Made by a program: the position numbers and the translations under genes. A stretch of DNA of 64,000 nt, taken from Candidatus Woesearchaeota archaeon. GTDB taxonomy: Archaea; Nanobdellota; Nanobdellia; Woesearchaeales; JAHWIC01. Location of the stretch: positions 2,938-66,937 of the forward strand of contig JAHWIC010000002.1 in the NCBI GenBank assembly GCA_019322805.1, given 5' to 3'. How positions within the stretch are numbered: position 1 is the first letter of the stretch; every line of letters begins with the position of its first letter. The notes beneath the pieces are model-generated. The model was given only the letters and a program-made list of their open reading frames with translations. It was not told the origin of the DNA and made no database searches. Positions 1 through 64,000 of this stretch are shown one piece after another.

Positions 1-1453
1 TAGCTAGGTAAATTTTTCCTTGGTCATAGTAAGCCACGCCAAGATTATAATGAGCTTCAAAAAACCTAGGATTTATTTCTACAGCTCTTTTATATTCCTT
101 AATAGCCAAATCTATTTTCCCAAAGTCATCGTAAATGAGGCCTAGATTGTTATGGGATGATATGCTTTCTGGAGAGGTTTCCACTGTTCTTAACCATAAT
201 GTTAGTTCGTCTTTCCAATCATTATTCCTAGCGATAGTTAATGCAGAATAAGTTGTTATCATAAAGATAGAGAGTGCAATCGATGCTATTTTTGTATATC
301 TTGTAATTTGTTTATTATGTCTCAGATGGTAGAGGGAATAAATGATAGAAGAAAAAAGCAAACAAAAGCCAAAAGAAGGTATGTAAAGATACTTCTCTGC
401 CAGTAGCATATACTGTGGGATTATATGTGAAACAGGAGCCAAGCCAATAAAAAACCAACCCATGCAAAATGAAACCAAGGGATATTCCTTAAAGCACTTT
501 ACTGCAACAATCAATAAGGCAGCTATTACTGCTATTGAAAATAGTATGTCAAAATTAAAGAGCGACTGTGCAAATAACGTCTCGTCTGAGATGTATACCC
601 TAAAAGCAGATATACCTTTTGATATTGTATGGTCAACACTTAATTTTACTGGAAATATTGCCAATAAGATATATTTTACGAAAACCTTAGTCATGATAAG
701 CATTGTTATATAGAAGCTGCCAGCGAGATAGCTTCCCCTTGGAGTAGTGTGTAGGATGAATACCCTTATGAGTAGATAGAACATCAAGATTATAAAGTAA
801 GGAGAGTGTATCTTTAATTTTTCTGTTATGTTTTTTCTCTCAATTTTTCTGAAACAAATATCATATAAGACTATCAGCAAAGGAAGTGTTAGTGTGAGCT
901 CGTAAGTAAAAAAGGCTAGTATCGCAAATGTTATTGAAGCTATATTTGCTTTAAAATTGTCCTTAGTGGACTGAGCCCTTAGGTATAAGTAAAAGGAAGC
1001 TAGAAAAAATATTATTCCAATGGTATCAAAGCTGGCAGTCATAAAAGTGACTGCTTCGACATGTATTGGATGAATGCCAAATATAAGTGCAGACATAAAG
1101 GCAATGATGTTTTTCTTTGTGATGTCTGCAACAACAAAATAAACTAGTATTGTACAGATTAAATGAACTAGGATTGACTGAAAATGGTATCCTGCCCTAT
1201 TTAGACCCCATAGTTTGTAGCTTAATGCATAGAATAAGCCCCTTAGGGGTCTATAGACACCTTCATGTCTGGATGGTACGGCTCCCTTAAGCAAGAGGGG
1301 TATGTTTTTCAAACTTTTTGTTTCTTCCCAGTTTACAATAAAATCTTCATCATCCCACACAAATTGGTTCTGGAAGATGTTTATGTAAACTAGAGAAGTA
1401 AGAGTTATAATTATAAGTAAATGTAAGTGAGTTGTTTTAAGCGATATTTTCAT
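1..1453 (-). CDS. TPR-repeat membrane protein (N-terminal multi-TM domain plus C-terminal tetratricopeptide repeats; TMTC/PMT_2-like glycosyltransferase-like). The C-terminus runs off the window start.
   Basis: Open minus-strand frame from ATG (revcomp of cat at 1451-1453) to the window edge. Translation begins MKISLKTTHLHLLIIITLTSLVYINIFQNQFVWDDEDFIVNW, continues through hydrophobic segments, and ends in TPR-like AIKEYKRAVEINPRFFEAHYNLGVAYYDQGKIYLA. It is absent from the ORF track because there is no in-window stop. Confidence 0.6.
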   Translation of the reverse strand, partial: MKISLKTTHLHLLIIITLTSLVYINIFQNQFVWDDEDFIVNWEETKSLKNIPLLLKGAVPSRHEGVYRPLRGLFYALSYKLWGLNRAGYHFQSILVHLICTILVYFVVADITKKNIIAFMSALIFGIHPIHVEAVTFMTASFDTIGIIFFLASFYLYLRAQSTKDNFKANIASITFAILAFFTYELTLTLPLLIVLYDICFRKIERKNITEKLKIHSPYFIILMFYLLIRVFILHTTPRGSYLAGSFYITMLIMTKVFVKYILLAIFPVKLSVDHTISKGISAFRVYISDETLFAQSLFNFDILFSIAVIAALLIVAVKCFKEYPLVSFCMGWFFIGLAPVSHIIPQYMLLAEKYLYIPSFGFCLLFSSIIYSLYHLRHNKQITRYTKIASIALSIFMITTYSALTIARNNDWKDELTLWLRTVETSPESISSHNNLGLIYDDFGKIDLAIKEYKRAVEINPRFFEAHYNLGVAYYDQGKIYLA

Positions 1454-1549
1454 TATTTTCTTTGGTCAGGTTTCTTTATATATAAATTTTAACGTGAATA
1501 AGAGGGAATGATGGAAAGGTTTTTAAATAGTCTACTGTTTCTGGACAAC

Positions 1550-1858
1550 ATGAAATTACCAAAAACAAAGAAGAGATACTGCCCTTACTGCAAGAAACAT
1601 ACAGAGCATAAGGTTGCACAAACAAAGAAGAGAAATCCTCGTAGTATGACCTACGGCTCAAAGATCAGGGCAAGGCTGAGGGGCAAAGCAAGAGGCAAAG
1701 GCAATAGAGGAAGATATTCAAAGCCAGCTATAAGCAAGTTTAAGATGACTGGGAAAAAAACGAGTAAAAAGGCTGATTTAAGGTTTACCTGCAATGTATG
1801 CAAAAAGACCTGGGTTCAAAGCAAAGGATTTAGAGCTAAAAAGGTAGAATTCAAATGA
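1550..1858 (+). CDS. rpl44e: 50S ribosomal protein L44e
   Basis: [22 protein letters not shown]... is a C4 zinc-ribbon, K/R-rich protein typical of L44e. The start was chosen at the internal Met of ORF 1508; a TATA-like tttatatata lies ~70 nt upstream. The stop overlaps the S27e start (ATGA). Confidence 0.85.
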
Positions 1859-2037
1859 AAGTAAGAGAATCCACAAGCAAGTTCATAAAAGTAAGGTGCC
1901 CAAAGTGCAAAAATGAGCAGATAATATTTGGGAAATCAAGCACAAATGTCAGCTGCTTGGTTTGCGGTAAAGTGCTTGCTGAGCCAACTGGAGGCAAAAG
2001 CAAGGTAAAGGCAAGGATTTTAGAAGTTCTGGAATAA
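1855..2037 (+). CDS. rps27e: 30S ribosomal protein S27e
   Basis: 60 aa with C4 zinc finger [29 protein letters not shown]. It sits in the conserved archaeal L44e-S27e-aIF2alpha order. Confidence 0.85.
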
Positions 2038-2045
2038 GTCAAAAA

Positions 2046-2822
2046 ATGCTGTTGAAAAAGAAAGAGTTTCCTGAAGAAGATGAGATTGTAATGTGCACAG
2101 TCACTAAGATACATTTCCATTCTGTTTTTGTTAATCTGGATGAATATGGTAGAACAGGGCTTATCCATATCTCTGAGGTTTCTCCAGGAAGAATAAGAAA
2201 CATAAGAGATTATGTTGTGGAAGGAAAGAAGGTAGTCTGCAAGGTTTTAAGGATTGATGAAGAAAAAGGGCACATTGATTTATCGTTGAGGAGGGTTAGT
2301 GAAGGCCAGAAAAGAAAAAAGGCAAATGAGATTAAACAAGAACAAAAGGCTGAGAAGATAATTGAGTTTGTTGCTAAAAACCTAAAGATTAATCCAGTAC
2401 AGCTTTATAATCAACTATCCGAGAAGATTCTAAAAAAGTATCCCAGTATTTACCCTGCATTTGAAGAAAGTGTCAAGAATAATAAGCTTTTGAAGGAGCT
2501 GGACATTGCTGATAAGATAGCAAAACCATTAACCGAATCTATAAAACAAAGGATTAAGGAGGCAGAGGTGCAGATTGGAGGAGAGCTTACTCTTATTAGT
2601 TACGCTTCTAATGGCATTGAAATTATCAAAGAAGCATTAAAAAAAGCATCTGATGTCGACAAAAGCATAAGTATAAGCTATGAAGGCGGCGGAAAATACA
2701 AGATAATGGTTAAGGCCCCTGATTACAAAAAGGCTGAGAAGATGCTCGATGCTGCTACTAAGAATGCTCTAAAGTTTGTAAACAAACATGACAGCGAAGG
2801 AAGCTTTGTCAGGGCAGAATGA
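2046..2822 (+). CDS. eif2a: Translation initiation factor 2 alpha subunit (aIF2-alpha)
   Basis: S1-domain motif GLIHISEVSPGRIRNIRDYVVEGKKVVCKVLRID and length/architecture of aIF2alpha. It lies between S27e and Nop10. Confidence 0.85.
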   Translation: MLLKKKEFPEEDEIVMCTVTKIHFHSVFVNLDEYGRTGLIHISEVSPGRIRNIRDYVVEGKKVVCKVLRIDEEKGHIDLSLRRVSEGQKRKKANEIKQEQKAEKIIEFVAKNLKINPVQLYNQLSEKILKKYPSIYPAFEESVKNNKLLKELDIADKIAKPLTESIKQRIKEAEVQIGGELTLISYASNGIEIIKEALKKASDVDKSISISYEGGGKYKIMVKAPDYKKAEKMLDAATKNALKFVNKHDSEGSFVRAE

Positions 2823-2995
2823 GACATATATTAAAGTGCATTGACTGCAAGACCTACACTATGAGGAAGAAATGTCCCAGCTGTGATAAAGGAACTGTAT
2901 CATCAAAGCCGGCAAAGTTCAGCCCAAAAGATCCTTATGGTGATTATAGAAGAAAGGCAAAGAAGGAATCGCTAATAAAAGAGGGGTTATTATGA
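2819..2995 (+). CDS. nop10: H/ACA ribonucleoprotein subunit Nop10
   Basis: Unlisted 58-aa ORF MRHILKCIDCKTYTMRKKCPSCDKGTVSSKPAKFSPKDPYGDYRRKAKKESLIKEGLL. The Cys4 ribbon plus FSP.DPYG.YRR motif is diagnostic of Nop10. The ATG overlaps the aIF2alpha stop and the stop overlaps the PAC2 start (ATGA couplings). The aIF2alpha-Nop10 neighbourhood is conserved in archaea. Confidence 0.8.
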   Translation: MRHILKCIDCKTYTMRKKCPSCDKGTVSSKPAKFSPKDPYGDYRRKAKKESLIKEGLL

Positions 2996-3786
2996 GCACG
3001 TGGAAGTTTGAGCAGGTTGGGACTAAACCAAAATTAAGGAATCCAATTCTTGTAGAGGGGTTGCCAGGCATTGGAAATGTTGGCAAGGTTGCTGTTGACT
3101 TTTTAATAGACGAGCTAAAGGCAAAGAAGATTTATGATATCAGTTCATATACATTTCCCCATTCTGTTTTTGTTAACGAAAAAAACCTTGTTGAGCTGCC
3201 TAAGATAGAGGTGTTTTACAAAAAGTTTGGAAATAAAAAGAATGACATATTATTCCTTGCAGGAGACATACAGCCTATTGATGAAGTAAGCTCATATGAG
3301 TTCTCTGACAAGATGCTTGACTTGCTTGAGAAATTCGGCGGGAAAGAGGTTATAACCCTCGGAGGAATTGGCTTATCTGATGTGCCTAAGCAGCCAAAGC
3401 TGTTTTGTACAGGGAATTCTAAACAGATAATTGAAAAATATAAGAATGGAGCTAATGAGAAGCTTTACGGTGTTGTTGGCCCTATTGTAGGCGTTACTGG
3501 ATTGTTGGTAGGCATGGCTTCAAAAAGGAAGATGAATGCAATTGCATTCCTGGCTGAAACTTATGGCCATCCGATGTATCTGGGCATAAAAGGAGCAAGA
3601 GAGATACTTAAGATACTTAATAAGAACCTTAATCTTAAAATTAATATCAAAAAGCTCGACGAGGAAATCAAGGAAGTTGAGACAGAGATTGTTAAAAGAA
3701 GCGGTGAGCTGGCAAAGGTTGCCAAGCAGACTGCATTGAAGAAACTGCAGAGTAAAATCGGGAAGGAAACGAGTTATATTGGATAA
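2992..3786 (+). CDS. PAC2-family proteasome assembly chaperone-like protein (archaeal PbaA/PbaB-like)
   Basis: LVEGLPGIGNVGKVAVDFLI motif typical of PAC2/DUF75. This family is conserved immediately downstream of Nop10 in archaea. Confidence 0.6.
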   Translation: MSTWKFEQVGTKPKLRNPILVEGLPGIGNVGKVAVDFLIDELKAKKIYDISSYTFPHSVFVNEKNLVELPKIEVFYKKFGNKKNDILFLAGDIQPIDEVSSYEFSDKMLDLLEKFGGKEVITLGGIGLSDVPKQPKLFCTGNSKQIIEKYKNGANEKLYGVVGPIVGVTGLLVGMASKRKMNAIAFLAETYGHPMYLGIKGAREILKILNKNLNLKINIKKLDEEIKEVETEIVKRSGELAKVAKQTALKKLQSKIGKETSYIG

Positions 3787-4035
3787 TCAATTTTAAAAGA
3801 TATCATTATCAAAAATATCAATAGAAAGAAAATAATTCTGAGTTTTGCTTTCTTCCTTTGTTTAAAGCAAAACTCGTCTTATTCTATTTCTTAAAGAACC
3901 AGAATAAGATGAAAATTCCCTTATCCTAGTTGTGAAAGGAATTTTCGGAATTAATTGTTATTAAATGATGATTTAATGTTGATAAAAAGAAACAAGCGCA
4001 CAACTAGTTGTGATTCCTGAAAGTGCGCCCAATGA
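3787..4035 (+). repeat. Structured intergenic repeat, copy 1. It begins at the PAC2 stop codon.
   Basis: Hairpin 1 spans 3840-3875: gagttttgcttt/aaagcaaaactc, 12 bp. Hairpin 2 spans 3911-3946: gaaaattcc.../...ggaattttc. The conserved tail is gttgtgaaaggaatt..attgttattaaat ... acaactagtt..ctgaaagt. It is ~85% identical to copy 2 (28400-28645) and related to copies 3 and 4. Confidence 0.8.
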
Positions 4036-4074
4036 TTATTAATATCGATGAAAACAACTGCAAAATAACAAAAT

Positions 4075-4084
4075 TTATATAAAC
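4075..4084 (+). promoter_or_regulatory. TATA-box-like element upstream of enolase
   Basis: tttatataaa lies ~40 nt upstream of ATG 4123, and a gaggt RBS-like motif sits at 4112-4116. Confidence 0.35.
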
Positions 4085-4122
4085 CCTAAATCTAAAAATC
4101 CCTTATAAAAGAGGTTGATACT

Positions 4123-5400
4123 ATGGACTATACTATCAAAAAGATAAAGGCAAGAGAGATACTTGATTCCAGAGGGAATCCTACTGTTGAGGCTGATATT
4201 CTTACAACATTTGGGATTGCCAGAGCTGCTGTTCCATCCGGTGCATCAACTGGTGTTCATGAGGCTCTTGAGCTTCGTGACGGCGGCAAAAGGTTTGGCG
4301 GGAAGGGTGTTCTTAAGGCTGTCGATAATGTGAATAAGGTTATTGCGAAGAAATTAGTTGGGGCTGATTGCAGAGAGCAGGAAAAAATAGACAAAATAAT
4401 GCTGGAGCTCGACGGTACTGATAATAAATCAGGGCTTGGAGCAAATGCAATCCTTGCTGTTTCGATGGCTTGCTGCAAAGCTGGCGCTGTACTGCAGGAT
4501 ATTCCTTTGTATCAATGGCTCAAGGAGTTGAGCAAAAACAAGAAATATGTCATGCCTGTGCCTTGCATGAATGTTATTAATGGAGGTGTTCATGCTGGAA
4601 ACAAGCTTGATGTGCAGGAATTCATGCTTTTTCCAGTAGGGGCAAAGTCGTTCAGCCAAGCGCTGCAGTTTGGAGCTGAGGTGTATCATACACTAAAATC
4701 AACTATAAAAAAGAAGTACGGCATTAACGCTGTTAATGTTGGGGATGAAGGTGGATTTGCGCCGCCAGTAGCTAAGATTGACGAGCCCATGGGGCTGCTT
4801 CTTGACGCTATTGACCGCGCAGGCCATAAAGGAAAAGTAGAGATCGGGATTGACGCTGCTGCCTCAGAATTTTTCAAAAATGGAAAGTATTTTCTTGAAG
4901 GAAAAAAGCTTTCTACTGCCCAATTAGCCTCAAGATATGAAGAACTTGTGAAGAAATATCCCTTAGTTAGTATTGAGGACCCTTTTTGTGAAGAGGATTT
5001 TGAAGATTTCGCATTATTGAATAAGAAGATCGGAAAAAAGGTGCAGATTGTTGGGGATGATCTGCTTGTTACCAACCCAAAGCGTGTTAAAAAAGCTATA
5101 GGAAATAAGGCATGCAATGCGCTTCTTCTAAAGGTTAACCAGATCGGAAGCATTACAGAAGCAATAGAAGCTGCAAGGCTTGCTCAAAGTGATGGCTGGG
5201 GTGTTATGGTAAGCCATCGCAGCGGAGAAACAGAGGACAGCTTTATTGCGGACCTTGTTGTTGGCTTGGGAACAGGTGAGATTAAGTCAGGAGCTCCTTG
5301 CAGGAGTGAGAGGCTTGCTAAATACAACCAATTATTGAGAATAGAAGAGGAACTTGGAAACCAAGCAAAGTATGCTGGAAAAAACTTCAGAAAACCATGA
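4123..5400 (+). CDS. eno: Enolase (phosphopyruvate hydratase)
   Basis: [26 protein letters not shown]... with full-length enolase signatures. Confidence 0.95.
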
Positions 5401-5972
5401 AACTGCATATCTATATCTTCAGGCACGGAGAAACCTACTGGAATAAAAATAAGATATTCTGCGGCTGGAGAGATTCAAAACTTACGCCTAACGGCGTTAA
5501 ACAGGCCAGAGCTCTTGCAAAGCGATTAAAGGGTAAAAAATTTCAAGCAGCTTATTACACCCGGCTCACAAGATCTAAACAGACCTTAAAAGAGGTTCTT
5601 AAATATCATCCAGAATGCAAAAAGCTAATCAAAGATGACAGAATCATTGAAAGACGCTATGGAAGACTGCAGGGCAAAAAGCATGCTACAATTATCAGGA
5701 AAGTAGGGAAAAAACAGTATGATATATGGCATAGAAGCTATGCTGTCCCTCCACCAGGCGGCGAGAGTGTAAAGATGGTTGAAAAAAGGGTCTATCCATT
5801 TGTTAAAGACCTGATCAAGATGATGAAGAAAGAAAAGGTAAATGTAGCTGTATCTGCCCATAACAACTCAATGAGGCCTTTCAGGAAATATTTTGAGAAG
5901 CTAACAGTCAAGCAGATGATGAAGCTTGAGAACCCCTGGGATAATTATTTTGAGTATACTATAGAAGTATAA
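5397..5972 (+). CDS. Histidine-phosphatase family phosphoglycerate mutase (2,3-BPG-dependent PGM-like)
   Basis: [32 protein letters not shown] matches the dPGM RHGE.EWN...GW.D..L...G N-terminal signature. The ATGA overlap with the enolase stop suggests co-translation. Confidence 0.75.
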
Positions 5973-6028
5973 AAAATAACAAAATCTTTATATATCATAT
6001 ATCCAAAGTTTCTTTTGGGTGGTTTTAC

Positions 6029-7120
6029 GTGCACAAAAAACTGTTTATACCTGGACCTGTGGAAGTTAAGGAAGATATTCTTAAGGCTATGAGTACGCCT
6101 ATGATAGGTCATAGAACAGAGGAGTATAAGGAATTGATGGGCTTTCTGAAAGAACCTTTGCAGAAACTGATGTATACAAAGAATGATGTTCTTATATCAA
6201 CTTCTTCAGGCTCTGGATTTATGGAAGGGGGGATAAGGAATTGTGTCAGTAAAAAGGTTCTTAACTGCGTTAATGGAGCTTTTTCAAAGAAATGGGCTGA
6301 TATTGCTGTTGGTTGTGCAAAGCAAAATGAAGTGATAAAAGTAGACTGGGGCAAGGCAATAAAGCCGGATATGGTTGACGAAAAACTTGCTACCGGTGAC
6401 TTTGATGCTATTTGTGTGACTCATAATGAAACATCAACTGGTGTAATGAACAATCTTGAAGAGCTCTCTGAGGTTATTAAGAAGTATCCTGATATCATCT
6501 GGATGGTTGATTGTGTTAGTTCTCTTGCCGGCGTTAAGATTGATGTTGATAAGCTTGGAATTGATATCTGCCTGGCAAGCTCTCAAAAAGCGCTCGCTTT
6601 GCCGCCTGGAATAGCAGTTGCAAGCATTAGTGAGAAGGCATATAAAAAAGCAGAAACTGTGGACGGCAGAGGATATTATTTTGATTTTCTTGGTTTGAAA
6701 AAGTCTTATGACAAAGATCAAACACCTTATACACCGTCGATAAGTCATTTGTATGCATTAAAGCTGCAGCTAGGGAATATAATGAAAGAAAGAATAGAGA
6801 ATAGATTTGAGCGGCACAAGCAGATGGCAGAGCTTACCAGAAAATGGGCTAAGGATAATTTTGAGATGTTTTCTGAGGAAGGCTATCAGTCCAACACTGT
6901 TTCCTGCATAAAAAACACAAAAGGCATTGATTTTGATAAAGTTAAGGAAGAGATGGGGAAAAGGGGTTTTGGTATAGATGCAGGGTATAGGAAGTTAAAT
7001 GCGAAATTAAAGGAAGAAGGAAAACCATTGACATTTAGAATAGCGCATATGGGAGATTTAAGCGTCGATGAGGTTAAGGAATTGTTAGATAATATTGACA
7101 GTGTAATAAAGGGGATGTAA
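6029..7120 (+). CDS. Class-V pyridoxal-phosphate aminotransferase (serine-pyruvate/serine-glyoxylate or phosphoserine aminotransferase-like)
   Basis: GTG start. LFIPGPVEV...GHRTEEY N-terminus and length match the AGT/SerC-like class V fold. Confidence 0.7.
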   Translation: MHKKLFIPGPVEVKEDILKAMSTPMIGHRTEEYKELMGFLKEPLQKLMYTKNDVLISTSSGSGFMEGGIRNCVSKKVLNCVNGAFSKKWADIAVGCAKQNEVIKVDWGKAIKPDMVDEKLATGDFDAICVTHNETSTGVMNNLEELSEVIKKYPDIIWMVDCVSSLAGVKIDVDKLGIDICLASSQKALALPPGIAVASISEKAYKKAETVDGRGYYFDFLGLKKSYDKDQTPYTPSISHLYALKLQLGNIMKERIENRFERHKQMAELTRKWAKDNFEMFSEEGYQSNTVSCIKNTKGIDFDKVKEEMGKRGFGIDAGYRKLNAKLKEEGKPLTFRIAHMGDLSVDEVKELLDNIDSVIKGM

Positions 7121-7122
7121 AA

Positions 7123-8076
7123 ATGAAGGTTCTATTAGCTGATAAGATATCCAAGGCTGCTGTTGATATCTTTGAAAAAGCTGGTATTGAGGTCGACAAT
7201 AAACCCGGTTTAAGTGAAGATGAGCTTGCAGCCATTATATCAGAATATGATGCTATGGTTGTAAGAAGCGGCGTCAAAGTCACTGCTAAGATACTCGAAG
7301 CTGGAAAAAAGCTTAAGGTTGTTGGAAGAGCAGGAGTTGGAACAGATAATATAGATAAAGAAACTGCTGCAAAATTAGGTATTGCAGTAGAGAATACTCC
7401 TCTTGGTAATGTAAATGCAGCTGCTGAGCATACTTTAACTATGTTAATGATGCTTGCTAAGCATGTCATCCATGGCACTGAATCATTAAAGAAAGGGGAA
7501 TGGGAACGGAAGAAATACAAAGGAATTGAATTAAAAGGAAAGACTCTCGGAATTGTAGGTATAGGGAATGTTGGCAAGAAGGTTGCAAAGGTTGCGCTTG
7601 CATTAGAGATGGATGTTATTGGTTATGATCCTTTTGTAGACGAGAAAACCTCAAAATCAATGGGAATCAAGAAGGTCGAGCTTGATAAATTGATAAAAGG
7701 TTCTGATTTTATAACAGTGCATGTGCCATTAAATGATAAAACCAAGGATATGATTGGAAAAAAGCAGTTTGCTCAAATGAAAGATAGTGTCAGAATCCTT
7801 AATGTAGCCAGGGGCGGAGTGATAAATGAGAAAGAGCTGCTTGATGCGCTTAATTCAGGCAAAGTAGCTGCTGCAGCAATTGACGTCTGGGAGCAAGAGC
7901 CGCCAACTCTAAGAGAGCTTGTTGAGTCGCCAAAGGTTATTGCAACTCCTCATTTAGGTGCATCGACTGCAGAAGCACAGGAGAATGTTGCTGTTGATGT
8001 TTCTAATCAGATAGTTGATGCTTTGAAGAAGGGGAAGATTGTTAATGTTGTGAATGGAGTCAAGGAACTGAGATAA
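7123..8076 (+). CDS. D-isomer-specific 2-hydroxyacid dehydrogenase (phosphoglycerate dehydrogenase/hydroxypyruvate reductase-like)
   Basis: Rossmann motif GIVGIGNVGKKVAKVALALEMDVIGYDP and a catalytic-domain pattern. 317 aa with no ACT domain. Confidence 0.75.
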   Translation: MKVLLADKISKAAVDIFEKAGIEVDNKPGLSEDELAAIISEYDAMVVRSGVKVTAKILEAGKKLKVVGRAGVGTDNIDKETAAKLGIAVENTPLGNVNAAAEHTLTMLMMLAKHVIHGTESLKKGEWERKKYKGIELKGKTLGIVGIGNVGKKVAKVALALEMDVIGYDPFVDEKTSKSMGIKKVELDKLIKGSDFITVHVPLNDKTKDMIGKKQFAQMKDSVRILNVARGGVINEKELLDALNSGKVAAAAIDVWEQEPPTLRELVESPKVIATPHLGASTAEAQENVAVDVSNQIVDALKKGKIVNVVNGVKELR

Positions 8077-8092
8077 AGATATTATGTTCATG

Positions 8093-9379
8093 TTAATGCA
8101 ATGGCAACTGATCTTGCTCTTTTCTCAACTTCACTATTAAACTATCAGAAACATCAACCATATCATATGTAATTGGAGTATCTTTAGGAATTTTTTTCTT
8201 TACTGTTGCAAATCCTACTAATCCGATAGGCAATAGGCTTTCTTTTGCTGTTATATCTGCTCTTTCAACTACCCCGTAACAATCATATCCTCCTATTCCA
8301 TCAAGTTTTTGTCCAGGTTTTAAGTCCCTCTTTGCAATAGCAACCGCATCAACATATCTTCCTTTAGGAGAAAGTGTAGGAATGTTAAATAAATCCACTT
8401 CTGCAATAGTGGATGGTGTTTCTATGCTGCATAAATGGTGGTCCCTAAAGAACAGATAATGAGGGCCTTCTCCTTTCTTTAGAAGTTTCATATCTGCCTT
8501 GAGCCTTGGATCTTCACTGCATGCAATTATGAAAACAGGACCGCCTTGATTTGGTTCGCATGTCCCTAATGTATACTCTATATGGCCCCCTTTAAGTGAT
8601 TTTAAATTAACTAAATCATCGAATGTCTTAATCAAATCTTTTTTTAAAGTTCTTGGACCATACATCCCTCTCTTCAAAGGATGGTAACCAAAAGCATTTC
8701 CTACAACAGCTAATTCAAAGGATTGTTTTGTACCGTCTGTATAAGAGCATATCTTAAATGCATCCTGTCCTTTTGGAACAAAGGGTTTAACGCCTAAGGG
8801 TGTTTGATACATATCAAAAAATTCTTTACAGTTTCCAACAATCCTTGGCTCAAATCCCCAAGCAATAACCTCATTTAGCATTCTAGCTAAACATCCTGGT
8901 TGATCTCCATCTGAATTTGAATATACAATGCCTTTTTCAGCTGCAAGATTAGCTAGTCTTAACCCTATTGTTGCGTCCATCTCAGAATTTATAGTGACAA
9001 AATGAATTCCTGCTTCAATTGAGTCCAGGGCTGCTTTTGCACCAGCAAGAATATTTCCTGTAGCTTCGAAAATTACATCAATACCCTTTAGTTCCTTGAT
9101 TAACTCAAAATCAGAAAAAGCAATATATTTTGCAGAATTTTGAGCAAGGCTTAGTTCTTTAGAATTATGAACTACTGCTATATCATTTTTATTTATACCC
9201 ATTTCAAGAAAAGCTGCAACTGCCTTCTCAATAGTTCTATTAATCAGAACTTTAGGGAGCATACCTGGAATTCTATGTAATTCTTTTGCTACTCCGCTCC
9301 CATACCACCCGCAACCAACAATAGCAACATTGATTGGTTTTTCTCTTTCTTTTAATTTTTGAGTAATCAGTTTATACAT
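8093..9379 (-). CDS. NAD(P)-binding oxidoreductase with C-terminal SAF domain (COG4091-like 'predicted homoserine dehydrogenase')
   Basis: N-terminal VAIVGCGWYGSGVAKEL Rossmann motif. Family and size match COG4091 proteins commonly found in sugar-modification loci. Confidence 0.5.
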   Translation of the reverse strand: MYKLITQKLKEREKPINVAIVGCGWYGSGVAKELHRIPGMLPKVLINRTIEKAVAAFLEMGINKNDIAVVHNSKELSLAQNSAKYIAFSDFELIKELKGIDVIFEATGNILAGAKAALDSIEAGIHFVTINSEMDATIGLRLANLAAEKGIVYSNSDGDQPGCLARMLNEVIAWGFEPRIVGNCKEFFDMYQTPLGVKPFVPKGQDAFKICSYTDGTKQSFELAVVGNAFGYHPLKRGMYGPRTLKKDLIKTFDDLVNLKSLKGGHIEYTLGTCEPNQGGPVFIIACSEDPRLKADMKLLKKGEGPHYLFFRDHHLCSIETPSTIAEVDLFNIPTLSPKGRYVDAVAIAKRDLKPGQKLDGIGGYDCYGVVERADITAKESLLPIGLVGFATVKKKIPKDTPITYDMVDVSDSLIVKLRKEQDQLPLH

Positions 9380-9391
9380 TTTTAATTTTCT

Positions 9392-10414
9392 TTAAAGAAA
9401 CTCTTTATGATTAACTGGTTTTGAAATATGTTCCAAGCCTCTATTGATATCATCATTTCTGCAAAAATATGGACAATCTTTGAAATCAATGTTTTCAAAA
9501 ATCTCCCTTATTCTCGATGAATCCCAGATTTCTTTTAATGCACTTTTGTTTAAATCCCCCAATAGATATTTCTCTTTTTGCCTGTGGCTTAAGCATGCAA
9601 ACACCCTAAAATCTGCAGTAACCACTGTGTTAAAAAACATTCCATAGCATTTACGATAGGGTCTTTTTTCTTTATCATCAAATCTTTTATATTTATGAAT
9701 TGATGATATTACCTTAAAATTTCCATCTTCATAAAGCTCTTTTGCTTTTTTAAATTCTTTATCTACCTTGGTAAAATCTCCTGTAAAAGGCCTGATCTGG
9801 GCAAAATCAACTCCACATTCTTTACTTAACTTATAGAAATTAAGTATATCCGATTTTGTTAGCTCATTAGTCAAAAAGCCTGTACCAAAAGCAACATCTC
9901 TATTAAGTTCTTTTCTTAGCTTTGAGAACATTTTCATATTTTCAACCACTTTGAGAAATGCTTCCTCTTCCACTCCATGGGTTTTCTTATACATCTCTTT
10001 TGTTCCCGCATCAAGGCTTATCCTAAAATATGTGCAGCAATCAATTATTGCTCTTGCTTTAGCTTCATCAAGCGCAAAACCATTTGAATTAAGTCCTATT
10101 CTCAAGCCTTTGCTCTTGATGTAATAGAGGATTTTTATGAAATCCGGGTGCAAAAGCGGTTCTCCGCCGCCACTGATTATGATTGATTTTGCTTCAAAGA
10201 CATCAGTAAGTTCATCTGCGAGTTTCTTTACCTGTCCAAATGTAAGGGAAATTTTTTTGTCTTTTGCACTGGTGCAATAGGGGCATTTATTGTCGCAAAG
10301 GTTTGTCAGATCAAGCTCAACTGAGATTAATGTTTTGTGTTTATTAAAAAAATAATCCTGCTTATCACTATACTTAAATATTTTCTCAAATGCATTGAAT
10401 TTATTTATTTTCAT
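9392..10414 (-). CDS. Radical SAM enzyme (possible SPASM/twitch C-terminal domain)
   Basis: CDNKCPYC CxxxCxxC cluster near the N-terminus. A Cys-rich C-terminus (CYGMF...ACLSH...CPYFC) is also present. Confidence 0.7.
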   Translation of the reverse strand: MKINKFNAFEKIFKYSDKQDYFFNKHKTLISVELDLTNLCDNKCPYCTSAKDKKISLTFGQVKKLADELTDVFEAKSIIISGGGEPLLHPDFIKILYYIKSKGLRIGLNSNGFALDEAKARAIIDCCTYFRISLDAGTKEMYKKTHGVEEEAFLKVVENMKMFSKLRKELNRDVAFGTGFLTNELTKSDILNFYKLSKECGVDFAQIRPFTGDFTKVDKEFKKAKELYEDGNFKVISSIHKYKRFDDKEKRPYRKCYGMFFNTVVTADFRVFACLSHRQKEKYLLGDLNKSALKEIWDSSRIREIFENIDFKDCPYFCRNDDINRGLEHISKPVNHKEFL

Positions 10415-10422
10415 TTTTACAG

Positions 10423-11679
10423 CTATTGGCCTATTACTTTAAGTTTAGGAATGGCTATTATGTATTTACCGCCATTTTCTTTATATTCTTTTGTCTTTTC
10501 AATTATTTCTCCAGCGAAATTCCATGCCAAGATCAATAGGTAATCTGGTTTTTCCTTATCAATCCATTCGCAAGGAACTATTGGGATTCTTGTCCCAGGA
10601 TATAATTTTCCCTGTTTATCTTTTGTATCATCAACTATAAAATTTATATCTTCTTTATCCAGCCCACAATAATTAACAAACACATTACCTTTTGCTGCTG
10701 CACCATATCCAGCAACTTTTTTGCCCCCTGCCTTTATTTTAGTCAATTTCTTAATAAACCTTTCTTTGACAGATTTGGCTTTCTCTTCTAATTTTTTATA
10801 AGGTTTTATTGTATAGAGTTTTTCTTTCAGTTCAATCTCCAAAAATTTATCTATAATTTTTTGATTGGTTTTTATTCTTGTATTAGAATCTTTAATTGCA
10901 GTAATTCTTATGGTGCCGCCATGCATATCAAGCCCTGATAAATTGCATATCTTCATTTTATGCCTAAAAAAAAGTTTTATTAGAGGTTTAACTAAAAAAT
11001 ATGATAAATGCTCATGGTACATCGTATCAAATTCCTTATTTCTTATAAGCTCTCGCATATAAGGAACTTCTATGACAAAGATGCCATTATCTGATAAAAC
11101 TTCATATACAGCAGACACAAAGCTGTGTATATCATCTACATGTGCTAGAACATTAGTCGCTGTAATGACGTCTACTTTGCCTAATTCTTTTAACACCTCT
11201 TTGGCAGCAGTCATATTCCAAAAAGAATTTATAGTTTTAATTCCTTGAGCATTTGCTATTTTAGATAAATTCTTAGCAGGTTCAACTCCTATCACATCAT
11301 AACCCTGTGCTCTAAATTCTTTTAATAGGCATCCATCATTGCTTGCTATATCAAGACATTTTAGATTATTTTTATTCTTAAACAGGCTTTTTATATCTTT
11401 GGCCATCTGTGAAAAATGTTTTTGTAGGGTCTTTGATACAGATGAGTGATAGATATAATCTGAAAAAAGATGAGTTGGATTAACAACAACATTCAATTGT
11501 GAATTTGAACAATCATTACAGAACATAACTGCTAAAGGCATTTTATCTGCTTCTTTTTCTCCTGGAGCAACAAAAGAATTAACAAGCGGTATATTACCCA
11601 AATCAAAATACTTTATAAGATTCCTTGATCCGCATATTCTACATGTATCTCTGGATTTATATTTTGGTTTATTTTCCAT
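10423..11679 (-). CDS. Zn-ribbon plus class I SAM-dependent methyltransferase with C-methyltransferase C-terminal domain (TylCIII-like NDP-hexose C-methyltransferase family)
   Basis: N-terminal CRICGS...LGNIPLVNSF...CNDCSNSQL zinc-binding domain. A Methyltransf-like core follows (VIGVEPAKNLSKIANAQGIK). Confidence 0.55.
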   Translation of the reverse strand: MENKPKYKSRDTCRICGSRNLIKYFDLGNIPLVNSFVAPGEKEADKMPLAVMFCNDCSNSQLNVVVNPTHLFSDYIYHSSVSKTLQKHFSQMAKDIKSLFKNKNNLKCLDIASNDGCLLKEFRAQGYDVIGVEPAKNLSKIANAQGIKTINSFWNMTAAKEVLKELGKVDVITATNVLAHVDDIHSFVSAVYEVLSDNGIFVIEVPYMRELIRNKEFDTMYHEHLSYFLVKPLIKLFFRHKMKICNLSGLDMHGGTIRITAIKDSNTRIKTNQKIIDKFLEIELKEKLYTIKPYKKLEEKAKSVKERFIKKLTKIKAGGKKVAGYGAAAKGNVFVNYCGLDKEDINFIVDDTKDKQGKLYPGTRIPIVPCEWIDKEKPDYLLILAWNFAGEIIEKTKEYKENGGKYIIAIPKLKVIGQ

Positions 11680-11689
11680 TTGAATTAAC

Positions 11690-12751
11690 CTAGTTAAGTG
11701 CGTATTGCCGAATCGTTCTATTTAGCCATATCAATTCATCAAAAAAATCAGTATATTTTTTAGCTATTTTGCTTATATCAAAGTTCTTAAGAACATATCT
11801 CCTACCAGCTTTACCTATTTTTTCCCGCAACTTTGGGTTTTCTATTAATTTTTTTAAATAATTATACCAATCTTCATCTGTATAAGCAAAATATCCTGTT
11901 TTGCCATGCTTGATTACTAATTTATCAGCTGCTGATGGAGTGCAAACAACAGGCAACCCAGCTGCCCTATAGGTATTTACCTTAGCTGATGGTTTATTTC
12001 TTTGCTGAAATTCATCGTCAAGGGGTTTGATAGTTACAGCTATATCTGAGCTTGCAAGCATTTTCTCCCAATCAGAAAGTTTCCATTCCACATACTTTAT
12101 AATGCCTTCATCCTTAGATGGGGTATTGGTATGATAAATCATATTGATTTTGTGCTTAGTATTTTTAGATATCTTTTTAATGATCAGATTTAATTTATTC
12201 ATAAATTTCATATTTACAGCAAAACCGTCCCAAAGAATATTAATTGGCCCTTCTTTTCTGTAATCCTCTTTATGTTGATGGTTAATGATTGGAACTTCTA
12301 TTAGTCTAAAATTAGAATTATATTGTTGGATATCCTTTCCTTGAAGAGGATTCACTATTATTATCCCGTCCATTAATTTTATGAATGTAATCTCTTTATC
12401 TGGATTATCTTGAATATCGTAAATTAAGATTGTATTATTTTCTTTAAGTTGTTTAATTATTTTTTCACTTATATTGCAAAATTCTACCATAACAACAATA
12501 TCAAATTTAGATAAGTCATCACCATCAAAAAAGATATCACATACATATTTTTTGCTGCGTTTATTAATACCATTTACTATAGGATCTATTCTCCATTTTC
12601 TGACATACATATTATTTTCTGCACTTAAAACTGGTCCAAAACCAACCCTTGTTTTATTTGAAAAGACATTTCTTAATTTAAGTTCTAAAAGCCAGCTTAG
12701 TCTAACCAACGAAAATTTAGGGTGAATTTTGTATAGCAATTGACGCAACAT
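11690..12751 (-). CDS. Glycosyltransferase (GT1/GT4-like C-terminal domain)
   Basis: C-terminal YRAAGLPVVCTPSAADKLVIKHGKTGYF...NPKLREKIGKAGRRYVLKNFD matches the GT-B 'glycos_transf_1' domain. Confidence 0.55.
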   Translation of the reverse strand: MLRQLLYKIHPKFSLVRLSWLLELKLRNVFSNKTRVGFGPVLSAENNMYVRKWRIDPIVNGINKRSKKYVCDIFFDGDDLSKFDIVVMVEFCNISEKIIKQLKENNTILIYDIQDNPDKEITFIKLMDGIIIVNPLQGKDIQQYNSNFRLIEVPIINHQHKEDYRKEGPINILWDGFAVNMKFMNKLNLIIKKISKNTKHKINMIYHTNTPSKDEGIIKYVEWKLSDWEKMLASSDIAVTIKPLDDEFQQRNKPSAKVNTYRAAGLPVVCTPSAADKLVIKHGKTGYFAYTDEDWYNYLKKLIENPKLREKIGKAGRRYVLKNFDISKIAKKYTDFFDELIWLNRTIRQYALN

Positions 12752-12861
12752 TTTAATTCATTCCAGCAAGCACCTCATAGAAGTTAGCCTAAGAGGAATT
12801 ACCTTGCCCCCCCATAAACTTTGTGTTTGAGCAGACATTTAAATACTTTTCTCATGAAAAA

Positions 12862-13728
12862 TTAAGAAATACATAACGACGCAGCACCTAAAATACCTGC
12901 GTCTTCACCTAATTTGCTTCTAATAACTTTAACATTCTTGACTAATGCTCTCTTTTTAATTGTAGTATTCATTTCTTTACTAAAGAACTTCCACGCTTTT
13001 GCTATATTTCCGCCAATAACGATTGCATCTGGGTCAAAGATATTAGCAAAGTTTGCAACAGCAACACCAAGATAAAAGCCAGTATCCTGCCAAAGCTTGA
13101 GTGCTTTCTTGTTTCTTTGCTCTGCTAGCTCAAAAAGCTCTCTTGGATTCTTAATGTATAACCCTTTTACTCGATTTAATATTCCCCGTATAGAAACATA
13201 ATTCTCAACACAGCCGTTATTGCCGCACTTTGACTTTGGGCCATTAAAATTAATAGTTGTATGGCCTAGTTCAGCTGCGCTGCCTCTTCCATGATAGAGT
13301 TTTCCGTCGATAAGGATGCCAGAGCCAACACCTGTGCCAAGAGTTAAACCAATAACATTTTCTTTGTTTTTAGCAGCTCCATATTTGGTTTCAGCAAGAG
13401 TGAAACAGTTTGCGTCATTATCAACAAAAACAGGCTTTTTGAATTCTTTTTCTATTAATTTTTTGATATTCACATTCTTAAGAGGAAGATTCGGAGAATA
13501 TTTTACAATTCCATTCTTTGCATCAATCATGCCGGGGACTCCTAAGCCAATGCCAGCGATATTTTTGCTTGGAAAGCTCTCAATAATATCAACAACCTTC
13601 CTTAGAACTGCTTTTTGACCTTTTTTTGGCTCAGTCTTTGTTTTTATCTTTGATATTATCTTTCCATTACTGACTACAGCAGCTCTGATGTTTGTTCCCC
13701 CTACATCAACACCAATTATATGTTTCAT
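12862..13728 (-). CDS. ROK-family sugar kinase (glucokinase-like)
   Basis: MKHIIGVDVGGTNIRAAVV N-terminus with ROK zinc motif region CGNNGCVE. Confidence 0.8.
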   Translation of the reverse strand: MKHIIGVDVGGTNIRAAVVSNGKIISKIKTKTEPKKGQKAVLRKVVDIIESFPSKNIAGIGLGVPGMIDAKNGIVKYSPNLPLKNVNIKKLIEKEFKKPVFVDNDANCFTLAETKYGAAKNKENVIGLTLGTGVGSGILIDGKLYHGRGSAAELGHTTINFNGPKSKCGNNGCVENYVSIRGILNRVKGLYIKNPRELFELAEQRNKKALKLWQDTGFYLGVAVANFANIFDPDAIVIGGNIAKAWKFFSKEMNTTIKKRALVKNVKVIRSKLGEDAGILGAASLCIS

Positions 13729-13733
13729 CTTTT

Positions 13734-14867
13734 TTAGCGTTTCTCTACGAACTTCATAAATTTAACCCACTGTTTCTGGAACTTGAAATATTTAGGCACG
13801 TTTTTCTTCGCAAAAGTGTTTGCTTCAGTTAAGAAGAGCCTGGCATTGTCAAGACTTTGGTGAAATTCCTCTTTATCTCCTTTTTTTAAGCATTCCTTTG
13901 CATAATTTAGGCTGGTGGATATAGCCTTAAACTCTAAATCATCCTTAAGGAAGAACTTAGGATAGTCATCAAGGGATTCCAGTTTAAAATTATAGTATTT
14001 CATCTTTTCTCTCTGATAGATAAACCTGAATGCATCCCTTCTTATCTTAAGCCAGTAAGGAACATACTCTTTAGGAGGCAAATGCCTTACTACCATTTTA
14101 TTATCAAACATAAACTTATATCCAAAATGTTTTGCATTGAGCAATAGGTCCATATCTTCTCCTCTAGATATAAATGGGTCAAAAGGAACATTCTTATAAA
14201 GCCCTTTGTTAATTACCATATTGCCGCCTAAGGCCATACTAATCTCATGAAACCTTTTTTTAGACTCAATGTTGTTGAACAGCTTTCTCATGCGCCCTCT
14301 TTTCTGCCAATAGTCTTTCCACCTTGAGGGGTAATCTGGGGGCATGTAGGAACCATCCTTATCAATATAATAACCAGTCTTTGCAACAAGCGGCTTTCTG
14401 CCAAACTTTTTTCCAATGCCGTCTACAGCCAATTTAAAATAATCTTTCTCTTCTATAACCTCATCATCATCAAGGTGAATTAAGTTGTCTGCCCCCCACA
14501 TAGCGCCAATGATAAAACCCAGGTTCCTTATGCTTCCATAGTCCTCCAGGTTAATCTCACTCCTGAATAAAGGGGGCATCCTGCTGTCTCTTAACAAGGA
14601 TTTAACCTTTTTGTAGAATATGGTGTTAAAGAGATTGATATTCAATTCTGGGAATTTTTTTATGATCTCCCTGTTCTTTTTTATGACCTTTTTATAAATA
14701 GGTGTGGGGAATACGACAATATCCTCTCTTATTTTCAGTTTTCTTATACTTTCTAATAATCTTCCAAGAGTAGATTCCTTGTCTATCGGCGTCGGATGGT
14801 CAAAAATCTCACCTGTTCTTTTTGCTGGTAATGTCCAGTAGGTCGGTATAATGATCAGGTTTTTCAT
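13734..14867 (-). CDS. Divergent GT-A-fold glycosyltransferase-like protein (paralog A of 20167-21417)
   Basis: IIIPTYW beta-strand start with HLDDDEV DxD-like motif ~130 aa downstream. It is clearly paralogous to 20167..21417 (IPTYW..DHPTP..LDDDEV..GGNMV..RGE(D/N)MD). Confidence 0.45.
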   Translation of the reverse strand: MKNLIIIPTYWTLPAKRTGEIFDHPTPIDKESTLGRLLESIRKLKIREDIVVFPTPIYKKVIKKNREIIKKFPELNINLFNTIFYKKVKSLLRDSRMPPLFRSEINLEDYGSIRNLGFIIGAMWGADNLIHLDDDEVIEEKDYFKLAVDGIGKKFGRKPLVAKTGYYIDKDGSYMPPDYPSRWKDYWQKRGRMRKLFNNIESKKRFHEISMALGGNMVINKGLYKNVPFDPFISRGEDMDLLLNAKHFGYKFMFDNKMVVRHLPPKEYVPYWLKIRRDAFRFIYQREKMKYYNFKLESLDDYPKFFLKDDLEFKAISTSLNYAKECLKKGDKEEFHQSLDNARLFLTEANTFAKKNVPKYFKFQKQWVKFMKFVEKR

Positions 14868-14935
14868 TTTATACTACCCTAGAAGTTCTCGTATTTAAAC
14901 TTTTTTGATATAATAAGAATTAGCAGAACAAAGAT

Positions 14936-16381
14936 TTAATAAAATCTTTTATTCTCTATTGCTATTTTTAAAGCAGTGATTTGTGCGGGTTCTTCTGAGA
15001 TGACTATATCTTCAGGTGTGATTGCTGGCTCAAAGAGTCTAATCTGATTTTCAAGCCTAACTCTCACTATCTCATTTAAGATAACACTTCCTGTCAGACC
15101 AACGATAAATCTCTTATTATGCAAGCCAATATCCGTTGCTATGCGGCTTATATATGCTGCCATAGTCTTAGCTCCATCCAAGATTATTTTAAGAGCTGCT
15201 TTGTCGCCTTCTCTTGCTGCTATAAGAACATATTCTCCTAATTCAGGAATATCATTAACAGCCATGCCATGTGCTTGTGCAAGCACTACATTATGAGAAA
15301 TATTAGGCCCGATCCTAAATCCTACTTCAAAGAAATGGTTAATATCTATAAGTATCTCTTCAAATGTTCTTCCTCCTTCCTTGTAAAGTCTGAATAGCTT
15401 GCCTTTATCAAAAGCTTTCTTAGTGATTCTTGCTAATATTGACTTTGGATTTGTCTTTATAGCTCTTGCACCATGGTATGCGAGAAATCTGCCAGATAAG
15501 TGAACATTCTCAATTGTATTCAGATTCTTAGAAGCTTCGTATGTAAAGCACACTGCTTCTTTTTTAGTAAGAGGATTATGGCCGTAGGCAATATGCCCTG
15601 TTCCACCAATTAATATTACTCCGGGTCTTCCTTTTGTTGCAGCATACCAAGAAACAACATGGTCTGGCAAGAAAATCGCGTCTTTTACATGTTTTGGCAT
15701 GAATCTATAAGTATATTCTGTCATTAGTTCTTCGACTCTCCTATGAATCTCTTTACTTCTTATGACAATGCCAGCACCTATCCTCTCGAATTTTGCAGTC
15801 TTAAAGTTTATTCCTGCCTTCTCGCATGCTTGTTTGAGAGCTACTACAATGCTATCAAATGATCTTATAGCACCTACCCTGCCTGGGTCGCAAGGGCCTC
15901 CTCTTCCTATTCCAAGCACTTTTCCACCTGCTCTGCTTATTATTGCTACGGTTTTTGTGCCGCCACCATCAATTCCTGCATAGATACCTTCTCCTCTTGC
16001 AACTTTCTTTTCGTATTTTTTGAGGATCTTGCCAATATTTGCTTCTAGAATAATTATGTCTTTTAGAATAGCCTCTACTAATTCTGGTTGGGCACCCTTA
16101 TTTCTCTTAATAACAGCTAAAGCTTCTGTGCATCTCTTAGATATTGCTTGTAAGTCTTTAACTAGTTGTTCCTCTTGTTTGTTTATATCCATGCTCTGCC
16201 TGATATAATTATAACCCATTATTTTCCTACCCAGAGTTCTAAATAGTCTAATTGCACGATTGTAATCAAAAGAATGTTTAATCTCTTCTTGAGCTTTTTT
16301 TGCTTCTTCTATACAAAAATAACAAAATCTAACAGCACTATCAATATCCCTTGTCCTAAACTCAAATGGAGTTACATCCAT
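14936..16381 (-). CDS. BadF/BadG/BcrA/BcrD-type ATPase (N-acetylglucosamine kinase-like ASKHA fold) with N-terminal extension
   Basis: GIDGGGTKTVAIISRAGGKVLGIGRGGPCDP phosphate-1 motif plus C-terminal VGLTGSV. Confidence 0.65.
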   Translation of the reverse strand: MDVTPFEFRTRDIDSAVRFCYFCIEEAKKAQEEIKHSFDYNRAIRLFRTLGRKIMGYNYIRQSMDINKQEEQLVKDLQAISKRCTEALAVIKRNKGAQPELVEAILKDIIILEANIGKILKKYEKKVARGEGIYAGIDGGGTKTVAIISRAGGKVLGIGRGGPCDPGRVGAIRSFDSIVVALKQACEKAGINFKTAKFERIGAGIVIRSKEIHRRVEELMTEYTYRFMPKHVKDAIFLPDHVVSWYAATKGRPGVILIGGTGHIAYGHNPLTKKEAVCFTYEASKNLNTIENVHLSGRFLAYHGARAIKTNPKSILARITKKAFDKGKLFRLYKEGGRTFEEILIDINHFFEVGFRIGPNISHNVVLAQAHGMAVNDIPELGEYVLIAAREGDKAALKIILDGAKTMAAYISRIATDIGLHNKRFIVGLTGSVILNEIVRVRLENQIRLFEPAITPEDIVISEEPAQITALKIAIENKRFY

Positions 16382-16435
16382 ATTATCACCTTCTTTATCC
16401 TTTAACAGATTAGTATTTATTTCTTTCTTGTTTAT

Positions 16436-17923
16436 TCAAAGCTTTTCTGCAAAGCCTTTTGCTTCTTTTCTCCTTTTTAGCATCTCAGCAGCTAATGGTA
16501 AGTCTTCTGGTGCATCGTATCTAACGAGCCTAAATACATTAAATTCGTACATTGGTTTTCTTATATAGCGGGACATGAATTTAAATTCCCTCATCATTCT
16601 GCGCCTTTTTAAGAAGTTTAATGTTTCTTGTTCAAACATCTGCTTTAGGGCTATTTTCATAGCAACCGTTTGTTCAAGCAGTTCAATGAATTGTCCTCTT
16701 CTATCCGCTCTTTTGAACCTAGACCAGGTCCAGTCTTTTTCAGTCCAGCCTCTATTAACAGTCCTTATATCATGCATCATGCCTCTAATTTGTTCTTTAA
16801 CAGGTATATCTGTTCTCACTATAAAATCTCTTCCAGCAGGATCATCCATTGGATACATATGGATTGTTTCTGTATCTACAAATACAAGCCTTTTTCCATT
16901 CCAGCAAAAGTTAGCAGGCTTGAAATCCAGCATCCAATGCGTATTATGGATAATTGCCCTGTATGCATTATGTAACATCTGTCTATATAATGCCCGAATA
17001 AAACGTCTATTGCTGCTTTCTCTAATTAGTAAAGCCGCATTTTTTCCGATATGTTCCTGGTTCAAAACAGCTTGGTAATAGCCGGTTGGTCTTGCACCAG
17101 AAGGAGTCTTCTCCCACTGCTCAATTACATAGAGATCATTGTGGTCTGGAACACTCACTCCTGCTTCTTTTAGAAAAGCATAAAATCTCTTATTATTCTC
17201 TAGCCTTTTCTTAGCTTGTTCATAGCTCCATTTCCTACCCATTGTAAGCATTCCATACTTCTTAACAACTCTTATCCTTCCATCAATCCATGTCCAGGAG
17301 AATACTGTGCTTGCTCTACCTTTGCCTACTTTCTCTATCTTAACCCTTTCTTTTAGCGGCATCACTTGATTATAAATCTCTACTATGAGTTCTCTTTCTC
17401 CTTTAAAACCACTTAATCCATTATCAAAAAGGAGTTCTCCTTCTTGTCTTACGAGCCCCAGTAAAGGCTGTACTTCCTCTCTTTTGAATGCTGATTCAAA
17501 GGATTTATGCTCTTTAAACCATACTATCTCTTTAGCAACCACTGCAGCTAAAGCTCTTCTTACGCTAAATAATTCATTTATGTGTCCTTTTATTGACTCA
17601 GCTAAAGCTCTTTCTCCAACATCCTTCCTCTCAATATCACTTAACTCAGCAATCATCTCTCTATCTTTCCTGGAGTCTCTCTCATCAACCAAAAATTCAA
17701 ATTTATCAACTGATGTGAATATGCCTTTCATACGTTCAAAGATAGCTTCTGCTTTAGAAAGGTTCCTTCTGCTGCCAATCCTGCCAACAAAATCTCTCAA
17801 GAACTTTAACTTCCTTTGGTAAAAAGCAATAAACTCTTTTAGGTCCCTAAGCTCAGTTCCTACTTGCTTACTAATTCTTTCTATATCCTTTATCTGCCTA
17901 TCAGCCAATAAACTAGCAAACAT
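16436..17923 (-). CDS. Protein-kinase-like (PKL) fold phosphotransferase, uncharacterised
   Basis: HWMLDFKPANF resembles the catalytic loop (D.K..N) and VFVDTE is a DFG-like motif. No clear family assignment. Confidence 0.4.
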   Translation of the reverse strand: MFASLLADRQIKDIERISKQVGTELRDLKEFIAFYQRKLKFLRDFVGRIGSRRNLSKAEAIFERMKGIFTSVDKFEFLVDERDSRKDREMIAELSDIERKDVGERALAESIKGHINELFSVRRALAAVVAKEIVWFKEHKSFESAFKREEVQPLLGLVRQEGELLFDNGLSGFKGERELIVEIYNQVMPLKERVKIEKVGKGRASTVFSWTWIDGRIRVVKKYGMLTMGRKWSYEQAKKRLENNKRFYAFLKEAGVSVPDHNDLYVIEQWEKTPSGARPTGYYQAVLNQEHIGKNAALLIRESSNRRFIRALYRQMLHNAYRAIIHNTHWMLDFKPANFCWNGKRLVFVDTETIHMYPMDDPAGRDFIVRTDIPVKEQIRGMMHDIRTVNRGWTEKDWTWSRFKRADRRGQFIELLEQTVAMKIALKQMFEQETLNFLKRRRMMREFKFMSRYIRKPMYEFNVFRLVRYDAPEDLPLAAEMLKRRKEAKGFAEKL

Positions 17924-18035
17924 CTTAATATCATCCTGGGTATAATTATTATTTAAACCTTTCTAACAAATTTCTTCACTAATATCAAACAAAAAGCAAA
18001 ATTTATATATCAATTAACCGAGAGAAGACTATAAG

Positions 18036-20150
18036 ATGAAAAAGAGGGAACTCAAGGACTTAAACGGACAGTGGCTGTACTGCAAGACTAACTCGAGAAG
18101 AAAGTCTGACTGGAAGCCAATTAAGGTTCCTTCTAACTGGTATCTGCAGGGCTTAGACCACCATGGAAGGCTGTACTATAAAAGATATTTCTTAATGGAT
18201 AAGCTGAAGAAGGATAAAGCAGCATACATAAGGTTTCATGGTATTGATTATATTGCTGATATCTGGCTTAATGATGAGTATATCGGCCATCATGAGGGCT
18301 ATTTCCAGAGATTTGGATATAATATAACCCAATCTTTGAGGAGGAAGAATGAGCTTGTCGTAAGAGTAAACTCTCCAAAAGAATCTCCAAATGAATGGCC
18401 TGATAAGAAAAAGATAATCAAAGGCATATTTAGCCTGCATGACACAAGACCTGGCGGATGGGATCCAAAGCACGGGCAGGATAAAAATACAGGCGGAATC
18501 TGGAATAAAGTAGAGATAATTATTACAAGCAATATAGCAAGGATAAGGAGAGCGTATCTGTCAACAGTAAGTGCAAGCAAAAAAAGAGCAAACATAAATT
18601 GCGAAGTAAGGTTCTTCTCAAAAAATGAAGTAGAGTTTCAATTAAAGACTGTCTTTAAGCCGTTGAATTTCAAAGGGCGTGACATCAATTTTCCCCTGCA
18701 AACCATCAAGCAAAAAAGGGGATTCCATGTAACCTCTTTTAATCTTGAACTTAAGAATCCAAAACTTTGGTGGACTTGGGACCAGGGGTTTCCTTACATG
18801 TATAAGATTGAATTCCATGTTATCCATGAGGGAAGGGTAATTGATGTCTTAGAGAGAAAGTTTGGCATAAGAACATTCCAGGTAGACAAGCAGGAGCAAT
18901 GGTGGCTTAACAATAAGAGGGTTTTTCCAAGAGGAGTAAATTTCATACCAGAGCAATGGCTTTCCCAATATGAGTATGACCAGATAGAAAGGGACATCGC
19001 TTTGTTAAAGAAAGCAAATGTAAATGCTATAAGGATCCATGGACATATAAACAGGAGGGGGCTTTATGAAGCATGTGATAAAGAAGGAATCCTGATATAC
19101 CAGGACTTTCCGTTACAATGGGGGTACAGCAATACCCATAGCTTCATAAAAAGGGCCAGCAAGCAGGCAAAAGAGATGGTTCATCATCTGTATAATCACC
19201 CATCAATAGTCGTATGGTGCTGCCATAATGAGCCGTATCATACAACATCAAAGCTGGACAAGTCGGTCCATAGAGCTGTTGCACGAATGGACCATACAAG
19301 GCATGTTGTAGCAGGCTCTTTACTAACAGAGCATGCGTACCCTGGCTGGTATTATGGGCACTACAAGGAATTCTCAGGCATACCTGCCGGCCCATTAGTA
19401 ACTGAATTTGGTGCACAGGCACTGCCTAACGTGGAATCATTAAGAAAATTCATACCCAAGGAGGATTTATGGCCTCCAAACTGGAATCACTGGTCCTACC
19501 ATAACTTCAGATTCGAGCAGACATTTGAGGTTGCGAAGATAAAAAAGGGAAGAAGCCTTGCACAGTTTGTAAGAAACAGCCAGGATTATCAGGAAGAGCT
19601 CCTTAAATATGCAATAGAGACTATGCGAAGAGAAAAAGGGCGAAGAGTTACCGGCTTGTTTCAATTCATGTTCGTTGATTGCTGGCCGTCTATTTCCTGG
19701 TCTGTTGTTGATTATTACAGGCAGCCAAAAAAAGCATTCTATGCGCTACAGGCATCTTATGAGCCAATCCTAGTATCAATAAGGATAAAAAGGAGGCCAT
19801 TAGCTACATTCACATACAGGAATGATGTTGGCTGGACATATGTCTTATGGGACCCAAGGCAGGTTATCTGGATAACAAATGACACTTACAACAAATACAA
19901 GAATGCAAAGCTTGTCCTAAAGGTTGAAGATGAGAGCGGAAAAGGATACATTAGAAAAGTAATCAGCACAAACATACCAAGATATTCTTCTGCGCCAGTA
20001 TTAACACCTATAAGATTCAAACCAGTATTAAAGATAAAAGGAATTTTAGAGCCAGGAAGGTACATATTAAGGATGGGTATCTGGTACAGAAGAAAGAAGA
20101 TATCTAAAAACTATGAATATTTCAGAATAACAAAGAGGCAGGAGATATAA
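18036..20150 (+). CDS. Glycoside hydrolase family 2 (beta-mannosidase/beta-galactosidase-like)
   Basis: GH2 sugar-binding N-domain (WYLQGLDHHGRLYYKRYF) and TIM-barrel region NAIRIHGHINRRGLYEACDKEGILIYQDFPLQWGY. Confidence 0.75.
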   Translation: MKKRELKDLNGQWLYCKTNSRRKSDWKPIKVPSNWYLQGLDHHGRLYYKRYFLMDKLKKDKAAYIRFHGIDYIADIWLNDEYIGHHEGYFQRFGYNITQSLRRKNELVVRVNSPKESPNEWPDKKKIIKGIFSLHDTRPGGWDPKHGQDKNTGGIWNKVEIIITSNIARIRRAYLSTVSASKKRANINCEVRFFSKNEVEFQLKTVFKPLNFKGRDINFPLQTIKQKRGFHVTSFNLELKNPKLWWTWDQGFPYMYKIEFHVIHEGRVIDVLERKFGIRTFQVDKQEQWWLNNKRVFPRGVNFIPEQWLSQYEYDQIERDIALLKKANVNAIRIHGHINRRGLYEACDKEGILIYQDFPLQWGYSNTHSFIKRASKQAKEMVHHLYNHPSIVVWCCHNEPYHTTSKLDKSVHRAVARMDHTRHVVAGSLLTEHAYPGWYYGHYKEFSGIPAGPLVTEFGAQALPNVESLRKFIPKEDLWPPNWNHWSYHNFRFEQTFEVAKIKKGRSLAQFVRNSQDYQEELLKYAIETMRREKGRRVTGLFQFMFVDCWPSISWSVVDYYRQPKKAFYALQASYEPILVSIRIKRRPLATFTYRNDVGWTYVLWDPRQVIWITNDTYNKYKNAKLVLKVEDESGKGYIRKVISTNIPRYSSAPVLTPIRFKPVLKIKGILEPGRYILRMGIWYRRKKISKNYEYFRITKRQEI

Positions 20151-20166
20151 TGAGGAAATATAAAAA

Positions 20167-21417
20167 ATGAAAGAACAGATAATAACCATACCAACATACT
20201 GGACGAGGAGGGATGGTGTAAAAAAAGTAGGCGACACTTATTTTGATCATCCTACACCTTTGAATGGAGAGCAGACACTTACAAGAATGCTAGACAGCCT
20301 TAAAGAGGCATGGGGAAATTTTAAGGTCGTTGTTCTAACTGCAACTGTGGATTATAGTGACCAAAAGCTTTACGAGCAGGTTGAAAAAAAAGTAAATTCC
20401 CTCATTAAACCTTACAAGAAGCATTTCCCAATAATGCAGTTTGTAAAGTCTGATGTGAAGTTCTTGAAGGAAAGGATGAAGAAATACGGCATGGAAGACA
20501 TGATAACACAAATCAATCTTGCTTGTTATCCTACAATAAGGAACTGCCAGCTTATTGTTACAAACGGCCTGGGTGCTGATGTAATGCTCGGCCTGGATGA
20601 TGATGAGGTTGTTATGCGTGACCATGTTAAAAAGGCAACTGAGTTTATAGGAAAAGAGCATAAAGGTCAGAAAATTTACGGAATAGGCGGTTATTACAAA
20701 GATAAAAAAGGGGACCACATCATGAGGGATCTCAAAAAACCTCCAATTGATAATGTTTTCTATAGGAAGAGATGGATAAAGAATAATGGGTTCATAGTCA
20801 TAGATAAGAAAAAAGGCCGCGTGCATAAATCAAATTTCGTGTTTGGCGGAAATATGGTCATGCACAGGAAGATGTTCATGAATGTTGCTTATGACCTGGG
20901 GATAACAAGAGGAGAGAATATGGATTATCTTATTAATGCAAAGATGCACGGCTTAAACTTCTATTTTGACAAGGAACTTTATGTCATACACATGCCCCCT
21001 GAAAAATGGCATAAAAAGGTGAAAGCATTCCTAAAAACTGGTGCTTTTAGTATGGAAAGCTATTACAGGCTTGAGCAGGACATGCTGAGATTCATTTATG
21101 AACGCGAGAAAATCAGAGAGTGCAATGACCATCACCCAGAGCTAAAAAAAGTCAGTATTGACGGATTAAGACCTTACCCAGGAGATTTCTTTGAAGAAAA
21201 GGTTATCAATGATGCTGTATACGCATTGAAGTATATGTACCCAGAACAAACAAAAAAACTTAAGGTTAATGCTGAAGTGCAGGTTAACCGTGCCTTGGAA
21301 AGATCTAGAAAATTAGCACCCAATTATTTCCTGTTTAATGAAAAGTGGATAAAATTGATGAAGTTCATTGAGAAGGACAAAGCATTCAGGAAATACCTTA
21401 ACAGCAGATGGCTATAA
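20167..21417 (+). CDS. Divergent GT-A-fold glycosyltransferase-like protein (paralog B)
   Basis: ITIPTYW...DHPTP...LGLDDDEVV...FGGNMVMH...ITRGENMDYL. It is a paralog of 13734..14867. Confidence 0.45.
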   Translation: MKEQIITIPTYWTRRDGVKKVGDTYFDHPTPLNGEQTLTRMLDSLKEAWGNFKVVVLTATVDYSDQKLYEQVEKKVNSLIKPYKKHFPIMQFVKSDVKFLKERMKKYGMEDMITQINLACYPTIRNCQLIVTNGLGADVMLGLDDDEVVMRDHVKKATEFIGKEHKGQKIYGIGGYYKDKKGDHIMRDLKKPPIDNVFYRKRWIKNNGFIVIDKKKGRVHKSNFVFGGNMVMHRKMFMNVAYDLGITRGENMDYLINAKMHGLNFYFDKELYVIHMPPEKWHKKVKAFLKTGAFSMESYYRLEQDMLRFIYEREKIRECNDHHPELKKVSIDGLRPYPGDFFEEKVINDAVYALKYMYPEQTKKLKVNAEVQVNRALERSRKLAPNYFLFNEKWIKLMKFIEKDKAFRKYLNSRWL

Positions 21418-22206
21418 ATGCCTTAGAACAGCCTCTTTAAAACCTTCAGGACCTATCTTATTTATTCTTATTACATCCTTATGCCTGAAGCTGTAGTCTC
21501 CTTTATAATTCTTAACCTGATAGCCGTAATCAACATTCTTTAGCATTGGCAGATCATTCATCCCGTCACCAACACCAATTGCTGTAATCTTTCCAAATTT
21601 CTTTTTAAACAGTTTCTTCAGGGTATTGACTGCTTTTCCTTTATCGTTCTTTCCCATTATATAATGATATCTGCCGCCTTTGGTATAATTAAGCCTGTAT
21701 TTCTTAATCAATTTCTTTATTTTGTTTATATCCCCTTTAAACAACAAAAATGGTTCTGTGAATTCGCGTTTTTTTGCTAATCTTGCTTTCTGCAGTGATA
21801 TTCCAGCATTCTCTGACAGCTCTTTTAAAGTCAAATCTCCAAAGCCTTTTATCTCGTAACCTGTTTCTTTCTTTATTTTATTCAGGACTTTTCTTAATTC
21901 TCCATATTTGGTGCCAAATTGCAGTATCTCGCAGCCTCGCTTTATATAATCAGATTTAAGGCCCTTAAAATAACCTTTAGGAACAAAGATAGCAGCACCA
22001 TTCTCAGAAATAAAAGGGTGTTTTACTTTTATTTTCTTATAGTATATATCCATTTCATGGCTTACTCGACTGCTGCAAAACACCAAAGGAACCCTGTTTT
22101 TCACTATTTTACGTACAGCCGGCATTGCCTTACTGTAAGAATATGTGCTATGGTCAAGGAATGTTCCATCCATATCTGAAAAGATGACAAGACTAGCCAT
22201 AGTCAT
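21412..22206 (-). CDS. HAD-IIB phosphatase of the mannosyl-3-phosphoglycerate phosphatase (MPGP/YedP) family
   Basis: VIFSDMDGTFLD and VPLVFCSSR closely match the MPGP/YedP N-terminal signature (LVFSDLDGTLLD...VPVILCSSK). The C-terminal motif is GDGMNDLPM. Confidence 0.75.
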   Translation of the reverse strand: MTMASLVIFSDMDGTFLDHSTYSYSKAMPAVRKIVKNRVPLVFCSSRVSHEMDIYYKKIKVKHPFISENGAAIFVPKGYFKGLKSDYIKRGCEILQFGTKYGELRKVLNKIKKETGYEIKGFGDLTLKELSENAGISLQKARLAKKREFTEPFLLFKGDINKIKKLIKKYRLNYTKGGRYHYIMGKNDKGKAVNTLKKLFKKKFGKITAIGVGDGMNDLPMLKNVDYGYQVKNYKGDYSFRHKDVIRINKIGPEGFKEAVLRHL

Positions 22207-23512
22207 ATATCTCTTCCCTGAATTTCTTAAGTTGTTCGTTTTGGTATCGTAAGAACTCGTTAAAACCCTTTTTTGTAAACTTCTGAAATGGCGCTAACTT
22301 AAATGGCGTGGTCTCATATTCTATCTTTCTTTTTAGAAGGGATTCCTTTATCTCTTTATCTGAATATATTTCATTTAAAATTTTCTGGATTACCTTCTTC
22401 CTTTGACGCTCAAACCGCTCATTTGACATTGATTTAGTACCAAATAAGTAACCTTGAGTAGAATATCTTACCTGAAGCAGTTTTGCAAATTCCTGGATTC
22501 TTGGTTCTAAAAACCTAAAATCAGAATTTAAGAGATCCAAGAAATGTTTGAGGAATTCTTCCTTGGGCATATCAAAAGGGAGTGCATCTGACTCAATTGC
22601 CAAGTAAATGTAAGCCCTCAACATATTTTCATTTCTCCTCCTCATTGTCCTGGTAGGGGACTCAGCAACCTTGATATCATTATGGAATATCAGACCCCAC
22701 TCATTAGCGTTGTACAGATGCTCCATCTTATTGGGGGATCTGCACAAAAACCCTCCAATAAGGCCGTATCGCTGCAGGCGGTAGTTTAATTCAGTATGTT
22801 CACCATACCAGCCCCGAGTCTGATTGAATATGCCATTTCCAGGATGCTCTTTTTGCAGTTTTTCGAGAACCTTTGTAAAATGCAGCTGAAGATTACCATG
22901 GACATGGCCGTATAAAACATAAGCATTTTCATACTTTTCCCCTCTAAACGGCGTATACCTCCTTGGTTTCTCTACTTCTAAAAAATTAAATAATTTGGCA
23001 GCAAGTTCTTTCTTAGCCACGATTGTATCAACAAGAGCATTTGCTTCTGCCAGTCTTTTAGTCTTGGGCAGCCTAGAAACCTCAAATGTTGGATACCCAA
23101 CAAAAGCAGCATACTGCAGCCCCTGCTCCAAGAAGTCAAATAGCTCCTTTGGTTTATAGATAACAATATCATCATCAATCATATAGGTGAGCCTTGTTCC
23201 CTTAACTATATTCTGGATTGAACGCATAAGGCCTACATTTCTTCCGCTTGGTATCGTCTTTTCAGGATTGTAAACAACCTGGTACGGCAGGCTGCCCAAG
23301 TTATATTTCTCAAATACCTTTTTAACAAAGGACTCTGATTCCTGGTTTTTTTCAGTATTGCAGACAAGGATTATATTGTATTTTTTTCTGTCTAAATCGC
23401 CCAGGCATGTAAGAAATGTTCCAATCTGTCTTTCCCTGGAGGGTATGGTCAGGACTATGATATCCCTTTTAACTCCCTCTTTTATTTTCAGCTTAAGCAT
23501 ATAAACCCCCAA
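22193..23512 (-). CDS. Hypothetical protein with N-terminal GT-A-like region
   Basis: VLTIPSRERQ...MIDDDIV pattern. No confident family assignment. Confidence 0.3.
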   Translation of the reverse strand: MGVYMLKLKIKEGVKRDIIVLTIPSRERQIGTFLTCLGDLDRKKYNIILVCNTEKNQESESFVKKVFEKYNLGSLPYQVVYNPEKTIPSGRNVGLMRSIQNIVKGTRLTYMIDDDIVIYKPKELFDFLEQGLQYAAFVGYPTFEVSRLPKTKRLAEANALVDTIVAKKELAAKLFNFLEVEKPRRYTPFRGEKYENAYVLYGHVHGNLQLHFTKVLEKLQKEHPGNGIFNQTRGWYGEHTELNYRLQRYGLIGGFLCRSPNKMEHLYNANEWGLIFHNDIKVAESPTRTMRRRNENMLRAYIYLAIESDALPFDMPKEEFLKHFLDLLNSDFRFLEPRIQEFAKLLQVRYSTQGYLFGTKSMSNERFERQRKKVIQKILNEIYSDKEIKESLLKRKIEYETTPFKLAPFQKFTKKGFNEFLRYQNEQLKKFREEIYDYG

Positions 23513-23573
23513 GAATAAATGGTTCAGGACAGTATTTAAAGGTTATTGTTTTTGGGGCGGAATAGCGAGGGGG

Positions 23574-24791
23574 CTATTTCTTGAGAATAACCCCAATATC
23601 TGCCACATTAGAGCCAGTTAATCCTGTAATAATAAGGTCCCTTGTTCTCTTAAAGAAGTGATAAGAATCATTATTTTCCAGATATTCTTTATAGTTCAGC
23701 CTCAGCTTTATAGCTCCGCCAAGAGATTTATTGTCAATTATTGCTCCAGCAGCGTCAGTTGGTCCGTCCCTGCCGTCAGAACCAATAGAAACAAGCGCAG
23801 CATTCTTTAATTTTGATATTTCCTCAATTGCTCCCAGGCAAAGCTCCTGGTTTCTGCCGCCTTTTCCTTTGCCTTTGACAGCAACTGTTGTTTCGCCAGC
23901 AAAAAGAAGTGCAATATTTTTTTTATTTTGGATTTTTTTAATGAATTTTTTCCCAATGATTTTAGCTTCTCCTTTCAGTTTATTAGTGATTATTACCGGC
24001 TTCAAACCTAATGACAGCGCCTTCTGTTTCATTGCTCCAAGCGCAACTTGATTGTTTAACAATAAGATATTATCAACATTCTTCAAACTCTTGTCGACTG
24101 TTGGTCCTGATGCAATTGTGCTTAAGTCATCTCCAACAACGTCTGAGAAAATCAATGAAATAATTCTTGCTTTTGTCAGCTTTGCTAATTTTCCCCCTTT
24201 AACAAGAGATAATTTTTTTCTTATTTTGTTTAATGCTCCGATGTCGATTCCTGATGCAAAGTGCTTGTTTATTATTTTCATGTATTGCTTGAATGGAATT
24301 TTAGGATAGCAAAGTAAAGCTGAACCCCCTCCTGAAACCAAGCAGATCACTAAATCATTTTTATTGAGATTTTTAATTAAATTGACAATTTTCTTGGCTC
24401 CATCAACATTCCTTTTGGAAGGCATTGGATGCGTTCCTTTTATCACCTTTATTTTTTTCAGTTTAATTTTCTTTGTTGATATTACAATTCCAGAGTCTAC
24501 TATATTCCCCAATATTTTCTCCAATTCTTTCGCCATTAAAGAAGAAGCTTTTCCAAAACCGATAACAATTATTTTCTTATATTTTTTTAAATCTATTTTT
24601 TTAATTGCCTTTTTATAATTTTTAATAAACAGAGCCTCTTTTCTTAATGTTATATTTTCACCCATTATCTTTTCAGTCTTGAGAGCATTAAGACCAGCAT
24701 CGATAATCTGCAATGCTTTAACCCGAGAATCAGAATTTTTTATCAACCGCCTGTAATTCTTAATAATCATTCTATTTTTTCTCTTCACCAA
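23574..24791 (-). CDS. Glycerate kinase (MOFRL/GckA-type, glycerate 2-kinase)
   Basis: VIGFGKASSLMAKELEKILG and LVSGGGSALLCYP motifs of the DUF4147+MOFRL glycerate kinase family. Confidence 0.75.
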   Translation of the reverse strand: MVKRKNRMIIKNYRRLIKNSDSRVKALQIIDAGLNALKTEKIMGENITLRKEALFIKNYKKAIKKIDLKKYKKIIVIGFGKASSLMAKELEKILGNIVDSGIVISTKKIKLKKIKVIKGTHPMPSKRNVDGAKKIVNLIKNLNKNDLVICLVSGGGSALLCYPKIPFKQYMKIINKHFASGIDIGALNKIRKKLSLVKGGKLAKLTKARIISLIFSDVVGDDLSTIASGPTVDKSLKNVDNILLLNNQVALGAMKQKALSLGLKPVIITNKLKGEAKIIGKKFIKKIQNKKNIALLFAGETTVAVKGKGKGGRNQELCLGAIEEISKLKNAALVSIGSDGRDGPTDAAGAIIDNKSLGGAIKLRLNYKEYLENNDSYHFFKRTRDLIITGLTGSNVADIGVILKK

Positions 24792-25860
24792 CGCTGAATT
24801 TTTTTATAAACAGTTTCCCTTTATTCGCCTTAACAGAAAACTCGTCCTTTTCAGCAAACTTGGTTATATTTGTTATGACTTCCGGCAAAAGGATCCTGTT
24901 TCCCCTAAAATCAAGATTTGTTATGATTTCTTTTGAAGGCTCTGCCCCTATTTCTTTCAGTATATCCTTTGTCGTTTCTTCTTTTCCAGACTCGTGAGAT
25001 TCCTTTGCTTTCATATATAAGAATTTAGCAATCTTATCTGCAACATTTATCTTTGTTGCTTGGGTAATGCCCTGCAAGCCAGGTGACAGGTTTATCTCTA
25101 TAACAGTAGGGCCTTTCACACTTTCTAATATATCAACAGCGCAGATATCTGCTTCTATTGCCTCAGCAGCCCTGATTGCCAGTTTCTTTGTATGGGCATC
25201 AAGCTCGTAGGGTTCACCAGTGCCGCCTGCATGTATATTTGCGCGCTTTTCGCCAAACTCTGCTTTGCGCTTCATAGCTGCCACAACCTTATCGCCAACA
25301 ACTATGGCTCTTACATCTATGCCAGCGCTCTCTACATATTCCTGGATTATGAACGGCTGCCTTAAAGCAGCTAAAGCATCAAGCATAGAGGCTGCAGATG
25401 AGTATGAATCTGCAAACATAACCCCCTTACCATGAGAGCCGTGAGGAAATTTCATAACAATCGGATAATTCACCTTCTTAAGAATTTTCTTTGCCGCCTC
25501 TATAGTTGCAGCTATATAAGTAGTTGGCATTGGTATCTTATGCTGCTGAATATCTAATTGAGTCAACAGCTTATCATGGCCTACTGTGAATGCAACCGGC
25601 TTTATCGGCATGTATGTTTTGCCGTACAAAGCAGTTGCTATGGATCTAAGCAAAGGCTCATACCTAAAAGACCCCTTCAGGTATATGCAGTCATATGTAT
25701 CAAATGGCTTGCCTTCGTAAAGAACTTCAAGAGACTCACTGCCTAGGTTCACTTCAATGTTTTTTAGGTCTATATCATCAACTACCTTAAAGTATTTCTC
25801 CATCTCTTTGACTATCATCAAAGAGCTTTTGCTTCTTAATGATATTACTGCTGCTTTCAT
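24772..25860 (-). CDS. ATP-grasp ligase, RimK family (alpha-L-glutamate ligase-like)
   Basis: RimK-like ATP-grasp motifs YPIVMKFPHGSHGKGVMF, FIIQEYVESAGIDVRAIVVG, VIEINLSPGLQG. Confidence 0.75.
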   Translation of the reverse strand: MKAAVISLRSKSSLMIVKEMEKYFKVVDDIDLKNIEVNLGSESLEVLYEGKPFDTYDCIYLKGSFRYEPLLRSIATALYGKTYMPIKPVAFTVGHDKLLTQLDIQQHKIPMPTTYIAATIEAAKKILKKVNYPIVMKFPHGSHGKGVMFADSYSSAASMLDALAALRQPFIIQEYVESAGIDVRAIVVGDKVVAAMKRKAEFGEKRANIHAGGTGEPYELDAHTKKLAIRAAEAIEADICAVDILESVKGPTVIEINLSPGLQGITQATKINVADKIAKFLYMKAKESHESGKEETTKDILKEIGAEPSKEIITNLDFRGNRILLPEVITNITKFAEKDEFSVKANKGKLFIKKFSVGEEKK

Positions 25861-25965
25861 TTTTTCTATAATTCCTCTATATATCCAAAAATTAAAGCTA
25901 CGAACGATAGTGTCTCAAGCTTTGCTTGAGATAACGAATGCAGTGAGTGTGAGTATGCTTTCATT

Positions 25966-26313
25966 TTAGCGTTTTGAAGGGTCTATTAAAAATCCTTCCT
26001 TTAGTATATTTTGGCCAATCAAGCATCTGTATTTCATATGGCTCCTGTCAGCCAGGGTAAACTCTCCTTTTAGCTTTTTGTCAGCTAATTTCACTTCAGC
26101 ATTTATAACCGGCCTTAGTTTGTTGCCATGGGCTGATTTAACTAATTTTGACTTGATTACAGGCCCAAGCTTTAGTTTAGCAGCTAATTTTACATCCATT
26201 GAGCTTTTTGTAGCTCCTGTATCAATACGCGCCATGACACTCCTGCGCTTCTTTTTGCCGTATATTGTAACCTTCTCGCTAAGCCCGATTATTGTCTTAT
26301 CCTTGTGTTCCAT
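25966..26313 (-). CDS. Retropepsin-like aspartic protease domain protein (RimK-associated, COG4067-like)
   Basis: RIDTGATKSSM D-T-G-A motif. 115 aa and immediately upstream of RimK, as is typical. Confidence 0.6.
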   Translation of the reverse strand: MEHKDKTIIGLSEKVTIYGKKKRRSVMARIDTGATKSSMDVKLAAKLKLGPVIKSKLVKSAHGNKLRPVINAEVKLADKKLKGEFTLADRSHMKYRCLIGQNILKEGFLIDPSKR

Positions 26314-26387
26314 AGCTAAAACCTGAGCGTATTTTGGTTTATAAAGGTTTCCACCAAGTTAAATAAAGTTTTATTCCCATAAAAAGA

Positions 26388-26566
26388 AAAAAATCCACCC
26401 ACTCACGGCAGCCGTCGCCACTACGTGGCTCGCTCGCCAGCCAGCGAAATGTGAGCGAGTTCGCGAGCTCACTCGCAGGTCGCTGGCGCGTCCCCAGGAT
26501 TTGCAAAGTGAGGCTTGCTCGCTTTGCTCGCAAGCCATTCGCCGGCGCCGTGGATGGATTTTTTCT
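26388..26566. other. GC-rich (~65% GC) highly structured ~180-nt island with 15-nt imperfect terminal inverted repeats; candidate structured ncRNA or MITE
   Basis: Termini aaaaaatccacccac / gtggatggatttttt. Internal stems include cgccagc/gctggcg, gtgagc/gctcac and ggcttgc/gcaagcc. Contains ccaggatttgcaaagt, which resembles the 3' ends of this genome's tRNA T-loop introns. It starts 7 nt after the stop of the minus-strand aminopeptidase gene. ORF 26339..26533 is probably spurious. Confidence 0.4.
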
Positions 26567-26572
26567 TATGCC

Positions 26573-27646
26573 CTATACTACCAACTTTTCACCATCAACA
26601 TAAATAGATGGGTTTCTAAATATCTGGTCAAGGTGGATTATTGCGTAGATTGTTCCGCCAAACCAGTAATTTGAGCCTAATGCAAAGTGGGCAGTACCAA
26701 GGACCTTCTCATCAATAATGGTTGCTCCAACAATCCTTGCATTTGGATTAAGGCCGATACCAAACTCTCCAACACGTCTAATGCCCCAGGGGTGCTTTGC
26801 TTTTGCCTCTGCCCAGTCCAAGGTTAATTTTAATGCGTCAGCTTCCTTGTCCCCGTCTATCTCAACAACCTTGCCTTTTTCTACTATTAAAGTGATGGGG
26901 TGTTTTACCAGCGTAGAGCCTTCTTTATGTGACGACGAGGCATCTATGACCATTTTTCCAGATACATATTTCTTCCCATAAGGAGGGATATAAACTTCCC
27001 CAGCTGGTATGTTGCCACCTGTAGCTGGTTTTTTGTAATCACCATCATTCTTTACAGCCTTCTTACTTTTAATATTCATATAGAAGTCTGTTCCCTTCGG
27101 AGATGTTACATGCAGTTCCTTGCCATCATCAAGTATTTGTTTTATTTGTTCTGATCTTTCCTGCAGAGCCTTATAATCAATATTGATGGAGTTTGCTACT
27201 AGAGAAAATCTATCATTAGTCAGCCTGCCTATTTTCGGGGTTGATACAAACCTATGGCCGTGAGATTTCACAAATTTTCTATAACTTTTTCCAAGGTCTT
27301 TTATTGAACCAAGCCTGTTTGAGAGGTTGAGAATTATTATGTTGCCTTCTTTCAAATTCTCCAAAGAATCTATAATATTTTCGTCTGCATCGTCACCTTT
27401 GGTTTTAGGCTTTTGTATTATCAAATTTGCATTTAAACCAAGTTCTCTTGCAGCAACATAATAGCTAGTTGCCATTAATGCAGCAATGCGCCTGCCTTCA
27501 TAGCCTTCATCACCTACAATAAGAACCTCTTCTTTCTTTGCATTAAGGCATTCTGTTAACACCCTTTTGAAAATATGTGAATGAGATTTAGCAGAATCTA
27601 TCAGATTGTATTTTTCCAATAATTTTAGTGTTGTTCTTGGATGCAA
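26573..27646 (-). CDS. M29-family aminopeptidase (AmpS/PepS-like)
   Basis: GGNIPAGEVYIPP and LGTAHFALG motifs of thermophilic aminopeptidase M29. Confidence 0.7.
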   Translation of the reverse strand: MHPRTTLKLLEKYNLIDSAKSHSHIFKRVLTECLNAKKEEVLIVGDEGYEGRRIAALMATSYYVAARELGLNANLIIQKPKTKGDDADENIIDSLENLKEGNIIILNLSNRLGSIKDLGKSYRKFVKSHGHRFVSTPKIGRLTNDRFSLVANSINIDYKALQERSEQIKQILDDGKELHVTSPKGTDFYMNIKSKKAVKNDGDYKKPATGGNIPAGEVYIPPYGKKYVSGKMVIDASSSHKEGSTLVKHPITLIVEKGKVVEIDGDKEADALKLTLDWAEAKAKHPWGIRRVGEFGIGLNPNARIVGATIIDEKVLGTAHFALGSNYWFGGTIYAIIHLDQIFRNPSIYVDGEKLVV

Positions 27647-27736
27647 AAAATCACCTTTACATTCAATTTTGAACAGTAGTTTTTATATTTTGTGGAATGA
27701 AAAGCTTTTTATTGAATATATAATGAACAGGGTACT

Positions 27737-28399
27737 ATGGAACTAAAAGGCATAAAAGGTAAGATACCAGCAGAATTATACAATATATTAGGGAAGGACA
27801 TCAAAGAACTCAGGTCATGCCAGGTAAAGGCTATTAAAACGGGGTTGTTGGAACGAGAGAACCTCCTGGTTTGCACTCCTACAGCTTCTGGAAAAACATT
27901 GATTGCTGAGTTGGCTGCTATAAGCTCTATACTGAAAGGCTCTGGAAAGGCTGTTTATATAGTTCCATTAAAGGCTCTTGCAAACGAGAAGTTCAGTGAC
28001 TTTAAGAAAAGGTACGGCAACCTTATTAGGGTTGCTTTATCCATAGGAGATATTGATTCTGCTGATCCTTACCTTGCTGATTATGACTTAATCATCACAA
28101 CCTCTGAAAAGCTTGACAGCCTTACAAGACATCATGCGCCATGGCTGAGCAGGATTGGAACTGTGATAGTAGATGAGATACACCTAATGAATGATCCTGG
28201 AAGAGGACCTACTCTTGAGATATTAATAACGATACTAAAGCAGCTATTAAAGCATGTACAAATTATTGGGTTATCAGCTACAATAGGAAATCCTGAGGAA
28301 TTAGCTGAATGGCTGGATGCCAGGCTGGTTATAGATAATTGGAGGCCAGTAAAGCTGCATAAGGGCATTTGTATGAGAGATGAAATTGAGTTCTATTAA
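27737..28399 (+). CDS. Truncated Ski2/Hel308-like DEAD/DEAH helicase (RecA1 domain only; probable gene fragment)
   Basis: Motif I TPTASGKT, Ia, II VIVDEIH and III SAT are present. The ORF stops after 220 aa with no RecA2 or C-terminal domains, and the stop is immediately followed by repeat copy 2. Confidence 0.6.
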   Translation: MELKGIKGKIPAELYNILGKDIKELRSCQVKAIKTGLLERENLLVCTPTASGKTLIAELAAISSILKGSGKAVYIVPLKALANEKFSDFKKRYGNLIRVALSIGDIDSADPYLADYDLIITTSEKLDSLTRHHAPWLSRIGTVIVDEIHLMNDPGRGPTLEILITILKQLLKHVQIIGLSATIGNPEELAEWLDARLVIDNWRPVKLHKGICMRDEIEFY

Positions 28400-28645
28400 T
28401 CAATTTAAAAAATTCAATAAAAAATAATCAATAGAAAAATAAATAATTCTGATTTTTGCTTTCTTCTCTTGTTTAAAGCAAAAATCATCTGCTCCTGTTT
28501 CTCAAAGAACCACTTAAGATGAAAATTCCCTTATTCTAGTTGTGAAAGGAATTTTCAGAATGATTAATTGTTATTAAATAAAAAATAGAGAATATCAACT
28601 GAAAAAATGTACAACTAATTCTAAAAGCTGAAAGTAAACCTAATG
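28400..28645 (+). repeat. Structured intergenic repeat, copy 2. It begins at the truncated helicase stop.
   Basis: Hairpin 1 at 28451-28486 (gatttttgcttt/aaagcaaaaatc) shows compensatory changes relative to copy 1. Hairpin 2 at 28521-28556. Shares the conserved attgttattaaat and acaactaatt...ctgaaagt tail. Confidence 0.8.
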
Positions 28646-28667
28646 ATAATAAACCAATGACAACCAA

Positions 28668-29831
28668 CTAAGCTTCTAAACCAAGATTTTGGAGCACAAT
28701 CTCAGAATCAAATTCTTTTAAGTCTTTGTATTCCTGACCAACACCAATATATATTATTGGCTTTTTTGTGACATAACTTACAGAAACAGCTGCTCCTCCT
28801 TTCTCATCAACATCTGCTTTTGAAAGGATTATTGCATCTATGCCGACTGCTTCATCAAATCTTTTGGCCTGCTCAACACAATCATTGCCAGTAATACTCT
28901 CTCCTACAAATATCTTTAAGTCAGGCTTGGCAACCCTAACTATCTTGCTCATTTCATCCATCAGGTTTGAGTTAGCATGCATCCTTCCCGCAGTATCAAT
29001 CAGAACAACATCTATGTTTTTTGATTCAGCATGCTTTATTGCGTCAAAGGCAACTGCTGCAGGGTCTGAGCCGTAATCATGCTTTATCAGTTTAACTCCA
29101 AGTTTATCAGCGTGAATCTGTAATTGGTCAATTGCAGCTGCCCTGAATGTGTCAGCAGCAGCAAGAACAACCTTCTTGTTATTGTTAAGAAGCATCTTGG
29201 CAATTTTGGCTATTGTTGTTGTTTTTCCAGAGCCATTAATACCAACAAAGCAGACAACAAATGGCTTCTTTTGCTTTATTTTGTCGAGTAAGTTAAAAGG
29301 TTTAGCTTCAAATAAATCCCCTATGCTTTTTTTCAAGGATTGTTCTATTGTTTTCTCTATCTTAGAACGCCTTATCGGTTTTTCAACAAGCTCTTGCTTA
29401 AGGTCTTCCTTGATTTTTCCTATGACCTCTGTTGCAACATTATTCTCAAGCAAAGCAACCTCAAGATTCCAGAATAATTCCTCAAACTGCTTTTCATTTA
29501 TTTTCTTTGTTACTACCTTTTCTTTTATTTTTCCGAAAAAGCCTTTTTTCTCCTCTGCTTCTTCCTCAATCTCTTTTTTAATTTCTCCTTTTTTTTCTAC
29601 TAATTTTTCAACCTTGGGTTTAGGCCTTTTTTCTTCAATCTTTTCTTCTTTCTCTTCTACTTTTTCAACTTTTACTTCTCCTTTTTTTGGCTTCTCCTCA
29701 AGTATGATTTCCTCCTTCTTAACTTCAGGTTTAGGCTCGACCCTAACTACCTCTTCCTTACCTTCTTCCTTAACCTTCTTAGAAATCTTGGAGATGGTGC
29801 TTCTTAATTTATCCTTTAAGAATTTAAACAT
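28668..29831 (-). CDS. ftsY: Signal recognition particle receptor FtsY
   Basis: K/E-rich N-domain followed by NG domain with FVGINGSGKTTT and DTAGR motifs. Confidence 0.9.
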   Translation of the reverse strand: MFKFLKDKLRSTISKISKKVKEEGKEEVVRVEPKPEVKKEEIILEEKPKKGEVKVEKVEEKEEKIEEKRPKPKVEKLVEKKGEIKKEIEEEAEEKKGFFGKIKEKVVTKKINEKQFEELFWNLEVALLENNVATEVIGKIKEDLKQELVEKPIRRSKIEKTIEQSLKKSIGDLFEAKPFNLLDKIKQKKPFVVCFVGINGSGKTTTIAKIAKMLLNNNKKVVLAAADTFRAAAIDQLQIHADKLGVKLIKHDYGSDPAAVAFDAIKHAESKNIDVVLIDTAGRMHANSNLMDEMSKIVRVAKPDLKIFVGESITGNDCVEQAKRFDEAVGIDAIILSKADVDEKGGAAVSVSYVTKKPIIYIGVGQEYKDLKEFDSEIVLQNLGLEA

Positions 29832-29845
29832 CTTGACTCATCTAA

Positions 29846-30268
29846 TTATTCAGATTGCTCAACAAGCTTTTGAAGCTCTTTCTCAATTGACTCTGCTGCT
29901 ACCGCAACTTTCTGAAGCTGTTCAAGCATCTGCTTCTGTAACTTTTTGACTTCGGCTGTCTGCTTTTCTACAAGCTTTTTTGTGTCAGAAACGCTTTTCT
30001 TAACTATTGTATTTGCTCCAACATTTACCAGCAAACCTTCGTTATCTTTTAACGAAGCTTTTGCAAATATTCCGGAACTTATTGGAACAAGTGTATCTGT
30101 GCCTGGCTTGAGTTTTTTGAAGTCGTCAAGGCTTTGGCCTAGGTTATTCAGCTCAGCTGTCTGCTGCTCGAACTGCTGTATCTGCTGCTGCAGCTGCTTA
30201 AGCTGCTGCTGCATTAACTGAAGCTGCATATACTTCTGCTGCATTTCTTTTTGCTGCTCTTCCTTCAT
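29846..30268 (-). CDS. pfdA: Prefoldin alpha subunit
   Basis: Q-rich coiled coils flank beta-hairpin segments (VPISSGIFAKASL..GLLVNVGANTIV). The pfdA-ftsY neighbourhood is conserved in archaea. Confidence 0.7.
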   Translation of the reverse strand: MKEEQQKEMQQKYMQLQLMQQQLKQLQQQIQQFEQQTAELNNLGQSLDDFKKLKPGTDTLVPISSGIFAKASLKDNEGLLVNVGANTIVKKSVSDTKKLVEKQTAEVKKLQKQMLEQLQKVAVAAESIEKELQKLVEQSE

Positions 30269-30432
30269 TTTAGCTTACCTAACAATTCCTTAAGCATTGA
30301 TTCATATTTTTCTTCGGTGGCAATAAAACCAGGCATTACATCCCTGATTACCTTTTCCTCGCTCTCAAACTCCTTAAGTTCCCTTTCAACTAAATTCTTC
30401 AAAACAGCTTTTTCTTCTTTAGTTAGATTCAT
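30265..30432 (-). CDS. Small hypothetical helical protein (55 aa), translationally coupled between prs and pfdA
   Basis: MNLTKEEKAVLKNLVERELKEFESEEKVIRDVMPGFIATEEKYESMLKELLGKLK. The ATG overlaps the prs stop (ATGA) and the stop overlaps the pfdA start (ATGA). It is below the ORF-track length cutoff. Confidence 0.4.
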   Translation of the reverse strand: MNLTKEEKAVLKNLVERELKEFESEEKVIRDVMPGFIATEEKYESMLKELLGKLK

Positions 30433-31478
30433 TTTTTGTTACCTGACTTTTTTCTTAAATCATCATAGATTTTATCAAACACCACACCCATAGGTTTGCC
30501 TTCAAAGATTCTGTTTATTGTCTCAGAAAGCAAAGGAGCTAAGCTTATCACCTTTACCTTATCAAGCTTCTTATCTTCTGGGATAGTTATTGTGTTTGTA
30601 ACTATAACCTCTTTGATTGGAGCCTCTTTCAGCCTGTCAATAGCAGGTCCAGAGAAGACAGGGTGTGATGCGCAAACATAAACATCTAAGGCTCCAGCAT
30701 CTTTTAGTGCCTGGGCTGCCTTTGTTATTGTTCCTGCTGTATCAATCATGTCATCAATAAGGATTGCAGTTTTGTCCTTTACCTCACCAATAATGTTCAT
30801 CACCTTTGCTACGCCATGTTTAGGCCTGCGCTTGTCTATGATTGCCAAGGATGCTCCTATAAGCTTTGCAAGGCGCCTTGCCCTTACAGTTCCGCCAGCA
30901 TCAGGGGATACCACAACAGGGTCTCTAAGGTTCTTATTTAACATATGGTCTGCCAGCAAAGGCATTACCTCCAGATTATCAAGAGGTATATCAAAGAATC
31001 CCTGCAGCTGGTCAATATGCAGGTCAAATGTGACTACCCTATTAACGCCTGATATTGTAAGCAGATTTGCTACCAGCTTAGCACTTATTGGCTCTCTTGG
31101 AGTAGCTTTGCGGTCCTGCCTTGCATAGCCGTAATAAGGTATGACTGCTGTTATCTCACGCGCAGATGCGCGCCTAAGAGCATCAACAATAATCAAAAGC
31201 TCCATGAGGGTCTCATTTGTTGGAGGGCATGTTGGCTGTATGAGAAATATGTCACAGCCTCTAACGCTTTCTTCTACTTTAACATATATCTCTCCGTCAT
31301 TGAATCTAGAGATTGTTATTGGTGTAAGAGGTATATTTAGCTTAGATGATGCTTCTTTTGCTAGTTCCTGATTTGCTGTTCCTGATATTAGTTTTAATTT
31401 TTTCAAAATAAACACCCATTCAAGAAATAACTGGCTTTGATTTAAAAAGGTTATTCTAATTAGCAAGCTCTTTTTCAA
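30429..31478 (-). CDS. prs: Ribose-phosphate pyrophosphokinase (PRPP synthetase)
   Basis: FNDGEIYVKVEESVRGCDIFLIQPT and a PRPP-binding loop. The true start may be the TTG at ~31406 (LKKLKLISGTAN...) rather than ATG 31478, which would overlap scpA. Confidence 0.85.
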   Translation of the reverse strand: MKKSLLIRITFLNQSQLFLEWVFILKKLKLISGTANQELAKEASSKLNIPLTPITISRFNDGEIYVKVEESVRGCDIFLIQPTCPPTNETLMELLIIVDALRRASAREITAVIPYYGYARQDRKATPREPISAKLVANLLTISGVNRVVTFDLHIDQLQGFFDIPLDNLEVMPLLADHMLNKNLRDPVVVSPDAGGTVRARRLAKLIGASLAIIDKRRPKHGVAKVMNIIGEVKDKTAILIDDMIDTAGTITKAAQALKDAGALDVYVCASHPVFSGPAIDRLKEAPIKEVIVTNTITIPEDKKLDKVKVISLAPLLSETINRIFEGKPMGVVFDKIYDDLRKKSGNKK

Positions 31479-32202
31479 CAGCCCTATTAGCGGGCAAAGT
31501 TATCTCTATATCTCCAAAGTGCTGCTGCTGGAATAAGTCTATTTTGCGCTGGTCTTGGTTAGCTAAATGAAGCAGAGGGATAAACGCATATACCCTATCT
31601 TCTTTTTTATCTGAAGTCACAAGCCTAGAGAAAGTAAGTTTCTCGCTGCCTCCAGAGAAGAATAATTTTATTCTGGTGTAGATATCCTTTATTATCTCTG
31701 TTATATCCCTCTTTTTTTGAGGCACCTCGACATCCAAAGGAGGTATACTATTCAACACGCGTCTTTGTTTAACCTCAAGTGCTTTGTTTAATGCTCCAAC
31801 TAAATCATAGATAGAGACCTTTCTTTTCCTTGGCTGTGGTGTCCTTGGAATTAAAACCGGTGTCTCGGGCCTTGTTAGTTTCTGGAATTCTTCTTCTAGT
31901 TCATCATACAGCTCAGCTGCCTCTGGCTCAGCAAACATCTGCTCAAGCTGATTTGCATCTCCAACAAGCCTGTTTGATTTCATCTTTAGCAGTATAGCTG
32001 CTGCCAATAAAACCTTTCCAGAAACCCTAAAATCCATCTCTTTTAGTTTCTTAATCATCTCAAGATATTTTCTAGTTAACAAGCTAATATCCACATCCCA
32101 GGGATCCATTTGTTCTGTTCTGACAAGATCATAAATAATAGACTGCCAAGTAATTTCATCCTGGTTAAACAAAAGTTCAAATACCTGTTCATGACCCTTC
32201 AT
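31456..32202 (-). CDS. scpA: Segregation and condensation protein A (ScpA kleisin)
   Basis: IYDLVRTEQMDPWDVDISLLTRKYLEMI N-terminal ScpA signature. Confidence 0.7.
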   Translation of the reverse strand: MKGHEQVFELLFNQDEITWQSIIYDLVRTEQMDPWDVDISLLTRKYLEMIKKLKEMDFRVSGKVLLAAAILLKMKSNRLVGDANQLEQMFAEPEAAELYDELEEEFQKLTRPETPVLIPRTPQPRKRKVSIYDLVGALNKALEVKQRRVLNSIPPLDVEVPQKKRDITEIIKDIYTRIKLFFSGGSEKLTFSRLVTSDKKEDRVYAFIPLLHLANQDQRKIDLFQQQHFGDIEITLPANRAVEKELAN

Positions 32203-32270
32203 TTTGATTAAACAAAGTTAGTAGAATATATAAAATTAGTGATTTTAGAAGAGTAAGCTTAACAAAACCT

Positions 32271-32279
32271 TTTTATATA
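32271..32279 (+). promoter_or_regulatory. TATA box for tRNA-Val
   Basis: ttttatata lies 25 nt upstream of the tRNA 5' end at 32304. Confidence 0.5.
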
Positions 32280-32303
32280 GAAATGGAATCTTTTGACTTA
32301 ATT

Positions 32304-32406
32304 GGGCTTGTGATCTAGTGGCTATGATGTCGCCCTTACAAGGCGAATATCCCCGGTTCGAGTTGTTTGAGGTTTTACCTTTAACATGAAATTCCGGGCA
32401 GGCCCA
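32304..32406 (+). tRNA. tRNA-Val (anticodon TAC) with a ~30-nt non-canonical intron in the T-loop
   Basis: Acceptor GGGCTTG/CAGGCCC. Anticodon arm TCGCC-CTTACAA-GGCGA. T-stem CCCGG...CCGGG interrupted after TTCGAGT by tgtttgaggttttacctttaacatgaaatt (32364-32393). Discriminator A, followed by TTTT. Confidence 0.7.
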
Positions 32407-32427
32407 TTTTTTTGTTGCTAGCCATAA

Positions 32428-32487
32428 ATTGGCTTCGCCAATTTAATTAAGAAAGCCATAAATCGACTTTGTCGATTTAATTTCACT
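32428..32487 (+). repeat. Tandem pair of ~29-nt hairpin units upstream of tRNA-Gly
   Basis: agccataaat-[aattggc ttc gccaatt]-taatt followed by agccataaat-[cgac ttt gtcg]-atttaatt. Each unit has an ATAAAT TATA-like motif plus a perfect hairpin. The second unit is positioned as the tRNA-Gly promoter. Confidence 0.5.
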
Positions 32488-32559
32488 GCGGTAGTAGTAT
32501 AGTGGTTAGTATACGGCGTTGCCAACGCTGTGACCTGGGTTCAAATCCCAGCTACCGCA
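32488..32559 (+). tRNA. tRNA-Gly (anticodon GCC), intron-less
   Basis: Acceptor GCGGTAG/CTACCGC. Anticodon arm CGGCG-TTGCCAA-CGCTG. T-arm CTGGG-TTCAAAT-CCCAG. Discriminator A. Confidence 0.85.
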
Positions 32560-32659
32560 TTTCTTATTGTCTTGTGGGCTTGACGAACGGTGAAATTAAA
32601 CGCGAAGCGTTTATGGCATTATCCGTGAGGAAACCCACGAAGGTGCCAGTCTGACTTCT

Positions 32660-32692
32660 CAGCTGCCTCGGGTTCAAATCCCAGCTACCACA
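32660..32692 (+). other. Partial duplicate of the tRNA-Gly 3' half (degenerate T-arm plus acceptor)
   Basis: gggttcaaatcccagctacc is identical to tRNA-Gly positions 50-69, but the T-stem is degenerate and no 5' half is detectable. It lies ~100 nt downstream of tRNA-Gly. Confidence 0.5.
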
Positions 32693-32710
32693 TATATAAT
32701 TCTTAGAAAC

Positions 32711-32720
32711 TTTTAAATAA
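32711..32720 (+). promoter_or_regulatory. TATA box for tRNA-Ile
   Basis: ttttaaataa lies 25 nt upstream of 32745. Confidence 0.45.
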
Positions 32721-32744
32721 AGAATTGTTTTCATCTATCTCTAT

Positions 32745-32872
32745 GAGTCCGTAGCTCAGTCTGGTTTAGAGCGCTGGTCTTATATGACTACGCTTTAATC
32801 AATCTAAGAGAGCCAGCGGTCTGGGGTTCAAATAGTAATGCTCAGCATTGCTTGGATGTCCCCGCGGACTCA
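32745..32872 (+). tRNA. tRNA-Ile (anticodon TAT) with two introns (anticodon loop 37/38 ~26 nt, and T-loop ~26 nt)
   Basis: Acceptor GAGTCCG/CGGACTC. D-arm GCTC..GAGC. Anticodon stem CTGGT/GCCAG with loop CTTATA|tgactacgctttaatcaatctaagag|A. T-arm TGGGG-TTCAAAT|agtaatgctcagcattgcttggatgt|CCCC-G. Discriminator A. Confidence 0.6.
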
Positions 32873-32906
32873 TAGGGCGGGCTGTAACAGCTTGCCCATT
32901 TTCAAT

Positions 32907-33051
32907 GCCCCTGTGGTGTAGTCCGGCCAATCATTCAGCCTTTTCGTGTTGGCAATCGTCCGACTCGGTGCGATTCCATCGAAAACAGGCTGGGACCTGG
33001 GTTCGAACGCCGTTAAGCGAAGCTTATGGCTTGAAAGTCCCGGCGGGGGCA
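32907..33051 (+). tRNA. tRNA-Glu (anticodon TTC) with two introns (anticodon loop ~40 nt, T-loop ~30 nt)
   Basis: Acceptor GCCCCTG/CGGGGGC. Anticodon stem CAGCC/GGCTG with loop TTTTCG|40-nt intron|A. T-arm CTGGG-TTCGAAC|gccgttaagcgaagcttatggcttgaaagt|CCCGG. Discriminator A. Confidence 0.65.
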
Positions 33052-33131
33052 TTTATTCTTTTTTCATCAAAAGTTATTTAAAAGGCATTCTCCTATGATG
33101 GGCTAGGTATATAGGTATAAGGTGCAATCTT

Positions 33132-33407
33132 ATGGCAAAAGCCTATGGGAAATGTAAACTATGCGGAGCGGATAGTTTTCTTAACTTTGCTGGACTTTGC
33201 AAGAAGTGCAATAAGAAAAAAGAAGGCACAGAGATAAAAAAAGAGATATTTAGTGACCGAGAAATAGAGAAAGAAGCAAAGAAGAAAGAGATGGCAGCAA
33301 TACAAGAGAAAATAGTAGAAACCAAAAAAGAAGCACCAGCAGAAGAAGCTAAGGAAGAAAAATCTGCAGAGGAAAGCAAAGAAAAGGCTGAAGATAAGAA
33401 AGAGTGA
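33132..33407 (+). CDS. Small zinc-ribbon protein with K/E-rich tail (hypothetical)
   Basis: CKLCGADSF...CKKCNKKKE followed by a low-complexity KE-rich region. Weak support. Confidence 0.3.
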   Translation: MAKAYGKCKLCGADSFLNFAGLCKKCNKKKEGTEIKKEIFSDREIEKEAKKKEMAAIQEKIVETKKEAPAEEAKEEKSAEESKEKAEDKKE

Positions 33408-33465
33408 TGCAAAGTATGCATGCCTTTACAATATATTCTTAATCATATAGTGCTAAATAGAAATC

Positions 33466-33473
33466 TTTATAAA
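33466..33473 (+). promoter_or_regulatory. Candidate rRNA operon TATA box
   Basis: tttataaa lies ~180 nt upstream of the 16S 5' end. Position-based only. Confidence 0.25.
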
Positions 33474-33649
33474 GAGGCGAAAATTTCTCCCCTTATCGCC
33501 ACCAATATATTCTAGATATCCAAACTCTAGAATTTCTACCCTGAAAAGGGATTTTAACTGCAAACAAGCAGATTTAGGTATGCTTGATGCTATCATCAAG
33601 TATGGGAAGTTATTTCCCGTCAAATGTGACAATAGTGCGACCAAAATAA

Positions 33650-35288
<1,639 letters not shown>

Positions 35289-35327
35289 TTATTTCAATTT
35301 TTCATGATCAGAAACTGGGCCCGTAGC

Positions 35328-35450
35328 TCAGCAGTAGAGCGCCGCCCTTGCATTATACGTTTATAGTATATAGTATACGAGCGAGGCGGAGGCCTCGGGT
35401 TCGAATATTCCAGGACCATTGGACTGGATTTGAAAGTCCCGACGGGTCCA
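35328..35450 (+). tRNA. tRNA-Ala (anticodon TGC) in the 16S-23S spacer, with two introns (anticodon loop and T-loop)
   Basis: Acceptor GGGCCCG/CGGGTCC. Anticodon stem CCGCC/GGCGG with loop CTTGCA|tatacgtttatagtatatagtatacgagcg|A. T-arm TCGGG-TTCGAAT|attccaggaccattggactggatttgaaagt|CCCGA. Discriminator A. Confidence 0.75.
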
Positions 35451-35571
35451 TCTTTTACCTTAGGTGCAGAATAATCAGATAATGCTTATTTTTCATTTGA
35501 ACCAATCAATGATTGTATTATCTTGGTTGGAAGGTTGAAATCATTTTAATGAAACCATGCATAGTTGGTAG

Positions 35572-38500
35572 TAATGCTATTAGGTGGATGACTAGGCTCA
35601 AACGCTGATGAAGGATGTGACAAGCTACATTATGCTCTGGCGAGTCGCACGTAGACTTTGAACCGGAGATTCCTGAATGAGACTTCTCATTAGATCCGTA
35701 AGGATCGGGAACGCAGGGAATTGAAACGTCTTAGTACCTGCAGGAAAAGAAATCAATTGAGATGCTGTTAGTAAAGGCGATTGAAGACAGCTCAAGGCAA
35801 ACTGAATCCTTTGTTGAAAGGCAAAGGAGATGTGGTGTTATAAGACCGCCTACATAGGTTTTCTCTTGGGAACCTGAAGTCCCTTGGAAAAAGGTACCTA
35901 AGAATGTGACAGTCATGTAAGGGTAACTGAGAAAGACCTTGGCGGTATCTTGAGTACCATTTGCTGGATACCAAATGGGAATTTGGGAGGCATCAACTTC
36001 CAACCTTAAATACGTTTTGAGTCCGATAGAGCATTAGTACAGTGATGGAAAGTTGAAAAGAACCCTTGATAGGAAGTAAAAAGAACCTGAAACCTAATAG
36101 CTATAGTAAGGTACTGCTCTTCGGAGCTGTACCGTACGTTTCGAATAACGTGCCAGGGAGTTTATCTAAGTGGCAAGGGTAATCCCTAAAGGAGTACCCG
36201 CAGGGAAACCAAAATGCTCGCAGCCTGCAAGGAGCGAGGTATGAAAGTGCCTAGAGTCACTTGGATATGACCCGAAGCCAGGCGATCTAACCCTGAGTAA
36301 GGTGAAACAAGGGTAAAACCTTGTGGAGGCCTGAAGAGGTTCTACGAGCAAGTGTTCTTCTAACTTGGGGCTAGGGGTGAAAAGCCAATCGAGCCTGGCG
36401 ATAGCTGGTTCCTACCAAAATTGGCCGTAGTCAAGTCCTAAGCGAGATAGCTAGAATGGTAGAGCTACGGATTGGGGATTTAGGTCTCGAAAGGGATCGG
36501 TCTCCTGTCCAACTCCGAATATGCTAGCGTTGTAGACCTTAGGAGACGGGGAGCCTGGGGTAAGCTTGGCTTCCAAGAGGGGAACAACCCAGACTACAGT
36601 TAAGGTCCCTAAATACTGACTAAGTGTTAAAGGGTGAAGAGTGTTCAAGGTCATAGACAGCGAGGAGGTTGGCTCAGAAGCAGCCACCCTTTAAAAAGTG
36701 CGTATACATTACGACGCTTTTAAGCGGCGTATGGCTCGCAAGACAGCTTACTTGTCAAGATCTTGGGCCTCTAAAATGGACGGGGCTAAGTCAGTTACCG
36801 ATACTGTAGACCACTCAAAAGAGTGCGTGGTAGGTAGGCGTTTTGGAAGGGCAGAAGCATTCTTGAAAAGGAATGTGAACCTTTCAAAAATGAGAATCCT
36901 GGCGGTAGTAGGATCTAAGCAGAGTGAGAATCTCTGCCACTGAAAGGGCAAGGGTTCCTTGACAATGTCAATCAGTCAAGGGTTAGTTGAACCTAACGGA
37001 GTCCATAAATTGGATACTCTGGAAAGAGCAAAAGGTTAATATTCCTTTACTATCCGAGTATACGTGGCAACACAAGTCTGGTTTCCGACTCTTTGGGATA
37101 GACCGACATAAACCTTCGTTTGTGTTAATAAGAATAAATCAGGGGAGTATCATAACGATGAGAACCTGATTAAATCTTAGAATAGTGGGTCGTATGATTC
37201 ATTCGGTTGATTCCTGGAGACCATGAAAAGGGAATCAGAAAAAATCTTGGATAATTATACCCAGAACCAGCACTGGTGCCCCTAGGTGAGAAACCTAAAG
37301 TGTGAAGGCATAACTTGATTGAGGGAATTCGGCAAATTAGTCCCGTACCTTCGGTATAAGGGATCCCTGCGATTGTGGCTTTTAGTTGCGATTGCAGGGC
37401 GTAGTGACTAAGGAGGTCCGACTGTTTAACAAAAACTTAACTGACTGCTAGCCTGCAAAGGTGTGTATAGTCAGTGAAGCCTGCCCAGTGCCAGTACTTT
37501 AAACTTGGTTCCAACTGAGCTAAGAGCTGGTATACGGCGGGAGTAACTATAACTCTCTTAAGGTAGCGTAATACCTTGTCGTTTGAATGACGACTTGCAT
37601 GAATGGCGCAACGAGATCTCCACTGTCCCCAATCAGGAGCCTCCGAACTCCCTTTCCTGGTGCAAAAGCCAGGGATCTCCAGTGGGAAGCGAAGACCCCG
37701 TGAAACTTTACTGTAGCTTATCATTGCGACGTGAGTTTTGTTGTATAGCGTAAGTGGGAGCTGCTAAGCTTAAGTCGTCAGGCTTAAGATAGGCGACGAT
37801 GTAACACCACTTTTCAGAATTTGCGTTGCTAACTTCGAAAGAAAGACATTGATAGGTGGACAGTTTGGCTGGGGTGGCACCCCGCTGAAATTGTATCAGC
37901 GGGGCCCAATGGTTGGCTCAATCCGGTCAGAAATCGGATGTCGAGTGCAAAGGCAAAAGCCAGCCTGACTGGATTCTTACTAAGATGGAATCCAGAAACG
38001 AAAGTTAGGCTTAGCGAACCTCTATGTCCTCCTTGATGGGGGCTAGAGATGACCAAAAAGTTACTCCGGGGATAACAGAGTTGTCGCGCCCGAGAGTTCA
38101 TAGAAAGCAGCGAGTCCTTCGCTGCTCTCAGGACAAATCGACGGCGCGGCTTGCTACATCGATGTCGGCTCTTCCTATCCTGGATGTGCAGAAGTATAAT
38201 TTGCTGGGCAAATTATGCTCAGTAACTTGTTACTGTATGCATCCAAGGGTGGGGGTGTTCACCCATTAAAAGGGATCGTGAGCTGGGTTCAGAACGCTGT
38301 GAGGCAGTTTGTTTGATATCTACTGGAGATGTTGATGTCTGAAGGGAAGGATCCTCTAGTACGAGAGGAACGAGGATTCGGCGCCTCTGGTTTACCGGTT
38401 ATCCGAAAGGGTAAGCTGGGCAGCTACGCGCCAAGGGATAAGAGCTGAAAGCATCTAAGCTCGAAACCCGCCTTGAAAATAGACATCTTAGGACACGAGC

Positions 38501-38605
38501 AAAATACTCGTTTAATGGAACTGATGTGTAAGTATAAAGCTTCGGCGATATATTCAGCATGCAGTTCCCAACAGTCCATTTTACCAACTATGTATGGTTT
38601 TTCAT
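35572..38605 (+). rRNA. 23S rRNA (ends approximate)
   Basis: 5' region GGTGGATGACTAGGCTCAAACGCTGATGAAGGATGTG. Sarcin-ricin, peptidyl-transferase and other conserved blocks are present (GATGTCGGCTCTTCCTATCCTGG; GGGATCGTGAGCTGGGTTCAGAACG; GCTGAAAGCATCTAAGC near 38440). Small AT-rich perfect-hairpin insertions occur, e.g. at 38190-38245. No 5S gene in the operon. Confidence 0.85.
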
Positions 38606-38725
38606 TTATTTTATTCTTTGTTCTAGTATCAATGGATCTTTTGCATAGTGTGAACTCTATTATCTAAACTGCCTCACAGCGTTAGTCTCACGACCCTTAT
38701 TTCTATCAATAATTTTTTAAAGTAA

Positions 38726-39145
38726 GTGGTGTTCTTTTACAGCATGGCTAGACTATTCAAGAATATGGAGATATACCAATTAAGCTATAACCTTGCAATA
38801 GATATTCATAGGTTATTGGACAAGTTCCCTGAGAAAGAAAAGGATAACTTAATATCTCAGATGAGAAGAGCAGTTACGTCTATTCCGTTGAATATTGCTG
38901 AGGGAAGCGTAAAAAAATCCTATAGAGAATTTCTTAATTTTTTAGGCTACTCTTATGGTTCTGCAAAAGAACTTGACGTTTTATTATCAATGTCAAAAGA
39001 TTTAAAATATATCACAGAGAAAGAATATGATGAGCTTTTTGGTAAGCTAGACAAACTTATGGCGAAACTTTTTGGTTTTATGAAGAATATTGAATCAAGG
39101 TTTGAAAATAAAAAGAAATTTTTTACAAAGTATAAAGGAAAATGA
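38726..39145 (+). CDS. Four-helix-bundle protein of the '23S rRNA intervening-sequence protein' family (PF05635-like)
   Basis: IYQLSYNLAIDIHRLLDKFPEKEKDNLISQMRRAVTSIPLNIAEGSVKKSYREFLNFLGYSYGSAKEL matches the family consensus (...FP.EE...L.SQ.RRAA.SI..NIAEG......EF..FL..A.GS..EL). It sits immediately 3' of the 23S gene. Confidence 0.65.
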   Translation: MVFFYSMARLFKNMEIYQLSYNLAIDIHRLLDKFPEKEKDNLISQMRRAVTSIPLNIAEGSVKKSYREFLNFLGYSYGSAKELDVLLSMSKDLKYITEKEYDELFGKLDKLMAKLFGFMKNIESRFENKKKFFTKYKGK

Positions 39146-40119
39146 TATGTTTAGGTATTGAAAGCACAGCTCACACCTTTGGTGTTGGAATCATTGACGA
39201 TAAAGGAAAGATACTAGCTGATGCTAGAAATAGCTATACAACAGAATCTGGTGGGATTCATCCTTCTCAAGCAAAGGAGCACCATGAGTTAGTTGCTGAC
39301 GAGGTTATTTACGAAGCTCTTAACCAAGCTAAGCTTGAACTTAAGGATATTAATTTGATTAGTTTTTCACAAGGTCCTGGTTTGCCACCTTGCCTTGTTG
39401 TTGGATTGCAGAAGGTGAAAGAGCTTTCTAAAAAAGCCCATAAGCCTGTTGTTGGTGTTAATCATTGTATTGCGCATCTTGAAATTGGAAATCTATTGAC
39501 TAATTCTAATGATCCTGTATTGCTATATGTGAGCGGAGCAAATACTCAGGTTATTGCTTACGACGGCGGCAAGTATAGAATATTTGGAGAGACTCTTGAT
39601 AAGGGTGTTGGTAATTTTCTTGATGCTTTTGCTCGTCATGCTGGAATGGGCTTTCCAGGCGGACCTAAGATATACGAGCTTGCACTTAAAGGCAAAGAAT
39701 ATGTTGAACTGCCTTATGTTGTAAAAGGAATGGATATTTCTGTAAGCGGTATTCTTACAAATGTAAAACAAAAGTTTGATTCTAAAAAGTACAAGTTAGA
39801 GGATTTAGCATATTCTATTCAGGAAACCGTTTTTGCAATGCTTGTTGAGGTTGCTGAGCGTGCTATGGCACACTGCGAAAAAACAGAGCTTTTGCTTGGT
39901 GGTGGAGTTGCTTGCAATAAAAGATTGCAGGAGATGTGTGAGAAGATGTGTAAGGATAGAGGCGCTAGATTATTTGTTCCTGAAAACCGTGTTTTAACTG
40001 ATAATGCAATAATGATTGCTTGGCAGGGTATTCTCGAGCAGAAGAAACGCGAGCCACTTGATAAGATTGATATTCTGCCAAATTGGCGTACTGATGATGT
40101 TAAGGTTGATTGGAGATAA
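39142..40119 (+). CDS. kae1: tRNA N6-adenosine threonylcarbamoyltransferase Kae1 (KEOPS catalytic subunit)
   Basis: MICLGIESTAHTFGVGII...GVNHCIAHLEIG...LLGGGVACNKRL, full-length Kae1/TsaD. Confidence 0.9.
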   Translation: MICLGIESTAHTFGVGIIDDKGKILADARNSYTTESGGIHPSQAKEHHELVADEVIYEALNQAKLELKDINLISFSQGPGLPPCLVVGLQKVKELSKKAHKPVVGVNHCIAHLEIGNLLTNSNDPVLLYVSGANTQVIAYDGGKYRIFGETLDKGVGNFLDAFARHAGMGFPGGPKIYELALKGKEYVELPYVVKGMDISVSGILTNVKQKFDSKKYKLEDLAYSIQETVFAMLVEVAERAMAHCEKTELLLGGGVACNKRLQEMCEKMCKDRGARLFVPENRVLTDNAIMIAWQGILEQKKREPLDKIDILPNWRTDDVKVDWR

Positions 40120-40300
40120 AATCAATTTAAAGAACATCATTTGAAAAATAAATCTGATTTTTGCTTTCTTCTCTTGTTTAAAGCAAAAATCCTCTACACT
40201 TGGTTCTTGAAGAAAAAGAATAAGAAGAAAATTCCTTTAATGTAGTGAATAAGGGAATTTTCAGATTTAATTTTTGTTCTATTGATAAAGACTACAATCG
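40120..40300 (+). repeat. Structured intergenic repeat, copy 3. It begins at the Kae1 stop.
   Basis: TAAAATCAATTTAAAG...aaatctgatttttgctttcttctcttgtttaaagcaaaaatc (hairpin 1 identical to copy 2) ... gaaaattcctttaatgtagtgaataagggaattttc (hairpin 2 variant). The 3' tail diverges. Confidence 0.7.
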
Positions 40301-40347
40301 CAACATATTTATACAAGTTATTTGAAAATAATCTAAGAGGTGATAGC

Positions 40348-40434
40348 ATGCCATGCGGATGTTGTGGATCAAGAAAAAAGAAGGCTTCTAAGAAGAAGGC
40401 TTCTAAGAAGAAAGGTAAGAAGAAAAAGAGATAA
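40348..40434 (+). CDS. Tiny Cys/Lys-rich ORF (28 aa), speculative
   Basis: MPCGCCGSRKKKASKKKASKKKGKKKKR, preceded by a GGTGA RBS-like motif. Contains an 18-nt direct repeat. Very low support. Confidence 0.15.
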   Translation: MPCGCCGSRKKKASKKKASKKKGKKKKR

Positions 40435-40455
40435 TTCAGTTCTTTCTTTTATTTT

Positions 40456-40617
40456 TTATTTTTGTTCGTGAGCTTCTTCAAATCTCTTTTCTTTTTTTGG
40501 TGTAAACTCTGCAAATACTGCACCGCAATCCTGGCAGATTAATTCATCCTTTTCTTTGTCATATATGACATTTGTACTGCCGCATTCCTGGCACTCTTTT
40601 TTTAGTTTTTCTTTCAT
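40456..40617 (-). CDS. Stand-alone TFIIB-type zinc-ribbon protein (53 aa), translationally coupled to lon
   Basis: [35 protein letters not shown] matches the TFB/TFIIB N-terminal Zn-ribbon pattern (CPECGS..L..D...GE.VC..CG.V). The ATG overlaps the lon stop (ATGA). ORF-track upstream extension to 40671 would overlap lon. Confidence 0.5.
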
Positions 40618-42554
40618 TTTCCACCATTGATCTCGATTATCTTTTTTAATATTTTTTCTTTGCCTTTCCAAACCAAGGCTTCTTTTAAGACGCCTGATAT
40701 GGTTTCGACAGGTATTATTTTTATCTGACTGAGTTTTTTTGGATCTATTATTATATCCTGTATATTTGATTTTGGCACTATCACATTCTTGATTCCTGCG
40801 TCAATCGCAGCTTCTACCTTTGATGAAACTCCACCAACAGGAAGGACCTCCCCTCTTACTGATAATGAACCTGTCAGTGCAAAGTTCTGCCTTACAGGTA
40901 TTTTTTCTAAAGCAGATATTATTGATGTTGCTACTGCTATTGAGGCTGAGTCACCTTCAACGCCTTCGTAAGTCTGGAGGAATTGAACATACAAATCATA
41001 TGTTTCCTTTATATCTTCACCAAAGTATTTTTTTATTATGGCGGAAACATTCTTTATAGCTTCTTTTGCTATTTCTCCAAGCTTTCCGGTTGCAATGATT
41101 TCTTTTTCCTTTCCCCCAGGTGTTACCTGTGATTCTATAGGAAGGATTATTCCTGAGTATGCGTCTGCGCCACCAATAACAGCTAATCCATTTACTCTTC
41201 CAATCTTGCTGCCGTCGGTGATTATTACATCGTATTCCTTTTTCCTCTCAATATATTTATCTGCTATCTGCTGTTCTAGGGTTCTTGCTATTTTTTTAGC
41301 CTCAATTATGTGTTTCTTTTCAGTAAATTTCGCATTTTGTTTTTTTGCAAGATCTCCTGCAGCTCTTATTAAACCACCTAATTCCCTTAATCTTAAGGTT
41401 AAGTGGCCTTTACGGTTTGCTCTTCTTCTTGCTTCTTCAATTATTTCTTCAACACCTTCCTTGCTGAAGTGAGGTATTTTAGCATCTTTTACAACCTCTT
41501 GTGCAACAAATAATGCAATCTTGTCCCTGTTTTCTTCTGTATCTTTGATAGTTTCATCCATATAAACCTCATAACCATAGCCTCTTATCCTTGACCTTAA
41601 GGCAGGATGCATGTGCTTTACTGTTTCCATGTTTCCAGCTGCAACAAGAATAAAATCGCATGGAACTGGCTCTGTTCTGACCATTGCTCCTGCTGAACGC
41701 TCACTCTGGCCTGTTATTGAGAATTTCTTTTCCTGCAGGGCTGATAATAATTCCTGCTGTGTTGCTGGATGCAAAGTTGCAATCTCATCTACAAAGAGGA
41801 CTCCTTTGTTTGCTTTATGCATCATACCTGCAACAACCCTTTCATGAGCAGGTGTTCCCAAGCCGCCAGACTGGAAAGGGTCATGGAGTACATCTCCCAG
41901 TAATGCTCCAGCATGTGCTCCTGTTGCATCAAAGAAAGGTGCATGCTTCTTATTGAAATTATCAACGATTAATCTGGGTATAAGTATTTTGGTGCCTGTG
42001 ATTCCTCGTTTTCCCATATTTAGAAAGATGACAAAAGCTGCAAGGAATATCATTCCTCCAAGAAAGAATGCTGTGAACATTAAATCTGACTTGTAATAGC
42101 CTCTGACCCACCAGGGAGCTATCATTGCTAAAAGAACCAGGACAAACATTATCAAGTTCTGGTTCTTGAACATAGTCATGCTTTCTATCTTTGCCTTCTT
42201 GACTAGTTCACGGCCTTTGCCTGCTTTTAGTGTCCTTATCAAAGGGGTGTTCTCATCATTAGGATTTGGGAAAGAAACAGTATCCATAAGGGTCTCTTTT
42301 GGCAGTAACTCTGCTAAGCCCATCCCAAGCATAGACTTGCCTGTGCCAGGCTCTCCTATTAAAAGGACGTGTCTTCTTTGGGCAGCAGCTTTTTTCATTA
42401 CCTCAACAGCATCATCCTGGCCAATGACCTGGTCTATTATGTTCTTATTTACCTTTATGTCTGCTGTTGTCTTATACTTTAGTTTTGGCATGTTGTCTAG
42501 AGATAGTCTAGTATTTAAAAATGTTAGCATAAAAAGTATTAAATAAAAACACAT
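40614..42554 (-). CDS. lon: Archaeal membrane-bound Lon protease (LonB)
   Basis: AAA+ Walker [16 protein letters not shown] insertion ([19 protein letters not shown]...FLAAFVIFL) and C-terminal Lon protease domain. Confidence 0.9.
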
Positions 42555-42566
42555 AATGACACTATT

Positions 42567-42914
42567 ATGAAGGAGAAAATACTGCTTAGAACAGCACTAA
42601 TTGTTTCTATTGTGGGCGTTACACTCCTATTTTTTATTTCTGACTTCAGTGAACTTGGAGAAACAGGCATAGAAGAGATAACAATTGACGACTTAGATAA
42701 GAATGTTAAAGTGATTGGAGCTGTTACCAAGGTTATTGATACTGATAAGGTTCTCATAATGGATATTGCCCAACAAGAAGAGTTCAAGGTTGTTGTGTTC
42801 AAGGATAAGAACATCAGCTTGAAAAGAGGTGATTATATTGAGGTTTTAGGGACAGTTGAGGAGTATGAAGGTGAGCTTGAGATTATTGGCGACAGAATAA
42901 GGCTGATTGATTAA
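42567..42914 (+). CDS. Membrane-anchored OB-fold domain protein (hypothetical)
   Basis: N-terminal TM/signal segment then OB-fold-like [12 protein letters not shown]...[17 protein letters not shown]. Confidence 0.4.
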
Positions 42915-42915
42915 A

Positions 42916-43032
42916 ATGTTTGTGCAGGTATTTATTTCAATTCTTTGCGGTGTTTGTGCAGGGATTGTGACCGGCAAGTGTGTGGTTGGTTCCTCGCTTC
43001 AAGCCAAAATTTATCGACTGCAATACAAATGA
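42916..43032 (+). pseudogene. Remnant duplicate of the 5' end of the TctA-like permease gene (38-codon fragment)
   Basis: MFVQVFISILCGVCAGIVTGKCVVG... versus the 44591 gene's MFLSTIIAILCGILAGVVTGLIPG... (13/20 identical at the N-terminus). It terminates after 38 codons. Confidence 0.5.
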
Positions 43033-43194
43033 AATACAAATAGTCTTAGGTGATAACTAAGATTATTGATAAGCCGTAACACAGGCCGATGACTTAGTGA
43101 TTACATTAAATAAGCAGCTGTTTTCTGGAAGCTTGAATAAGTGACCATAAGTTTTAAATAGGACAATTTATGACGTACAAGGAAAGGGAGATTA

Positions 43195-44466
43195 ATGAGA
43201 ATCCTATTTGTCAATGCAGCGCGTAAGAAGCATATGTTTGCATTAGCTCCACCTTTAGCGCTAGCCACATTGGCTGCACATACTCCTCAAAATTATACTA
43301 TTGAGATAGTTGACGAGTATGTTTCCTCTTTAAAATTCAAAGATTTTGATCTAGTCGCGATATCTTGCACAACAGATGCAGCAGTAAGAGGATATGAGAT
43401 AGCAAAAAAGTACAGAGAAAAGGGAGCTAAAGTGGTTATGGGTGGAGTCCATGTATCTATGTTACCAAACGAAGCAATAAACTATTGCGATAGTGTAGTT
43501 ATAGGAGAGGCAGAAAGTGTTTGGAAGATAGTTTTAAATGATTTTGAAAACAATTCATTAAAGAAATTCTACTATGGAAAAAGGCTACCTATGGTTAATA
43601 TGCCAATACCTAGAAGAGATTTATTCAAAAAGAGGTATGTTATGCAAAACGTAGAGACAGCAAGAGGCTGTCCATTCCGATGCGAGTTTTGTTCTGTTTC
43701 AGCTTTTAGTGGAGAAACCTACAGGCAAAGACCTGTTAAAGAGGTGATTGACGAAATAGAGACTATAAAACAGAGAAATATCCTCTTTGTTGATGATAAT
43801 ATATTGGGAGTGGGTAAAGATAACGAGGAAAGGGCAATAAAATTATGCAATGAACTTAAACCCTTAAACAAGAGATTGTTTGCACAAACATCAATAAATG
43901 TAGCAGATAATGATGAAGTTCTAAAAGCATTTTCTGATGCAGGCATGAAGGTGTTATTCGTAGGGATAGAATCCTTAAATAAAAAAAATTTAGAACAGAT
44001 GGGCAAAGGAATAAACCTAGGTAGGATTAAGGATTATAAGAGAATAATAAGAAAGATACATGATCATGGAATGTGTGTCTTAGGTTCATTTATTTTTGGC
44101 AATGATTATGATACAAAAAAAACTTTTAAAGATATAATAGAATTTATTAATGCTGCTGATTTGGATGCAAATTTATTTCATTTTTTGCTGCCGCTGCCAG
44201 GCACGAGACTTTATGGTAGGTTGTTCAAAGAAAATAGAATATTGTATACTAATTATCCCGATGATTGGAAAAAGTATAGAGAGGTTGTTTTCAAACCTAA
44301 AAATATGACTTCTGAGGAATTAGAGCTAAATACCTATGATGCTTTGAAGCAAACAACATCTCTTGGATTTTCATTTAATAAGTTCCTCAAATCAATGTCG
44401 ATAACAAAATCATTGAGTGTTTCAACAGGGATATTTATTTATAATTATATAAAGAGTGGGTGGTAA
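43195..44466 (+). CDS. B12-binding-domain radical SAM protein (class B rSAM, DUF4070-type)
   Basis: N-terminal cobalamin-binding-like domain (DLVAISCTTDAAV..VVMGGVHVS) and radical SAM CPFRCEFCSV motif. Confidence 0.7.
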   Translation: MRILFVNAARKKHMFALAPPLALATLAAHTPQNYTIEIVDEYVSSLKFKDFDLVAISCTTDAAVRGYEIAKKYREKGAKVVMGGVHVSMLPNEAINYCDSVVIGEAESVWKIVLNDFENNSLKKFYYGKRLPMVNMPIPRRDLFKKRYVMQNVETARGCPFRCEFCSVSAFSGETYRQRPVKEVIDEIETIKQRNILFVDDNILGVGKDNEERAIKLCNELKPLNKRLFAQTSINVADNDEVLKAFSDAGMKVLFVGIESLNKKNLEQMGKGINLGRIKDYKRIIRKIHDHGMCVLGSFIFGNDYDTKKTFKDIIEFINAADLDANLFHFLLPLPGTRLYGRLFKENRILYTNYPDDWKKYREVVFKPKNMTSEELELNTYDALKQTTSLGFSFNKFLKSMSITKSLSVSTGIFIYNYIKSGW

Positions 44467-44590
44467 ACAACTGAAAAATACGTCGAGATTAAAGTAAGAA
44501 TAAACAAACAGTTTGTTTATTTAGCTAATTCTAATTGAATAATATCCATTAAACTAAACAACTGATGTCTTAGGACATGGAGGTGAAAAA

Positions 44591-45802
44591 ATGTTTTTGT
44601 CGACGATAATTGCAATACTTTGCGGAATCTTGGCTGGGGTCGTGACAGGCTTAATCCCTGGCATACATATCAATCTTGTTTCGTTGTTGTTGGTTTCAAT
44701 CTCCGGCTATTTCCTGGCAATTACTTCTTCTCTAACACTTGGTGTGTTTATAATCGCAATGGCTGTCACGCATACATTTCTTGACTCAATTCCGTCTATA
44801 TTCTTAGGAGCTCCTGATGCTGATATGGTTTTAGGTGTTTTGCCAGGCCATAAGTTATTGCTTGAGGGCAAAGGTTATGAAGCTGTTAAGTTAACCACAA
44901 TTGGTTCTTTGGTCTGCCTTGTTCTTGTTGTTCTTATAATACCAATTATGATTCCAGCTGTTCCCTGGATTTATTCAGTTATCCAGCCTTTTATTGGGTG
45001 GATTTTGATTTTTGTTGTTGTGTTTATGCTTTTGAAAGAGAATGGTGTAAAAGGAAAGCTTTGGGGCAGTTATGTATTCCTTCTTTCTGGTGTGCTGGGA
45101 ATGATTGTATTTAGCTTGCCAAACCTAAAGCAGCCCCTTTTTCCGATGTTGTCAGGATTATTTGGTGTAAGTACTCTTATAACCTCTCTGTCTAACAATG
45201 TTAAGGTTCCAAAACAGAAGATTACAGAGACAATTGTCGTCGAGAAAAAGAATAAGTTTAAGGCATATGGTGCTGCTGTTTTTTCCGGAAGCCTGACTGG
45301 AATGTTTCCTGGCCTTGGCTCTGCACAGGCAGCAATATTATCTACTCAGCTTGTTGGTGATATAGGGAATCATGCTTTTTTGATTTTGGTTGGTGGAATC
45401 AATACAGTGAATTTTGTATTTAGTCTTGTGACTCTTTATACTCTGCAGAAAGCCAGGAATGGCGCAATTGTTGCTGTAATGGAAATCCTTAAAGAAATTA
45501 GCGTTAACGAGTTGGTTGTGTTTTTATGCGCTGCGCTTATTGCTGGGGGAATTGCTACTTTCCTCGCTTTGTTTATTACTCGTGGATTTTCGAGTTTGAT
45601 TAATAAGATAAATTACAGAAAATTATGTATTTCTATAATAACATTGATAAGTGTTTTAGTGCTTTATTTTTCCGGAATTATTGGAATTTTGATTTTGGTT
45701 GTGTCGACTGCAATTGGGATTATTCCCGCGCTTGTTGGAGTTAAAAGGTCTAACGCAATGGGCTGTCTGCTTTTGCCCGTTATATTGTATTTTATTTTAT
45801 AA
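44591..45802 (+). CDS. TctA-family (DUF112) membrane permease
   Basis: Multi-TM protein with repeated G..PG.(G/H) motifs (GLIPGIH, GMFPGLGSAQAA) typical of the tripartite tricarboxylate transporter large subunit family. Confidence 0.6.
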   Translation: MFLSTIIAILCGILAGVVTGLIPGIHINLVSLLLVSISGYFLAITSSLTLGVFIIAMAVTHTFLDSIPSIFLGAPDADMVLGVLPGHKLLLEGKGYEAVKLTTIGSLVCLVLVVLIIPIMIPAVPWIYSVIQPFIGWILIFVVVFMLLKENGVKGKLWGSYVFLLSGVLGMIVFSLPNLKQPLFPMLSGLFGVSTLITSLSNNVKVPKQKITETIVVEKKNKFKAYGAAVFSGSLTGMFPGLGSAQAAILSTQLVGDIGNHAFLILVGGINTVNFVFSLVTLYTLQKARNGAIVAVMEILKEISVNELVVFLCAALIAGGIATFLALFITRGFSSLINKINYRKLCISIITLISVLVLYFSGIIGILILVVSTAIGIIPALVGVKRSNAMGCLLLPVILYFIL

Positions 45803-45851
45803 TGCGGTAAATTTATATATCAATATGATTAGGTATTTCAATGGTGATACA

Positions 45852-46034
45852 ATGGGATTCTTAACAAAAATTAAGATAGCTAAGTTAAAGAGGAGATTAG
45901 CTAGTGTAACTGCGTTATTACAAACAGCTAAAGTCCAAAAGGATGTAAAGTTGGCAAAAAAATTAACTGCTTTGCAGGCTGTTCTAACTGATAAGATAAG
46001 TGCTTTAGAGCAAAGTAAGAAAAAGGTTGGATAA
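45852..46034 (+). CDS. Small coiled-coil hypothetical protein (60 aa; start uncertain)
   Basis: MGFLTKIKIAKLKRRLASVTALLQTAKVQKDVKLAKKLTALQAVLTDKISALEQSKKKVG. The TATA-like aaatttatatatc at 45810-45822 is positioned for a leaderless start at 45852. Alternative start at 45825. Confidence 0.3.
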   Translation: MGFLTKIKIAKLKRRLASVTALLQTAKVQKDVKLAKKLTALQAVLTDKISALEQSKKKVG

Positions 46035-46066
46035 GCTTTTTAAATAAAACCCTAATTCTTGAGCCT

Positions 46067-46324
46067 ATGGAAGGAATAATATCCAATTTCAGACGCGGAA
46101 GACACAGGCAAGTAACAAACCAGATGATTATTAAGCCTGCCGGTGTTGACAAGAAAGAAGCAGCTGCAAAACTGGTCGGCAAAGCAGTCAGCTGGAAGAG
46201 CCCTGCTGGTAAAGAGATAAAAGGGAAAGTAGCTAAGGAGCACGGCAGGAATGGTTCTGTAAGGGTCCTTTTTGAGACAGGAATGCCTGGGCAGTCAATA
46301 GGTACTAAAGTTAGTATTCAATAA
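46067..46324 (+). CDS. rpl35ae: 50S ribosomal protein L35Ae
   Basis: RRGRHRQVTNQMIIKPAGVDKKEAAAKLVGKAVSWKSPAGKEIKGKVAKEHGRNGSVRVLFETGMPGQSIGTKV matches the L35Ae consensus. Confidence 0.8.
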   Translation: MEGIISNFRRGRHRQVTNQMIIKPAGVDKKEAAAKLVGKAVSWKSPAGKEIKGKVAKEHGRNGSVRVLFETGMPGQSIGTKVSIQ

Positions 46325-46384
46325 ATCATTAATTCTTATCACTAGGTGCACAAAAACATTTAGAATTAGTTGTGAACTTTGATT

Positions 46385-46657
46385 TTAACTATCATGTTAA
46401 ATTATCACTAATAACAATTAAATCCGAATTCCTTTCACAACCACAATAAAGGTTATAGTAAGCGAAATTATATAATCAATAGTTTCGCTTACTAAATAGT
46501 AAACGCAATCTTTCATAAAATAGTTGCGTTTACTAAATTTTCGTCTGCTTATGGTTCTTAAGAAACAGGAGCGGGATGATTTTTGCCTTAAGTAAGGAAT
46601 AAAGCAAAAATCGGATTTATTATTTTTCTAATGATATTTTTTATTGATAAGAAAAAA
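46385..46657 (-). repeat. Structured intergenic repeat, copy 4 (minus orientation). It starts immediately 3' of the minus-strand tRNA-iMet and carries two extra inserted hairpins.
   Basis: Read on the minus strand: ttatcaataaaaaatatcattagaaaaataataaatccgatttttgctttattccttacttaaggcaaaaatc... then two perfect 12-bp hairpins (tagtaaacgcaa/ttgcgtttacta and tagtaagcgaaa/tttcgcttacta) replace hairpin 2. Ends ...gttgtgaaaggaattcggatttaattgttatta as in copies 1-2. Confidence 0.7.
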
Positions 46658-46797
46658 TAGCGGGGAATGGACTCTCAAATCCTGAGGGATTTGTGGTCTC
46701 CCTCTGGGATATTTGAACCATCGACCTGAGGGTCTCTCTGCTTAAGCATATGAGCCCTCCGGGCACTCCTGACTGCCCTACCCCGCTGTAAGGTCTG
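46658..46797 (-). tRNA. Initiator tRNA-Met (anticodon CAT, A1:U72 pair) with two introns (anticodon loop ~15 nt; T-loop ~40 nt)
   Basis: Minus-strand read: AGCGGGG-TA-GGGC-AGTCAGGAGT-GCCC-G-GAGGG-CTCATA|tgcttaagcagagag|A-CCCTC-AGGTC-GATGG-TTCAAAT|atcccagagggagaccacaaatccctcaggatttgagagt|CCATT-CCCCGCT-A. The A1:U72 pair is an archaeal initiator hallmark. It overlaps the spurious ORF 46641..47162. Confidence 0.7.
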
Positions 46798-46881
46798 AGA
46801 AATAATCGGCTATTTATAAAAGTTTGGAATAAAAAAGAAAACGAAAGATAAATAAATACATTCAATAAATCAGAGATAGAG

Positions 46882-47187
46882 GTGTTTACTATGACAAATG
46901 GAATAAAATTATTAATACTTGATATATTAAAGCCGATAGAGCCCCCTATATTAGAATATGCCCAGGCTATAGCTGCTATAGATAAATCGTATTCTGTGAG
47001 TCTCAGGGTTGAAGAGATCGATGAGAAGACCGAAACAGTTGAGGTGATTGTTATCGGTGATAACATCAACTTCAAAAAAATAGAAGAGAAGATTAACAAG
47101 CTTGGCGGAACAGTGCATAGCTTAGACGAGGTCTCTGAGGGAAAACAGATGATTAACTCCAAGGATTTTTCTGGGATGCGTAAATGA
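46882..47187 (+). CDS. DUF211-family protein (COG1888)
   Basis: IKLLILDILKPIEPPILEYAQAIAAIDKSYSVSLRVEEIDEKTETVEVIVIGDNINFKKIEEKINKLGGTVHSLDEV matches the DUF211 consensus (LVLDVLKPH.P...E.A..L.....V..V........D..TE....TIEG..ID...I...IE..GG.IHSIDEV). Confidence 0.6.
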   Translation: MFTMTNGIKLLILDILKPIEPPILEYAQAIAAIDKSYSVSLRVEEIDEKTETVEVIVIGDNINFKKIEEKINKLGGTVHSLDEVSEGKQMINSKDFSGMRK

Positions 47188-47762
47188 TAAACTTTTTTAG
47201 GAAAATATTAGATTATGTGAAATTGGGCATTTCTGACAAGATTGCTAGAAGGTACTTTATTGTGAATGCTTTTGATGGTTCCTTGACTCTTCTTGGTATG
47301 TTGATGGGAGCCTTTATCGTAGGTATTGAAAATTACCATGTTATCTTTGGAGCTGGAATGGGAGCAACTATTGCTATGGGAATCTCTGGTCTTTCTGGGG
47401 CTTACCTCAGCGAGAAAGCTGAAAGGGCAGAAGGAATTAGAGAACTAGAGAAAGCAATGTTAAAGAAGCTGGATAATACTACCCTATCTGAAGCCTCGAA
47501 GGTTGCTCCTATATTCTCTGCTCTTGCACATGGAGGCTCTCCTTTCTTAGCAGGTCTTTTGATAATGGCTCCTTTCTTTTTTGGAGAGCTTTTTTCAGTT
47601 ACCCGGCTGGTTTACATGTCATTAGGGCTTTGTTTTGGAATCCTCTTCCTATTGGGGTTGGTACTGGGAAAGATATCAAAAGAAAACATGTTTCTTTCTG
47701 GCATTAGAGCCTTGGCAGTAGGTATCTTTACAGCCGTGATTCTATATATATTCAAGATATAA
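47184..47762 (+). CDS. VIT1/CCC1-like membrane protein (DUF211-associated)
   Basis: FIVNAFDGSLTLLGMLMGAFIVG resembles the VIT family GANDG..S...LV.G motif. Several TM segments and a coupled start (ATGA-type overlap with the DUF211 gene). Confidence 0.4.
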   Translation: MINFFRKILDYVKLGISDKIARRYFIVNAFDGSLTLLGMLMGAFIVGIENYHVIFGAGMGATIAMGISGLSGAYLSEKAERAEGIRELEKAMLKKLDNTTLSEASKVAPIFSALAHGGSPFLAGLLIMAPFFFGELFSVTRLVYMSLGLCFGILFLLGLVLGKISKENMFLSGIRALAVGIFTAVILYIFKI

Positions 47763-47771
47763 TAAAAGAAA

Positions 47772-47897
47772 ACGCCGCGGGGGAGACTTTCAAAAAGCAT
47801 GCCGAACGCTGCGCGCGGCATGCTGTTTTTGAACTCCCGTGCCCCGAAGGACAGAGGATTAGCAATCCTCCGCAATGGCCGGGCTATGCGACCGCGG
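47772..47897 (-). tRNA. tRNA-Ser (anticodon GCT) with long variable arm and a ~41-nt T-loop intron
   Basis: Minus-strand read: GCCGCGG-TC-GCAT-AGCCCGGCCA-TTGC-G-GAGGA-TTGCTAA-TCCTC-TGTCCTTCGGGGCAC (variable arm hairpin GTCC/GGGC)-GGGAG-TTCAAAA|acagcatgccgcgcgcagcgttcggcatgctttttgaaagt|CTCCC-CCGCGGC-G, then TTTT. Appears as a GC-rich island on the plus strand. ORF 47875..48057 is spurious. Confidence 0.75.
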
Positions 47898-47980
47898 CAT
47901 AGGATTTGTTATTTGTTATTTATATATAAATGTTGTTGATTTCATAATATTTAAATATCAGGATAAAAAGATTAGTACAT

Positions 47981-50050
47981 ATGAAAAAAATAATGTTCTT
48001 AATGTTATTTCTAGTCATGATTCCAATATGCATTTCACAGGATTACTACAGGGCTAAAAACCTCATTATTGAGCTGGATGTAGATTCTGAGTTTCAGATA
48101 ATCCCTAGCTCAGGAGATTATCAGATTAGCTATGTTACTGCAAATCTCTATTTTTTCCCTCGCGATGGATTTAACCAGGATGTGCTTAAATTAACAACTA
48201 CTCCAAAAGCTGAGGAAATTGATGAAAGCATTACATTCAGATGGGACAACCCGCAAGCTGGCAAGCTGGCGTTTAATGTCAATTCCGAGATAATGACTAA
48301 TGATAAAAAGGTTGAGGTAAAAAGCAGGGTAAGGTTTCCTATTACAAGCCTGCCTAATGATGTTTTGCCTTACACTCAGCCGTCTGCAACAATTGACTCT
48401 GATAATATGGATATAATCCTATTGGCTTCAGAGCTTGCTGCTGGAGAGGATGATCTTTATGTTGTTGTGCACAATATTGGCGCATGGGTAAAGAAGAATA
48501 TTGATTATGAGTTAAGCTCGTTAACTACAGGAATAAGCCAGACAGCTTCATGGGTTTTGCTTACAAAAAAGGGAGTGTGTGATGAGATAACAAATCTGTT
48601 CATTGCTATGTTAAGGTCTTTAGGAATACCTGCAAGGTTTATCTCTGGTGTTTCTTACACAGAGCTTATCGAAGGCAACTGGGGCAATCATGGCTGGGCA
48701 GAGGTCTACTTTCCAGGCTATGGCTGGATTCCATTTGATGTTACCTATGGCGAGCTTGGTTATTTAGATCCAACACATATAAACCTGCATGCAGCTATAG
48801 ATGCAGAGGAGTCCTCAACAAAATATCAATGGTATGGCCGCAATGTTGATGTAGTCACCAAACTCCTTGAAACAAAAGTTAGAGTAATGCAGATACGCGG
48901 GGAGGCAGAGCCCAAGATAAGGCTAAACACTATTGCTATAAAAAGTGAGGTTGGTTTTGGCTCATACAACCTTATTGAAACCATTGTAGAAAATCTTGAT
49001 GACAGCTATTACTCTACAGAGCTGCATATATCAAAGCCTGTTGAAGTTAGTGTGTTAGGCGATGAAGAAAGGTTTGTACTTCTAAGGCCGAATGAGCGCA
49101 AAAAGGTTTATTGGGATATCAAAATACCCAGCAGCCTTAGAAAAACAAGCGTCTATACTTTCCCCATTGCTGTCTGGTCTTCAAAAAACTTCAGTTCTTA
49201 CACCAGCTTTAAGTCTTCTTATTTAGATAAAGTTTATTCAGCAAAAGAGATAGAAGATATACTCAACCAGCGGCAGGTAGAGGAATCCAAGGTTTATTCA
49301 AGGAATGTCGGCCTTAGTTGCAGCATTAGTAAGGATGAACTCTACCTTAATGAATACACCTTAGTTGCCTGTAATCTAAAGAATGTAGGAAACGTGCTGC
49401 TCAGAAACATTAGGCTGTGCGGTGGTGATTCCTGTGAAATATTTGACCTTGGAATCTCACAGATGGTCTATAAGGAATACAAAATCTATCCTTCAGAAAT
49501 AGGCTCATTCGAATTTGTTGTAAGGATTGACAGTCCTGATGTCTCAAAAGCAGAGTACATTAAGTATACTGTTCTTGACAAGCCTGTTGTTTCAATAGAA
49601 AACCTGAATTATCCAGATAGTGTTTCATACGGAGATGCATTTTCCGTAGAATTCTCATTGGATAAGGGCTCTTTATCTACGCCGAAGGAGGTTTTTGTAG
49701 AGCTGTACCAGGGCAGTGTACCAAAGGGCTGGCGCATAGATAAGCTTAGCGCAGAGCAGTCATTCAAAGTAAATTTTGACAGCAAAGGCCTAGGATTAAA
49801 TGAGAATGATTTTGAGATAAGAGTCAGGTATAAGGATAATCTAGGCAGGGAGTACCTGGAAACAAAATCATTTAAGGTAATCCTTACAAATGTTCCAGCG
49901 TCGGAAATTCCATTTGTTGCATTAAGATCCATTATAATGAATCTTGGATATATGGATATAAAAAAGATTGTTTATATTTCAGGCGCAGTTATTATTGCAT
50001 TTGTAATTGTTATAATGTACACTGTGAGGGCTGTTGAGAAGAAGAGATAA
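47981..50050 (+). CDS. Secreted/surface-anchored transglutaminase-like cysteine protease domain protein
   Basis: Signal peptide MKKIMFLMLFLVMIPICIS. Transglutaminase core GVCDEITNLFIAMLRSLGIPARFISGV...GNHGWAEVYFPGYGWIPFDVT (Cys-His-Asp). C-terminal TM anchor IVYISGAVIIAFVIVIMY. Confidence 0.7.
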   Translation: MKKIMFLMLFLVMIPICISQDYYRAKNLIIELDVDSEFQIIPSSGDYQISYVTANLYFFPRDGFNQDVLKLTTTPKAEEIDESITFRWDNPQAGKLAFNVNSEIMTNDKKVEVKSRVRFPITSLPNDVLPYTQPSATIDSDNMDIILLASELAAGEDDLYVVVHNIGAWVKKNIDYELSSLTTGISQTASWVLLTKKGVCDEITNLFIAMLRSLGIPARFISGVSYTELIEGNWGNHGWAEVYFPGYGWIPFDVTYGELGYLDPTHINLHAAIDAEESSTKYQWYGRNVDVVTKLLETKVRVMQIRGEAEPKIRLNTIAIKSEVGFGSYNLIETIVENLDDSYYSTELHISKPVEVSVLGDEERFVLLRPNERKKVYWDIKIPSSLRKTSVYTFPIAVWSSKNFSSYTSFKSSYLDKVYSAKEIEDILNQRQVEESKVYSRNVGLSCSISKDELYLNEYTLVACNLKNVGNVLLRNIRLCGGDSCEIFDLGISQMVYKEYKIYPSEIGSFEFVVRIDSPDVSKAEYIKYTVLDKPVVSIENLNYPDSVSYGDAFSVEFSLDKGSLSTPKEVFVELYQGSVPKGWRIDKLSAEQSFKVNFDSKGLGLNENDFEIRVRYKDNLGREYLETKSFKVILTNVPASEIPFVALRSIIMNLGYMDIKKIVYISGAVIIAFVIVIMYTVRAVEKKR

Positions 50051-50105
50051 TTTTTCAATAACTTTATAAACCATAAACTGCTCTGAAAACAAAAAGGGGG
50101 AAAAT

Positions 50106-51935
50106 ATGGAGAAGACTGAAAAGATTGTTCCTGACACCTCTATAATAATAGAAGGTTCGCTCTCGCAGAAAATAGCGAAAAAAGAATTTAAGGTCAGCCA
50201 GGTTATTGTTCATGAAGCTGTTTTTGCTGAGCTTGAGCATCAGGCTAACGAAGGCAAGGCAATTGGTTTTCTTGGCTTAGACGAGCTTAAGACGCTTCGC
50301 GAACTTGCTGGCAAACATAAGTTTGAGATTGTTTATGCAGGCAAAAGGCCAAGTGCGCATGAGATTAAGTATGCGAGCTTAGGCGAAATAGACGCTTCCA
50401 TAAGGCAGCTTGCCTGGGAAGAGGACGCTACCTTACTGACTGGGGACCGGATACAGGCAGAGGCTGCAAGAGCAAAAGGAGTAAAGGTCATACTTATTGC
50501 CAAAGAGATTTCTGAAAAAAAGCTAAGGCTTGAGAAGTATTTTGATGAAACTACTATGTCTGTTCATCTGCGTGAAAATGTAGTTCCTTACGCAAAAAAA
50601 GGCATGCCTGGCAAATGGGATTTTGTTGCTTTGGCAAAGAAAACCTTAACACAGGATGAAGTAAAGAAAATCAGCAATGAGATTATTGAGGAAGCAAGAG
50701 TCAGGGATGACGGCTTTATTGAGATAGAAAGGCATCACAGCACAATTGTTCAGCTTGGCAATTACAGGATTGTCATAACTACGCCGCCTTTCTCAGACGG
50801 GTGGGAGATAACTGCTGTAAGGCCTGTTAAAAAGCTGGTTCTTGGTGATTATAAGCTTAGTGAGAAGTTGATGAAACGGGTTGCAGAGCAGGCTGAAGGT
50901 ATCCTGATTGCAGGTGCACCTGGCCATGGAAAGACAACCTTTGCGCAGGCTTTGGCAGAGTTTTATGCTTCAAAAGAAAAGGTTGTCAAAACTGTTGAGG
51001 CTCCTCGTGATTTAGTTCTGCCTGACAGTGTAACACAGTATGCTATTAGCCGGGGAACGCCGCAGGAAATCCATGATATTCTTTTGCTGTGCAGGCCTGA
51101 TTATACAATCTTTGATGAAATGCGCAATACTGCTGACTTTAAGCTGTTTGCTGATATGCGCTTAGCGGGAGTGGGCATGGTTGGTGTTGTTCATGCAACA
51201 AATCCAATTGATGCTATCCAAAGGTTTATTGGAAGAATCGAGATGGGTGTTATACCTCAAGTCATTGATACCGTTGTGTTCATTAAGAACGGCACGATAA
51301 ATGAGGTTCTGAGTGTTAAGATGACTGTAAAGGTTCCATCCGGAATGACTGAGGCTGATTTAGCAAGACCAGTTGTTGAAGTGGTCAATTTTGAAACAGG
51401 AAAGATTGAGTTTGAGATTTACACTTATGGCGAACAGACTGTTGTTGTTCCTGTCAGTGCAAGTGCTGAGAGTGTTGGTGCTCATAAACTAGCTGAGAAA
51501 ACAATTGAAGAAGAGTTTTTGAAATATACTGATAATCCACATGCTGAGGTTGTTAGTGCACATAAGGCAATTGTAAAGGTTCCTGCACGGGACATACCAA
51601 GGATTATTGGCAAACAAGGACAGAATATTGACAGGATTGAAGAAAAGCTCGGTATAAGCATTGACATACAGGAGCTTGGCGCTGTTTCTGGTGGCGAAGA
51701 AAAGAGGAGGAATAAAGAGGCGCAATACGAGTTAAAGGTTAAGAGTAAGTCAGTTAATTTCTTTCTTGACATAACAATGCAAAATCAAGAGTTTGATATT
51801 TATGTTGAGGATGAGTATCTTCTCTCAGCAAGAGCAGGAAAAACAGGAATAATAAAGATAAAGAAAGACAATCCGATTGGAAGAAGATTGATTAAGGCTC
51901 TGCAGTCTGGCGAGAGGATCAGGCTGTTTGGTTAG
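50106..51935 (+). CDS. PIN-domain plus PhoH-like ATPase plus KH-domain protein (archaeal COG1855 'PilT-family ATPase')
   Basis: N-terminal PIN-like fold (VPDTSIIIEG...LTGD). Walker A GAPGHGKTTFAQALA. C-terminal KH-like region (RIIGKQGQNIDRIEEKLGISIDI). Confidence 0.6.
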   Translation: MEKTEKIVPDTSIIIEGSLSQKIAKKEFKVSQVIVHEAVFAELEHQANEGKAIGFLGLDELKTLRELAGKHKFEIVYAGKRPSAHEIKYASLGEIDASIRQLAWEEDATLLTGDRIQAEAARAKGVKVILIAKEISEKKLRLEKYFDETTMSVHLRENVVPYAKKGMPGKWDFVALAKKTLTQDEVKKISNEIIEEARVRDDGFIEIERHHSTIVQLGNYRIVITTPPFSDGWEITAVRPVKKLVLGDYKLSEKLMKRVAEQAEGILIAGAPGHGKTTFAQALAEFYASKEKVVKTVEAPRDLVLPDSVTQYAISRGTPQEIHDILLLCRPDYTIFDEMRNTADFKLFADMRLAGVGMVGVVHATNPIDAIQRFIGRIEMGVIPQVIDTVVFIKNGTINEVLSVKMTVKVPSGMTEADLARPVVEVVNFETGKIEFEIYTYGEQTVVVPVSASAESVGAHKLAEKTIEEEFLKYTDNPHAEVVSAHKAIVKVPARDIPRIIGKQGQNIDRIEEKLGISIDIQELGAVSGGEEKRRNKEAQYELKVKSKSVNFFLDITMQNQEFDIYVEDEYLLSARAGKTGIIKIKKDNPIGRRLIKALQSGERIRLFG

Positions 51936-51937
51936 AA

Positions 51938-53515
51938 TTAAGCGCATCTATTATGTTCCAGTTCTTGCTCAACCCATGATACATCGGTTGACCTATAACC
52001 TATTTTTGTGTCTGCAATACCCATATAAGTCCATAAGACCCTTCCCTGTATGACAATTCCTGTCGGGAAAGCAACCATCTTCACTTCTGGTTTTCCTTCT
52101 GCATTAGGATGTTCATACTTATACATCTCTCCATCCGGTACAAAGAGAGGATCTCTCATTATTGCTACAGCTTTTGTAGGGTCTTCAGGATGCCTTTCAT
52201 AGAAAGATCCAGAGTACCATAAATCATCATTTACACCATGATAGAGCCCTATGCGTTTGCCATTATGAACTGTTGTTCCTGCATCCCCCCAGCCAACCTT
52301 CTTCCTACACCATGGTTCTTGACCCTCTATGAATTCATACTTTACTATATTCCTTATATAATCTCTCCAGAACTCAATGTTCTTAAAGTGTTCTAGCTTG
52401 CGTGCTCTGGCAACATGCATATCGGGATCTAATCTGTGCTTAAGAACCCACCAGCCGTCTTCATAGCTTACTGCAGCATCTTTATCATCAAGGAGGATTG
52501 GTACTTTTCTGCCTCTGCCGTTTATCTCGTATGTTCCAGGGGCCTTAATATCCCCATCATTTCCACGTGATTTACTGAGCCCTTCTGACCATACTTTCCT
52601 GTATCGCTCATCTGGGACTAATTCTACTGCTTCTTCCAAACGTATTTCAGGGCCAATAGGCCCTAGCTTTTTAACATGTACAAAATCTCTTGTTACTGCC
52701 AAAGCAATTCTTGCATTTACTCCATCATAAGCTGTGTATGTTATAAAATAAGTATCTCCAACCTTAGTGAGCCTTGGGTCCTCACAGCCACGGCATTCCC
52801 ACCCATATTCACGAACTATCAGGGGCCTGCTTTTTTTGCTTAATTTTGTTGGAGGCTTAAGCAACCTAAAATGTATCTCAGAGTAGTCTCCAGCATCATC
52901 CTCCATTACAACCCTATAAGGGAATGGCCAAGGACCATCTTCATTATGCTGGTACACTGCAGGGTTTAAAACAGCAAGTTCTCCTTTTTCCAGGTCAGGC
53001 TCTAAAAGAATTCCTTCTTCATCATGAGTGTAGTCAACAGGCACAATATTATCAGATGGTCTGCTTCTTACAAATATGGCACGGGGGAGTCCTACTAATT
53101 CTTTATCCTTTATCGCACTTCTTACATAACCTGCTGTTTCATCGTATGCCTTCTCTACAGCTTTTAATCTGGATTCTAACTTCTCTTTTTCATTAACCAG
53201 TACCCTCATCTTATCAGCTTTAGCTAATCCTCCTTCTAAAGTTACCTTATCCCCATCTCTATGGTAAATTGCTGATTCACGCCAGGCTGCAATGTCTCTT
53301 TCAACTTCTTGTAATTGAGAACTCAGATAGTCTCTAACACCACCATTAGTAAGGTATTCCAAAAGGCCTTCTAATCTCTCAAGAGTATAATTATCACGAT
53401 AAAAAGCAACCATATCACCTGTTGCTTCAAATCTTGATATCTCAGCATCTAAAGAAACATCCTCACCTCCCTCAACAGGAGGTGATTCAACCTCCGCAGC
53501 AGGTGCTTGAACCAT
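51938..53515 (-). CDS. Glycoside hydrolase family 130 (beta-mannoside phosphorylase-like) with N-terminal coiled-coil extension
   Basis: CEDPRLTKVGDTYFITYTAYDGVNARIALAVTRDFVHVKKLGPI matches GH130 (EDPRI..G.YY.TYTA.DG). Additional WYSGSFYE-type beta-propeller repeats. Confidence 0.6.
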   Translation of the reverse strand: MVQAPAAEVESPPVEGGEDVSLDAEISRFEATGDMVAFYRDNYTLERLEGLLEYLTNGGVRDYLSSQLQEVERDIAAWRESAIYHRDGDKVTLEGGLAKADKMRVLVNEKEKLESRLKAVEKAYDETAGYVRSAIKDKELVGLPRAIFVRSRPSDNIVPVDYTHDEEGILLEPDLEKGELAVLNPAVYQHNEDGPWPFPYRVVMEDDAGDYSEIHFRLLKPPTKLSKKSRPLIVREYGWECRGCEDPRLTKVGDTYFITYTAYDGVNARIALAVTRDFVHVKKLGPIGPEIRLEEAVELVPDERYRKVWSEGLSKSRGNDGDIKAPGTYEINGRGRKVPILLDDKDAAVSYEDGWWVLKHRLDPDMHVARARKLEHFKNIEFWRDYIRNIVKYEFIEGQEPWCRKKVGWGDAGTTVHNGKRIGLYHGVNDDLWYSGSFYERHPEDPTKAVAIMRDPLFVPDGEMYKYEHPNAEGKPEVKMVAFPTGIVIQGRVLWTYMGIADTKIGYRSTDVSWVEQELEHNRCA

Positions 53516-53629
53516 TTTACCTCCGTATAAACCTGTATGGTAAAACGTATACTAATATATTTTAAATACCTCATATGGATAGATACATTTATATACTTTT
53601 CGGTTAATTAGTGGTATAAATATAACAAA

Positions 53630-54217
53630 ATGGGTGATATTATGAGAACGCTAGATGAACAGGAAATAAAGATTGTCAGGGAATTAATAAGGAATCCAAG
53701 GATATCTGATAACCAGCTCAGCAAGAAAACCAAGATTCCTGTGATGAGTGTTAACAGAAAAAGGAAGAAGTTGGAAAATGAAAATTTGCTGTATTATTTT
53801 GCCTATCTGAACAAGGGGAATGCAAAAACACATATCTATAAAGCAAGACAGCTTTACATAATACAATTCAAGATTGGAATTACCAGGGAGGAATATTTAA
53901 AGGCAATAGAGGAAGACAAGAAGTTTCAAGAAACAAACGCAAGGTATCATGCAAATTCTTTTTTAGGCGAGAAGGAAGGCCACCTAGCATTGGCAATTAT
54001 ACTTGAAGCAGAAAGCCAGTCTAAGCTTATTGATGTATTTAACGGGTATGTGATCAAGGGCCTAAAAGATAGGTATGGTGATGATTGTATAAGCAAAATT
54101 AACACTATAAGATTGGACCTGCCAATAAGGCTGCACCACAATTATTTGCCAATAATGAATATGGAAAACGGCATTATAAAAGAAGACTGGCTGGATGAGT
54201 GGATCTTTGTCCAATAG
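53630..54217 (+). CDS. HTH (Lrp/AsnC-type winged helix) domain transcriptional regulator with uncharacterised C-terminal domain
   Basis: LDEQEIKIVRELIRNPRISDNQLSKKTKIPVMSVNRKRKKLENENLL is an AsnC-type HTH. The upstream region is AT-rich with TATA-like tttatatac. Confidence 0.5.
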   Translation: MGDIMRTLDEQEIKIVRELIRNPRISDNQLSKKTKIPVMSVNRKRKKLENENLLYYFAYLNKGNAKTHIYKARQLYIIQFKIGITREEYLKAIEEDKKFQETNARYHANSFLGEKEGHLALAIILEAESQSKLIDVFNGYVIKGLKDRYGDDCISKINTIRLDLPIRLHHNYLPIMNMENGIIKEDWLDEWIFVQ

Positions 54218-54223
54218 CAAGAT

Positions 54224-54919
54224 CTAAAACACATCAACCTTTTTTGGATCTATCCTTATTCCTTTATCAGATATCTCTAAATCGATTGTTTTTTCTGGTA
54301 TTCTTGTGCCCCTCATCTTTAATATTTCAATAGCCCTTTTTCTTATTCCCTTCTGTTTAAAATGATAAAGAAGTATTATGCTGTCAGTCTCAAATTCAAG
54401 TGCTGTTGAAATAGTATGTCCATCTTTTGACTCATCCTGGGATGTCAGCACACCAGTGCAGTTCCATTTATTAATAAGCTCGAATAATGCTAAAGCAGCC
54501 TCTTTTTTTGTTAACTCATCTTCATACAGCAAGGAAAAAGAGGTTATAGAATCTATGACTATGCGCTTTGCTTTAATTTTTTCAATGACAGACTCAACTA
54601 TGCCTCCGCCTTCTGTTAAGACCTTCTTTACCTGCTCAGGGGTATATTCTAAAAAAACAAATTTTCCTTGTTTTTCATACTCGGCAAGGTCCCAGCCAAG
54701 CTTTAACATATCCTCATAAACCTTTTCCTTTCTTTCCTCAAAGGTCATATAGATTCCAGGCTCATTCTTCTTGATACCATCAATAATAAACTGCATCCCA
54801 AAGATAGTCTTGCCTGTTCCAGGGCCGCCGGCCACTAAGTTAATGCTGTTTTTTTTAAAGCCGCCTTCTATTAAACCGTCCAGATTTGGGATGCCTGTAG
54901 AAATTCTTCTTATCATCAT
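54224..54919 (-). CDS. KaiC/RecA-superfamily ATPase (FlaH/ArlH-like)
   Basis: GIPNLDGLIEGGFKKNSINLVAGGPGTGKTIFGMQFIIDG Walker A. ~230 aa single KaiC domain. Confidence 0.7.
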   Translation of the reverse strand: MMIRRISTGIPNLDGLIEGGFKKNSINLVAGGPGTGKTIFGMQFIIDGIKKNEPGIYMTFEERKEKVYEDMLKLGWDLAEYEKQGKFVFLEYTPEQVKKVLTEGGGIVESVIEKIKAKRIVIDSITSFSLLYEDELTKKEAALALFELINKWNCTGVLTSQDESKDGHTISTALEFETDSIILLYHFKQKGIRKRAIEILKMRGTRIPEKTIDLEISDKGIRIDPKKVDVF

Positions 54920-55644
54920 TTGAATCTTTTCGTATCTTTCTCTATTAATGAAAAAGGAATCTGTTGAGGGAATATCTTTACGCCCCCATTCCCTATTTTA
55001 AAAGGGAATAGATCTATTGAGTGGTCTTGGCCCCTCATTTTGTATACTTGAGCACAATGCTCGAAAGAATGGCCCTTTCTTATTTTTGTCAAGATGATTA
55101 ACCCTTCAAACAAAAAGTCTTCTGGCTTGTAATGTATCTCGTCTATATTTGATATAGATTTTTCAGACACTGCCAGTAAAGTAACTTTCGCCTCTTTCAT
55201 CTTTAACACAAAATCCAAGACCTCTTTTCTGTAGTCCATTTCTCCTGAAAGGTGCATGTATTCAAATAGGGTTATGGAATCCAAAACAACCCTCCTTACT
55301 TTTTTTGATTTGATTATAGACAAGGGGGTGGCTATTGACATTAGTTTTTTTGGTTGAACTGGCTGTTGTACCAGGGTTATTAGGCCCTTTTTTTCATATT
55401 CTTTCATATCTAAGCCCAAGGCTTCTGCATATGACCTTACATCTTCCACTGTTTCTTCAGAAGTGATATATATTCCTGCTTCACCACGCTTAGCTCCCTC
55501 AACAATAAACTGTATTGCCAGTATTGATTTCCCACTACCCGGAGGACCAGTAACCAAAACAGAGGCCCCTTCCCTCATTCCTCCTTTTAATACTTCATCC
55601 AGACCGGAGATTCCTGTTTCTATTTTCTTTATCACTAAAATCAC
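54916..55644 (-). CDS. KaiC/RecA-superfamily ATPase (second tandem copy)
   Basis: GISGLDEVLKGGMREGASVLVTGPPGSGKSILAIQFIVEG. Overlaps the downstream paralog by 4 nt. Confidence 0.7.
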   Translation of the reverse strand: MILVIKKIETGISGLDEVLKGGMREGASVLVTGPPGSGKSILAIQFIVEGAKRGEAGIYITSEETVEDVRSYAEALGLDMKEYEKKGLITLVQQPVQPKKLMSIATPLSIIKSKKVRRVVLDSITLFEYMHLSGEMDYRKEVLDFVLKMKEAKVTLLAVSEKSISNIDEIHYKPEDFLFEGLIILTKIRKGHSFEHCAQVYKMRGQDHSIDLFPFKIGNGGVKIFPQQIPFSLIEKDTKRFK

Positions 55645-55760
55645 CTTTTCAATATATAATCATATGGTTTATATATAAAATTTATGGAAATCTTCTGATT
55701 TTGGATTCCCACAAAACATTTAAATACAAGTAAAACAGAGAAAATAGTAAGTACTGATGG

Positions 55761-56345
55761 TTGGTTTTAGGTAAGATGGCAAGAATAAAGGAGGAATTCG
55801 AAAAAAAACTCAAGGATTTAACAGAATATGTGGCGCTGGCTACTGTGAATGCTAATAAATACCAGAAAACAAATCTAGGGATTATAAAGCATTTGACTGA
55901 CAAGAATGTTCCTGGTGTTTATGTTACCTTAAACAAGCCATTTGAAACTATGCAGAATATTTTTAAGAGGCAAAAGATTGGTACCGAGATTATCATATTT
56001 ATTGATGCTGTTACCCAAACAGCTGGGGGAGATATTGAAAAAACTGATAAGTGCTTATTTATAGGCTCTCCAGACAACCTAAGCGATATATCTATTGCAA
56101 TGGATCAGGCTGTTAGGGCCTTGCCGACTAAAGAAAAATTTGTTTTCTTTGATTCTTTATCAACGCTTCTGATGTATAATAATGTAGAAACAGTGTCCAG
56201 ATTTATCCATTTTCTTGCTGGAAAGATGAGGGTGTGGAAGGTTAAAGGCATAATCGTCTCATTAAGAAAAAAACAGGATAAAGAATTGATTGATGCCTTG
56301 ATGCAGTTTTGTGATGTTGTATTAGATTTTGATAAAAAAAAGTAG
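55761..56345 (+). CDS. KaiC/RecA-fold-like protein with degenerate P-loop (predicted inactive)
   Basis: Beta-strand/Walker-B-like FVFFDSLSTLL and GIIVSL pattern with KaiC-like topology, but no GxxxxGK[ST]. Confidence 0.35.
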   Translation: MVLGKMARIKEEFEKKLKDLTEYVALATVNANKYQKTNLGIIKHLTDKNVPGVYVTLNKPFETMQNIFKRQKIGTEIIIFIDAVTQTAGGDIEKTDKCLFIGSPDNLSDISIAMDQAVRALPTKEKFVFFDSLSTLLMYNNVETVSRFIHFLAGKMRVWKVKGIIVSLRKKQDKELIDALMQFCDVVLDFDKKK

Positions 56346-56375
56346 AGTATTTTTACAGGAAAAGGGTAGCTTTCC

Positions 56376-56852
56376 TTGTATGTTAAAAAAGAGGTGTTTT
56401 CAATGAAGAAAGGACTTGGCACAGTGCTTGGGCTTATAGCTATTGCAGCAGGGTTAGTAGCTATTTTCAGGATTGTTGTTGATACTGAAGTGGCAGTTGG
56501 TTTTGTGACTATCTCATTTGGGATATTAGCTATAATATGGACCTCAATGGCCACTGGCTCATTATCAAAAGGTTCTTCTTTGAGAAGACATACTGTCAAT
56601 TTCCTGTTTTGTTTGGTGTTTGTACTATTGTTCTCGATATGGCATACCTTATCAAAGCTGTTCAAGTGGAGGGAGACAGTTAATGAATTTATGTTATACC
56701 CTGGTTACTTGTTTCTTATCATGGCTTTCCTGATATTTGTAATAACATCTTATCAGATTCTTACTATGGGCCAAGAATTTGGGTTCGGACAGCAGGCAAC
56801 GAAAATAAAGGGTATCATCAAAGAGAAGAGGAAGAAAAAGAAGAAAAGCTAA
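56376..56852 (+). CDS. Small 4-TM membrane protein (hypothetical)
   Basis: Four hydrophobic segments and a K-rich C-terminal tail. Start possibly at 56403 (MKKGLG). Confidence 0.35.
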   Translation: MYVKKEVFSMKKGLGTVLGLIAIAAGLVAIFRIVVDTEVAVGFVTISFGILAIIWTSMATGSLSKGSSLRRHTVNFLFCLVFVLLFSIWHTLSKLFKWRETVNEFMLYPGYLFLIMAFLIFVITSYQILTMGQEFGFGQQATKIKGIIKEKRKKKKKS

Positions 56853-56854
56853 GA

Positions 56855-57673
56855 TTACCCTAACAGGCCGCCAAGCATATTTCTTATTGTGAATCTGATC
56901 AGAAAAAAGATAGCTAGACTTGAAGCTACTAGTATGGGTATAAACTTTATTCCATCTCTTTCTTTTCCTTTGTATATTAAGCCAAGTATCAAGGAACCCA
57001 GAACAGAGGATGTCATCAAAAATACTACAGAATATCTTATTACAAAATGAATGCCAAGGCTAACTTCTGAGAAGCTTATTGGCATGGAGGTTGTCAAGGC
57101 AGTCTTAGGTACATCCAAGGCTTGTAAATTCATTGTTAGAACCTCAACCAAAAAGGTGCCTAATCCAAATAACAAAGGTGCTCCAAAACAAACAGCAGCA
57201 AATACAAATATAACATACATCATTACATTAGCCCTTATCCTGCCATCAACAAGCCCTTGCTGCCTTAGATTCCTGGCTGTTTGTTCTAATAAAGAAGCCA
57301 GTTCGCCTCCTGACCTTAGCCCAGAAACTACGAGCTCCATGGTTTTGCTTAATCGTTCTGATCTAATCCTTTGGGTCATGTCCAACAAAGCCTTGCCGAC
57401 TTCTGCGCCCATTGTGATCTCTTTTCCTATGCGATTTATTTCATCCTGAAATGGCCCAAACTCAGGCCTGGCTGACAGCAGTAAAGCCTTGTCAGTAGTT
57501 AAACCTGCCCTTAGATTAGATGTCATCAGCTGCAGAACATCCGGCAGTATACCCTCAACAAATGTTGCCTTTGCATCTGCTCTTAACAGTAATATAAAAT
57601 AAACGAGAATTTGGAATAAAAAGAAAATCCCAACAACAGAAAGCAGAAAAGGGACTTCAACAAACAAAGCCAA
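56855..57673 (-). CDS. Type II secretion system F-domain membrane protein (TadC/FlaJ C-terminal-half-like)
   Basis: T2SSF-like cytoplasmic domain (FGPFQDEINRIGKEITMGAEVGKALLDMTQRI...LSKTMELVVSGLRSGGELASLLEQTA) flanked by TM helices. Confidence 0.65.
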   Translation of the reverse strand: MALFVEVPFLLSVVGIFFLFQILVYFILLLRADAKATFVEGILPDVLQLMTSNLRAGLTTDKALLLSARPEFGPFQDEINRIGKEITMGAEVGKALLDMTQRIRSERLSKTMELVVSGLRSGGELASLLEQTARNLRQQGLVDGRIRANVMMYVIFVFAAVCFGAPLLFGLGTFLVEVLTMNLQALDVPKTALTTSMPISFSEVSLGIHFVIRYSVVFLMTSSVLGSLILGLIYKGKERDGIKFIPILVASSLAIFFLIRFTIRNMLGGLLG

Positions 57674-57828
57674 ATAGAATGTAATTGTTAATGCCAGAAG
57701 AAAACCAAAGGAAGTAATAAACCCAACAAACCTGTGGGGGTTTAGTTGGATATTGGAATATCTTAACAGCTTAACATAATCCTCCCTAATCTTTTTCGGG
57801 TAAAATTTCGCTAAAGATCTGTATATGT

Positions 57829-58728
57829 TTATTCCCCAAGTAAATTTGGCCTTTTCGATTTTATTACCCCCATAAACATTAACTGAAAGAAAATAATAAC
57901 AGCATATAGACCCCAGAATATCATCTTTGTAATTTTCCCTGGCATAGACACAAATGAAGACAATATAATTAAGAATGTGGTGCCTAAAGAGGGCATTATT
58001 ACAACCAGCAGCATATAAAACATCGCAAGAGGGTTAAGCTGGCTTCCATATCTCTGTATTTGAAGGACCTGCTCCTCTGACAGCAGATTGATGGTCTCAT
58101 TTATCACCCTGGACATATCAGCGCCTGATTTCATGCCATTGACAAGCTGCCATACAGCCCTTCTGAAAAACAAGGAAGGGTTGGTAGCTGCCATTTCCTC
58201 TAAAGTGTGTACCTGGGAGCTGCCAGCATTTATCTCCTTAACAGCCCTTGAAAATTCTTTAGAAATCTCTCCATAATCACCTTTTGATATATTAACCAAG
58301 ATATCGAACAAAGGAACCCCTGAATTAAGCTGGACCAATATATTCTGCAGGGCAGCCATTAGGTTTTTTTCTATGCCTCTCACCCTTCTGTTTACAAACA
58401 TCTTTGGGTACGCTAACTGCTGCAAAAAAGCAAAGATAGTCAGAAGAAATGAGGCTGTTAATGCAAATGAAAGGAATTTTTCAACACCAGCTGAAGCCAG
58501 GATAACAACAAGGAAAAAAGCAAAAAAGACAAAAAAAATGATGCTTGATAAAAAACACATGCTTAGATATTCCTTAGCTGAAAAATCAACCTCTGCCTGT
58601 TTTAGGCTTATTTTTAAAAAAGGGAAGAAATCCTGCAGGGACTCCCCAACTCCGAGAAAAGAATAGGATAACTTCTTCAAAGTTTTTGGCGGCAATAAGG
58701 AATAAGGCAATTTAAACATTGAAATCAC
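57829..58728 (-). CDS. Type II secretion system F-domain membrane protein (TadB/FlaJ N-terminal-half-like)
   Basis: T2SSF-like domain (LQNILVQLNSGVPLFDILVNISKGDYGEISKEFSRAVKEINAGSSQVHTLEEMA) plus TM segments. It is separated from the downstream T2SSF ORF by a 155-nt gap. Confidence 0.65.
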   Translation of the reverse strand: MISMFKLPYSLLPPKTLKKLSYSFLGVGESLQDFFPFLKISLKQAEVDFSAKEYLSMCFLSSIIFFVFFAFFLVVILASAGVEKFLSFALTASFLLTIFAFLQQLAYPKMFVNRRVRGIEKNLMAALQNILVQLNSGVPLFDILVNISKGDYGEISKEFSRAVKEINAGSSQVHTLEEMAATNPSLFFRRAVWQLVNGMKSGADMSRVINETINLLSEEQVLQIQRYGSQLNPLAMFYMLLVVIMPSLGTTFLIILSSFVSMPGKITKMIFWGLYAVIIFFQLMFMGVIKSKRPNLLGE

Positions 58729-58737
58729 GTATAGACA

Positions 58738-60249
58738 TCAACTTCCCAGCAGTTTGTCTGGTTTTGCGTTTTTATTTACCATATCTATCACAAAGTCAGG
58801 ATCAAGATAATAAAGATTTATTATCCTGCCAACATCATCCAGGCTTCTGATATTATTCTTAACTAAATAATCCAATATCTTCTTTTTGGTTTTTAGATCA
58901 TTATTTATTTCTGCCTGGCTTAGGCCGGTATGCCTGCTTAGCTCCTCAAACAGCCTCGTTGACTGGGAGTGTTGAACAATAGTGTCGTTAGACGGCTTCC
59001 ACCTGTAGAGTATATTTGGTTTGACTGCAATGCCTCCAGATTCTTCTGATGCAATGAATTCCCCTATCTGGTGGGTCCTCCTTATGCCGCGCCTGCGCTC
59101 CCTAAACATCACAACATTCAGGTTAACTGCTCCAAGCAGATTTTTTGGCACGCTTATTGGAGGGTTGGTTAATCTCTGGATGGTCTCGTTGATTGAGTCA
59201 GCGTGAACAGTAGCGTAAACACTATGGCCGGTATGCATTGCTTCGAATAAGACCTCTGCTTCTTCCCTCCTTCTCATTTCTCCCAAAATTACCCTGTCAG
59301 GCCTCATCCTAAGCGAGTTAATCAACAGGTCAAGCATTGTAACTTCTCCTTTTCCTTCCGGGTTTGGCTGTCTGGTTGTCAGAGGGCACCAATACAGAAA
59401 TTTAGGAAGCTGCAGCTCGCGCGTATCCTCAATGCTTATCAGCCTATGATTCGGCGGCATAAAAACCATGCAAACGTTCAGGAAAGAGGTCTTGCCAGAG
59501 CCTGTGCCTCCGCTGATTAGTATATTCATCTCGTATTGTATTGCCAGCCAGATTAAGGCAAATATCTCAGAGCTCGATGTTTTATTTGCAATGAAATCTG
59601 TTACAGTCCATGGGTCACGGGCAAATTTTCTTATTGTGATTGAATTGCCTTTATTTGAGATCGGATAAAAAACAGCATTTGCCCTGTCACCAGTTATCAG
59701 GTGCGCGTCAAGCAAGGGGTTTAAAACAGTTATCTGCCTGCCAACACGCCTGGCAATTGTATTGGAAAAGTTTTGGATTTTCTCTTCCTTATCAATTGTT
59801 ACGTTTGTCTCTAACCAGCCATGCTTTTTATGGTATATCCTTACAGGCTCATCTGCAGAATTTATGACAATCTCCTCTAGGTTGCCATCATTCAACAGGA
59901 ATTCAATCTCACCAAAACCAAGCATTTCATGCAGCAGGGTTCCAATTAAAAATGTCTTAGTTTCTTCTTTTATTACCGGCAATTTTCCTTTTAATAGCTC
60001 AGAAGCCTTTTCCTTAAACTTCTGCTTTAATGTGTCCATGACCTTTGGGTCTAATATCTCAGCTGCACTTACCTTTACCTCTACAATAAGCTGGCGCCTT
60101 ATCTCATCAACCAAGGCCAGAGTAGGTTTGCTGAGCTGCGGCACAATAATATTATACCGCCCCATTTTTCCTTTCTCTTTAACTATGTTTATATCTACAT
60201 TTACGCCATCAGCTTCTACTTTGTATTTCTCAATTCCTTCTGCTGCCAA
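58738..60249 (-). CDS. FlaI/TadA/VirB11-type secretion ATPase (type IV pilus / archaellum assembly ATPase)
   Basis: Walker A ISGGTGSGKTSFLN, Asp box, Walker B LISIEDTRELQL and His box HTGHSVYATVHADS. Confidence 0.85.
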   Translation of the reverse strand: MAAEGIEKYKVEADGVNVDINIVKEKGKMGRYNIIVPQLSKPTLALVDEIRRQLIVEVKVSAAEILDPKVMDTLKQKFKEKASELLKGKLPVIKEETKTFLIGTLLHEMLGFGEIEFLLNDGNLEEIVINSADEPVRIYHKKHGWLETNVTIDKEEKIQNFSNTIARRVGRQITVLNPLLDAHLITGDRANAVFYPISNKGNSITIRKFARDPWTVTDFIANKTSSSEIFALIWLAIQYEMNILISGGTGSGKTSFLNVCMVFMPPNHRLISIEDTRELQLPKFLYWCPLTTRQPNPEGKGEVTMLDLLINSLRMRPDRVILGEMRRREEAEVLFEAMHTGHSVYATVHADSINETIQRLTNPPISVPKNLLGAVNLNVVMFRERRRGIRRTHQIGEFIASEESGGIAVKPNILYRWKPSNDTIVQHSQSTRLFEELSRHTGLSQAEINNDLKTKKKILDYLVKNNIRSLDDVGRIINLYYLDPDFVIDMVNKNAKPDKLLGS

Positions 60250-60261
60250 AGTTCTTACCTC

Positions 60262-61167
60262 TTATTGTCGGTTATTCTTGGCTTTAATCTCTTTGGTATC
60301 AATCTTAATTTTAATTAATTCTGGTTCCCCTACAGCGGGATAATGCAATTTTAGCAGGTCATGCTCTTCTAAAATTGCTGCCCAATCCTCTATCTTCTTT
60401 CTGTCAACACCGAAATATTTGGCCATAACAGACAATTTTACCTTGCCGCTTTTCTCTACCATTCTATGCAAAGCATCAAGATAGGTCTCATACCTGCCAA
60501 GCGCTATTTTTCTTGGCTGCGGTGATTCTTTAGGGGCAGATAATACTTTTGACAAGATAAATTTGTTTCCTCTCTCAGGATTTTTTTCTATATACGATTT
60601 TGACTGGGCTAATGACCTATACGATACATCTCCTCTGGTAGACCTAATAAAATAATAGGCATGTGTTGTGGCCATTATAGCAAGTATTATGGTTATTACC
60701 AACATGCCTGTCTGAGTTGATAGTTTTGGTAAATTAGGTATTTCAACAGACGCAAAACCGACAATTGAGGAGGTTTCTGTGAACAGAAAAACAATGACCA
60801 TTATTGACAAAACCCCTAGAAGATATATGCTGCGTTTGACTATCTTTTCAGACATGTATGAGCTAATCAGTCCTTCAGTAAGGTCTTTATCATAACCATG
60901 CTTGATAAGCGCTTCTTTGATTGAATCAAGACTGTGGCCTTTATCAAAATTCCTCTTTATATACTCCCTCAACTTCCTTACAGTATGCTTAGAAAGGTTT
61001 GCCTCTTTTCCAACGCTCTCATTTACCTCAGCTGGTTTCTCTTTGCTGTTCTTTTTTATTGAGGAGTGCCTAACTGGTTTTTGTTTTTTGTTCTTTTTTA
61101 TTGAAGAAGGCCGAGTTGACTTCCCTTTCTTGCTTGCCTTTTTCATCAGGCTCCTTTTTTTAGCCAT
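60262..61167 (-). CDS. Hypothetical membrane protein with K-rich N-terminus, first gene of the pilus operon
   Basis: MAKKRSLMKKASKKGKSTRPSSIKKNKKQK..., central TM helices and a C-terminal soluble domain. No family recognised. Confidence 0.35.
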   Translation of the reverse strand: MAKKRSLMKKASKKGKSTRPSSIKKNKKQKPVRHSSIKKNSKEKPAEVNESVGKEANLSKHTVRKLREYIKRNFDKGHSLDSIKEALIKHGYDKDLTEGLISSYMSEKIVKRSIYLLGVLSIMVIVFLFTETSSIVGFASVEIPNLPKLSTQTGMLVITIILAIMATTHAYYFIRSTRGDVSYRSLAQSKSYIEKNPERGNKFILSKVLSAPKESPQPRKIALGRYETYLDALHRMVEKSGKVKLSVMAKYFGVDRKKIEDWAAILEEHDLLKLHYPAVGEPELIKIKIDTKEIKAKNNRQ

Positions 61168-61375
61168 TTTAGTTACATGAGTTTATATTTACGACTAGGT
61201 GGATATTAAATATTAGTCTATCCTTTTTAAACGTATGTAGTAACCTTCTGATAATAAATATTAATCTGGAGGTAGTATAATTAAGTTTAAATATCATGTA
61301 AAATTTGTTATATAAAAAAATGAAAAAGTGTCAGAAATTTTATAAACTGACGCTTTATTTAAAAAAAGGTGACGT

Positions 61376-61822
61376 ATGAAAAAAATTTCTGAGCAAGTTA
61401 GAAAGCTTTGCTTTCAAACTAGGGGTCAGATTAGTATGGAGTACATGATTATTGTTGGTATTACTACCTTTGTTGCTATTTCTTTACTTGCGATATCCCA
61501 TTATTATTCCAGAGAAACAGAGGAAACAATAAACACGCAGCAGATAGACCGGGTAGCAAAAGAAATCGTAGATACTGCAGAATCGATGTATTATTACGGA
61601 GAGCCTTCTAGGACTACTGTTAAGGCCTACCTGCCTGACGGAATAAAAGAAGTCACTGTTGGCCCTGATGAGCTTTCTTTCAGAGTCATAACACAGTCCG
61701 GCGAGACAGACATGTTTTATCCCTCTTCTGTTAACCTGCAGGGGAATATATCTGCATCTTATGGATACCATCATATAACAATAGAAGCAAAAGAGGGTTA
61801 TGTATGGATAAATTCCACCTAA
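61376..61822 (+). CDS. Class III signal peptide (archaeal type IV pilin-like) protein
   Basis: ..TRGQ|ISMEYMIIVGITTFVAISLLAI is a prepilin peptidase-type signal (basic-G-Q then hydrophobic helix). Preceded by an AGGTGA RBS. Confidence 0.65.
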   Translation: MKKISEQVRKLCFQTRGQISMEYMIIVGITTFVAISLLAISHYYSRETEETINTQQIDRVAKEIVDTAESMYYYGEPSRTTVKAYLPDGIKEVTVGPDELSFRVITQSGETDMFYPSSVNLQGNISASYGYHHITIEAKEGYVWINST

Positions 61823-62196
61823 AGTCTCAGGCAGCAATGGAATTTATGATTCTAGCAGGGGTTCTGCTTTTTATACTCACAATAATGTTGGTAGTTGTTG
61901 CAAATAAAACAACCTACATCAACCAAAAAAAGGAAGTTATGCTTGGGGAAGATGCTGTAACTAAAGTACAAAAAGAGATAAATCTCGCTGCTCGTGTTTT
62001 AGATGGCTATTCCAGAGAATTTACGCTTCCACAAAAAATCAGCAATAAAGACTATAACATTTCAATAGTAGGAAATGAGGTCATATTAAGTACAGAGGAA
62101 CAAGACTTCTGGAGGGTAATTCCCTCTGTGGTTGGAAATATTACTAAAGGAAATAACAGGATAAACAAAACAAATGGCATTATCTATCTCAATTAA
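61804..62196 (+). CDS. Class III signal peptide pilin-like protein
   Basis: ..KSQAAMEFMILAGVLLFILTIMLVVV. Confidence 0.6.
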   Translation: MDKFHLKSQAAMEFMILAGVLLFILTIMLVVVANKTTYINQKKEVMLGEDAVTKVQKEINLAARVLDGYSREFTLPQKISNKDYNISIVGNEVILSTEEQDFWRVIPSVVGNITKGNNRINKTNGIIYLN

Positions 62197-62683
62197 GCGC
62201 AAGTCTCAAATTTGGAGCCTTGACCTTATGGTAGCTGTCTTAATATTTTTATGCGCATTACTTATTTTTTATAAGTATAGCATTAATGTTATAGATGTTG
62301 AAGAACAGGGTGTTGAGCACTTATTGCTTGATGCAAAACTCATCTCAAGTTATCTGGTTTCTACCGGCTATCCTGAGGACTGGACTGCTAGTAATGTGAC
62401 CCTAATTGGTTTAACTAATGGAGAGATAAGGCTAAGCAAAGAAAAGGTCCAGCAATTTTCAAGTCTCGCTTTATCTGATTACACGAACAGCAGAAGGCTC
62501 CTCTCAACAATGAATGATTACTACATATCCTTCGAAGACAAGAACGGCAGTTTGTTTGAAATTGAGGGCATATCTTCCATAGGCAAGGACTACTCAGCTG
62601 AAAATCCTGATAATCTGATTAAGGTAGAAAGGGTTGTTATTTACAATTCAAGCATAATAAAATTAATGGTGCACGTATGGTAA
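62174..62683 (+). CDS. Class III signal peptide pilin-like protein
   Basis: ..KRKSQ|IWSLDLMVAVLIFLCALLIF. Confidence 0.55.
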   Translation: MALSISIKRKSQIWSLDLMVAVLIFLCALLIFYKYSINVIDVEEQGVEHLLLDAKLISSYLVSTGYPEDWTASNVTLIGLTNGEIRLSKEKVQQFSSLALSDYTNSRRLLSTMNDYYISFEDKNGSLFEIEGISSIGKDYSAENPDNLIKVERVVIYNSSIIKLMVHVW

Positions 62684-64000
62684 AAAAAGGGGTTTTTTTT
62701 AGCATAGACGCTTTGATAGCAGTCATCATTATCCTATCTGCTATTATTTTTATCTCTGTTTTTTATATTAACAAGCCATCAACTAGCCAGCAGGTATATT
62801 TCTCTTCAGACCTTGTTCAGATATTATCTACAATGAAGATAGGGGAAATCAATGACCCTGCTGTTAGAACCATGCTAAATGAGAGCAATATAACTGAACT
62901 GAACAGGACTATCTTAGAGCAAACCCTAAGGTTCCAGGTAGGAGGGAGGGAGGATGAAGCCAGTGAGTTAATAAACCTTACAATAGGTAACCTTGTGCCG
63001 GATTACTATAATTTAGGTGTTTGGATTGAGGGTTTTGAAGAGCCTGTGTATGCTACAAGCCAGGAACCAGTAACCCAGCTTATATCATCAAAACAGCTGG
63101 TTTCTGGAATAGAGAAAGAAAAGGCAGTAGAAGGGCTGGCTTCCCGCGCTTTTCTATCAGGTATAAATGAAAGAACCAGCTCTGCTTATGCGTATTTTGG
63201 CGGATATGAAGGAGATGGAAATATAACAAAGAAGGTAACCTTGCCTGGCGGTTTAATCTCTATAGATTATGCATATATGGAGCTTGATGCTGGCGGAGAG
63301 TTTGACTTACATATCAATGGTATTAAGTCAGGGCATTACACACCAGCGCAGGATATGAGGGCAGACGAATGGGTGATAAATTCTTCTTGTCTTAGCAATT
63401 TTCAAGAGGGAGAGAATACAATAATATTTTCATTTAATGGAACAAAAAAATATATTGGCGGTGGTTATTTAAGGGTGGATTACACTGCCTCTGAATTAAT
63501 ACTTTACGAGGATATAGGGACAGAGAGATATTATTTTCCAGGAATAGATGGGATTATTAATGTTTATTCCTCATTCTATGTTCCTGGAAGCCTGGATTCT
63601 ATGAACATTCATCTGCATTATGAAAGTGATTATGAAACATTCATGAACATAGGAGGCATAACAGTTTATAGTTATGAGTCTTCTGGAGAAAATACAGTCG
63701 ATATTCCGGATGAAGAATTAAGCCTGATAATCAATTATTCCAGCCTAAGCAACAAAACAGTTCCAATAAGGATAGGGCTTGTAGCAGCAAACCTGAGTGA
63801 GGTAATTGGGCAGGGTGATGTAGATGTAGTTTTAATCACAGACCTTTCAGGAAGTATGGAGTATCGCTTAGATTCTGATGTTGATGGGATAGCAAGGAAC
63901 TGTTCAGACCCTCTTATCTATGAGGCATCAACAAAAAGAGTTTCTTTAGCAAAATGTCTTGATAAAGATTTTATTGATACTATCCTGCAGAGCACAAGAA
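62677..64000 (+). CDS. Large pilin-like protein with class III signal peptide and von Willebrand factor A (vWA) domain. The C-terminus is beyond the window.
   Basis: MVKKG|VFFSIDALIAVIIILSAIIF N-terminus. Near the window end, DVDVVLITDLSGSMEY is a MIDAS DxSxS motif of vWA domains. The ATG overlaps the preceding pilin stop. Confidence 0.6.
   Translation, partial: MVKKGVFFSIDALIAVIIILSAIIFISVFYINKPSTSQQVYFSSDLVQILSTMKIGEINDPAVRTMLNESNITELNRTILEQTLRFQVGGREDEASELINLTIGNLVPDYYNLGVWIEGFEEPVYATSQEPVTQLISSKQLVSGIEKEKAVEGLASRAFLSGINERTSSAYAYFGGYEGDGNITKKVTLPGGLISIDYAYMELDAGGEFDLHINGIKSGHYTPAQDMRADEWVINSSCLSNFQEGENTIIFSFNGTKKYIGGGYLRVDYTASELILYEDIGTERYYFPGIDGIINVYSSFYVPGSLDSMNIHLHYESDYETFMNIGGITVYSYESSGENTVDIPDEELSLIINYSSLSNKTVPIRIGLVAANLSEVIGQGDVDVVLITDLSGSMEYRLDSDVDGIARNCSDPLIYEASTKRVSLAKCLDKDFIDTILQSTR

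Follow-up and report, generated by a model that had tools for sequence, protein, structure and literature searches.

The 64-kb stretch of Candidatus Woesearchaeota DNA analysed here, referred to as the window, contains seven tRNA genes, of which tRNA-Gly is the sole uninterrupted one (Table 1). The other six are interrupted in the T-loop. The seven genes carry ten introns in total, six at position 59/60 and four at position 37/38 in the anticodon loop, with every non-canonical intron sitting at 59/60. When the raw window was searched, both ARAGORN and Rfam at its gathering score saw tRNA-Gly alone. Because ARAGORN run with the anticodon-intron option also returned nothing beyond tRNA-Gly, virtual splicing was needed: the exons were set by hand, the inserts were deleted in silico, and ARAGORN was then applied to the spliced sequences. 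All six spliced genes (6/6) gave canonical cloverleafs with the identities listed in Table 1. Spliced tRNA-Ala has the G3:U70 pair, tRNA-Met is of the initiator type, with A1:U72 and an anticodon stem that holds three G-C pairs (GGG/CCC), and spliced tRNA-Ser has a long variable arm and G73. A Rfam search of the window at E up to 1 gave a weak match to the unspliced tRNA-Ala (26 bits) and no other RNA family close to the tRNAs.

We then scanned the window exhaustively for tRNAs whose T arm is either whole or interrupted, with one further deletion and an intron in the anticodon loop permitted. The scan recovered exactly the seven known tRNAs, so the count of six interrupted genes out of seven holds. 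Together with the virtual splicing, this confirmed the preliminary description, in which six of seven tRNAs had T-loop inserts of 26–41 nt and four of them had anticodon-loop introns as well; the measured insert lengths fall in this range, and the coordinates agree within 1–2 nt. By direct reading, a TATA-like box is centred approximately 28–29 nt upstream of nt 1 of the Val, Gly, Ile, iMet and Ser genes, and a T-run follows every tRNA gene. The Glu gene starts 34 nt past the Ile gene with no TATA in between, suggesting that the two genes are probably co-transcribed.

Table 1. Interrupted and uninterrupted RNA genes of the window and the predicted splice motifs of their introns (H, central helix).
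Feature	Position	Strand	Length (nt)	Structure
tRNA-Val(TAC) gene	32304–32406	+		exons 32304–32362, 32393–32406; cloverleaf after virtual splicing
tRNA-Val flanks				tttttatata, TATA-like, ~29 nt upstream; T-run after discriminator
Val T-loop intron, 59/60	32363–32392	+	30	perfect hBHBh'; H = UUCG/UGAA; bulges AGU, AUU; inner helix UGUU.GAGG/CCUU.AACA; strict motif 0.8 kcal/mol above local MFE
tRNA-Gly(GCC) gene, uninterrupted	32487–32560	+		ARAGORN and Rfam, 68 bits
tRNA-Ile(TAT) gene	32745–32872	+		exons 32745–32784, 32811–32832, 32859–32872
Ile anticodon-loop intron, 37/38	32785–32810	+	26	H = CUUA/UAAG
Ile T-loop intron, 59/60	32833–32858	+	26	perfect hBHBh'; H = UUCA/UGGA; bulges AAU, UGU; 8-bp inner helix; strict motif 1.2 kcal/mol above local MFE
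tRNA-Glu(TTC) gene	32907–33051	+		exons 32907–32946, 32987–33007, 33038–33051
Glu anticodon-loop intron, 37/38	32947–32986	+	40	virtual splicing
Glu T-loop intron, 59/60	33008–33037	+	30	H = UUCG/UGAA; bulges AAC, AGU; one extra unpaired U between inner helix and H; 1.0 kcal/mol above local MFE
16S rRNA gene BHB intron	34412–34515	+	104	between GGATTAGAT and ACCCGAGTAGTCC; H = UUAG/CUAA; bulges AUA, CUA; inner helix CGAG/CUCG
tRNA-Ala(TGC) gene, 16S-23S spacer	35317–35450	+		exons 35317–35352, 35384–35405, 35437–35450
Ala anticodon-loop intron, 37/38	35353–35383	+	31	virtual splicing
Ala T-loop intron, 59/60	35406–35436	+	31	H = UUCG/UGAA; 3' bulge AGU; looser 5' side, competing 6-bp helix; strict motif 2.7 kcal/mol above local MFE
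tRNA-Met(CAT) gene, initiator type	46658–46787	-		exons 46787–46749, 46733–46712, 46671–46658
iMet anticodon-loop intron, 37/38	46734–46748	-	15	virtual splicing
iMet T-loop intron, 59/60	46672–46711	-	40	H = UUCA/UGAG; bulges AAU, AGU
tRNA-Ser(GCT) gene	47773–47898	-		exons 47898–47828, 47786–47773
Ser T-loop intron, 59/60	47787–47827	-	41	H = UUCA/UGAA; 3' bulge AGU; inner helix of 9 bp or more, competing 7-bp helix; strict motif 3.8 kcal/mol above local MFE

Two other elements were considered as hidden tRNA genes and rejected. A tRNA-like fragment beside tRNA-Gly (32573–32693) gave no tRNA as a multi-intron gene in a deletion scan of 6,669 variants plus an anticodon intron, nor did it find a partner 5' half or acceptor strand in the window beyond chance, as a split or permuted tRNA would have. 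It is not conserved in the relatives, its fold z-score is just -1.2, and we regard it as a rearrangement scar, not a gene. The GC-rich element at 26393–26565 yielded no tRNA in a deletion scan of both strands and nothing credible in Rfam at E up to 10. Separately, intergenic hairpins of the form CCATAAA-stem-TTTAAT resemble the T-loop intron of tRNA-Glu, although the resemblance is short and a relation between them is a tentative lead.

To examine the inserts in a wider set of sequences, we applied a blind pipeline (pairing of T-stem and acceptor stem, virtual splicing, ARAGORN) to the window and 80 related Woesearchaeota loci, 1.18 Mb of DNA. It returned 22 matches, six in the window and 16 in the related loci, while the same DNA reversed as a decoy returned none. 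A chance origin of the T-loop inserts is excluded by this result. The inserts share a common architecture. T-loop nt 54–57 pair with a stretch of four intron bases, which a 3-nt bulge separates from the 3' T-stem, and the partner bases read TGAA, TGGA, TGAG or CGAA. This central helix, characteristic of motifs of the bulge-helix-bulge (BHB) type, has 4/4 pairs in all six T-loop introns of the window and in 19 of the 22 T-loop introns overall, with 3/4 in the other three. In a register control, 19/22 introns paired at the correct offset versus at most 2/22 at any of 11 other registers.

These results support the BHB introns proposed in the preliminary description, which had set motif prediction as a check, and the shared ttgaaagt-like 3' ends that it reported are real, as seen in ggatttgaaagT (Ala), ggatttgagagT (iMet), cttgaaagT (Glu) and tttgaaagT (Ser), the remaining two being catgaaatT (Val) and cttggatgT (Ile). 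The pairing that it noted between the T-loop and the intron 3' end is indeed the central helix of the motif, but only 4 bp of it are wanted: the full 6–7-bp pairing of TTCGAA with TTTGAA would swallow the 5' bulge and represents a competing fold in Glu, Ala and Ser, where it is predicted to be 1–4 kcal/mol more stable. The site also needs a small correction, since BHB geometry places the junction within the T-loop after nt 59, with the T before the 3' T-stem as nt 60, and not behind the full loop of 7 nt. Either junction yields an identical mature sequence in the case of Val, Ile, Ala and iMet. The placement at 59/60 rather than 60/61 is a modelled one that rests on motif geometry and, for Ser only, on the junction in the closest relative. 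The predicted spliced junctions, marked by a slash, read GGTTCGAA/TCCCGA for Ala and GGTTCAAA/TCTCCC for Ser.

We consider it very probable that the 59/60 inserts are BHB introns that are spliced out to restore a normal T-loop, most likely by cleavage with the archaeal endonuclease EndA and rejoining by an RNA ligase. In the primary transcript, the 5-bp T-stem would extend into the 4-bp helix between nt 54–57 (UUCG or UUCA) and the four intron bases sitting three nucleotides before the 3' T-stem. One 3-nt bulge would be made up of nt 58 and 59 plus the intron's first base, the other of the intron's two final bases plus nt 60, and the rest of the intron would form a hairpin. This predicted geometry equals that of the anticodon arm with a 37/38 intron, namely a stem of 5 bp and a loop of 7 nt that is cut behind its sixth base, so that EndA could cut both bulges, after which an RtcB-type ligase would join nt 59 to nt 60 and restore the 7-nt T-loop required for the tRNA elbow. 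Cleavage and ligation would both come before the T-loop is modified and the tRNA is used, and in the four double-intron genes the 37/38 motif would form independently. Neither an EndA nor an RtcB gene turned up in the window, which covers 64 kb of the genome, or in the 80 related loci (1.18 Mb). A phmmer search with M. jannaschii EndA (query checked against PDB 1A79) gave no match in either set, and in Pfam scans of 40 ORFs of the window the domains tRNA_int_endo and RtcB were both absent.

Which type of EndA would be required depends on how strictly the introns follow the motif. By the folding predictions, most motifs are strict or near-strict 3-4-3 hBHBh' rather than relaxed hBH: Val and Ile match it perfectly, a single additional unpaired base is present in Glu and iMet, and the 5' side is looser in Ala and Ser. 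The strict 3-4-3 fold of each T-loop intron in the window comes within 0.8–3.8 kcal/mol of the local MFE, and for several 59/60 introns of the relatives this fold is itself the MFE. Given the perfect motifs of Val and Ile and the strict MFE folds of many relatives, a strict enzyme could in principle process the T-loop class. Taken on their own, the motifs therefore do not demand a broad-specificity endonuclease, which narrows the implication for endonuclease type drawn in the preliminary description. On the other hand, cleavage might still need such an enzyme (epsilon2, (alpha-beta)2 or loop-bearing alpha4), with the motifs adopting the relaxed hBH form in vivo. For Glu, Ala and Ser, folding prediction favours a 5–7-bp helix between T-loop and intron that removes or shifts the 5' bulge, so the strict motif is not the predicted ground state there. 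Moreover, a gap of 5–7 kcal/mol separates the Glu and iMet 37/38 introns from the strict motif, and the relatives also carry D-loop and anticodon-stem introns. Published work links DPANN alpha4 EndAs with an L3 loop to more tRNA gene disruption (PMC5829648). Weighing these points, we give the need for a broad-specificity enzyme slightly less than an even chance; as a variant of the preferred explanation, its probability is not additive with that of splicing as such.

A different possibility is that the interrupted genes represent scars of insertion or pseudogenes in decay, with functional copies elsewhere in the genome. The visible genome amounts to 64 kb, and the fragment next to tRNA-Gly shows that tRNA debris occurs locally. 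However, the exons show no damage and retain every identity element, and the set includes the tRNA-Ala of the rRNA operon and the initiator tRNA. Small DPANN genomes normally hold one gene per tRNA. The Val-Gly-Ile-Glu cluster is present in two independent metagenome assemblies at 99.4% and 99.9% identity with the introns unchanged, and the same architecture is found again in Woesearchaeota with a Kae1 55–91% identical to that of the window. Furthermore, there are exon changes of a compensatory kind between relatives: gapped alignment of the initiator tRNA of the closest relative (L002, Kae1 91% identical) to the mature sequence of the window revealed a change from G5:C68 to A5:U68 in the acceptor stem. 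We therefore regard gene decay as very improbable. It should be noted that brute-force double deletion with ARAGORN gave 14,712 'solutions' for this gene of L002 and is too permissive to inform.

The comparison with the relatives also speaks to whether the mature tRNA retains the inserts as an additional arm emerging from the T-loop. Every insert folds as a stable hairpin while the T-stem stays intact, as would be the case for such an arm. In L002, however, tRNA-Ser and the initiator tRNA have near-identical exons, no T-loop insert and just the junction that virtual splicing predicts, the Ser T-loop reading TTCAAAT. Likewise, the spacer tRNA-Ala(TGC) has a 59/60 intron at the same site in the window and seven relatives and none in three others (L051, L074 and L037). 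This presence/absence polymorphism, with a normal 7-nt T-loop in the insert-free orthologues, indicates that the insert is dispensable. Among the Ala introns the hairpin sequence differs each time while the architecture stays constant; it is the splice elements, the 4-bp helix and the 3-nt bulges, that are conserved. A working tRNA also has the T54-A58 pair and contacts between D-loop and T-loop, with which pairing of nt 54–57 to the insert is incompatible. A retained arm is thus the least probable of these readings, and we give it hardly any weight. Self-splicing group I or II introns are ruled out, as the inserts measure 15–41 nt, against at least about 200 nt for a ribozyme core, and no Rfam intron family matched anywhere in the window at E up to 1.

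The intron of the 16S rRNA gene is absent in three relatives (L022, L051 and L074), and in two others (L009 and L073) the same 16S site is occupied by different introns with compensatory inner helices. As judged from this covariation, BHB splicing machinery is in use elsewhere in the genome.

Several observations bear on how the tRNA introns arose. Near Kae1 in the 80 genomes, approximately one third of the detectable tRNA genes have a 59/60 intron, the window and L002 differ in intron positions for Ser and iMet despite 91% identity in Kae1, and the T-loop introns of Ala and iMet in this genome are sequence relatives, being the most similar among 153 intron pairs. Turnover of the introns appears to be rapid, with spread from gene to gene. 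Based on these three observations, we tentatively raise the possibility, which we consider rather doubtful at present, that 59/60 is a lineage-wide hot spot of Woesearchaeales with active gain and loss of BHB introns and copying from one tRNA gene to another. Since the T-arm geometrically copies the anticodon arm, this position would be a favoured one, and for the same reason an essentially strict alpha4-type EndA could suffice to process it without broadened specificity.

The T-loop introns of the window represent a previously described type of intron in archaeal tRNA genes, because both the 59/60 site and heavy tRNA disruption in DPANN have been published (PMC5829648, PMC3239211, PMC6379350). 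T-loop BHB motifs are a recognised class (PMC6379350). ARMAN-2 (Candidatus Micrarchaeum acidiphilum) has introns in tRNA-Cys at 59/60 and in tRNA-Pro at 53/54 and 59/60, and the 59/60 BHB intron of its tRNA-Cys is cleaved in vitro by the cognate EndA (PMC3239211). Both ARMAN-2 and the present organism are DPANN archaea with the same T-loop insertion point, short introns (13 nt and up), co-occurring 37/38 introns and a tRNA-Ile(UAU). In contrast, the tRNA-Cys motif of ARMAN-2 is a relaxed hBH met by a three-unit epsilon2 EndA, whereas the motifs of the window are mostly strict or near-strict 3-4-3, and 56% of the ARMAN-2 genes are disrupted compared with 6/7 here. For the Thermoproteales (Pyrobaculum, Thermofilum, Caldivirga), the literature describes up to three BHB introns per gene, many of them at non-canonical positions, and evidence of introns copying between tRNA genes (Sugahara 2008 and Fujishima 2010, via PMC4033280 and PMC8450103). 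Their density, with a mean of 0.84 per gene and a maximum of 71 in 46 genes, is comparable to the ten introns in seven genes of the window, but they are hyperthermophiles of the TACK superphylum with an (alpha-beta)2 EndA and scattered intron positions. The survey of Kaneta et al. 2018 includes a Woesearchaeota genome (RBG_13_36_6), reports markedly more disrupted tRNA genes in DPANN lineages, tied to an alpha4 EndA with an L3 loop, and suspects hidden disrupted genes behind incomplete DPANN tRNA sets (PMC5829648). Its accessible text gives proportions for Woesearchaeota, whereas the window provides positions and motif anatomy. The ectopic nuclear tRNA introns of Cyanidioschyzon merolae (PMC3728597, PMC9602550) occur in a eukaryote with a different endonuclease and are unrelated by descent. 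The density in the window is unusual. Dense non-canonical introns, taken in the preliminary description as confined to a few archaeal lineages and as having phylogenetic implications, are present in Woesearchaeota, but the implication is smaller since both features were already published.

These introns do not overturn current understanding. In practical terms, standard annotation by ARAGORN and by the tRNA model of Rfam overlooks six of the window's seven tRNA genes, and for Woesearchaeota genomes both tRNA counts and estimates of completeness will therefore be badly understated unless 59/60 introns are modelled. With different intron positions in the same gene of near relatives and related introns in different genes, the locus offers a clean comparative data set on the origin and movement of BHB introns. 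It bears on whether a non-canonical position truly requires a broad-specificity endonuclease, and the hot-spot reading, if true, would uncouple the non-canonical position from the relaxed-specificity enzyme, two traits that are linked in the current co-evolution model.

When ARAGORN and the Rfam tRNA model were run on the intact 64 kb, a single tRNA was reported, tRNA-Gly(GCC), and the anticodon-intron mode of ARAGORN found no tRNA in the window beyond it. Exons were set by hand from the sequence at the positions named in the preliminary description, the inserts were deleted in silico, and ARAGORN then folded the joined sequences into six canonical cloverleafs. The inventory amounts to ten introns over seven tRNA genes, located in the T-loop between nucleotides 59 and 60 or in the anticodon loop between nucleotides 37 and 38. 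An exhaustive scan of both strands, covering ~1 million variants (T arm intact or interrupted, 7/7 acceptor pairing, one additional deletion and an anticodon intron allowed), recovered exactly these seven genes and no other tRNA gene in the window. The preliminary description, which counted T-loop inserts of 26–41 nt in six of seven tRNAs, additional 37/38 introns in four (Ile, Glu, Ala and iMet), and tRNA-Gly, the only tRNA detected unspliced, as the sole intron-less gene, was right in all countable respects. The anticodon of tRNA-Ile is TAT (UAU), which is also found in tRNA-Ile of Nanoarchaeum and Korarchaeum. An isoleucine tRNA with this anticodon has been reported for ARMAN-2 as well (PMC3239211).

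Features of the window (window coordinates; positions marked with the word intron refer to the T-loop intron)
Feature	Position	Strand	Basis	Characteristics
GC-rich element	26393-26565	+		~172 nt; intergenic, between ORFs 25966-26313 and 26573-27646
Helicase-domain ORF	27737-28399	+		220 aa
tRNA-Val(TAC)	intron 32363-32392	+	ARAGORN after virtual splice	30 nt
Hairpin motif, copy 1	32422-32447	+
Hairpin motif, copy 2	32456-32481	+
tRNA-Gly(GCC)	32487-32560	+	ARAGORN, Rfam	intron-less
tRNA-like fragment	32573-32693	+		between tRNA-Gly and tRNA-Ile
Hairpin motif, copy 3	32595-32616	-
tRNA-Ile(TAT)	32745-32872; intron 32833-32858	+	ARAGORN after virtual splice	26 nt; 37/38 intron 26 nt
tRNA-Glu(TTC)	intron 33008-33037	+	ARAGORN after virtual splice	30 nt; 37/38 intron 40 nt
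16S rRNA	33650-35286		Rfam	archaeal rRNA operon
16S BHB intron	34412-34515			104 nt; inside the universal segment GGATTAGAT/ACCCGAGTAGTCC (GGATTAGAT/ACCC)
tRNA-Ala(TGC)	intron 35406-35436	+	ARAGORN after virtual splice	31 nt; 37/38 intron 31 nt; G3:U70 identity pair
23S rRNA	35561-38591		Rfam	archaeal rRNA operon
PF05635 ORF	38726-39145	+	Pfam	E = 1.6e-32
Kae1/TsaD protein	39142-40119		Pfam
Initiator-type tRNA-Met(CAT)	intron 46672-46711	-	ARAGORN after virtual splice	40 nt; 37/38 intron 15 nt; A1:U72, three G-C pairs closing the anticodon stem
tRNA-Ser(GCT)	intron 47787-47827	-	ARAGORN after virtual splice	41 nt; long variable arm, G73

In each interrupted T-loop, nucleotides 54–57, which follow the 5-bp T-stem, are UUCG or UUCA and pair with four intron bases (UGAA, UGGA or UGAG) located three nucleotides 5′ of the 3′ T-stem; the pairing is complete (4/4) in all six T-loop introns of the window. 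One 3-nt bulge consists of nucleotides 58 and 59 and the first intron base. The other is made up of the two final intron bases plus the T destined to be nucleotide 60, and the rest of the intron is a hairpin beginning right after the 5′ bulge. The motif is hBHBh′, the strict form of the bulge-helix-bulge (BHB) motif, with a 3-4-3 geometry, and it is the exact counterpart of the 37/38 intron on the anticodon arm, where a 5-bp stem likewise carries a 7-nt loop that is cut past its sixth base. It is perfect in Val and Ile; in Glu and iMet a single additional U stays unpaired between the inner and central helices, and in Ala and Ser the 5′ side is looser. The enforced-motif folds lie 0.8–3.8 kcal/mol above the local minimum-free-energy folds, and the minimum-energy folds of Glu, Ala and Ser lengthen the central helix to 5–7 bp (UUCGAA/UUUGAA). 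The pairing between T-loop and intron, put forward earlier as the helix of the splice motif, is thus present and energetically preferred in these three genes, but since lengthening the helix would take up the 5′ bulge, the 6-bp helix competes with the splice motif and is not identical to it. The interpretation of the inserts as introns is supported by the motif, by a blind pipeline and by insert-free orthologues.

The blind pipeline required G53-TTCRA, a 5/5 complementary 3′ T-stem 12–89 nt further on, 7/7 acceptor pairing and, after virtual splicing between nucleotides 59 and 60, an ARAGORN tRNA spanning the junction. It returned 22 genes in the window and 80 related Woesearchaeota loci (1.18 Mb), and none in the same 1.18 Mb reversed. 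The central helix, which was not used as a filter, has 4/4 pairs in 19 of the 22 genes and 3/4 in the remaining three, and at 11 other offsets of the 3′ strand at most two of the 22 had 4/4 pairs. In several relatives, the lowest-energy fold is itself the strict motif. Nor are the tRNA introns an assembly artefact: the Val-Gly-Ile-Glu cluster also occurs in two other metagenome assemblies, JGI 3300027901 (99.4% identity) and ENA ERZ27275860 (99.9%), with zero intron differences from the window.

The window has a G+C content of 38%. Its Kae1 protein best matches genomes labelled Candidatus Woesearchaeota, Nanoarchaeota or Nanoarchaeia, the nearest being MAG YT1_182 (locus L002, 91% identity), and on these matches the organism is a Woesearchaeon of the DPANN group. 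The ORF matching PF05635, a "23S rRNA-intervening sequence protein", lies directly 3′ of the 23S gene and not within it. The 220-aa ORF has only a DEAD/ResIII N-terminal helicase domain; the helicase C-terminal domain was not seen in the same ORF, which may mean that the gene is split or truncated.

The intron in the 16S rRNA gene has a clean BHB motif, with TTAG/CTAA as the central helix, bulges ATA and CTA, and an inner helix CGAG/CTCG, and it explains in part why the 16S match spans 1637 nt against a 1478-position model. It is absent from L022, L051 and L074; L009 and L073 are interrupted at that position by inserts of their own, whose inner helices, CAAC/GTTG and CAAATC/GATTTG, are compensatory. 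Inserts of ~800 nt near the 16S 3′ end in L025 (~2616-3419) and L058 (~3213-4006), at the equivalent of window position 35159, are probably larger rRNA introns.

TATA-like boxes, read by eye, are centred ~28–29 nt 5′ of nucleotide 1 of Val, Gly, Ile, iMet and Ser (upstream of 32304, 32487 and 32745 on the plus strand and of 46787 and 47898 on the minus strand). By direct reading, a T-run directly follows all seven tRNA genes and CCA is not encoded. Judged by these signals, the genes look expressed. Ile and Glu are probably co-transcribed, since Glu starts 34 nt after Ile with no TATA box between them. The near-fixed TATA distance implies that 5′ leaders are very short or missing, which recalls the leaderless tRNAs of Nanoarchaeum equitans. 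A hairpin motif, CCATAAA-stem-TTY-stem′-TTTAAT, occurs three times against a chance expectation of 0.14; the copy adjoining tRNA-Gly has ATAAAT ~28 nt 5′ of nucleotide 1 and is probably where the Gly promoter lies. A short match to this motif is also seen in the reverse complement of the Glu T-loop intron (AGCCATAAGCTTCGCTTAACGG).

The last 20+ nt of the tRNA-like fragment repeat the 3′ end of tRNA-Gly (GGGTTCAAATCCCAGCTACC, 88% over 32 nt), preceded by a 3′-half-like stretch and a long hairpin, and the fragment holds an inverted copy of the hairpin/TATA motif present twice 5′ of Gly. No tRNA could be rebuilt from it, conservation in L022 is lacking, and the z-score of its fold is just −1.2. 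The fragment is probably a scar left by rearrangement or duplication. The GC-rich element has 66% G+C against 38% for the genome, and ends that pair (AUCCACCCAC.../...GUGGAUGGAU). As in the tRNA genes, a TATA-like TTAAATAAA is centred ~29 nt 5′ of it and a T-run follows. Its fold z-scores are −6.5 (plus strand) and −4.7 (minus strand), no credible Rfam match was found at E up to 10, and deletion scans yielded no hidden tRNA. The element may represent a small RNA gene that is either very divergent or not yet described. It contains GGATTTGCAAAGT, resembling the 3′ ends of T-loop introns.

Standard archaeal protein-dependent splicing is the best-supported reading of the tRNA introns, and from it we infer cleavage and ligation. 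EndA would recognise the pair of bulges that flank the 4-bp helix and cut each past its second base, and an RtcB-type ligase would join nucleotide 59 to nucleotide 60; in doubly interrupted pre-tRNAs the two motifs lie on separate arms and could form independently. Pairing between nucleotides 54–57 and the intron precludes the T54–A58 and D-loop/T-loop contacts of established tRNA structure, so the T-loop modifications and the elbow would form after splicing. Searches including Pfam scans showed no EndA or RtcB genes in the 64-kb window or the 80 related loci.

The 59/60 position and the T-loop BHB class are already known, and the window adds a further case. The class is described as recognised in PMC6379350, which cites Marck and Grosjean 2003. 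In ARMAN-2, 59/60 introns are documented in tRNA-Cys and tRNA-Pro, the tRNA-Cys intron was cut in vitro by epsilon2 EndA, and, according to the authors, the sites of its introns overlap with the main positions of intron insertion elsewhere in archaea (PMC3239211). As stated in PMC5829648, the survey of Kaneta et al. included one Woesearchaeota genome, and incomplete tRNA sets imply undetected disrupted genes. The density of ten introns in seven genes, a small sample, is at the top of the published range (archaeal mean 0.21 per tRNA gene, Thermoproteales 0.84, maximum 71 in 46 genes; PMC8450103). The window goes modestly beyond the literature consulted in that all of its non-canonical introns are at 59/60 and most of the motifs are strict, so a broad-specificity enzyme is not called for by the motifs themselves.

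In L002, the closest relative, tRNA-Ser(GCT) has exons near-identical to those of the window gene and lacks the insert; its T arm, GGGAG TTCAAAT CTCCC, is the product predicted for a 59/60 splice of the window gene, and a 60/61 splice would yield TTCAAAA. The L002 initiator tRNA (L002:9701-9828, minus strand) matches the window gene in mature sequence, with a compensatory change in the acceptor stem (G5:C68 in the window, A5:U68 in L002). It lacks the 37/38 and 59/60 introns and carries inserts of 27 nt in the D-loop and 22 nt in the anticodon stem (~29/30). A 59/60 intron interrupts the spacer tRNA-Ala(TGC), between 16S and 23S, in the window as well as in L009, L011, L012, L022, L025, L068 and L073, with a different hairpin sequence in each and the helix-bulge layout kept; the intron is absent from L051, L074 and L037 (AR15 genome). 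Val and Glu orthologues without interruption occur in L044, L067, L021, L022 and L027. Across the related loci, 16 tRNAs have a 59/60 intron versus 27 ARAGORN-detected tRNAs with an uninterrupted T-loop, a rough ratio bounded by the sensitivity of ARAGORN. The comparative evidence supports the view that the T-loop inserts would be removable. In L026, a partial 5′ duplicate of tRNA-Ala(CGC) (4491-4577, GGGCCTGTAGCTCAG...) lies just 5′ of the complete gene, which has a 59/60 intron, and L024 has a fragment similar to this duplicate.

When 18 T-loop introns were compared in 153 pairs, with the last six, exon-constrained bases excluded, the top-scoring pair was Ala and iMet of the window (z = 4.7, 0/300 shuffles), above the orthologous Ala introns of L009 and L012 (z = 4.2). 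The similarity of the Ala and iMet introns, together with the differing intron positions in L002, points to introns that are rapidly gained, lost and copied between genes, as suggested earlier for Thermoproteales (cited in PMC4033280 and PMC3239211).

Follow-up and report, generated by a model that had tools for sequence, protein, structure and literature searches.

The locus at 32745-32872 (+) of the window, as we call the whole stretch of DNA analysed here (64,000 nucleotides), is predicted with high confidence to be a working gene for a tRNA-Ile whose UAU anticodon is encoded in the genome. The class was already known, having been described in 2011, and the gene is ordinary for DPANN archaea. 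The one mildly unusual trait is the presence of both intron types, at positions 37/38 and 59/60, in one tRNA-Ile gene, an arrangement common to several relatives. The preliminary description had placed a tRNA-Ile with a TAT anticodon at exactly these positions, which is borne out by an ARAGORN score of 125.0 after splicing and by orthologues in about 100 archaeal genomes among the matches listed. It had also described the first intron; the second one, in the T-loop, had been overlooked.

The gene consists of three exons and two introns, all on the forward strand. Exon 1 (32745-32784, +) covers tRNA positions 1-37 with the 5' strand of the acceptor stem, the D arm, the 5' strand of the anticodon stem and C32, U33, U34, A35, U36 and A37. 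Intron 1 (32785-32810, +; 26 nt) lies at the canonical position 37/38 and has a BHB motif. Exon 2 (32811-32832, +) holds positions 38-59, comprising A38, the 3' strand of the anticodon stem, the variable loop CGGTC, the 5' strand of the T stem and UUCAAA of the T-loop. Intron 2 (32833-32858, +; 26 nt), also with a BHB motif, interrupts the T-loop at position 59/60, and exon 3 (32859-32872, +) supplies U60, the 3' strands of the T stem and the acceptor stem and the discriminator A73; CCA is not encoded. Read off the sequence, the 5' part is GAGTCCG-TA-GCTC-AGTCTGGTTTA-GAGC-G-CTGGT-CTTATA up to the 26-nt intron 1, and the 3' part is A-GCCAG-CGGTC-TGGGG-TTCAAA, followed by the 26-nt intron 2 and T-CCCCG-CGGACTC-A. 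The acceptor stem is thus formed by GAGTCCG/CGGACTC, the stem of the D arm by GCTC/GAGC and the anticodon stem by CTGGT/GCCAG. The mature tRNA has 76 nt once both introns are removed.

ARAGORN analysis of the sequence spliced at the BHB-defined sites returned tRNA-Ile(tat) with a score of 125.0 and a perfect cloverleaf. All 21 of 21 stem pairs are standard, the anticodon loop reads CUUAUAA, the T-loop UUCAAAU, and position 73 is an A. The mature sequence folds with z = -5.26 relative to shuffled sequences, none of 200 shuffles folding equally well. When the second excision was searched exhaustively with the first held at 37/38, every scoring candidate was a tRNA-Ile(tat), and the best score (125.0) belonged to the removal of a 26-nt intron. 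In its unspliced form the gene was missed by the default ARAGORN scan and by the Rfam gathering-threshold scan of the 64-kb window. It was also missed by ARAGORN with the intron option, a failure due to the T-loop intron. The Rfam tRNA model at a relaxed threshold gave 15.3 bits at the locus, a weak score because the model cannot bridge the second (T-loop) insertion. A TATA-box-like element read from the sequence, TTTAAATA at 32712-32719 (+), precedes the mature 5' end by 26-33 nt and is a putative archaeal promoter element of the gene. Elements resembling TTTAAATA, TTTTATAAA, are present upstream of the orthologues in two related loci, L049 and L057.

Both introns show the same architecture of two 3-nt bulges and a 4-bp helix. 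With the cut placed behind nucleotide 2 of each bulge, the resulting loops are CUUAUAA and UUCAAAU. In intron 1, the 4-bp central helix pairs CUUA (positions 32-35) with a UAAG close to the intron's 3' end, and the bulges are UAU (U36-A37-u) and AGA (a-g-A38). The outer helix is the 5-bp anticodon stem; the inner helix h' has only 2 bp (G-C, A-U), which makes intron 1 borderline between a strict and a relaxed BHB. The MFE fold of the isolated intron 1 segment does not give the BHB, and the motif was judged by its geometry and its conservation among orthologues. Intron 2 is a strict hBHBh' with a central helix UUCA (54-57)/UGGA, bulges AAU (A58-A59-u) and UGU (u-g-U60), the 5-bp T stem as outer helix and an inner hairpin of 8 bp (AGUAAUGC/GCAUUGCU, z = -3.62).

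The anticodon depends on the splice register, and another register would turn the gene into a tRNA-Met/Ile2(CAU), tRNA-Leu(UAA) or tRNA-Ser(UGA). Removal of 26 nt at other offsets in the 33-nt loop-plus-intron formally leaves CTTAAGA (TAA) or CTTGAGA (TGA), and anticodon calls vary under unconstrained intron removal in the neighbouring tRNAs. Nevertheless, the 37/38 register is the only one in which the cuts fall within two 3-nt bulges around a 4-bp helix; the others need a helix that does not pair or break the anticodon stem. Moreover, 16 intronless orthologues encode CTTATAA or CTTATAC directly. The boundary given in the preliminary description, CTTATA-intron-A, therefore stands, with the helix and the bulges of the BHB in place and the register confirmed by the intronless genes. 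A CAT anticodon is impossible, since T34 is located in exon 1, upstream of intron 1, and faces an A of the BHB helix (UAAG), which excludes a CAT reading as well as a sequencing error at T34 and rules out the alternative splice site that the preliminary description had considered. A different register thus has next to no probability.

A pattern scan of one genome per prokaryotic species with TAGCTCAG-N7-9-AGAGC-N6-YTTATA matched at least 120 loci. About 100 of the matches listed are archaeal, nearly all of them labelled DPANN (Woesearchaeota, Pacearchaeota, Micrarchaeota, Iainarchaeum/Diapherotrites, Aenigmatarchaeota, Parvarchaeum and Nanoarchaeota). Removal of introns gave a complete tRNA-Ile(tat) for 117 of 121 sources (the 120 loci listed and the window). 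Among the matches listed were 98 archaeal genes, 65 with the 37/38 intron only, 17 with two introns and 16 without an intron. The window gene is an orthologue of the DPANN tRNA-Ile(UAU), with alignable genes in about 100 of the DPANN genomes listed; the ARMAN-2 sequence stands outside this alignment. The proposal that the gene is a lineage marker holds in so far as it marks DPANN broadly; with matches listed from all over DPANN, it does not single out a special lineage.

Alignment of 95 unique sequences revealed an A at loop position 38 in 86 of them and a C in 9; positions 32-37 (CTTATA) were preset by the search pattern, except for the Y at position 32. With A or C at position 38, the CTTATAA and CTTATAC of the intronless genes correspond to the mature loop of the window gene spliced at 37/38. 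The stem positions were paired in 99.4% of cases in these 95 sequences, a figure inflated because the anticodon was fixed by the pattern and the set was filtered for stems and score (acceptor stem at least 6/7 pairs, anticodon stem at least 4/5, ARAGORN at least 115). At most pairs of the acceptor, anticodon and T stems the 95 sequences showed 2-9 different dinucleotides, among which 2-6 were standard pairs and some were compensatory. The BHB helix at 37/38 was fully paired in 61 of the 82 intron-bearing genes, with UAAG in 43 of those 61, and the helix at 59/60 in 11 of the 17 two-intron genes (10 orthologues and the window).

The same alignment showed a U31-G39 wobble closing the anticodon loop in 83 of the 95 unique DPANN tRNA-Ile(UAU) sequences and U-A in the other 12, together with an almost invariant C32 and A38. 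Judging from this conservation, U31-G39, C32 and A38 could be tuning elements for UAU decoding.

Around 18 of the 120 matches listed are bacterial, many of them CPR (Parcubacteria, Saccharibacteria, WWE3, Nomurabacteria, Woesebacteria), and their tRNA-Ile(UAU) genes are intronless; L013, L031, L056, L064, L074, L078, L093, L117 and L121 are among them. Two contigs with a bacterial label, L029 and L033, carry an intron-containing tRNA-Ile(UAU) of the DPANN type and may be mis-binned.

The window has about 37% G+C and contains an archaeal rRNA operon (16S at 33650-35286, 23S at 35561-38591). Among the loci fetched from the matches listed, the closest proteins were FtsY of L049 (74% identical aa) and LonB of L057 (72.5%), both labelled 'uncultured Methanosarcinales', followed by the DEAD-box helicase (69%) and FtsY (63%) of L008 and Kae1 (63%) of L097, both Woesearchaeota, ScpA (60%) of L062 (Nanoarchaeia) and Kae1 (58%) of L042 (Pacearchaeota). 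L049 and L057 are the nearest syntenic relatives among the matches listed and resemble the window in the order of their tRNA cluster. L049 has the same cluster Val-Gly-Ile-Glu, with introns of 31 nt (37/38) and 26 nt (T-loop) in its tRNA-Ile(UAU), and L057 has Ile-Glu, with introns of 25 nt and, in the T-loop, 26 nt. In the comparison with close relatives that the preliminary description had proposed, both were seen to carry the same two-intron gene. Taken together, composition and protein matches point to an AT-rich uncultivated DPANN archaeon near Woesearchaeota/Pacearchaeota as the host, a placement that is approximate.

Four loci, L030, L041, L049 and L057, are all labelled 'uncultured Methanosarcinales archaeon'. 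L049, L057 and L030 (ScpA, 57% identical aa) are linked to the window by synteny or protein matches, L041 only by its two-intron tRNA-Ile(UAU). To judge from these links, the label is probably wrong for all four.

The T-loop intron is not confined to the tRNA-Ile gene. A BHB intron at 59/60 was found in four of the five intact tRNA genes of the window (Val, Ile, Glu and Ala). The tRNA-Val(TAC) gene (32304-32406) has an intron at 32363-32392 (59/60), tRNA-Glu(TTC) (32907-33051) has introns at 32947-32986 and 33008-33037, and tRNA-Ala(TGC, G3-U70) (35317-35450), in the 16S-23S spacer, has introns after positions 37 and 59. Only tRNA-Gly(GCC) (32487-32560) was found by the default ARAGORN and Rfam gathering scans. 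Splicing of the neighbours by the BHB rule gave Val(tac) and Glu(ttc), whereas unconstrained brute-force removal gave arbitrary anticodons. From the pervasive 59/60 introns, a splicing endonuclease of broad specificity is predicted.

These neighbours also bear on the possibility that the locus is a decaying or unspliceable pseudogene that resembles a tRNA. Two introns in a tRNA of 76 nt, the failure of standard tools to find the gene and a degenerate fragment of a tRNA-Gly 3' end 53 nt upstream of it might suggest so. Against this, 21 of 21 stem pairs are intact, the spliced T-loop reads UUCAAAU and both BHBs are precise, and the two-intron orthologues L049, L057, L041 and L094 differ by compensatory changes. 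The 59/60 introns of the same type in the Val, Glu and Ala genes indicate that this is the normal build of a tRNA gene in the lineage, and a decoder is needed for AUA, a major codon. We therefore consider a pseudogene very improbable and treat the locus as a functional tRNA-Ile(UAU) gene.

The fragment upstream belongs to a 118-nt element (32575-32692) between tRNA-Gly and tRNA-Ile that is not present in the relative L049. Over its final ~25 nt it repeats the 3' end of tRNA-Gly (GGGTTCAAATCCCAGCTACC), with mismatches to be expected at C50-A64 and C2-A71. As an intron-containing tRNA the element formed no cloverleaf with any single intron, and its fold is not significant (z = -1.07); as a split tRNA it found no matching 5' acceptor or 5' half within the window. 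The element is probably the decayed remnant of a partial duplication of the tRNA-Gly 3' end; the 3' half of a split tRNA is the less likely reading. Two further candidates from relaxed ARAGORN scans were false positives: a 'tRNA-Ile(gat)' at 4161-4252 lies inside the enolase ORF and a 'tRNA-Gln' at 57194-57331 inside a T2SSF ORF.

Several other features of the region were recorded. The 16S rRNA (33650-35286) has 1637 nt, compared with 1478 nt in the model, with an insertion of ~36 nt near 33893-33928, and the 23S match is slightly longer than its model (3031 vs 2987 nt). In the segment 38726-40119, an ORF assigned to the '23S rRNA-intervening sequence protein' family (PF05635, E = 1.6e-32) starts 135 nt past the end of the 23S gene. 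It is immediately followed by Kae1/TsaD, the subunit of the t6A37 synthase that would act on A37 of tRNA-Ile(UAU). An ORF of 91 aa between the tRNA cluster and the 16S gene (33132-33407) is rich in Lys and Glu, contains two CxxC pairs and has no Pfam match; the equivalent place in L049 (~3307-3405) is taken by a very short ORF, extremely basic in composition, whose sequence (MKRSSRRWKKKGQMRWKWQRKRMKKEKRLRKKK) is reminiscent of ribosomal protein L41e. Among solved structures, the enolase (4123-5400) matched human gamma- and alpha-enolases best (E = 7e-172); chain 2pa6, the Methanocaldococcus jannaschii enolase, scored a little lower (6.8e-164). On these matches, the window enolase looks eukaryote-like, in a DPANN genome.

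Codon usage in 26 window ORFs showed 40.4 AUA per 1000 codons, corresponding to 47% of the Ile codons and making AUA the third commonest codon overall. Such a high usage requires an efficient AUA reader. ARAGORN assigns the isotype by the anticodon alone, so that a reassignment of AUA in this lineage (e.g. to Met, known from some mitochondria) is conceivable in principle, with the UAU tRNA being something other than a tRNA-Ile. An alignment of one protein, the enolase, with human gamma-enolase speaks against this: its eight AUA codons correspond to I (five), L (two) and V (one) and never to M, conserved Ile positions such as in the RIEEEL motif among them, while its ATG codons align with M. 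AUA at I, L or V and never at M indicates that AUA means Ile. In addition, the tRNA body (D arm GCUCAG...AGAGC, A73) fits the DPANN tRNA-Ile(UAU) family. We give a reassignment of AUA hardly any chance and retain the assignment as tRNA-Ile.

In the canonical archaeal tRNA-Ile2(CAU), C34 is agmatinylated post-transcriptionally by TiaS. The window tRNA has a very similar body and the same job, the specific reading of AUA as Ile, but has T instead of C at position 34, and unlike in the canonical system, CAU and TiaS are absent at the locus. Pfam scans of 52 ORFs of the 64-kb window found no TiaS, and no CAU tRNA is present in the window. One OB-fold ORF (42567-42914; 115 aa; 24.9 bits, below cutoff) was considered as TiaS and rejected, as its best PDB match had E = 0.46 and none was to TiaS. 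Pfam scans detected no EndA domain among the window ORFs either, and the window is without an IleRS, a splicing endonuclease and a U34-modifying enzyme.

A genuine tRNA-Ile(UAU) might coexist with a canonical tRNA-Ile2(CAU) and TiaS elsewhere in the genome, without any loss of the agmatidine system. A TiaS gene elsewhere is compatible with the data, as the 64 kb inspected are a part of the genome. Against it stand the lack of TiaS in the 52 scanned ORFs and of a CAU tRNA in the window, and the precedent of all archaea so far examined in this respect, Nanoarchaeum, Korarchaeum and ARMAN-2, -4 and -5, in which UAU is accompanied by the absence of TiaS and CAU-Ile2 (PMC3239211; PMC3575796). We regard coexistence as unlikely; by analogy with relatives, TiaS and tRNA-Ile2(CAU) would be missing from the rest of the genome.

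The closest described case is that of ARMAN-2, -4 and -5, which possess tRNA-Ile(UAU) but neither tRNA-Ile(CAU) nor TiaS (Fujishima et al. 2011, PMC3239211). A search of the literature on TiaS together with DPANN found nothing relevant besides this ARMAN paper (PMC3239211). The pre-tRNA-Ile(UAU) of ARMAN-2 has a 25-nt intron at 37/38 that is cleaved in vitro by the epsilon2 endonuclease, and the ARMAN-2 genome also contains tRNA introns at 59/60 (PMC3239211). The window gene resembles that of ARMAN-2 (Micrarchaeota, DPANN) in its encoded UAU and a BHB intron of ~25 nt at 37/38. In contrast, the 59/60 intron of ARMAN-2 was shown in tRNA-Cys, whereas here both introns reside in one tRNA-Ile gene, and the relatives of the host are Woese- and Pacearchaeota rather than Micrarchaeota.

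UAU tRNA-Ile had been established earlier in Nanoarchaeum and Korarchaeum (PMC6000648; PMC3575796; PMC3895270), the Korarchaeum gene having an intron (PMC6000648). As in Nanoarchaeum equitans and Korarchaeum cryptofilum, AUA would be decoded here by an encoded UAU anticodon. In a set of 167 genomes, cultured or complete, these two archaea had stood alone; the present gene, by contrast, belongs to a much larger DPANN set and carries the extra T-loop intron. The statement in the preliminary description that such tRNAs are known only from a few lineages goes back to surveys of cultured genomes and is out of date; the ARMAN genes were published in 2011 (PMC3239211), and at least about 100 DPANN genomes are added here.

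Outside the archaea, eukaryotic tRNA-Ile(UAU) likewise has an encoded UAU and an intron at 37/38, the 3' portion of which base-pairs with the anticodon region, and it is a dedicated AUA reader beside another Ile tRNA. Its U34 and U36 are modified to pseudouridine (PMC3575796). The eukaryotic genes differ from the window gene in having no T-loop intron. The tRNA-Ile2(UAU) of Mycoplasma mobile, in which U34 is unmodified, keeps its specificity only on M. mobile ribosomes (Taniguchi et al. 2013, PMC3575796). Accuracy of a UAU tRNA is thus shown to be possible via a co-adapted IleRS and ribosome (PMC3575796). As in M. mobile, a UAU tRNA would here take the place of a modified-C system in an AT-rich reduced genome; the M. 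mobile tRNA, unlike the window gene, is bacterial and intronless and replaces TilS rather than TiaS.

From archaeal tRNA biology and the ARMAN-2 precedent, we infer the following course of events. Transcription of the gene would give a primary transcript with BHB introns at 37/38 and 59/60, and an archaeal splicing endonuclease of broad specificity would cleave at both BHB sites; the 59/60 position implies such an enzyme, of the (alpha-beta)2 or epsilon2 type. An RNA ligase would join the exons and CCA would be added. The 76-nt tRNA would then be charged by IleRS and read AUA, the Ile codon that this organism uses most, filling the role of the agmatidine-modified tRNA-Ile2(CAU) of most archaea.

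A haloarchaeal tRNA-Ile mutated to U34 carried cnm5U and bound AUG and AUU too (PMC3895270). The binding of AUG by this mutant implies that accurate decoding needs some additional feature. It is a doubtful idea that DPANN, the present lineage among them, read their top Ile codon with the UAU tRNA and avoid misreading of AUG by a mechanism undescribed in archaea. One possibility is an intron-dependent modification of U34 of the eukaryotic kind, suggested by 82 of the 98 genes listed, in which a 37/38 intron is retained and its 3' end base-pairs with C32-A35. Another possibility is an adaptation of the tRNA body or of the ribosome, with U31-G39 beside the loop in 83 of 95 genes.

With the window gene and its clean intron anatomy, the documented examples of an encoded UAU in place of agmatidine on CAU grow by one. 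In public genomes the UAU strategy is the rule across DPANN and not a rarity. Owing to the 59/60 introns, four of the window's five intact tRNA genes escape default finders, which makes tRNA inventories of MAGs and claims of 'missing' decoders unreliable without BHB-aware tools. If the idea of a separate mechanism against AUG misreading were true, the two-intron tRNA-Ile(UAU) would offer a handle on a eukaryote-like strategy of AUA decoding.

Follow-up and report, generated by a model that had tools for sequence, protein, structure and literature searches.

A GC-rich block on the minus strand of the window, by which we mean the whole 64,000-nucleotide stretch of Candidatus Woesearchaeota (DPANN) DNA that was analyzed, is very probably a functional tRNA-Ser(GCU) gene whose T-loop is interrupted at 59/60, a non-canonical site, by a BHB-type intron that is removed by protein enzymes; we put the probability of this reading at about 90%. 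As judged from the sequence comparisons presented below, the gene, its exact exon junction, the conserved insertion site, and the BHB-type geometry are established. A preliminary description of this DNA had proposed a tRNA-Ser(GCT) with a T-loop intron at this place. That reading is supported by excision of the insert, by orthologous genes, and by compensatory base changes, and it is refined in one respect, in that the splice motif is a relaxed BHB and not a strict one. The same description had located the gene correctly on the minus strand in a GC-rich island, but its span of 47772-47897 was one base off, the exact positions being 47898..47773.

Structure of the tRNA-Ser(GCU) gene

The features of the gene and its flanks, with coordinates and strand, are as follows:

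47773..47898, minus strand: complete tRNA-Ser(GCU) gene, from the sequence, ARAGORN after excision, and covariation among 12 distinct orthologues
47828..47898, minus strand: 5′ exon, 71 nt, comprising the acceptor 5′ strand, D-arm, anticodon arm, variable arm, T-stem 5′ strand, and T-loop 54-59 (TTCAAA)
47861..47863, minus strand: anticodon GCT (GCU), which decodes AGY serine codons
47787..47827, minus strand: 41-nt insert, the predicted BHB-type intron at T-loop 59/60, AACAGCATGCCGCGCGCAGCGTTCGGCATGCTTTTTGAAAG
47797..47823, minus strand: inner hairpin of the intron (helix h′ of the BHB), GCATGCCG, 11-nt loop, CGGCATGC, from folds
47789..47792, minus strand: intron nt −6 to −3 (TGAA), pairing with T54-A57 (TTCA, 47833..47830) as the central 4-bp BHB helix
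47788..47787 and 47786, minus strand: 3-nt 3′ bulge, made up of the intron-final AG and T60, from the fold
47773..47786, minus strand: 3′ exon, 14 nt, comprising T60, the T-stem 3′ strand CTCCC, the acceptor 3′ strand CCGCGGC, and the discriminator G
47923..47930, minus strand: TATA-box-like TTTATATA, 25-32 nt upstream of the mature 5′ end, a putative archaeal promoter
47764..47772, minus strand: TTTTCTTTT, directly after the discriminator, a putative oligo-T terminator

The gene is 126 nt long unspliced and 85 nt when mature; the discriminator G73 is at 47773, and CCA is not encoded. The acceptor stem is a perfect 7 bp (GCCGCGG/CCGCGGC). The D-stem has 3 bp (G10-C25, C11-G24, A12-U23) followed by a U13.U22 mismatch, with GG in the D-loop. 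The anticodon stem GAGGA/UCCUC carries the loop UUGCUAA, and the 15-nt variable region forms a hairpin with a 4-bp stem and a UUCG loop. The class II parts listed in the preliminary description (7-bp acceptor, 3-bp D-stem, anticodon GCT, 15-nt variable arm, discriminator G) were all read on the minus strand, and the T-run that it placed after the discriminator lies directly 3′ of G73. In the unspliced gene the T-stem GGGAG/CUCCC encloses 48 nt, not 7.

ARAGORN, which had been named as a check, did not call the unspliced gene, but when the 41 nt from 47827 to 47787 (47827..47787) were excised in silico it called an 85-nt tRNA-Ser(gct) with the 7-nt T-loop TTCAAAT. The claim of a 41-nt T-loop intron is thus borne out by the excision, and the junctions of the orthologues agree with it. 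The predicted spliced junction in the RNA is ...GGGAGUUCAAA/UCUCCC... (here and below, a slash within a splice site marks the cut), and the T-loop becomes UUCAAAU. The spliced form has every feature that we used to define a class II cloverleaf, namely 7 bp in the acceptor stem, G18G19 in the D-arm, an anticodon stem of 5 bp whose 7-nt loop has U33, the anticodon, and a purine at 37, and a T-stem of 5 bp with the 7-nt T-loop UUCRANY. It also has the long variable arm of the Ser type and the discriminator G73, which are the serine identity elements.

Detection of the gene and chance controls

The tRNA-Ser gene was called neither by ARAGORN, run on the window, nor by Rfam at gathering thresholds. 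At E<=5, an Rfam search of the slice 46000-48500 produced only chance miRNA and snoRNA matches and no partial tRNA match. The earlier statement that standard finders would miss the gene therefore holds for ARAGORN and Rfam, the two that were checked. Together these programs detected only one of the seven tRNA genes of the window, Gly(GCC) at 32487-32560; the Rfam matches in the window were the archaeal SSU rRNA (33650-35286), the LSU rRNA (35561-38591), and one tRNA.

Because the GC content of the window is 38%, structural RNAs show up as GC-rich islands. In one control, all single excisions of 8-110 nt were made in 15 GC islands, and for 10 of the 15 no excision in that size range gave an ARAGORN-valid tRNA. 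In an exhaustive control, approximately 5.5 million single excisions of 8-100 nt were made across the whole non-rRNA window. Each real tRNA locus was supported by 47-82 excisions in the exhaustive scan, and all of these loci were GC-rich intergenic islands. False calls came from four weak loci, with 1-11 excisions each, besides artefacts from the mutilated Gly(GCC) gene at 32392-32560. The tRNA-Ser finding is more than chance.

Several candidates from these scans were rejected. A candidate tRNA-Ile(GAT) near 4113 (11 excisions) lies within the enolase CDS, would be 93-95 nt long, and fails in a slightly altered sequence context. The singletons at 42852, 54101, and 57246 were considered noise, as were the calls from the mutilated genuine tRNA-Gly. 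A separate, targeted scan gave apparent introns of 82-122 nt in the orthologous loci L003, L004, L006, L009, L010, L018, L020, L021, L023, and L024; these were artefacts, caused by tRNA genes in tandem or by duplication of the 3′ end.

Orthologous genes share the insertion site but not the insert

We searched with a structured pattern consisting of the Ser D-loop, the GCU anticodon loop, the T-loop, an insert, and a BHB-type 3′ end. The pattern had one match in the window, with none expected by chance, and it matched the GTDB species-representative MAGs L003 and L004. A 23-nt exon segment used as a query retrieved 23 metagenome contigs, and the GTDB and metagenome scans gave a total of 25 loci with the orthologous gene. 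Six unrelated inserts of 36-74 nt were found at exactly 59/60 among the window and its orthologues:

window: 41 nt
L003, L004, L006, L009, and L018: 44 nt
L010 and L021: 74 nt
L017: 46 nt
L022: 36 nt
L027: 40 nt

At least ten orthologues were intron-less and had the T-loop TTCAAAT (L007, L008, L012-L015, L019, L023, L024, and L026); two further intron-less loci had the variant T-loops TTCGAAT (L020) and TTCGAGT (the distant L025). The spliced L017 sequence is identical at 85/85 positions to the intron-less genes of L023 and L026.

The mature tRNA-Ser sequences of the window and L003 are identical at 76/85 positions. Six of the nine differences constitute three compensatory double changes, one in the acceptor stem (5:68) and two in the T-stem (50:64 and 52:62). 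When 24 pairs were examined in 12 distinct mature sequences, all 288 cells contained standard pairs, and in six pairs both partners had changed, three in the acceptor and three in the T-stem, where they bridge the insert. The observed percentage paired, the numbers of double-changed pairs and of double-changed cells, and the covariation score were not reached in any of 500 shuffles, whereas 148 of the 500 equaled the count of further pair types. Slid controls gave at most two double-changed pairs and 46-58% pairing.

No pair of insert cores was more similar than shuffles in a search for the similarity expected from intron transposition, and no C/D-box guide RNAs were found in the introns. The covariation, taken together with the unrelated insert cores, indicates that the exons evolve as one tRNA and that the insert is free apart from its position and ends. 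As far as the aligned loci can tell, only structure and position are conserved among the inserts; their sequence varies, as does their presence or absence among relatives.

The predicted splice motif is a relaxed BHB

Archaeal splicing endonucleases recognize a helix-bulge-helix-bulge-helix and cut after the second base of each 3-nt bulge, the cuts being 4 bp apart (Marck & Grosjean 2003, as cited in PMC4090602 and PMC8450103). We computed the motif for ten T-loop inserts, five from the window and five from orthologous Ser genes; an eleventh, that of the window tRNA-Val, was examined by eye. In all eleven (Val by eye), intron positions −6 to −3 pair at 4/4 positions with T54-R57 to form the central helix. 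The 3-nt 3′ bulge beside the T-stem is NG/U in ten inserts and AU/U in Val (by eye). A58, A59, and the first intron base sit opposite, and the intron hairpin follows. Folds of the ten computed inserts that were constrained to a strict BHB lay 0.6-3.8 kcal/mol above the MFE; a strict hBHBh′ with 8 contiguous h′ pairs was found in the L003 Ser intron and the window Ile intron.

For the window Ser gene, the UUCA/UGAA helix (4/4) and the AG/U bulge adjoining the 5-bp T-stem are present in the MFE structure. In the same structure A58, A59, and the first intron bases pair with a UUUUU run, putting the 5′ cut site in an A-U helix. An uninterrupted pairing of A57 through the second intron base with UUUUU is possible, and a 2-nt CA bulge then remains, 8 bp from the 3′ bulge. 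The strict BHB lies 3.8 kcal/mol above the MFE, the worst value of the ten inserts, and because the strict form is less stable by this amount we count the motif as a relaxed BHB.

Owing to the redundancy of the A-run, cuts 56/57 to 58/59 also remove 41 nt, and a true intron spliced in that register would leave the mature T-loop UUCAAGU instead of UUCAAAU. The sequence TTCAAAAA...GAAAGT permits this arithmetic, the distant orthologue L025 does have G59 (TTCGAGT), and the 5′ site of the window Ser gene shows no clean bulge in the MFE. We nevertheless consider this register improbable, because the close intron-less orthologues have TTCAAAT, the BHB rule (cut after the second bulge base, 4 bp apart) puts the 3′ cut at AG/T, and the eleven inserts (Val by eye) and the canonical introns of the same genes all keep one register.

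With splicing at 59/60, the T-arm introns have the geometry of the canonical 37/38 hBHBh′ intron, with a 5-bp outer stem, loop positions 1-4 paired with intron −6 to −3, and cuts after loop position 6 and before loop position 7. In the canonical 37/38 introns of four window genes, loop positions 32-35 pair with intron −6 to −3, and the bulges are 36,37/i1 and i−2,i−1/38. We infer that 59/60 reproduces the geometry of 37/38 in the T-arm: in each case a 5-bp stem bears a 7-nt loop, and the site falls between loop positions 6 and 7. The 59/60 intron differs from the 37/38 intron in being located in the T-arm, so that T54-Psi55-C56 is sequestered in the precursor, and in being missed by tools that allow introns in the anticodon loop only. 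The eleven inserts are natural T-arm BHB substrates ranging from strict to relaxed and would allow the substrate range of DPANN splicing endonucleases to be assayed.

Other tRNA genes of the window

The seven tRNA genes of the window, with their introns, are as follows:

32304-32406, plus strand: Val(UAC), no 37/38 intron, 59/60 intron 32363-32392
32487-32560, plus strand: Gly(GCC), without introns
32745-32872, plus strand: Ile(UAU), 37/38 intron 32785-32810, 59/60 intron 32833-32858
32907-33051, plus strand: Glu(UUC), 37/38 intron 32947-32986, 59/60 intron 33008-33037
35317-35450, plus strand: Ala(UGC) in the 16S-23S spacer, 37/38 intron 35353-35383, 59/60 intron 35406-35436
46787..46658, minus strand: initiator Met(CAU), 37/38 intron 46748..46734, 59/60 intron 46711..46672
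47898..47773, minus strand: Ser(GCU), no 37/38 intron, 59/60 intron 47827..47787

Introns at 59/60 are present in six of the seven genes, and four genes (Ile, Glu, Ala, and initiator Met) carry both a 37/38 and a 59/60 intron, for a total of ten introns or approximately 1.4 per gene. The five hidden genes other than Ser (Val, Ile, Glu, Ala, and initiator Met) have 59/60 introns of 26-40 nt, and all five are missed by ARAGORN and Rfam. The Val-Gly-Ile-Glu cluster lies just upstream of the rRNA operon. Identity elements were recognized in tRNA-Ala (G3.U70) and in the initiator (A1.U72 and three G-C pairs at the bottom of the anticodon stem). Because the intron-bearing genes include indispensable tRNAs, the initiator and the Ala of the rRNA operon, the cell must splice the 59/60 motif.

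These genes also bear on the question of whether the Ser locus is a dead tRNA gene, that is, a pseudogene broken by a small insertion such as the remnant of a mobile element and yielding no functional tRNA. Such a gene could account for the lack of a call by ARAGORN and Rfam, for a strict BHB not being the best fold, and for the T5 run in the insert. It is very unlikely, however, in view of the purifying selection on both exons with compensatory changes across the insert, the use of one insertion site in six lineages by unrelated inserts that keep the 4-bp helix and 3-nt bulge, and the intact promoter and terminator signals. Moreover, the feature is common to 6/7 tRNA genes of the window, including the initiator and the rRNA-operon tRNA-Ala.

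Most archaea read AUA with an agmatidine-modified CAU anticodon, and tRNA-Ile(UAU) is unusual; it also occurs in Nanoarchaeum. The same tRNA has been reported for ARMAN lineages without TiaS (PMC3239211). Its presence in the window suggests the same AUA-decoding strategy as in the ARMAN lineages.

Predicted expression and processing

For a functional tRNA-Ser(GCU) gene, we infer transcription, EndA cleavage, RtcB ligation, and the type of enzyme by analogy with known systems. Transcription of the tRNA-Ser would start from a TATA promoter of its own and end at the oligo-T tract. TATA-like boxes (TTTATATA, TTTAAATA, or TTTATAAA), which are putative signals, lie approximately 25-32 nt upstream of the mature 5′ ends of the Val, Ile, initiator Met, and Ser genes. 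In the precursor, T-loop positions 54-57 (UUCA) would pair with intron −6 to −3 (UGAA) to form the 4-bp central BHB helix, with the T-stem as the outer helix and the GC-rich intron hairpin as the inner helix. EndA would then cut after A59 (AA/A) and before U60 (AG/U, 3-nt bulge), and an RtcB-type ligase would join the exons, restoring the T-loop UUCAAAU; the intron would probably be freed as a circle. A T5 run, which stems from complementarity to the A-run of the 5′ splice site, is present on the coding strand inside the Ser intron (47793-47797, minus strand) and, because oligo-T tracts can stop archaeal RNA polymerase, might end some transcripts prematurely.

No EndA or RtcB gene was found in the approximately 71 kb of annotated contig. 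For this reason the EndA type was taken from the literature on other DPANN archaea, in which EndAs with an L3 loop are associated with more disrupted tRNA genes (Kaneta et al., PMC5829648). The canonical introns in four neighboring tRNA genes imply the presence of splicing machinery in the genome.

Genomic context

The tRNA-Ser gene is flanked by a VIT1-family gene (PF01988; 47184-47762, plus strand) and a transglutaminase-like gene (47981-50050, plus strand), and the end of VIT1 at 47762 is 11 nt from the tRNA block. The hairpin that the preliminary description had seen inside the insert is present, with the arms GCATGCCG...CGGCATGC, and does look like a terminator; being palindromic and flanked by A5 and T5, it is followed by a T-run on both strands. 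The least probable explanation of the block is that it is the plus-strand terminator of the convergent VIT1 gene (GC hairpin plus T-run) with an incidental tRNA-like fold, a proposal that leaves the cloverleaf, the covariation, and the orthologues with other or no inserts unexplained and could describe a secondary effect at most. Archaeal termination relies on oligo-T and not on hairpins. A consensus terminator scan of 47600-48100, which looked for a short GC-rich stem with a 3-8 nt loop, followed at once by a T-run and located downstream of a gene on the same strand, did not call the insert hairpin because its loop is 11 nt; the sole call was at 47884-47902 (plus strand), inside the acceptor/D-arm. 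The comparative data rule out a terminator as the sole explanation of the hairpin.

Mechanical ORFs were present at 46641-47162 (minus strand, 173 aa), 47612-47875 (minus strand, 87 aa), and 47875-48057 (plus strand, 60 aa). The last of these had been pointed out earlier as spurious; it exists, overlapping the 5′ end of the tRNA as well as the beginning of the genuine transglutaminase-like gene (47981..50050). Each of the three ORFs overlaps the initiator Met or Ser tRNA gene or real genes on the opposite strand and is absent from the gene calls of the source contig, ENA ERZ27275891 k141_1792434, and the 173-aa ORF has no Pfam match. All three are probably spurious.

A homologue of the transglutaminase-like gene adjoins tRNA-Ser both in the window (47773-47898) and in L003 (4330-4458), in opposite relative orientation; the opposite orientation of the tRNA relative to the shared neighbor indicates a local inversion of the tRNA gene alone. 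Synteny through the adjacent VIT1 gene was uninformative, its nearest homologues being only ~48% identical and from mixed taxa. The FtsY encoded in the window is 100% identical to a protein listed at NCBI for "Candidatus Woesearchaeota archaeon", and its closest relatives are from Woesearchaeota/Nanoarchaeota MAGs. L003 (CAZFJK010000009.1, "uncultured Methanosarcinales archaeon") is approximately 90% identical in DNA to L004 (QMQQ01000006.1, Guaymas Candidatus Woesearchaeota archaeon B54_G15), and the tRNA is identical; the Methanosarcinales label of L003 probably reflects an error of binning or taxonomy.

Downstream of intron-less tRNA-Ser(GCU) alleles lies a conserved segment of approximately 110-160 nt, GAGCGTACGAC...GTCGTACTTGATCTCG..TTCCAATT, found in L023 (2701-2835) and L026 (minus strand) and also in L008 and L014. 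The 13 nt of the tRNA 3′ end recur downstream in L023 and L026, at distances of 122 and 172 nt, respectively. From their sequence, these copies resemble an att-type duplication such as an integrated or miniature element would leave; no such duplication was found among the intron-containing alleles of the sample.

Relationship to known tRNA introns

Position 59/60 is among the listed non-canonical positions of tRNA introns (PMC4090602). In ARMAN-2 (Candidatus Micrarchaeum acidiphilum), the intron of pre-tRNA-Cys(GCA) lies at 59/60, is 13 nt long, and has a relaxed BHB, which the epsilon2 EndA cleaves in vitro (Fujishima et al. 2011, PMC3239211). The window tRNA-Ser resembles this tRNA-Cys in its 59/60 site, its relaxed BHB, its membership in the DPANN superphylum, and its being missed by standard finders, and the ARMAN-2 genome likewise has tRNA-Ile(UAU). 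It differs in being a class II Ser-GCU tRNA, in the length of its intron (41 vs. 13 nt), in having a long GC hairpin as h′, and in its lineage (Woesearchaeota/Nanobdellota); the window gene is known here from its sequence, whereas ARMAN-2 tRNA-Cys has been cleaved in vitro.

In Thermoproteales and other Crenarchaeota, as in the window, BHB-dependent, protein-spliced introns occur outside 37/38, including at 59/60, two or more introns per gene are possible, and intron density is high. Non-canonical and multiple crenarchaeal tRNA introns were reportedly described by Marck & Grosjean in 2003, Sugahara et al. in 2008, and Fujishima et al. in 2010. Such introns have been reviewed (PMC4090602), and the mean for Thermoproteales is 0.84 introns per tRNA gene (PMC8450103). 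The introns of Thermoproteales are scattered over the whole tRNA and have related sequences, which points to transposition; in contrast, the six non-canonical introns of the window are all at one site and have dissimilar cores. The split tRNA genes of Nanoarchaeum equitans belong to the same broad lineage (Nanoarchaeota/Nanobdellota in the GTDB sense), depend on a BHB and EndA, and also cause tRNAs to appear missing, but the window Ser gene is contiguous and cis-spliced, its exons lying 41 nt apart on one transcript.

The 59/60 intron type is thus already known from ARMAN-2 and Crenarchaeota, and the window Ser gene adds a new case. Of more interest is that nearly all tRNA genes of the window share the single site 59/60, with an intron density comparable to that of the most intron-rich Crenarchaeota. 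A broader proposal, that most or all tRNA genes in this lineage carry a BHB intron at 59/60, with more than one intron per gene, rapid turnover, and a position-specific invasion that explains the incomplete tRNA sets of Nanobdellota/DPANN, is possible but doubtful. If it is true, 59/60 introns might persist because they disrupt a stretch of the T-arm that serves integrating elements as an attachment site, an idea that derives from the att-like 3′-end duplications in two intron-less alleles and in no intron-containing allele of the sample.

Incomplete predicted tRNA sets in DPANN have been ascribed to "unidentified disrupted tRNA genes" (PMC5829648). With tRNAscan-SE, full coverage of the 20 amino acids by tRNAs was obtained in only 96/208 complete Nanobdellota genomes, and the causes weighed were order-level partial-isoacceptor loss, detection failure, and split (trans-spliced) tRNAs (2026 preprint 10.64898/2026.05.13.725050). 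The models with which tRNAscan-SE 2.0 looks for non-canonical introns were trained on Crenarchaeota/Euryarchaeota and Thaumarchaeota (PMC8450103). Because six of the seven tRNA genes of the window are hidden only by a T-loop intron, our results suggest that the apparent loss of tRNAs in such organisms may often be an annotation artefact. They offer practical guidance for annotating DPANN genomes and bear on the "missing tRNA" problem.

Additional observations

A GC-rich island at 26393-26562 (170-190 nt, 59% GC) separates two minus-strand genes and is bordered by an A-run and a T-run. It has a long closed multibranch fold with a z of about −5 on either strand. It had no Rfam match at E<=10 and gave no tRNA by single excision, and from its predicted fold we regard it as a candidate for an unknown structured RNA. 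The SSU rRNA match at 33650-35286 is 1637 nt long vs. 1478 positions in the model, which implies approximately 160 nt of insertions or expansion segments; a BHB intron among them is conceivable. A gene for seryl-tRNA synthetase (Seryl_tRNA_N + tRNA-synt_2b; L030, 2137-3408) is present on the same contig, approximately 4.8-6.0 kb past the 3′ end of the window and approximately 21 kb from tRNA-Ser.

Follow-up and report, generated by a model that had tools for sequence, protein, structure and literature searches.

The region studied here most likely carries a chromosomally native and apparently intact type IV pilus (T4P) locus of Woesearchaeota, provisionally of the archaeal Epd-like or 'euryarchaeal' kind. 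It lies in a window of 64,000 nucleotides (Candidatus Woesearchaeota archaeon, GCA_019322805.1, contig JAHWIC010000002.1, forward strand, 2,938 to 66,937), and together with 8.7 kb beyond the window 72.7 kb were examined in total. A sequence-only reading of the window had proposed that an ATPase, two platform genes with one T2SSF domain each and a tandem row of class III signal-peptide proteins make up a type IV pilus locus. Profile searches with Pfam and NCBIfam bear this out, and every ORF noted there exists with its proposed domain. The same reading had supposed a DPANN lineage. This origin is confirmed by the window's archaeal rRNAs, by an identical 901-aa protein that NCBI lists under 'Candidatus Woesearchaeota archaeon', and by the Woese- or Nanoarchaeota source of all of the 80 best genome loci. 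The window also matches two other public assemblies at 100% identity. The features are listed below, with a slash at the processing site of each pilin.

54224..54919, minus strand: KaiC-family single-domain ATPase, 231 aa (Pfam KaiC, E = 1.4e-59)
54916..55644, minus strand: second KaiC-family ATPase, 242 aa (Pfam KaiC, E = 6.9e-53)
55761..56345, plus strand: DUF7504, KaiC/RecA-like protein, 194 aa, or 189 aa from ATG 55776
56376..56852, plus strand: small polytopic membrane protein with several hydrophobic segments, 158 aa, or 149 aa from ATG 56403
56855..57826, minus strand: platform protein matching the C-half (TadB/TadC-like), with a single T2SSF domain; 323 aa
57829..58728, minus strand: platform protein matching the N-half, with a single T2SSF domain; 299 aa if started at GTG, 296 aa if at ATG 58719
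58738..60249, minus strand: pilus assembly ATPase of archaeal FlaI/PilB/GspE2 type, 503 aa
60262..61167, minus strand: Lys-rich membrane protein heading the motor operon, two TM helices and a C-terminal cytoplasmic winged helix
61168..61375, no strand: divergent intergenic region, AT-rich, with TATA-like boxes read from the sequence
61376..61822, plus strand: minor pilin p1, 148 aa, R-G/QISMEY, Class_IIIsignal, FlaFind-like motif, one N-terminal hydrophobic helix
61804..62196, plus strand: minor pilin p2, 130 aa, K-S/QAAMEF, weak DUF7266 match (E = 4e-6), N-terminal helix
62174..62683, plus strand: minor pilin p3, 169 aa, K-S/QIWSLD, weak DUF7287 match (E = 0.0065), N-terminal helix
62677..64000, plus strand: modular pilin-like adhesin, N-terminal 441 of 901 aa, K-G/VFFSIDA, open at the window end and stopping just past 'DLSGS'

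Motor genes and their neighbors

The best 80 loci of 260 species genomes encoding a relative (species-level genomes) were surveyed. The order Lys-rich protein, ATPase, N-half and C-half, as separate ORFs wherever visible, is found in all 80 loci inspected, and a locus with 75% identity (L004/L006) and 11 more genomes repeat the gene order. The assembly ATPase gene adjoins the platform, with the two T2SSF genes directly downstream, as is characteristic of archaeal T4P. The ATPase, predicted to be hexameric and of FlaI/PilB type, matches Pfam T2SSE (E = 2.8e-34) and, weakly, PilB3_C. It scores 296 bits with NCBIfam FlaI (below the cut-off of 550), and in the PDB it matches A. fulgidus GspE2 with 263 bits, FlaI with 198 and CpaF with 166. 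By sequence, it is nearest to archaeal GspE2 and FlaI. The gene for the Lys-rich protein is directly upstream of that for the ATPase in 64 of the 80 loci. Its AF2 model shows a disordered stretch (residues 1-55), a helical domain (60-89), two TM helices (94-140 and 149-177) and the winged helix (229-290); Foldseek finds generic wHTH folds only (E about 0.01), and the C-terminal domain has 826 relatives.

The two KaiC genes form an operon pair because they overlap by 4 nt. The best PDB matches of the 231-aa protein are KaiC and archaeal PH0284, not FlaH, and the 242-aa protein scores 163 bits with KaiC and only 35 bits with FlaH (4YDS). KaiC relatives adjoin the pilus core in 54 of the 80 related loci, and an association of KaiC with archaeal T4P is documented (PMC4858521). 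The 231-aa ATPase probably regulates the pilus motor or serves it as an accessory NTPase. The DUF7504 protein (Pfam DUF7504, E = 2e-11; KaiC, E = 3.3e-6) has no evident Walker A motif (GxxxxGK[ST]) in its sequence. Its gene is present in 34 of the 80 loci, always paired with a small membrane-protein gene. The small polytopic membrane protein found here gives no family match in Pfam or NCBIfam; its gene is convergent on the platform genes and co-occurs with DUF7504 in 32 of the 80 loci.

Small pilins and the putative vWA adhesin

The divergent intergenic region would act as a promoter, and a GGTGA ribosome-binding site lies 5 nt before the ATG at 61376. The three tandem class III signal-peptide proteins that had been proposed downstream (148, 130 and 169 aa) have both the N-terminal helix and the motif, which is conserved in orthologues. 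In p1 the match to Pfam Class_IIIsignal (E = 4.7e-5) reaches 23.6 bits against a cut-off of 23.7, and the motif [KR]G/Q[IV]SxE[YF] is broadly conserved among 12 orthologues, while [KR][AGS]/QxAxEF and K[SAG]/QxWxxD are mostly kept in orthologues of p2 and p3, respectively. The vWA gene, for which sequence past the window end had been called for, is complete there at 901 aa (L001, 10504-13209) and is followed by three more pilin-like genes, a fifth pilin-like gene (p5) and two tandem major-pilin genes (K-G/QAAMEF). The major pilin is small (152 aa), duplicated and highly conserved, and its N-terminus QAAMEFLMTYGWAILVVL is almost invariant across orthologues. Each of the seven pilin-like proteins starts with a short basic stretch and has a [KR][GAS] site and a single hydrophobic helix, the marks of a class III signal peptide. 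Five of the seven have Gln at +1, and four of these five also have Glu at +5 as in Epd-like pilins (QISME in p1, QAAME in p2 and the major pilins); p3 has Q+1 but Asp at +6, and the vWA pilin and p5 lack Q+1. The combination of +1 Gln and +5 Glu (QxSxE) is the signature of EppA substrates (PMC4371748). Because no prepilin peptidase (Peptidase_A24) is encoded within the 72.7 kb examined, pilin processing depends on a gene outside that stretch.

The large pilin had been credited with a vWA MIDAS motif, and its AF2 model (pLDDT 86) indeed shows a vWA fold at residues 382-635, with the MIDAS motif DxSxS...T...D, joined to a pilin-type N-terminus. This is the composition of a modular pilin or tip adhesin. 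The top Foldseek match is the bimodular vWA pilin PilB of Streptococcus sanguinis (7BA2, E = 1.1e-12), and the best PDB matches are all pilus adhesins (PilB, PitA, Mfa5, SpaC, RrgA and GBS104); numerous vWA domains are also among the Foldseek matches. Among 71 homologues four MIDAS residues never vary (D389, S393, T486 and D516), and S391 hardly does. Because the protein's own match to Pfam VWA is below threshold (E = 0.01), the assignment is based on the model, on the MIDAS motif and on the homologues, of which 528 were found, many with Pfam VWA or VWA_2. The N-terminal helix (K-G/VFFSIDALIAV) is conserved in orthologues, and variants carry lectin (ConA-like inserts) or Ig-like modules. By model and sequence, the MIDAS of the vWA domain is intact and conserved and is a predicted metal or ligand site, and the fold is like those of known pilus-tip adhesins.

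Similarly, PilB of S. sanguinis joins an N-terminal pilin module to a vWA domain with complete MIDAS (Raynaud et al. 2021), and its lectin pilin PilC is paralleled by the ConA-like inserts in relatives of the window protein. However, sequence identity is 14-15%, and the window protein carries a class III signal of archaeal type and lacks the bacterial N-methyl-Phe motif. It is also much larger, the additions being a helical domain, a beta-sandwich region and beta domains at the C-terminus, and its vWA domain has a Cys-rich insert.

It is unlikely that the main task of the pilus is not adhesion but DNA uptake, whether for natural transformation or for nucleotide scavenging. The Epd pilus of Methanococcus maripaludis has this role, DPANN genomes are reduced, and among the window's products are an OB-fold protein with a TM anchor (42567-42914) and a member of the TctA family (44591-45802). 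However, none of the 80 related genomes has a TctA or OB-fold gene within 10 kb of the pilus locus, and there is therefore no conserved linkage. Moreover, the conserved MIDAS and the lectin and Ig-like modules of the variants suggest that the ligands are proteins or glycans; adhesion and DNA uptake can in any case coexist.

A platform encoded by two genes

By alignment, one platform protein corresponds to the N-half of a FlaJ/PilC protein and the other to its C-half. The N-half (Pfam T2SSF, E = 3.3e-15) aligns to residues 5-249 of the 555 of ArlJ/FlaJ, and the C-half (E = 3.1e-14 for the ORF 56855-57673) to residues 263-478 of the 484 of UpsF; the ArlJ family score is 36 against a cut-off of 550, and the two genes share 22% identity. 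The sequence-only reading had put the two T2SSF proteins at about 280-300 aa, taken the gap at 57674-57828 as a possible frameshift, and considered the split a possible pseudogenized FlaJ. The actual C-half has 323 aa (56855-57826) instead of about 272, and the supposed gap codes for its 5' end, where homologues start with M-Y-R. The pseudogene is refuted by the conservation of the separate genes among 588 C-half homologues and 80 loci, and the same letters are found in the two other assemblies. Nearly all of the 120 C-half homologues listed are 321-331 aa long with about 100% query coverage, and every related locus with a complete copy has the N-half as an ORF of its own, about 292-346 aa long. 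The halves are never fused in the 80 species-level genomes and are separate wherever both are visible; the stop-NN-start junction between them is kept in relatives, and there is no frameshift.

The view that separate T2SSF genes are a bacterial pattern and unusual for archaea is also outdated. Two platform genes in archaea are documented in EpdJ/EpdK of M. maripaludis and in clades 1 and 2 of Makarova, who with coauthors notes a pair of tadC-like genes in many loci of clade 2, and DPANN islands with two platform genes have been shown (Makarova 2019, Fig. 2A). Two adjacent single-T2SSF platform genes are a feature of the Epd-like clade (Denise et al. 2019; defined in PMC6668835), and two single-domain platform genes were likewise already documented in bacterial Tad systems.

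In the junction alignment, the start position of the C-half reads ATA (57826-57824; I-Y-R) where relatives have ATG (M-Y-R), and the ATA is present in the two other assemblies as well. By sequence, expression of the C-half is not guaranteed. A decaying locus, in which the C-half has lost its start codon (ATG to ATA), is untranslated and no pilus is made, would account for an ATA at a conserved ATG position, and the next canonical start (TTG 57673) would cost the first transmembrane helix. Nevertheless, decay is very improbable: past the ATA the reading frame is intact and stop-free for 51 codons, which share about 76% identity with the closest homologue, the remaining genes of the pilus locus are all intact, and a distantly related genome (L012, 64% identity) has the same ATA, 2 nt past the upstream TAA. 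The ATA shared with L012 therefore suggests tolerated initiation, for example by termination-reinitiation coupling at a near-cognate codon.

Relation to known systems and proposed function

Close parallels are found with the Epd pilus of M. maripaludis and the Epd-like clade (Denise et al. 2019; Pohlschroder & Esquivel 2015). Both they and the Woesearchaeota locus have one FlaI-like ATPase with two adjacent single-T2SSF genes, a small major pilin besides several minor ones, Gln at +1 and Glu at +5 behind the K/R-G site of pilins, and a KaiC/FlaH-family NTPase nearby. Unlike Epd, the Woesearchaeota locus lacks an EppA gene in cis and its motor operon is headed by the Lys-rich winged-helix membrane protein; its large adhesin has a vWA domain, whereas the clade 1 adhesin has DUF2341. 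The weak PilB3_C signal of the ATPase is clade-2-like, and placement in the Epd-like clade rather than in Makarova clade 2 is tentative. In the Haloferax volcanii systems of clade 2, the 'euryarchaeal' T4P (PilB3/PilC3-PilA, PilB4), KaiC-family neighbors also occur; the matches here to PilB3_C, DUF7266 (p2) and DUF7287 (p3) are all below gathering thresholds, and haloarchaeal pilins have PibD-type sites without the +1 Gln of the Woesearchaeota pilins.

A pseudopilus-type secretion or bindosome-like system, positioning surface proteins with no extended pilus, is highly improbable. Many minor pilin-like proteins are present and the ATPase partly matches the bindosome ATPase BasE, but at 143 bits, far under the cut-off of 1000; no substrate-binding proteins with class III signals occur at the locus, and the duplicated, highly conserved small major pilin is as expected of a filament.

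Resemblance to bacterial Tad/Flp (type IVc) systems is also evident: the ATPase is followed by two platform genes from fission of a two-domain ancestor, p1 and the major pilin share the Flp-like processing motif G/XXXXE[YF], and small pseudopilins accompany a large vWA pilin-like protein (in Tad systems the pseudopilin TadG). However, no Pfam families for the secretin RcpA/CpaC, the ParA-like ATPase TadZ/CpaE or TadD were found among the locus genes, nor Pfam TadE or Tad (TadG-N) matches, and the ATPase is closer to archaeal proteins, with GspE2 ahead of CpaF. The order also differs, being ATPase, N-half, C-half here; in the alignment of Denise et al., TadC matches the N-half and TadB the C-half. 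The earlier choice of an adhesion pilus over an archaellum stands, with no archaellin, FlaF/G, FlaH-proper or FlaC/D/E/X gene within the 72.7 kb and only weak FlaH matches of the KaiC-like proteins. Despite an ATPase resembling FlaI and CpaF and a Tad-like pair of platform genes, an archaellum (motility) operon, refuted by gene content and by the subthreshold FlaI score, or a horizontally acquired bacterial Tad locus can practically be dismissed, the locus being conserved across DPANN.

For the Epd-like pilus favored here, prepilins would first enter the membrane and be cleaved after [G/A/S] and before Gln+1 by a presumably EppA-like peptidase whose gene lies elsewhere. Assembly would be primed by the minor pilins together with the vWA pilin, which would finish at the tip, with the major pilin polymerized beneath them by the ATPase via the two-protein platform. 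The motor is probably regulated by the adjacent KaiC-like ATPases and the DUF7504/membrane-protein pair, and the MIDAS site would bind a ligand on a surface or host cell. The Woesearchaeota pilus cluster fits a pattern already described for archaea, and its pilus may serve in host attachment.

The split platform of the pilus motor

The window contains an archaeal 16S-23S rRNA operon, and its final 11.8 kb is 100% identical to contigs in two other public assemblies (ENA ERZ27275891 and Logan SRR14699988). To place the pilus locus among its relatives, one genome per GTDB species was scanned with the second (C-half) platform protein, and a relative was found in 260 genomes. We inspected the loci in the best 80 of these, to which every count out of 80 below refers. 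All 80 genomes are Woese- or Nanoarchaeota MAGs, and a protein identical to the 901-aa pilin of the locus carries the NCBI name 'VWA domain-containing protein [Candidatus Woesearchaeota archaeon]'; the rRNA operon, this name and the relatives therefore uphold the DPANN lineage that had been proposed from the sequence. The 16S rRNA match (33650-35286) spans 1637 nt against a 1478-position model, so that it probably carries insertions. The '23S rRNA-intervening sequence protein' family (PF05635) is represented by a gene for 133 aa at ~38744-39145, ~150 nt 3' of the 23S rRNA match.

The ORFs and their domain assignments show that the type IV pilus locus is real, with every ORF present as the sequence-only reading had listed it. 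The genes of the motor operon are as follows.

Motor operon of the pilus locus
60262-61167, minus strand: Lys-rich winged-helix membrane protein
58738-60249, minus strand: FlaI/PilB-type ATPase; Pfam T2SSE, E 2.8e-34; PilB3_C weak
57829-58728, minus strand: T2SSF platform, N-half; one T2SSF domain; ArlJ/FlaJ positions 5-249 of 555
56855-57673 as first listed, minus strand: T2SSF platform, C-half, 323 aa when extended; one T2SSF domain; UpsF positions 263-478 of 484

The ATPase scores 296 bits against the NCBIfam FlaI model, under its 550-bit cut-off, and among solved structures it comes nearest to A. fulgidus GspE2 (263 bits), followed by S. acidocaldarius FlaI (198) and Caulobacter CpaF (166). 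Its orthologues in several related genomes are 1000-1400 aa long (L065, 6895-8457; L028, 6949-8559; L054, 5799-8438; also L038 and L076) and are interrupted near residue 276 or 305 by one or two inteins that carry LAGLIDADG homing endonucleases; the ATPase of the window has no intein.

The two platform proteins share 22% identity and, judged from their matches, together are a FlaJ/PilC-type platform divided into collinear halves. It had been suggested that the split might instead reflect a frameshift in a pseudogenised FlaJ, with a gap between the genes at 57674-57828. However, the downstream frame runs without a stop as far back as the upstream gene's stop codon, and the supposed gap is the coding 5' part of the C-half gene. 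The extended 323-aa translation has 588 homologues; of the 120 listed, almost all have a length of 321-331 aa with ~100% query coverage, and their M-Y-R-F-L-A start aligns exactly with I-Y-R-S-L-A in the window. At the DNA level, the junction of stop codon, two bases and ATG between the platform genes is conserved in related loci. Moreover, wherever the contig allows in the best 80 of the 260 genomes, the order of Lys-rich protein, ATPase, N-half (~292-346 aa) and C-half (~321-402 aa) is kept as separate ORFs, and a fused platform gene is found in none of them. Together with the identity of the window to the other assemblies, these results refute the frameshift or pseudogene; the conserved lengths, junction and separate ORFs argue that the split is an ancestral, selected feature of the clade.

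One peculiarity lies at the junction itself, where ATA replaces the conserved ATG start of the C-half gene (57824-57826, minus strand), 2 nt past the upstream TAA. Expression of the C-half may be lost through this change, and the next canonical start would remove the first TM helix of the protein. The ATA is nevertheless reproduced in both other assemblies, the 51 codons after it are intact and conserved, and the same codon in the same context, 2 nt after TAA, occurs in L012 (~4439), a distantly related Nanoarchaeota MAG whose protein is only 64% identical. Near-cognate initiation or termination-reinitiation coupling is thus probable at this site, and an ATA 2 nt after the upstream stop may serve as a start codon via translational coupling in these archaea.

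The pilin operon and its vWA pilin

We read the divergent pilin operon past the end of the window with the identical contig L001, which also completes the vWA protein at 901 aa. A seryl-tRNA synthetase gene comes after the operon.

Products of the pilin operon in gene order, with processing site (arrow)
p1, 148 aa: R-G↓QISMEY
p2, 130 aa: K-S↓QAAMEF
p3, 169 aa: K-S↓QIWSLD
vWA protein, 901 aa: K-G↓VFFSIDA
p5, 321 aa: K-G↓MYFT
Two near-identical tandem genes, 152 aa each: K-G/A↓QAAMEFLMTYGWAILVVL
Small TM protein, 70 aa: processing site not applicable

In all pilin-like proteins the N-terminus is short and basic and is accompanied by a single hydrophobic helix at that end, and the cleavage-site motifs are kept across 12 genomes with the same cassette, with G, A and S alternating at position -1. 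The 152-aa protein is the likely major pilin, since its N-terminus hardly varies across 25 loci. Gln at +1 with Glu at +5 resembles the Flp motif G↓XXXXEY. The same combination is the signature of EppA-processed Epd pilins (PMC4371748), those of the EppA-dependent pilus of Methanococcus maripaludis.

None of the pilins matches the archaellin family in Pfam. Archaellin, FlaF/G, secretin, TadZ, TadD and Peptidase_A24 are likewise not found in the window plus 8.7 kb; an archaellum and a bacterial Tad system thus both fail on their defining features, in agreement with the earlier view that the locus is not an archaellum. A scan of all called genes in 72.7 kb for the GxGD-plus-hydrophobic motif and Pfam labels also found no prepilin peptidase in cis, and this enzyme would therefore have to be encoded elsewhere.

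Fold and motif both support the proposal that the large pilin is a vWA adhesin. Pfam VWA gives a sub-threshold match (E 0.01) to the protein of the window, and many of its 528 homologues have VWA or VWA_2 matches. In an alignment of 71 sequences, D389, S393, T486 and D516 never vary and S391 hardly does, which amounts to a complete MIDAS motif. An AlphaFold2 model of the 901 aa has a pLDDT of 86.

Regions of the vWA pilin in the AlphaFold2 model
Residues 10-28: N-terminal helix
Residues 38-103: helical region
Residues 112-369: beta-sandwich region
Residues 382-635: vWA alpha/beta domain with Cys-rich insert
Residues 650-900: C-terminal beta domains

A Foldseek search of the PDB with this model ranks first the S. 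sanguinis protein PilB, a minor pilin with a bimodular vWA architecture (7BA2/7B7P, E 1e-12), followed by ITIH1 and then by the pilus-tip adhesins PitA, Mfa5, SpaC, RrgA and GBS104. By analogy with PilB (PMC8179133) and TadG, we infer a tip location and a ligand for the vWA pilin. The family (850-1630 aa, lectin-insert variants included) is conserved in Woese-, Pace-, Aenigm- and Nanoarchaeota, and larger members among its relatives of 1150-1630 aa (P0131, P0134, P0150, P0206 and others), including those of 1300-1630 aa, bear ConA-like lectin modules (Laminin_G_3, 3-keto-disaccharide-hydrolase-like) apparently inserted within or beside the vWA domain, which suggests diversified ligand specificity.

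The divergent p1-p2-p3-vWA-p5 cassette is present in only 12 of the 80 loci. In most of the others the cassette is co-directional and combines the same major pilin with a p3-like pilin and a long p1-like modular pilin (300-640 aa), which in some cases has Ig-like domains. The Lys-rich winged-helix protein, the ATPase and the two platform genes are constant across cassettes, and the two cassette types beside the same motor indicate that one constant motor works with alternative adhesin sets. This variation matches the modular evolution described for archaeal type IV pili.

The membrane partner of the ATPase and other neighbours

The Lys-rich gene lies directly upstream of the ATPase gene in 64 of the 80 loci. 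A word-indexed search with its product recovered only 6 relatives; an exhaustive search recovered 826, all sharing only the C-terminal domain of ~75 residues to which wide conservation is limited. In the model, a disordered Lys-rich tail precedes a small helical domain, two TM helices and, at the C-terminus, a winged-helix domain, and because there are two TM helices both termini are probably cytoplasmic. Foldseek gave generic winged-helix matches alone (E ~0.01), no Pfam match was reliable (DUF2226 appeared for 3 of 30 relatives), and the winged-helix domain is without a Pfam family. Its consensus is ...YETDxDxLYKI...EEWAxILEEHxLxxIHYPAxGEPEL (relatives P0288, P0302, P0353 and P0392), and it is C-terminal in hundreds of archaeal proteins, membrane or DUF2226-containing, that otherwise have little in common. 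The Lys-rich protein could, we propose, serve the ATPase as a scaffold or regulator in the membrane.

Two KaiC-family ATPases, each of a single domain, lie downstream of the platform genes in 54 of the 80 loci. Both are much closer to KaiC/PH0284, so that their identity as FlaH is ruled out; an association of the KaiC family with archaeal type IV pili has been described (Makarova et al. 2016, PMC4858521). In 32-34 of the 80, a small polytopic membrane protein is also found there, together with a DUF7504 protein (P-loop-less, KaiC/RecA-like, with no matches in the PDB) as its pair. The Lrp-type HTH gene beside the locus (53630-54217) adjoins it in 0 of the 80 related loci, and a scan for bacterial sigma-70 promoters and terminators gave counts near chance expectation, such a scan being uninformative for an archaeon. 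Farther from the motor lie two genes on the plus strand.

47981-50050, plus strand: transglutaminase-core protein, 689 aa, with signal-like N-terminus and C-terminal TM anchor
50106-51935, plus strand: PIN / PilT-like ATPase / KH protein

As the closest relative (L004/L006) is the only one in which they adjoin the pilus locus, both are probably unrelated to it.

DNA uptake is a possible additional role of the pilus. In M. maripaludis, Epd pili mediate natural transformation jointly with a TctA-like protein and an OB-fold protein that has a TM anchor (PMC10133366), and similar genes lie 11-14 kb from the locus, 1.7 kb apart.

42567-42914, plus strand: 115-aa protein with one TM helix and an OB-fold
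44591-45802, plus strand: TctA-family membrane protein

However, in the 80 related genomes the 10 kb around the pilus locus contain no such genes, so that neither the linkage nor DNA uptake itself gains specific support.

Known architecture and host attachment

Separate T2SSF genes had been taken as a bacterial pattern, which does not hold. M. maripaludis needs EpdJ and EpdK, together with EpdL (PMC4371748); two tadC-like genes occur in clade 1 and many clade 2 loci of archaeal pili (Makarova et al. 2016, PMC4858521); Epd-like archaeal pili share the fission of a two-domain platform gene with bacterial Tad (Denise et al. 2019, PMC6668835); and DPANN pilus islands with FlaI, TadC, TadB and unannotated pilins have been drawn (Makarova et al. 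2019, PMC6393860). The locus belongs to a widespread DPANN form of the Epd-like or clade-2 type IV pilus of archaea, whose architecture, including the two-gene platform, is already in comparative-genomic surveys, and current views are not overturned. What is modestly new is that the predicted fold identifies a conserved modular pilin of archaea with a vWA domain, similar to PilB/TadG, that the ATPase has a conserved membrane partner with a winged helix, that adhesins come in two alternative cassettes, and that ATA recurs at a coupled start site.

A speculative reading, which we hold rather doubtful as a whole, is that the vWA pilin family would correspond, in archaea, to the modular tip pilins of bacteria (S. 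sanguinis PilB/PilC, Tad TadG) and, shown on an Epd/Tad-type pilus, would be the primary host-recognition device of these DPANN archaea, with the swapping of two pilin cassettes on a constant motor setting host or substrate range. Little is known of how DPANN archaea attach to their hosts, and pili-like filaments have been seen joining ultrasmall cells to hosts in groundwater (PMC7906910). The putative vWA tip pilin is confidently modelled and could be expressed and tested for ligands. The locus adds archaeal examples to the 'modular pilin' concept, hitherto catalogued for bacteria, and to the Epd-Tad evolutionary link. For host attachment in DPANN archaea, the locus offers a concrete, widely conserved candidate apparatus, in which exchangeable adhesin cassettes are combined with a constant motor that comprises the ATPase, the split platform, the KaiC module and the winged-helix membrane protein.
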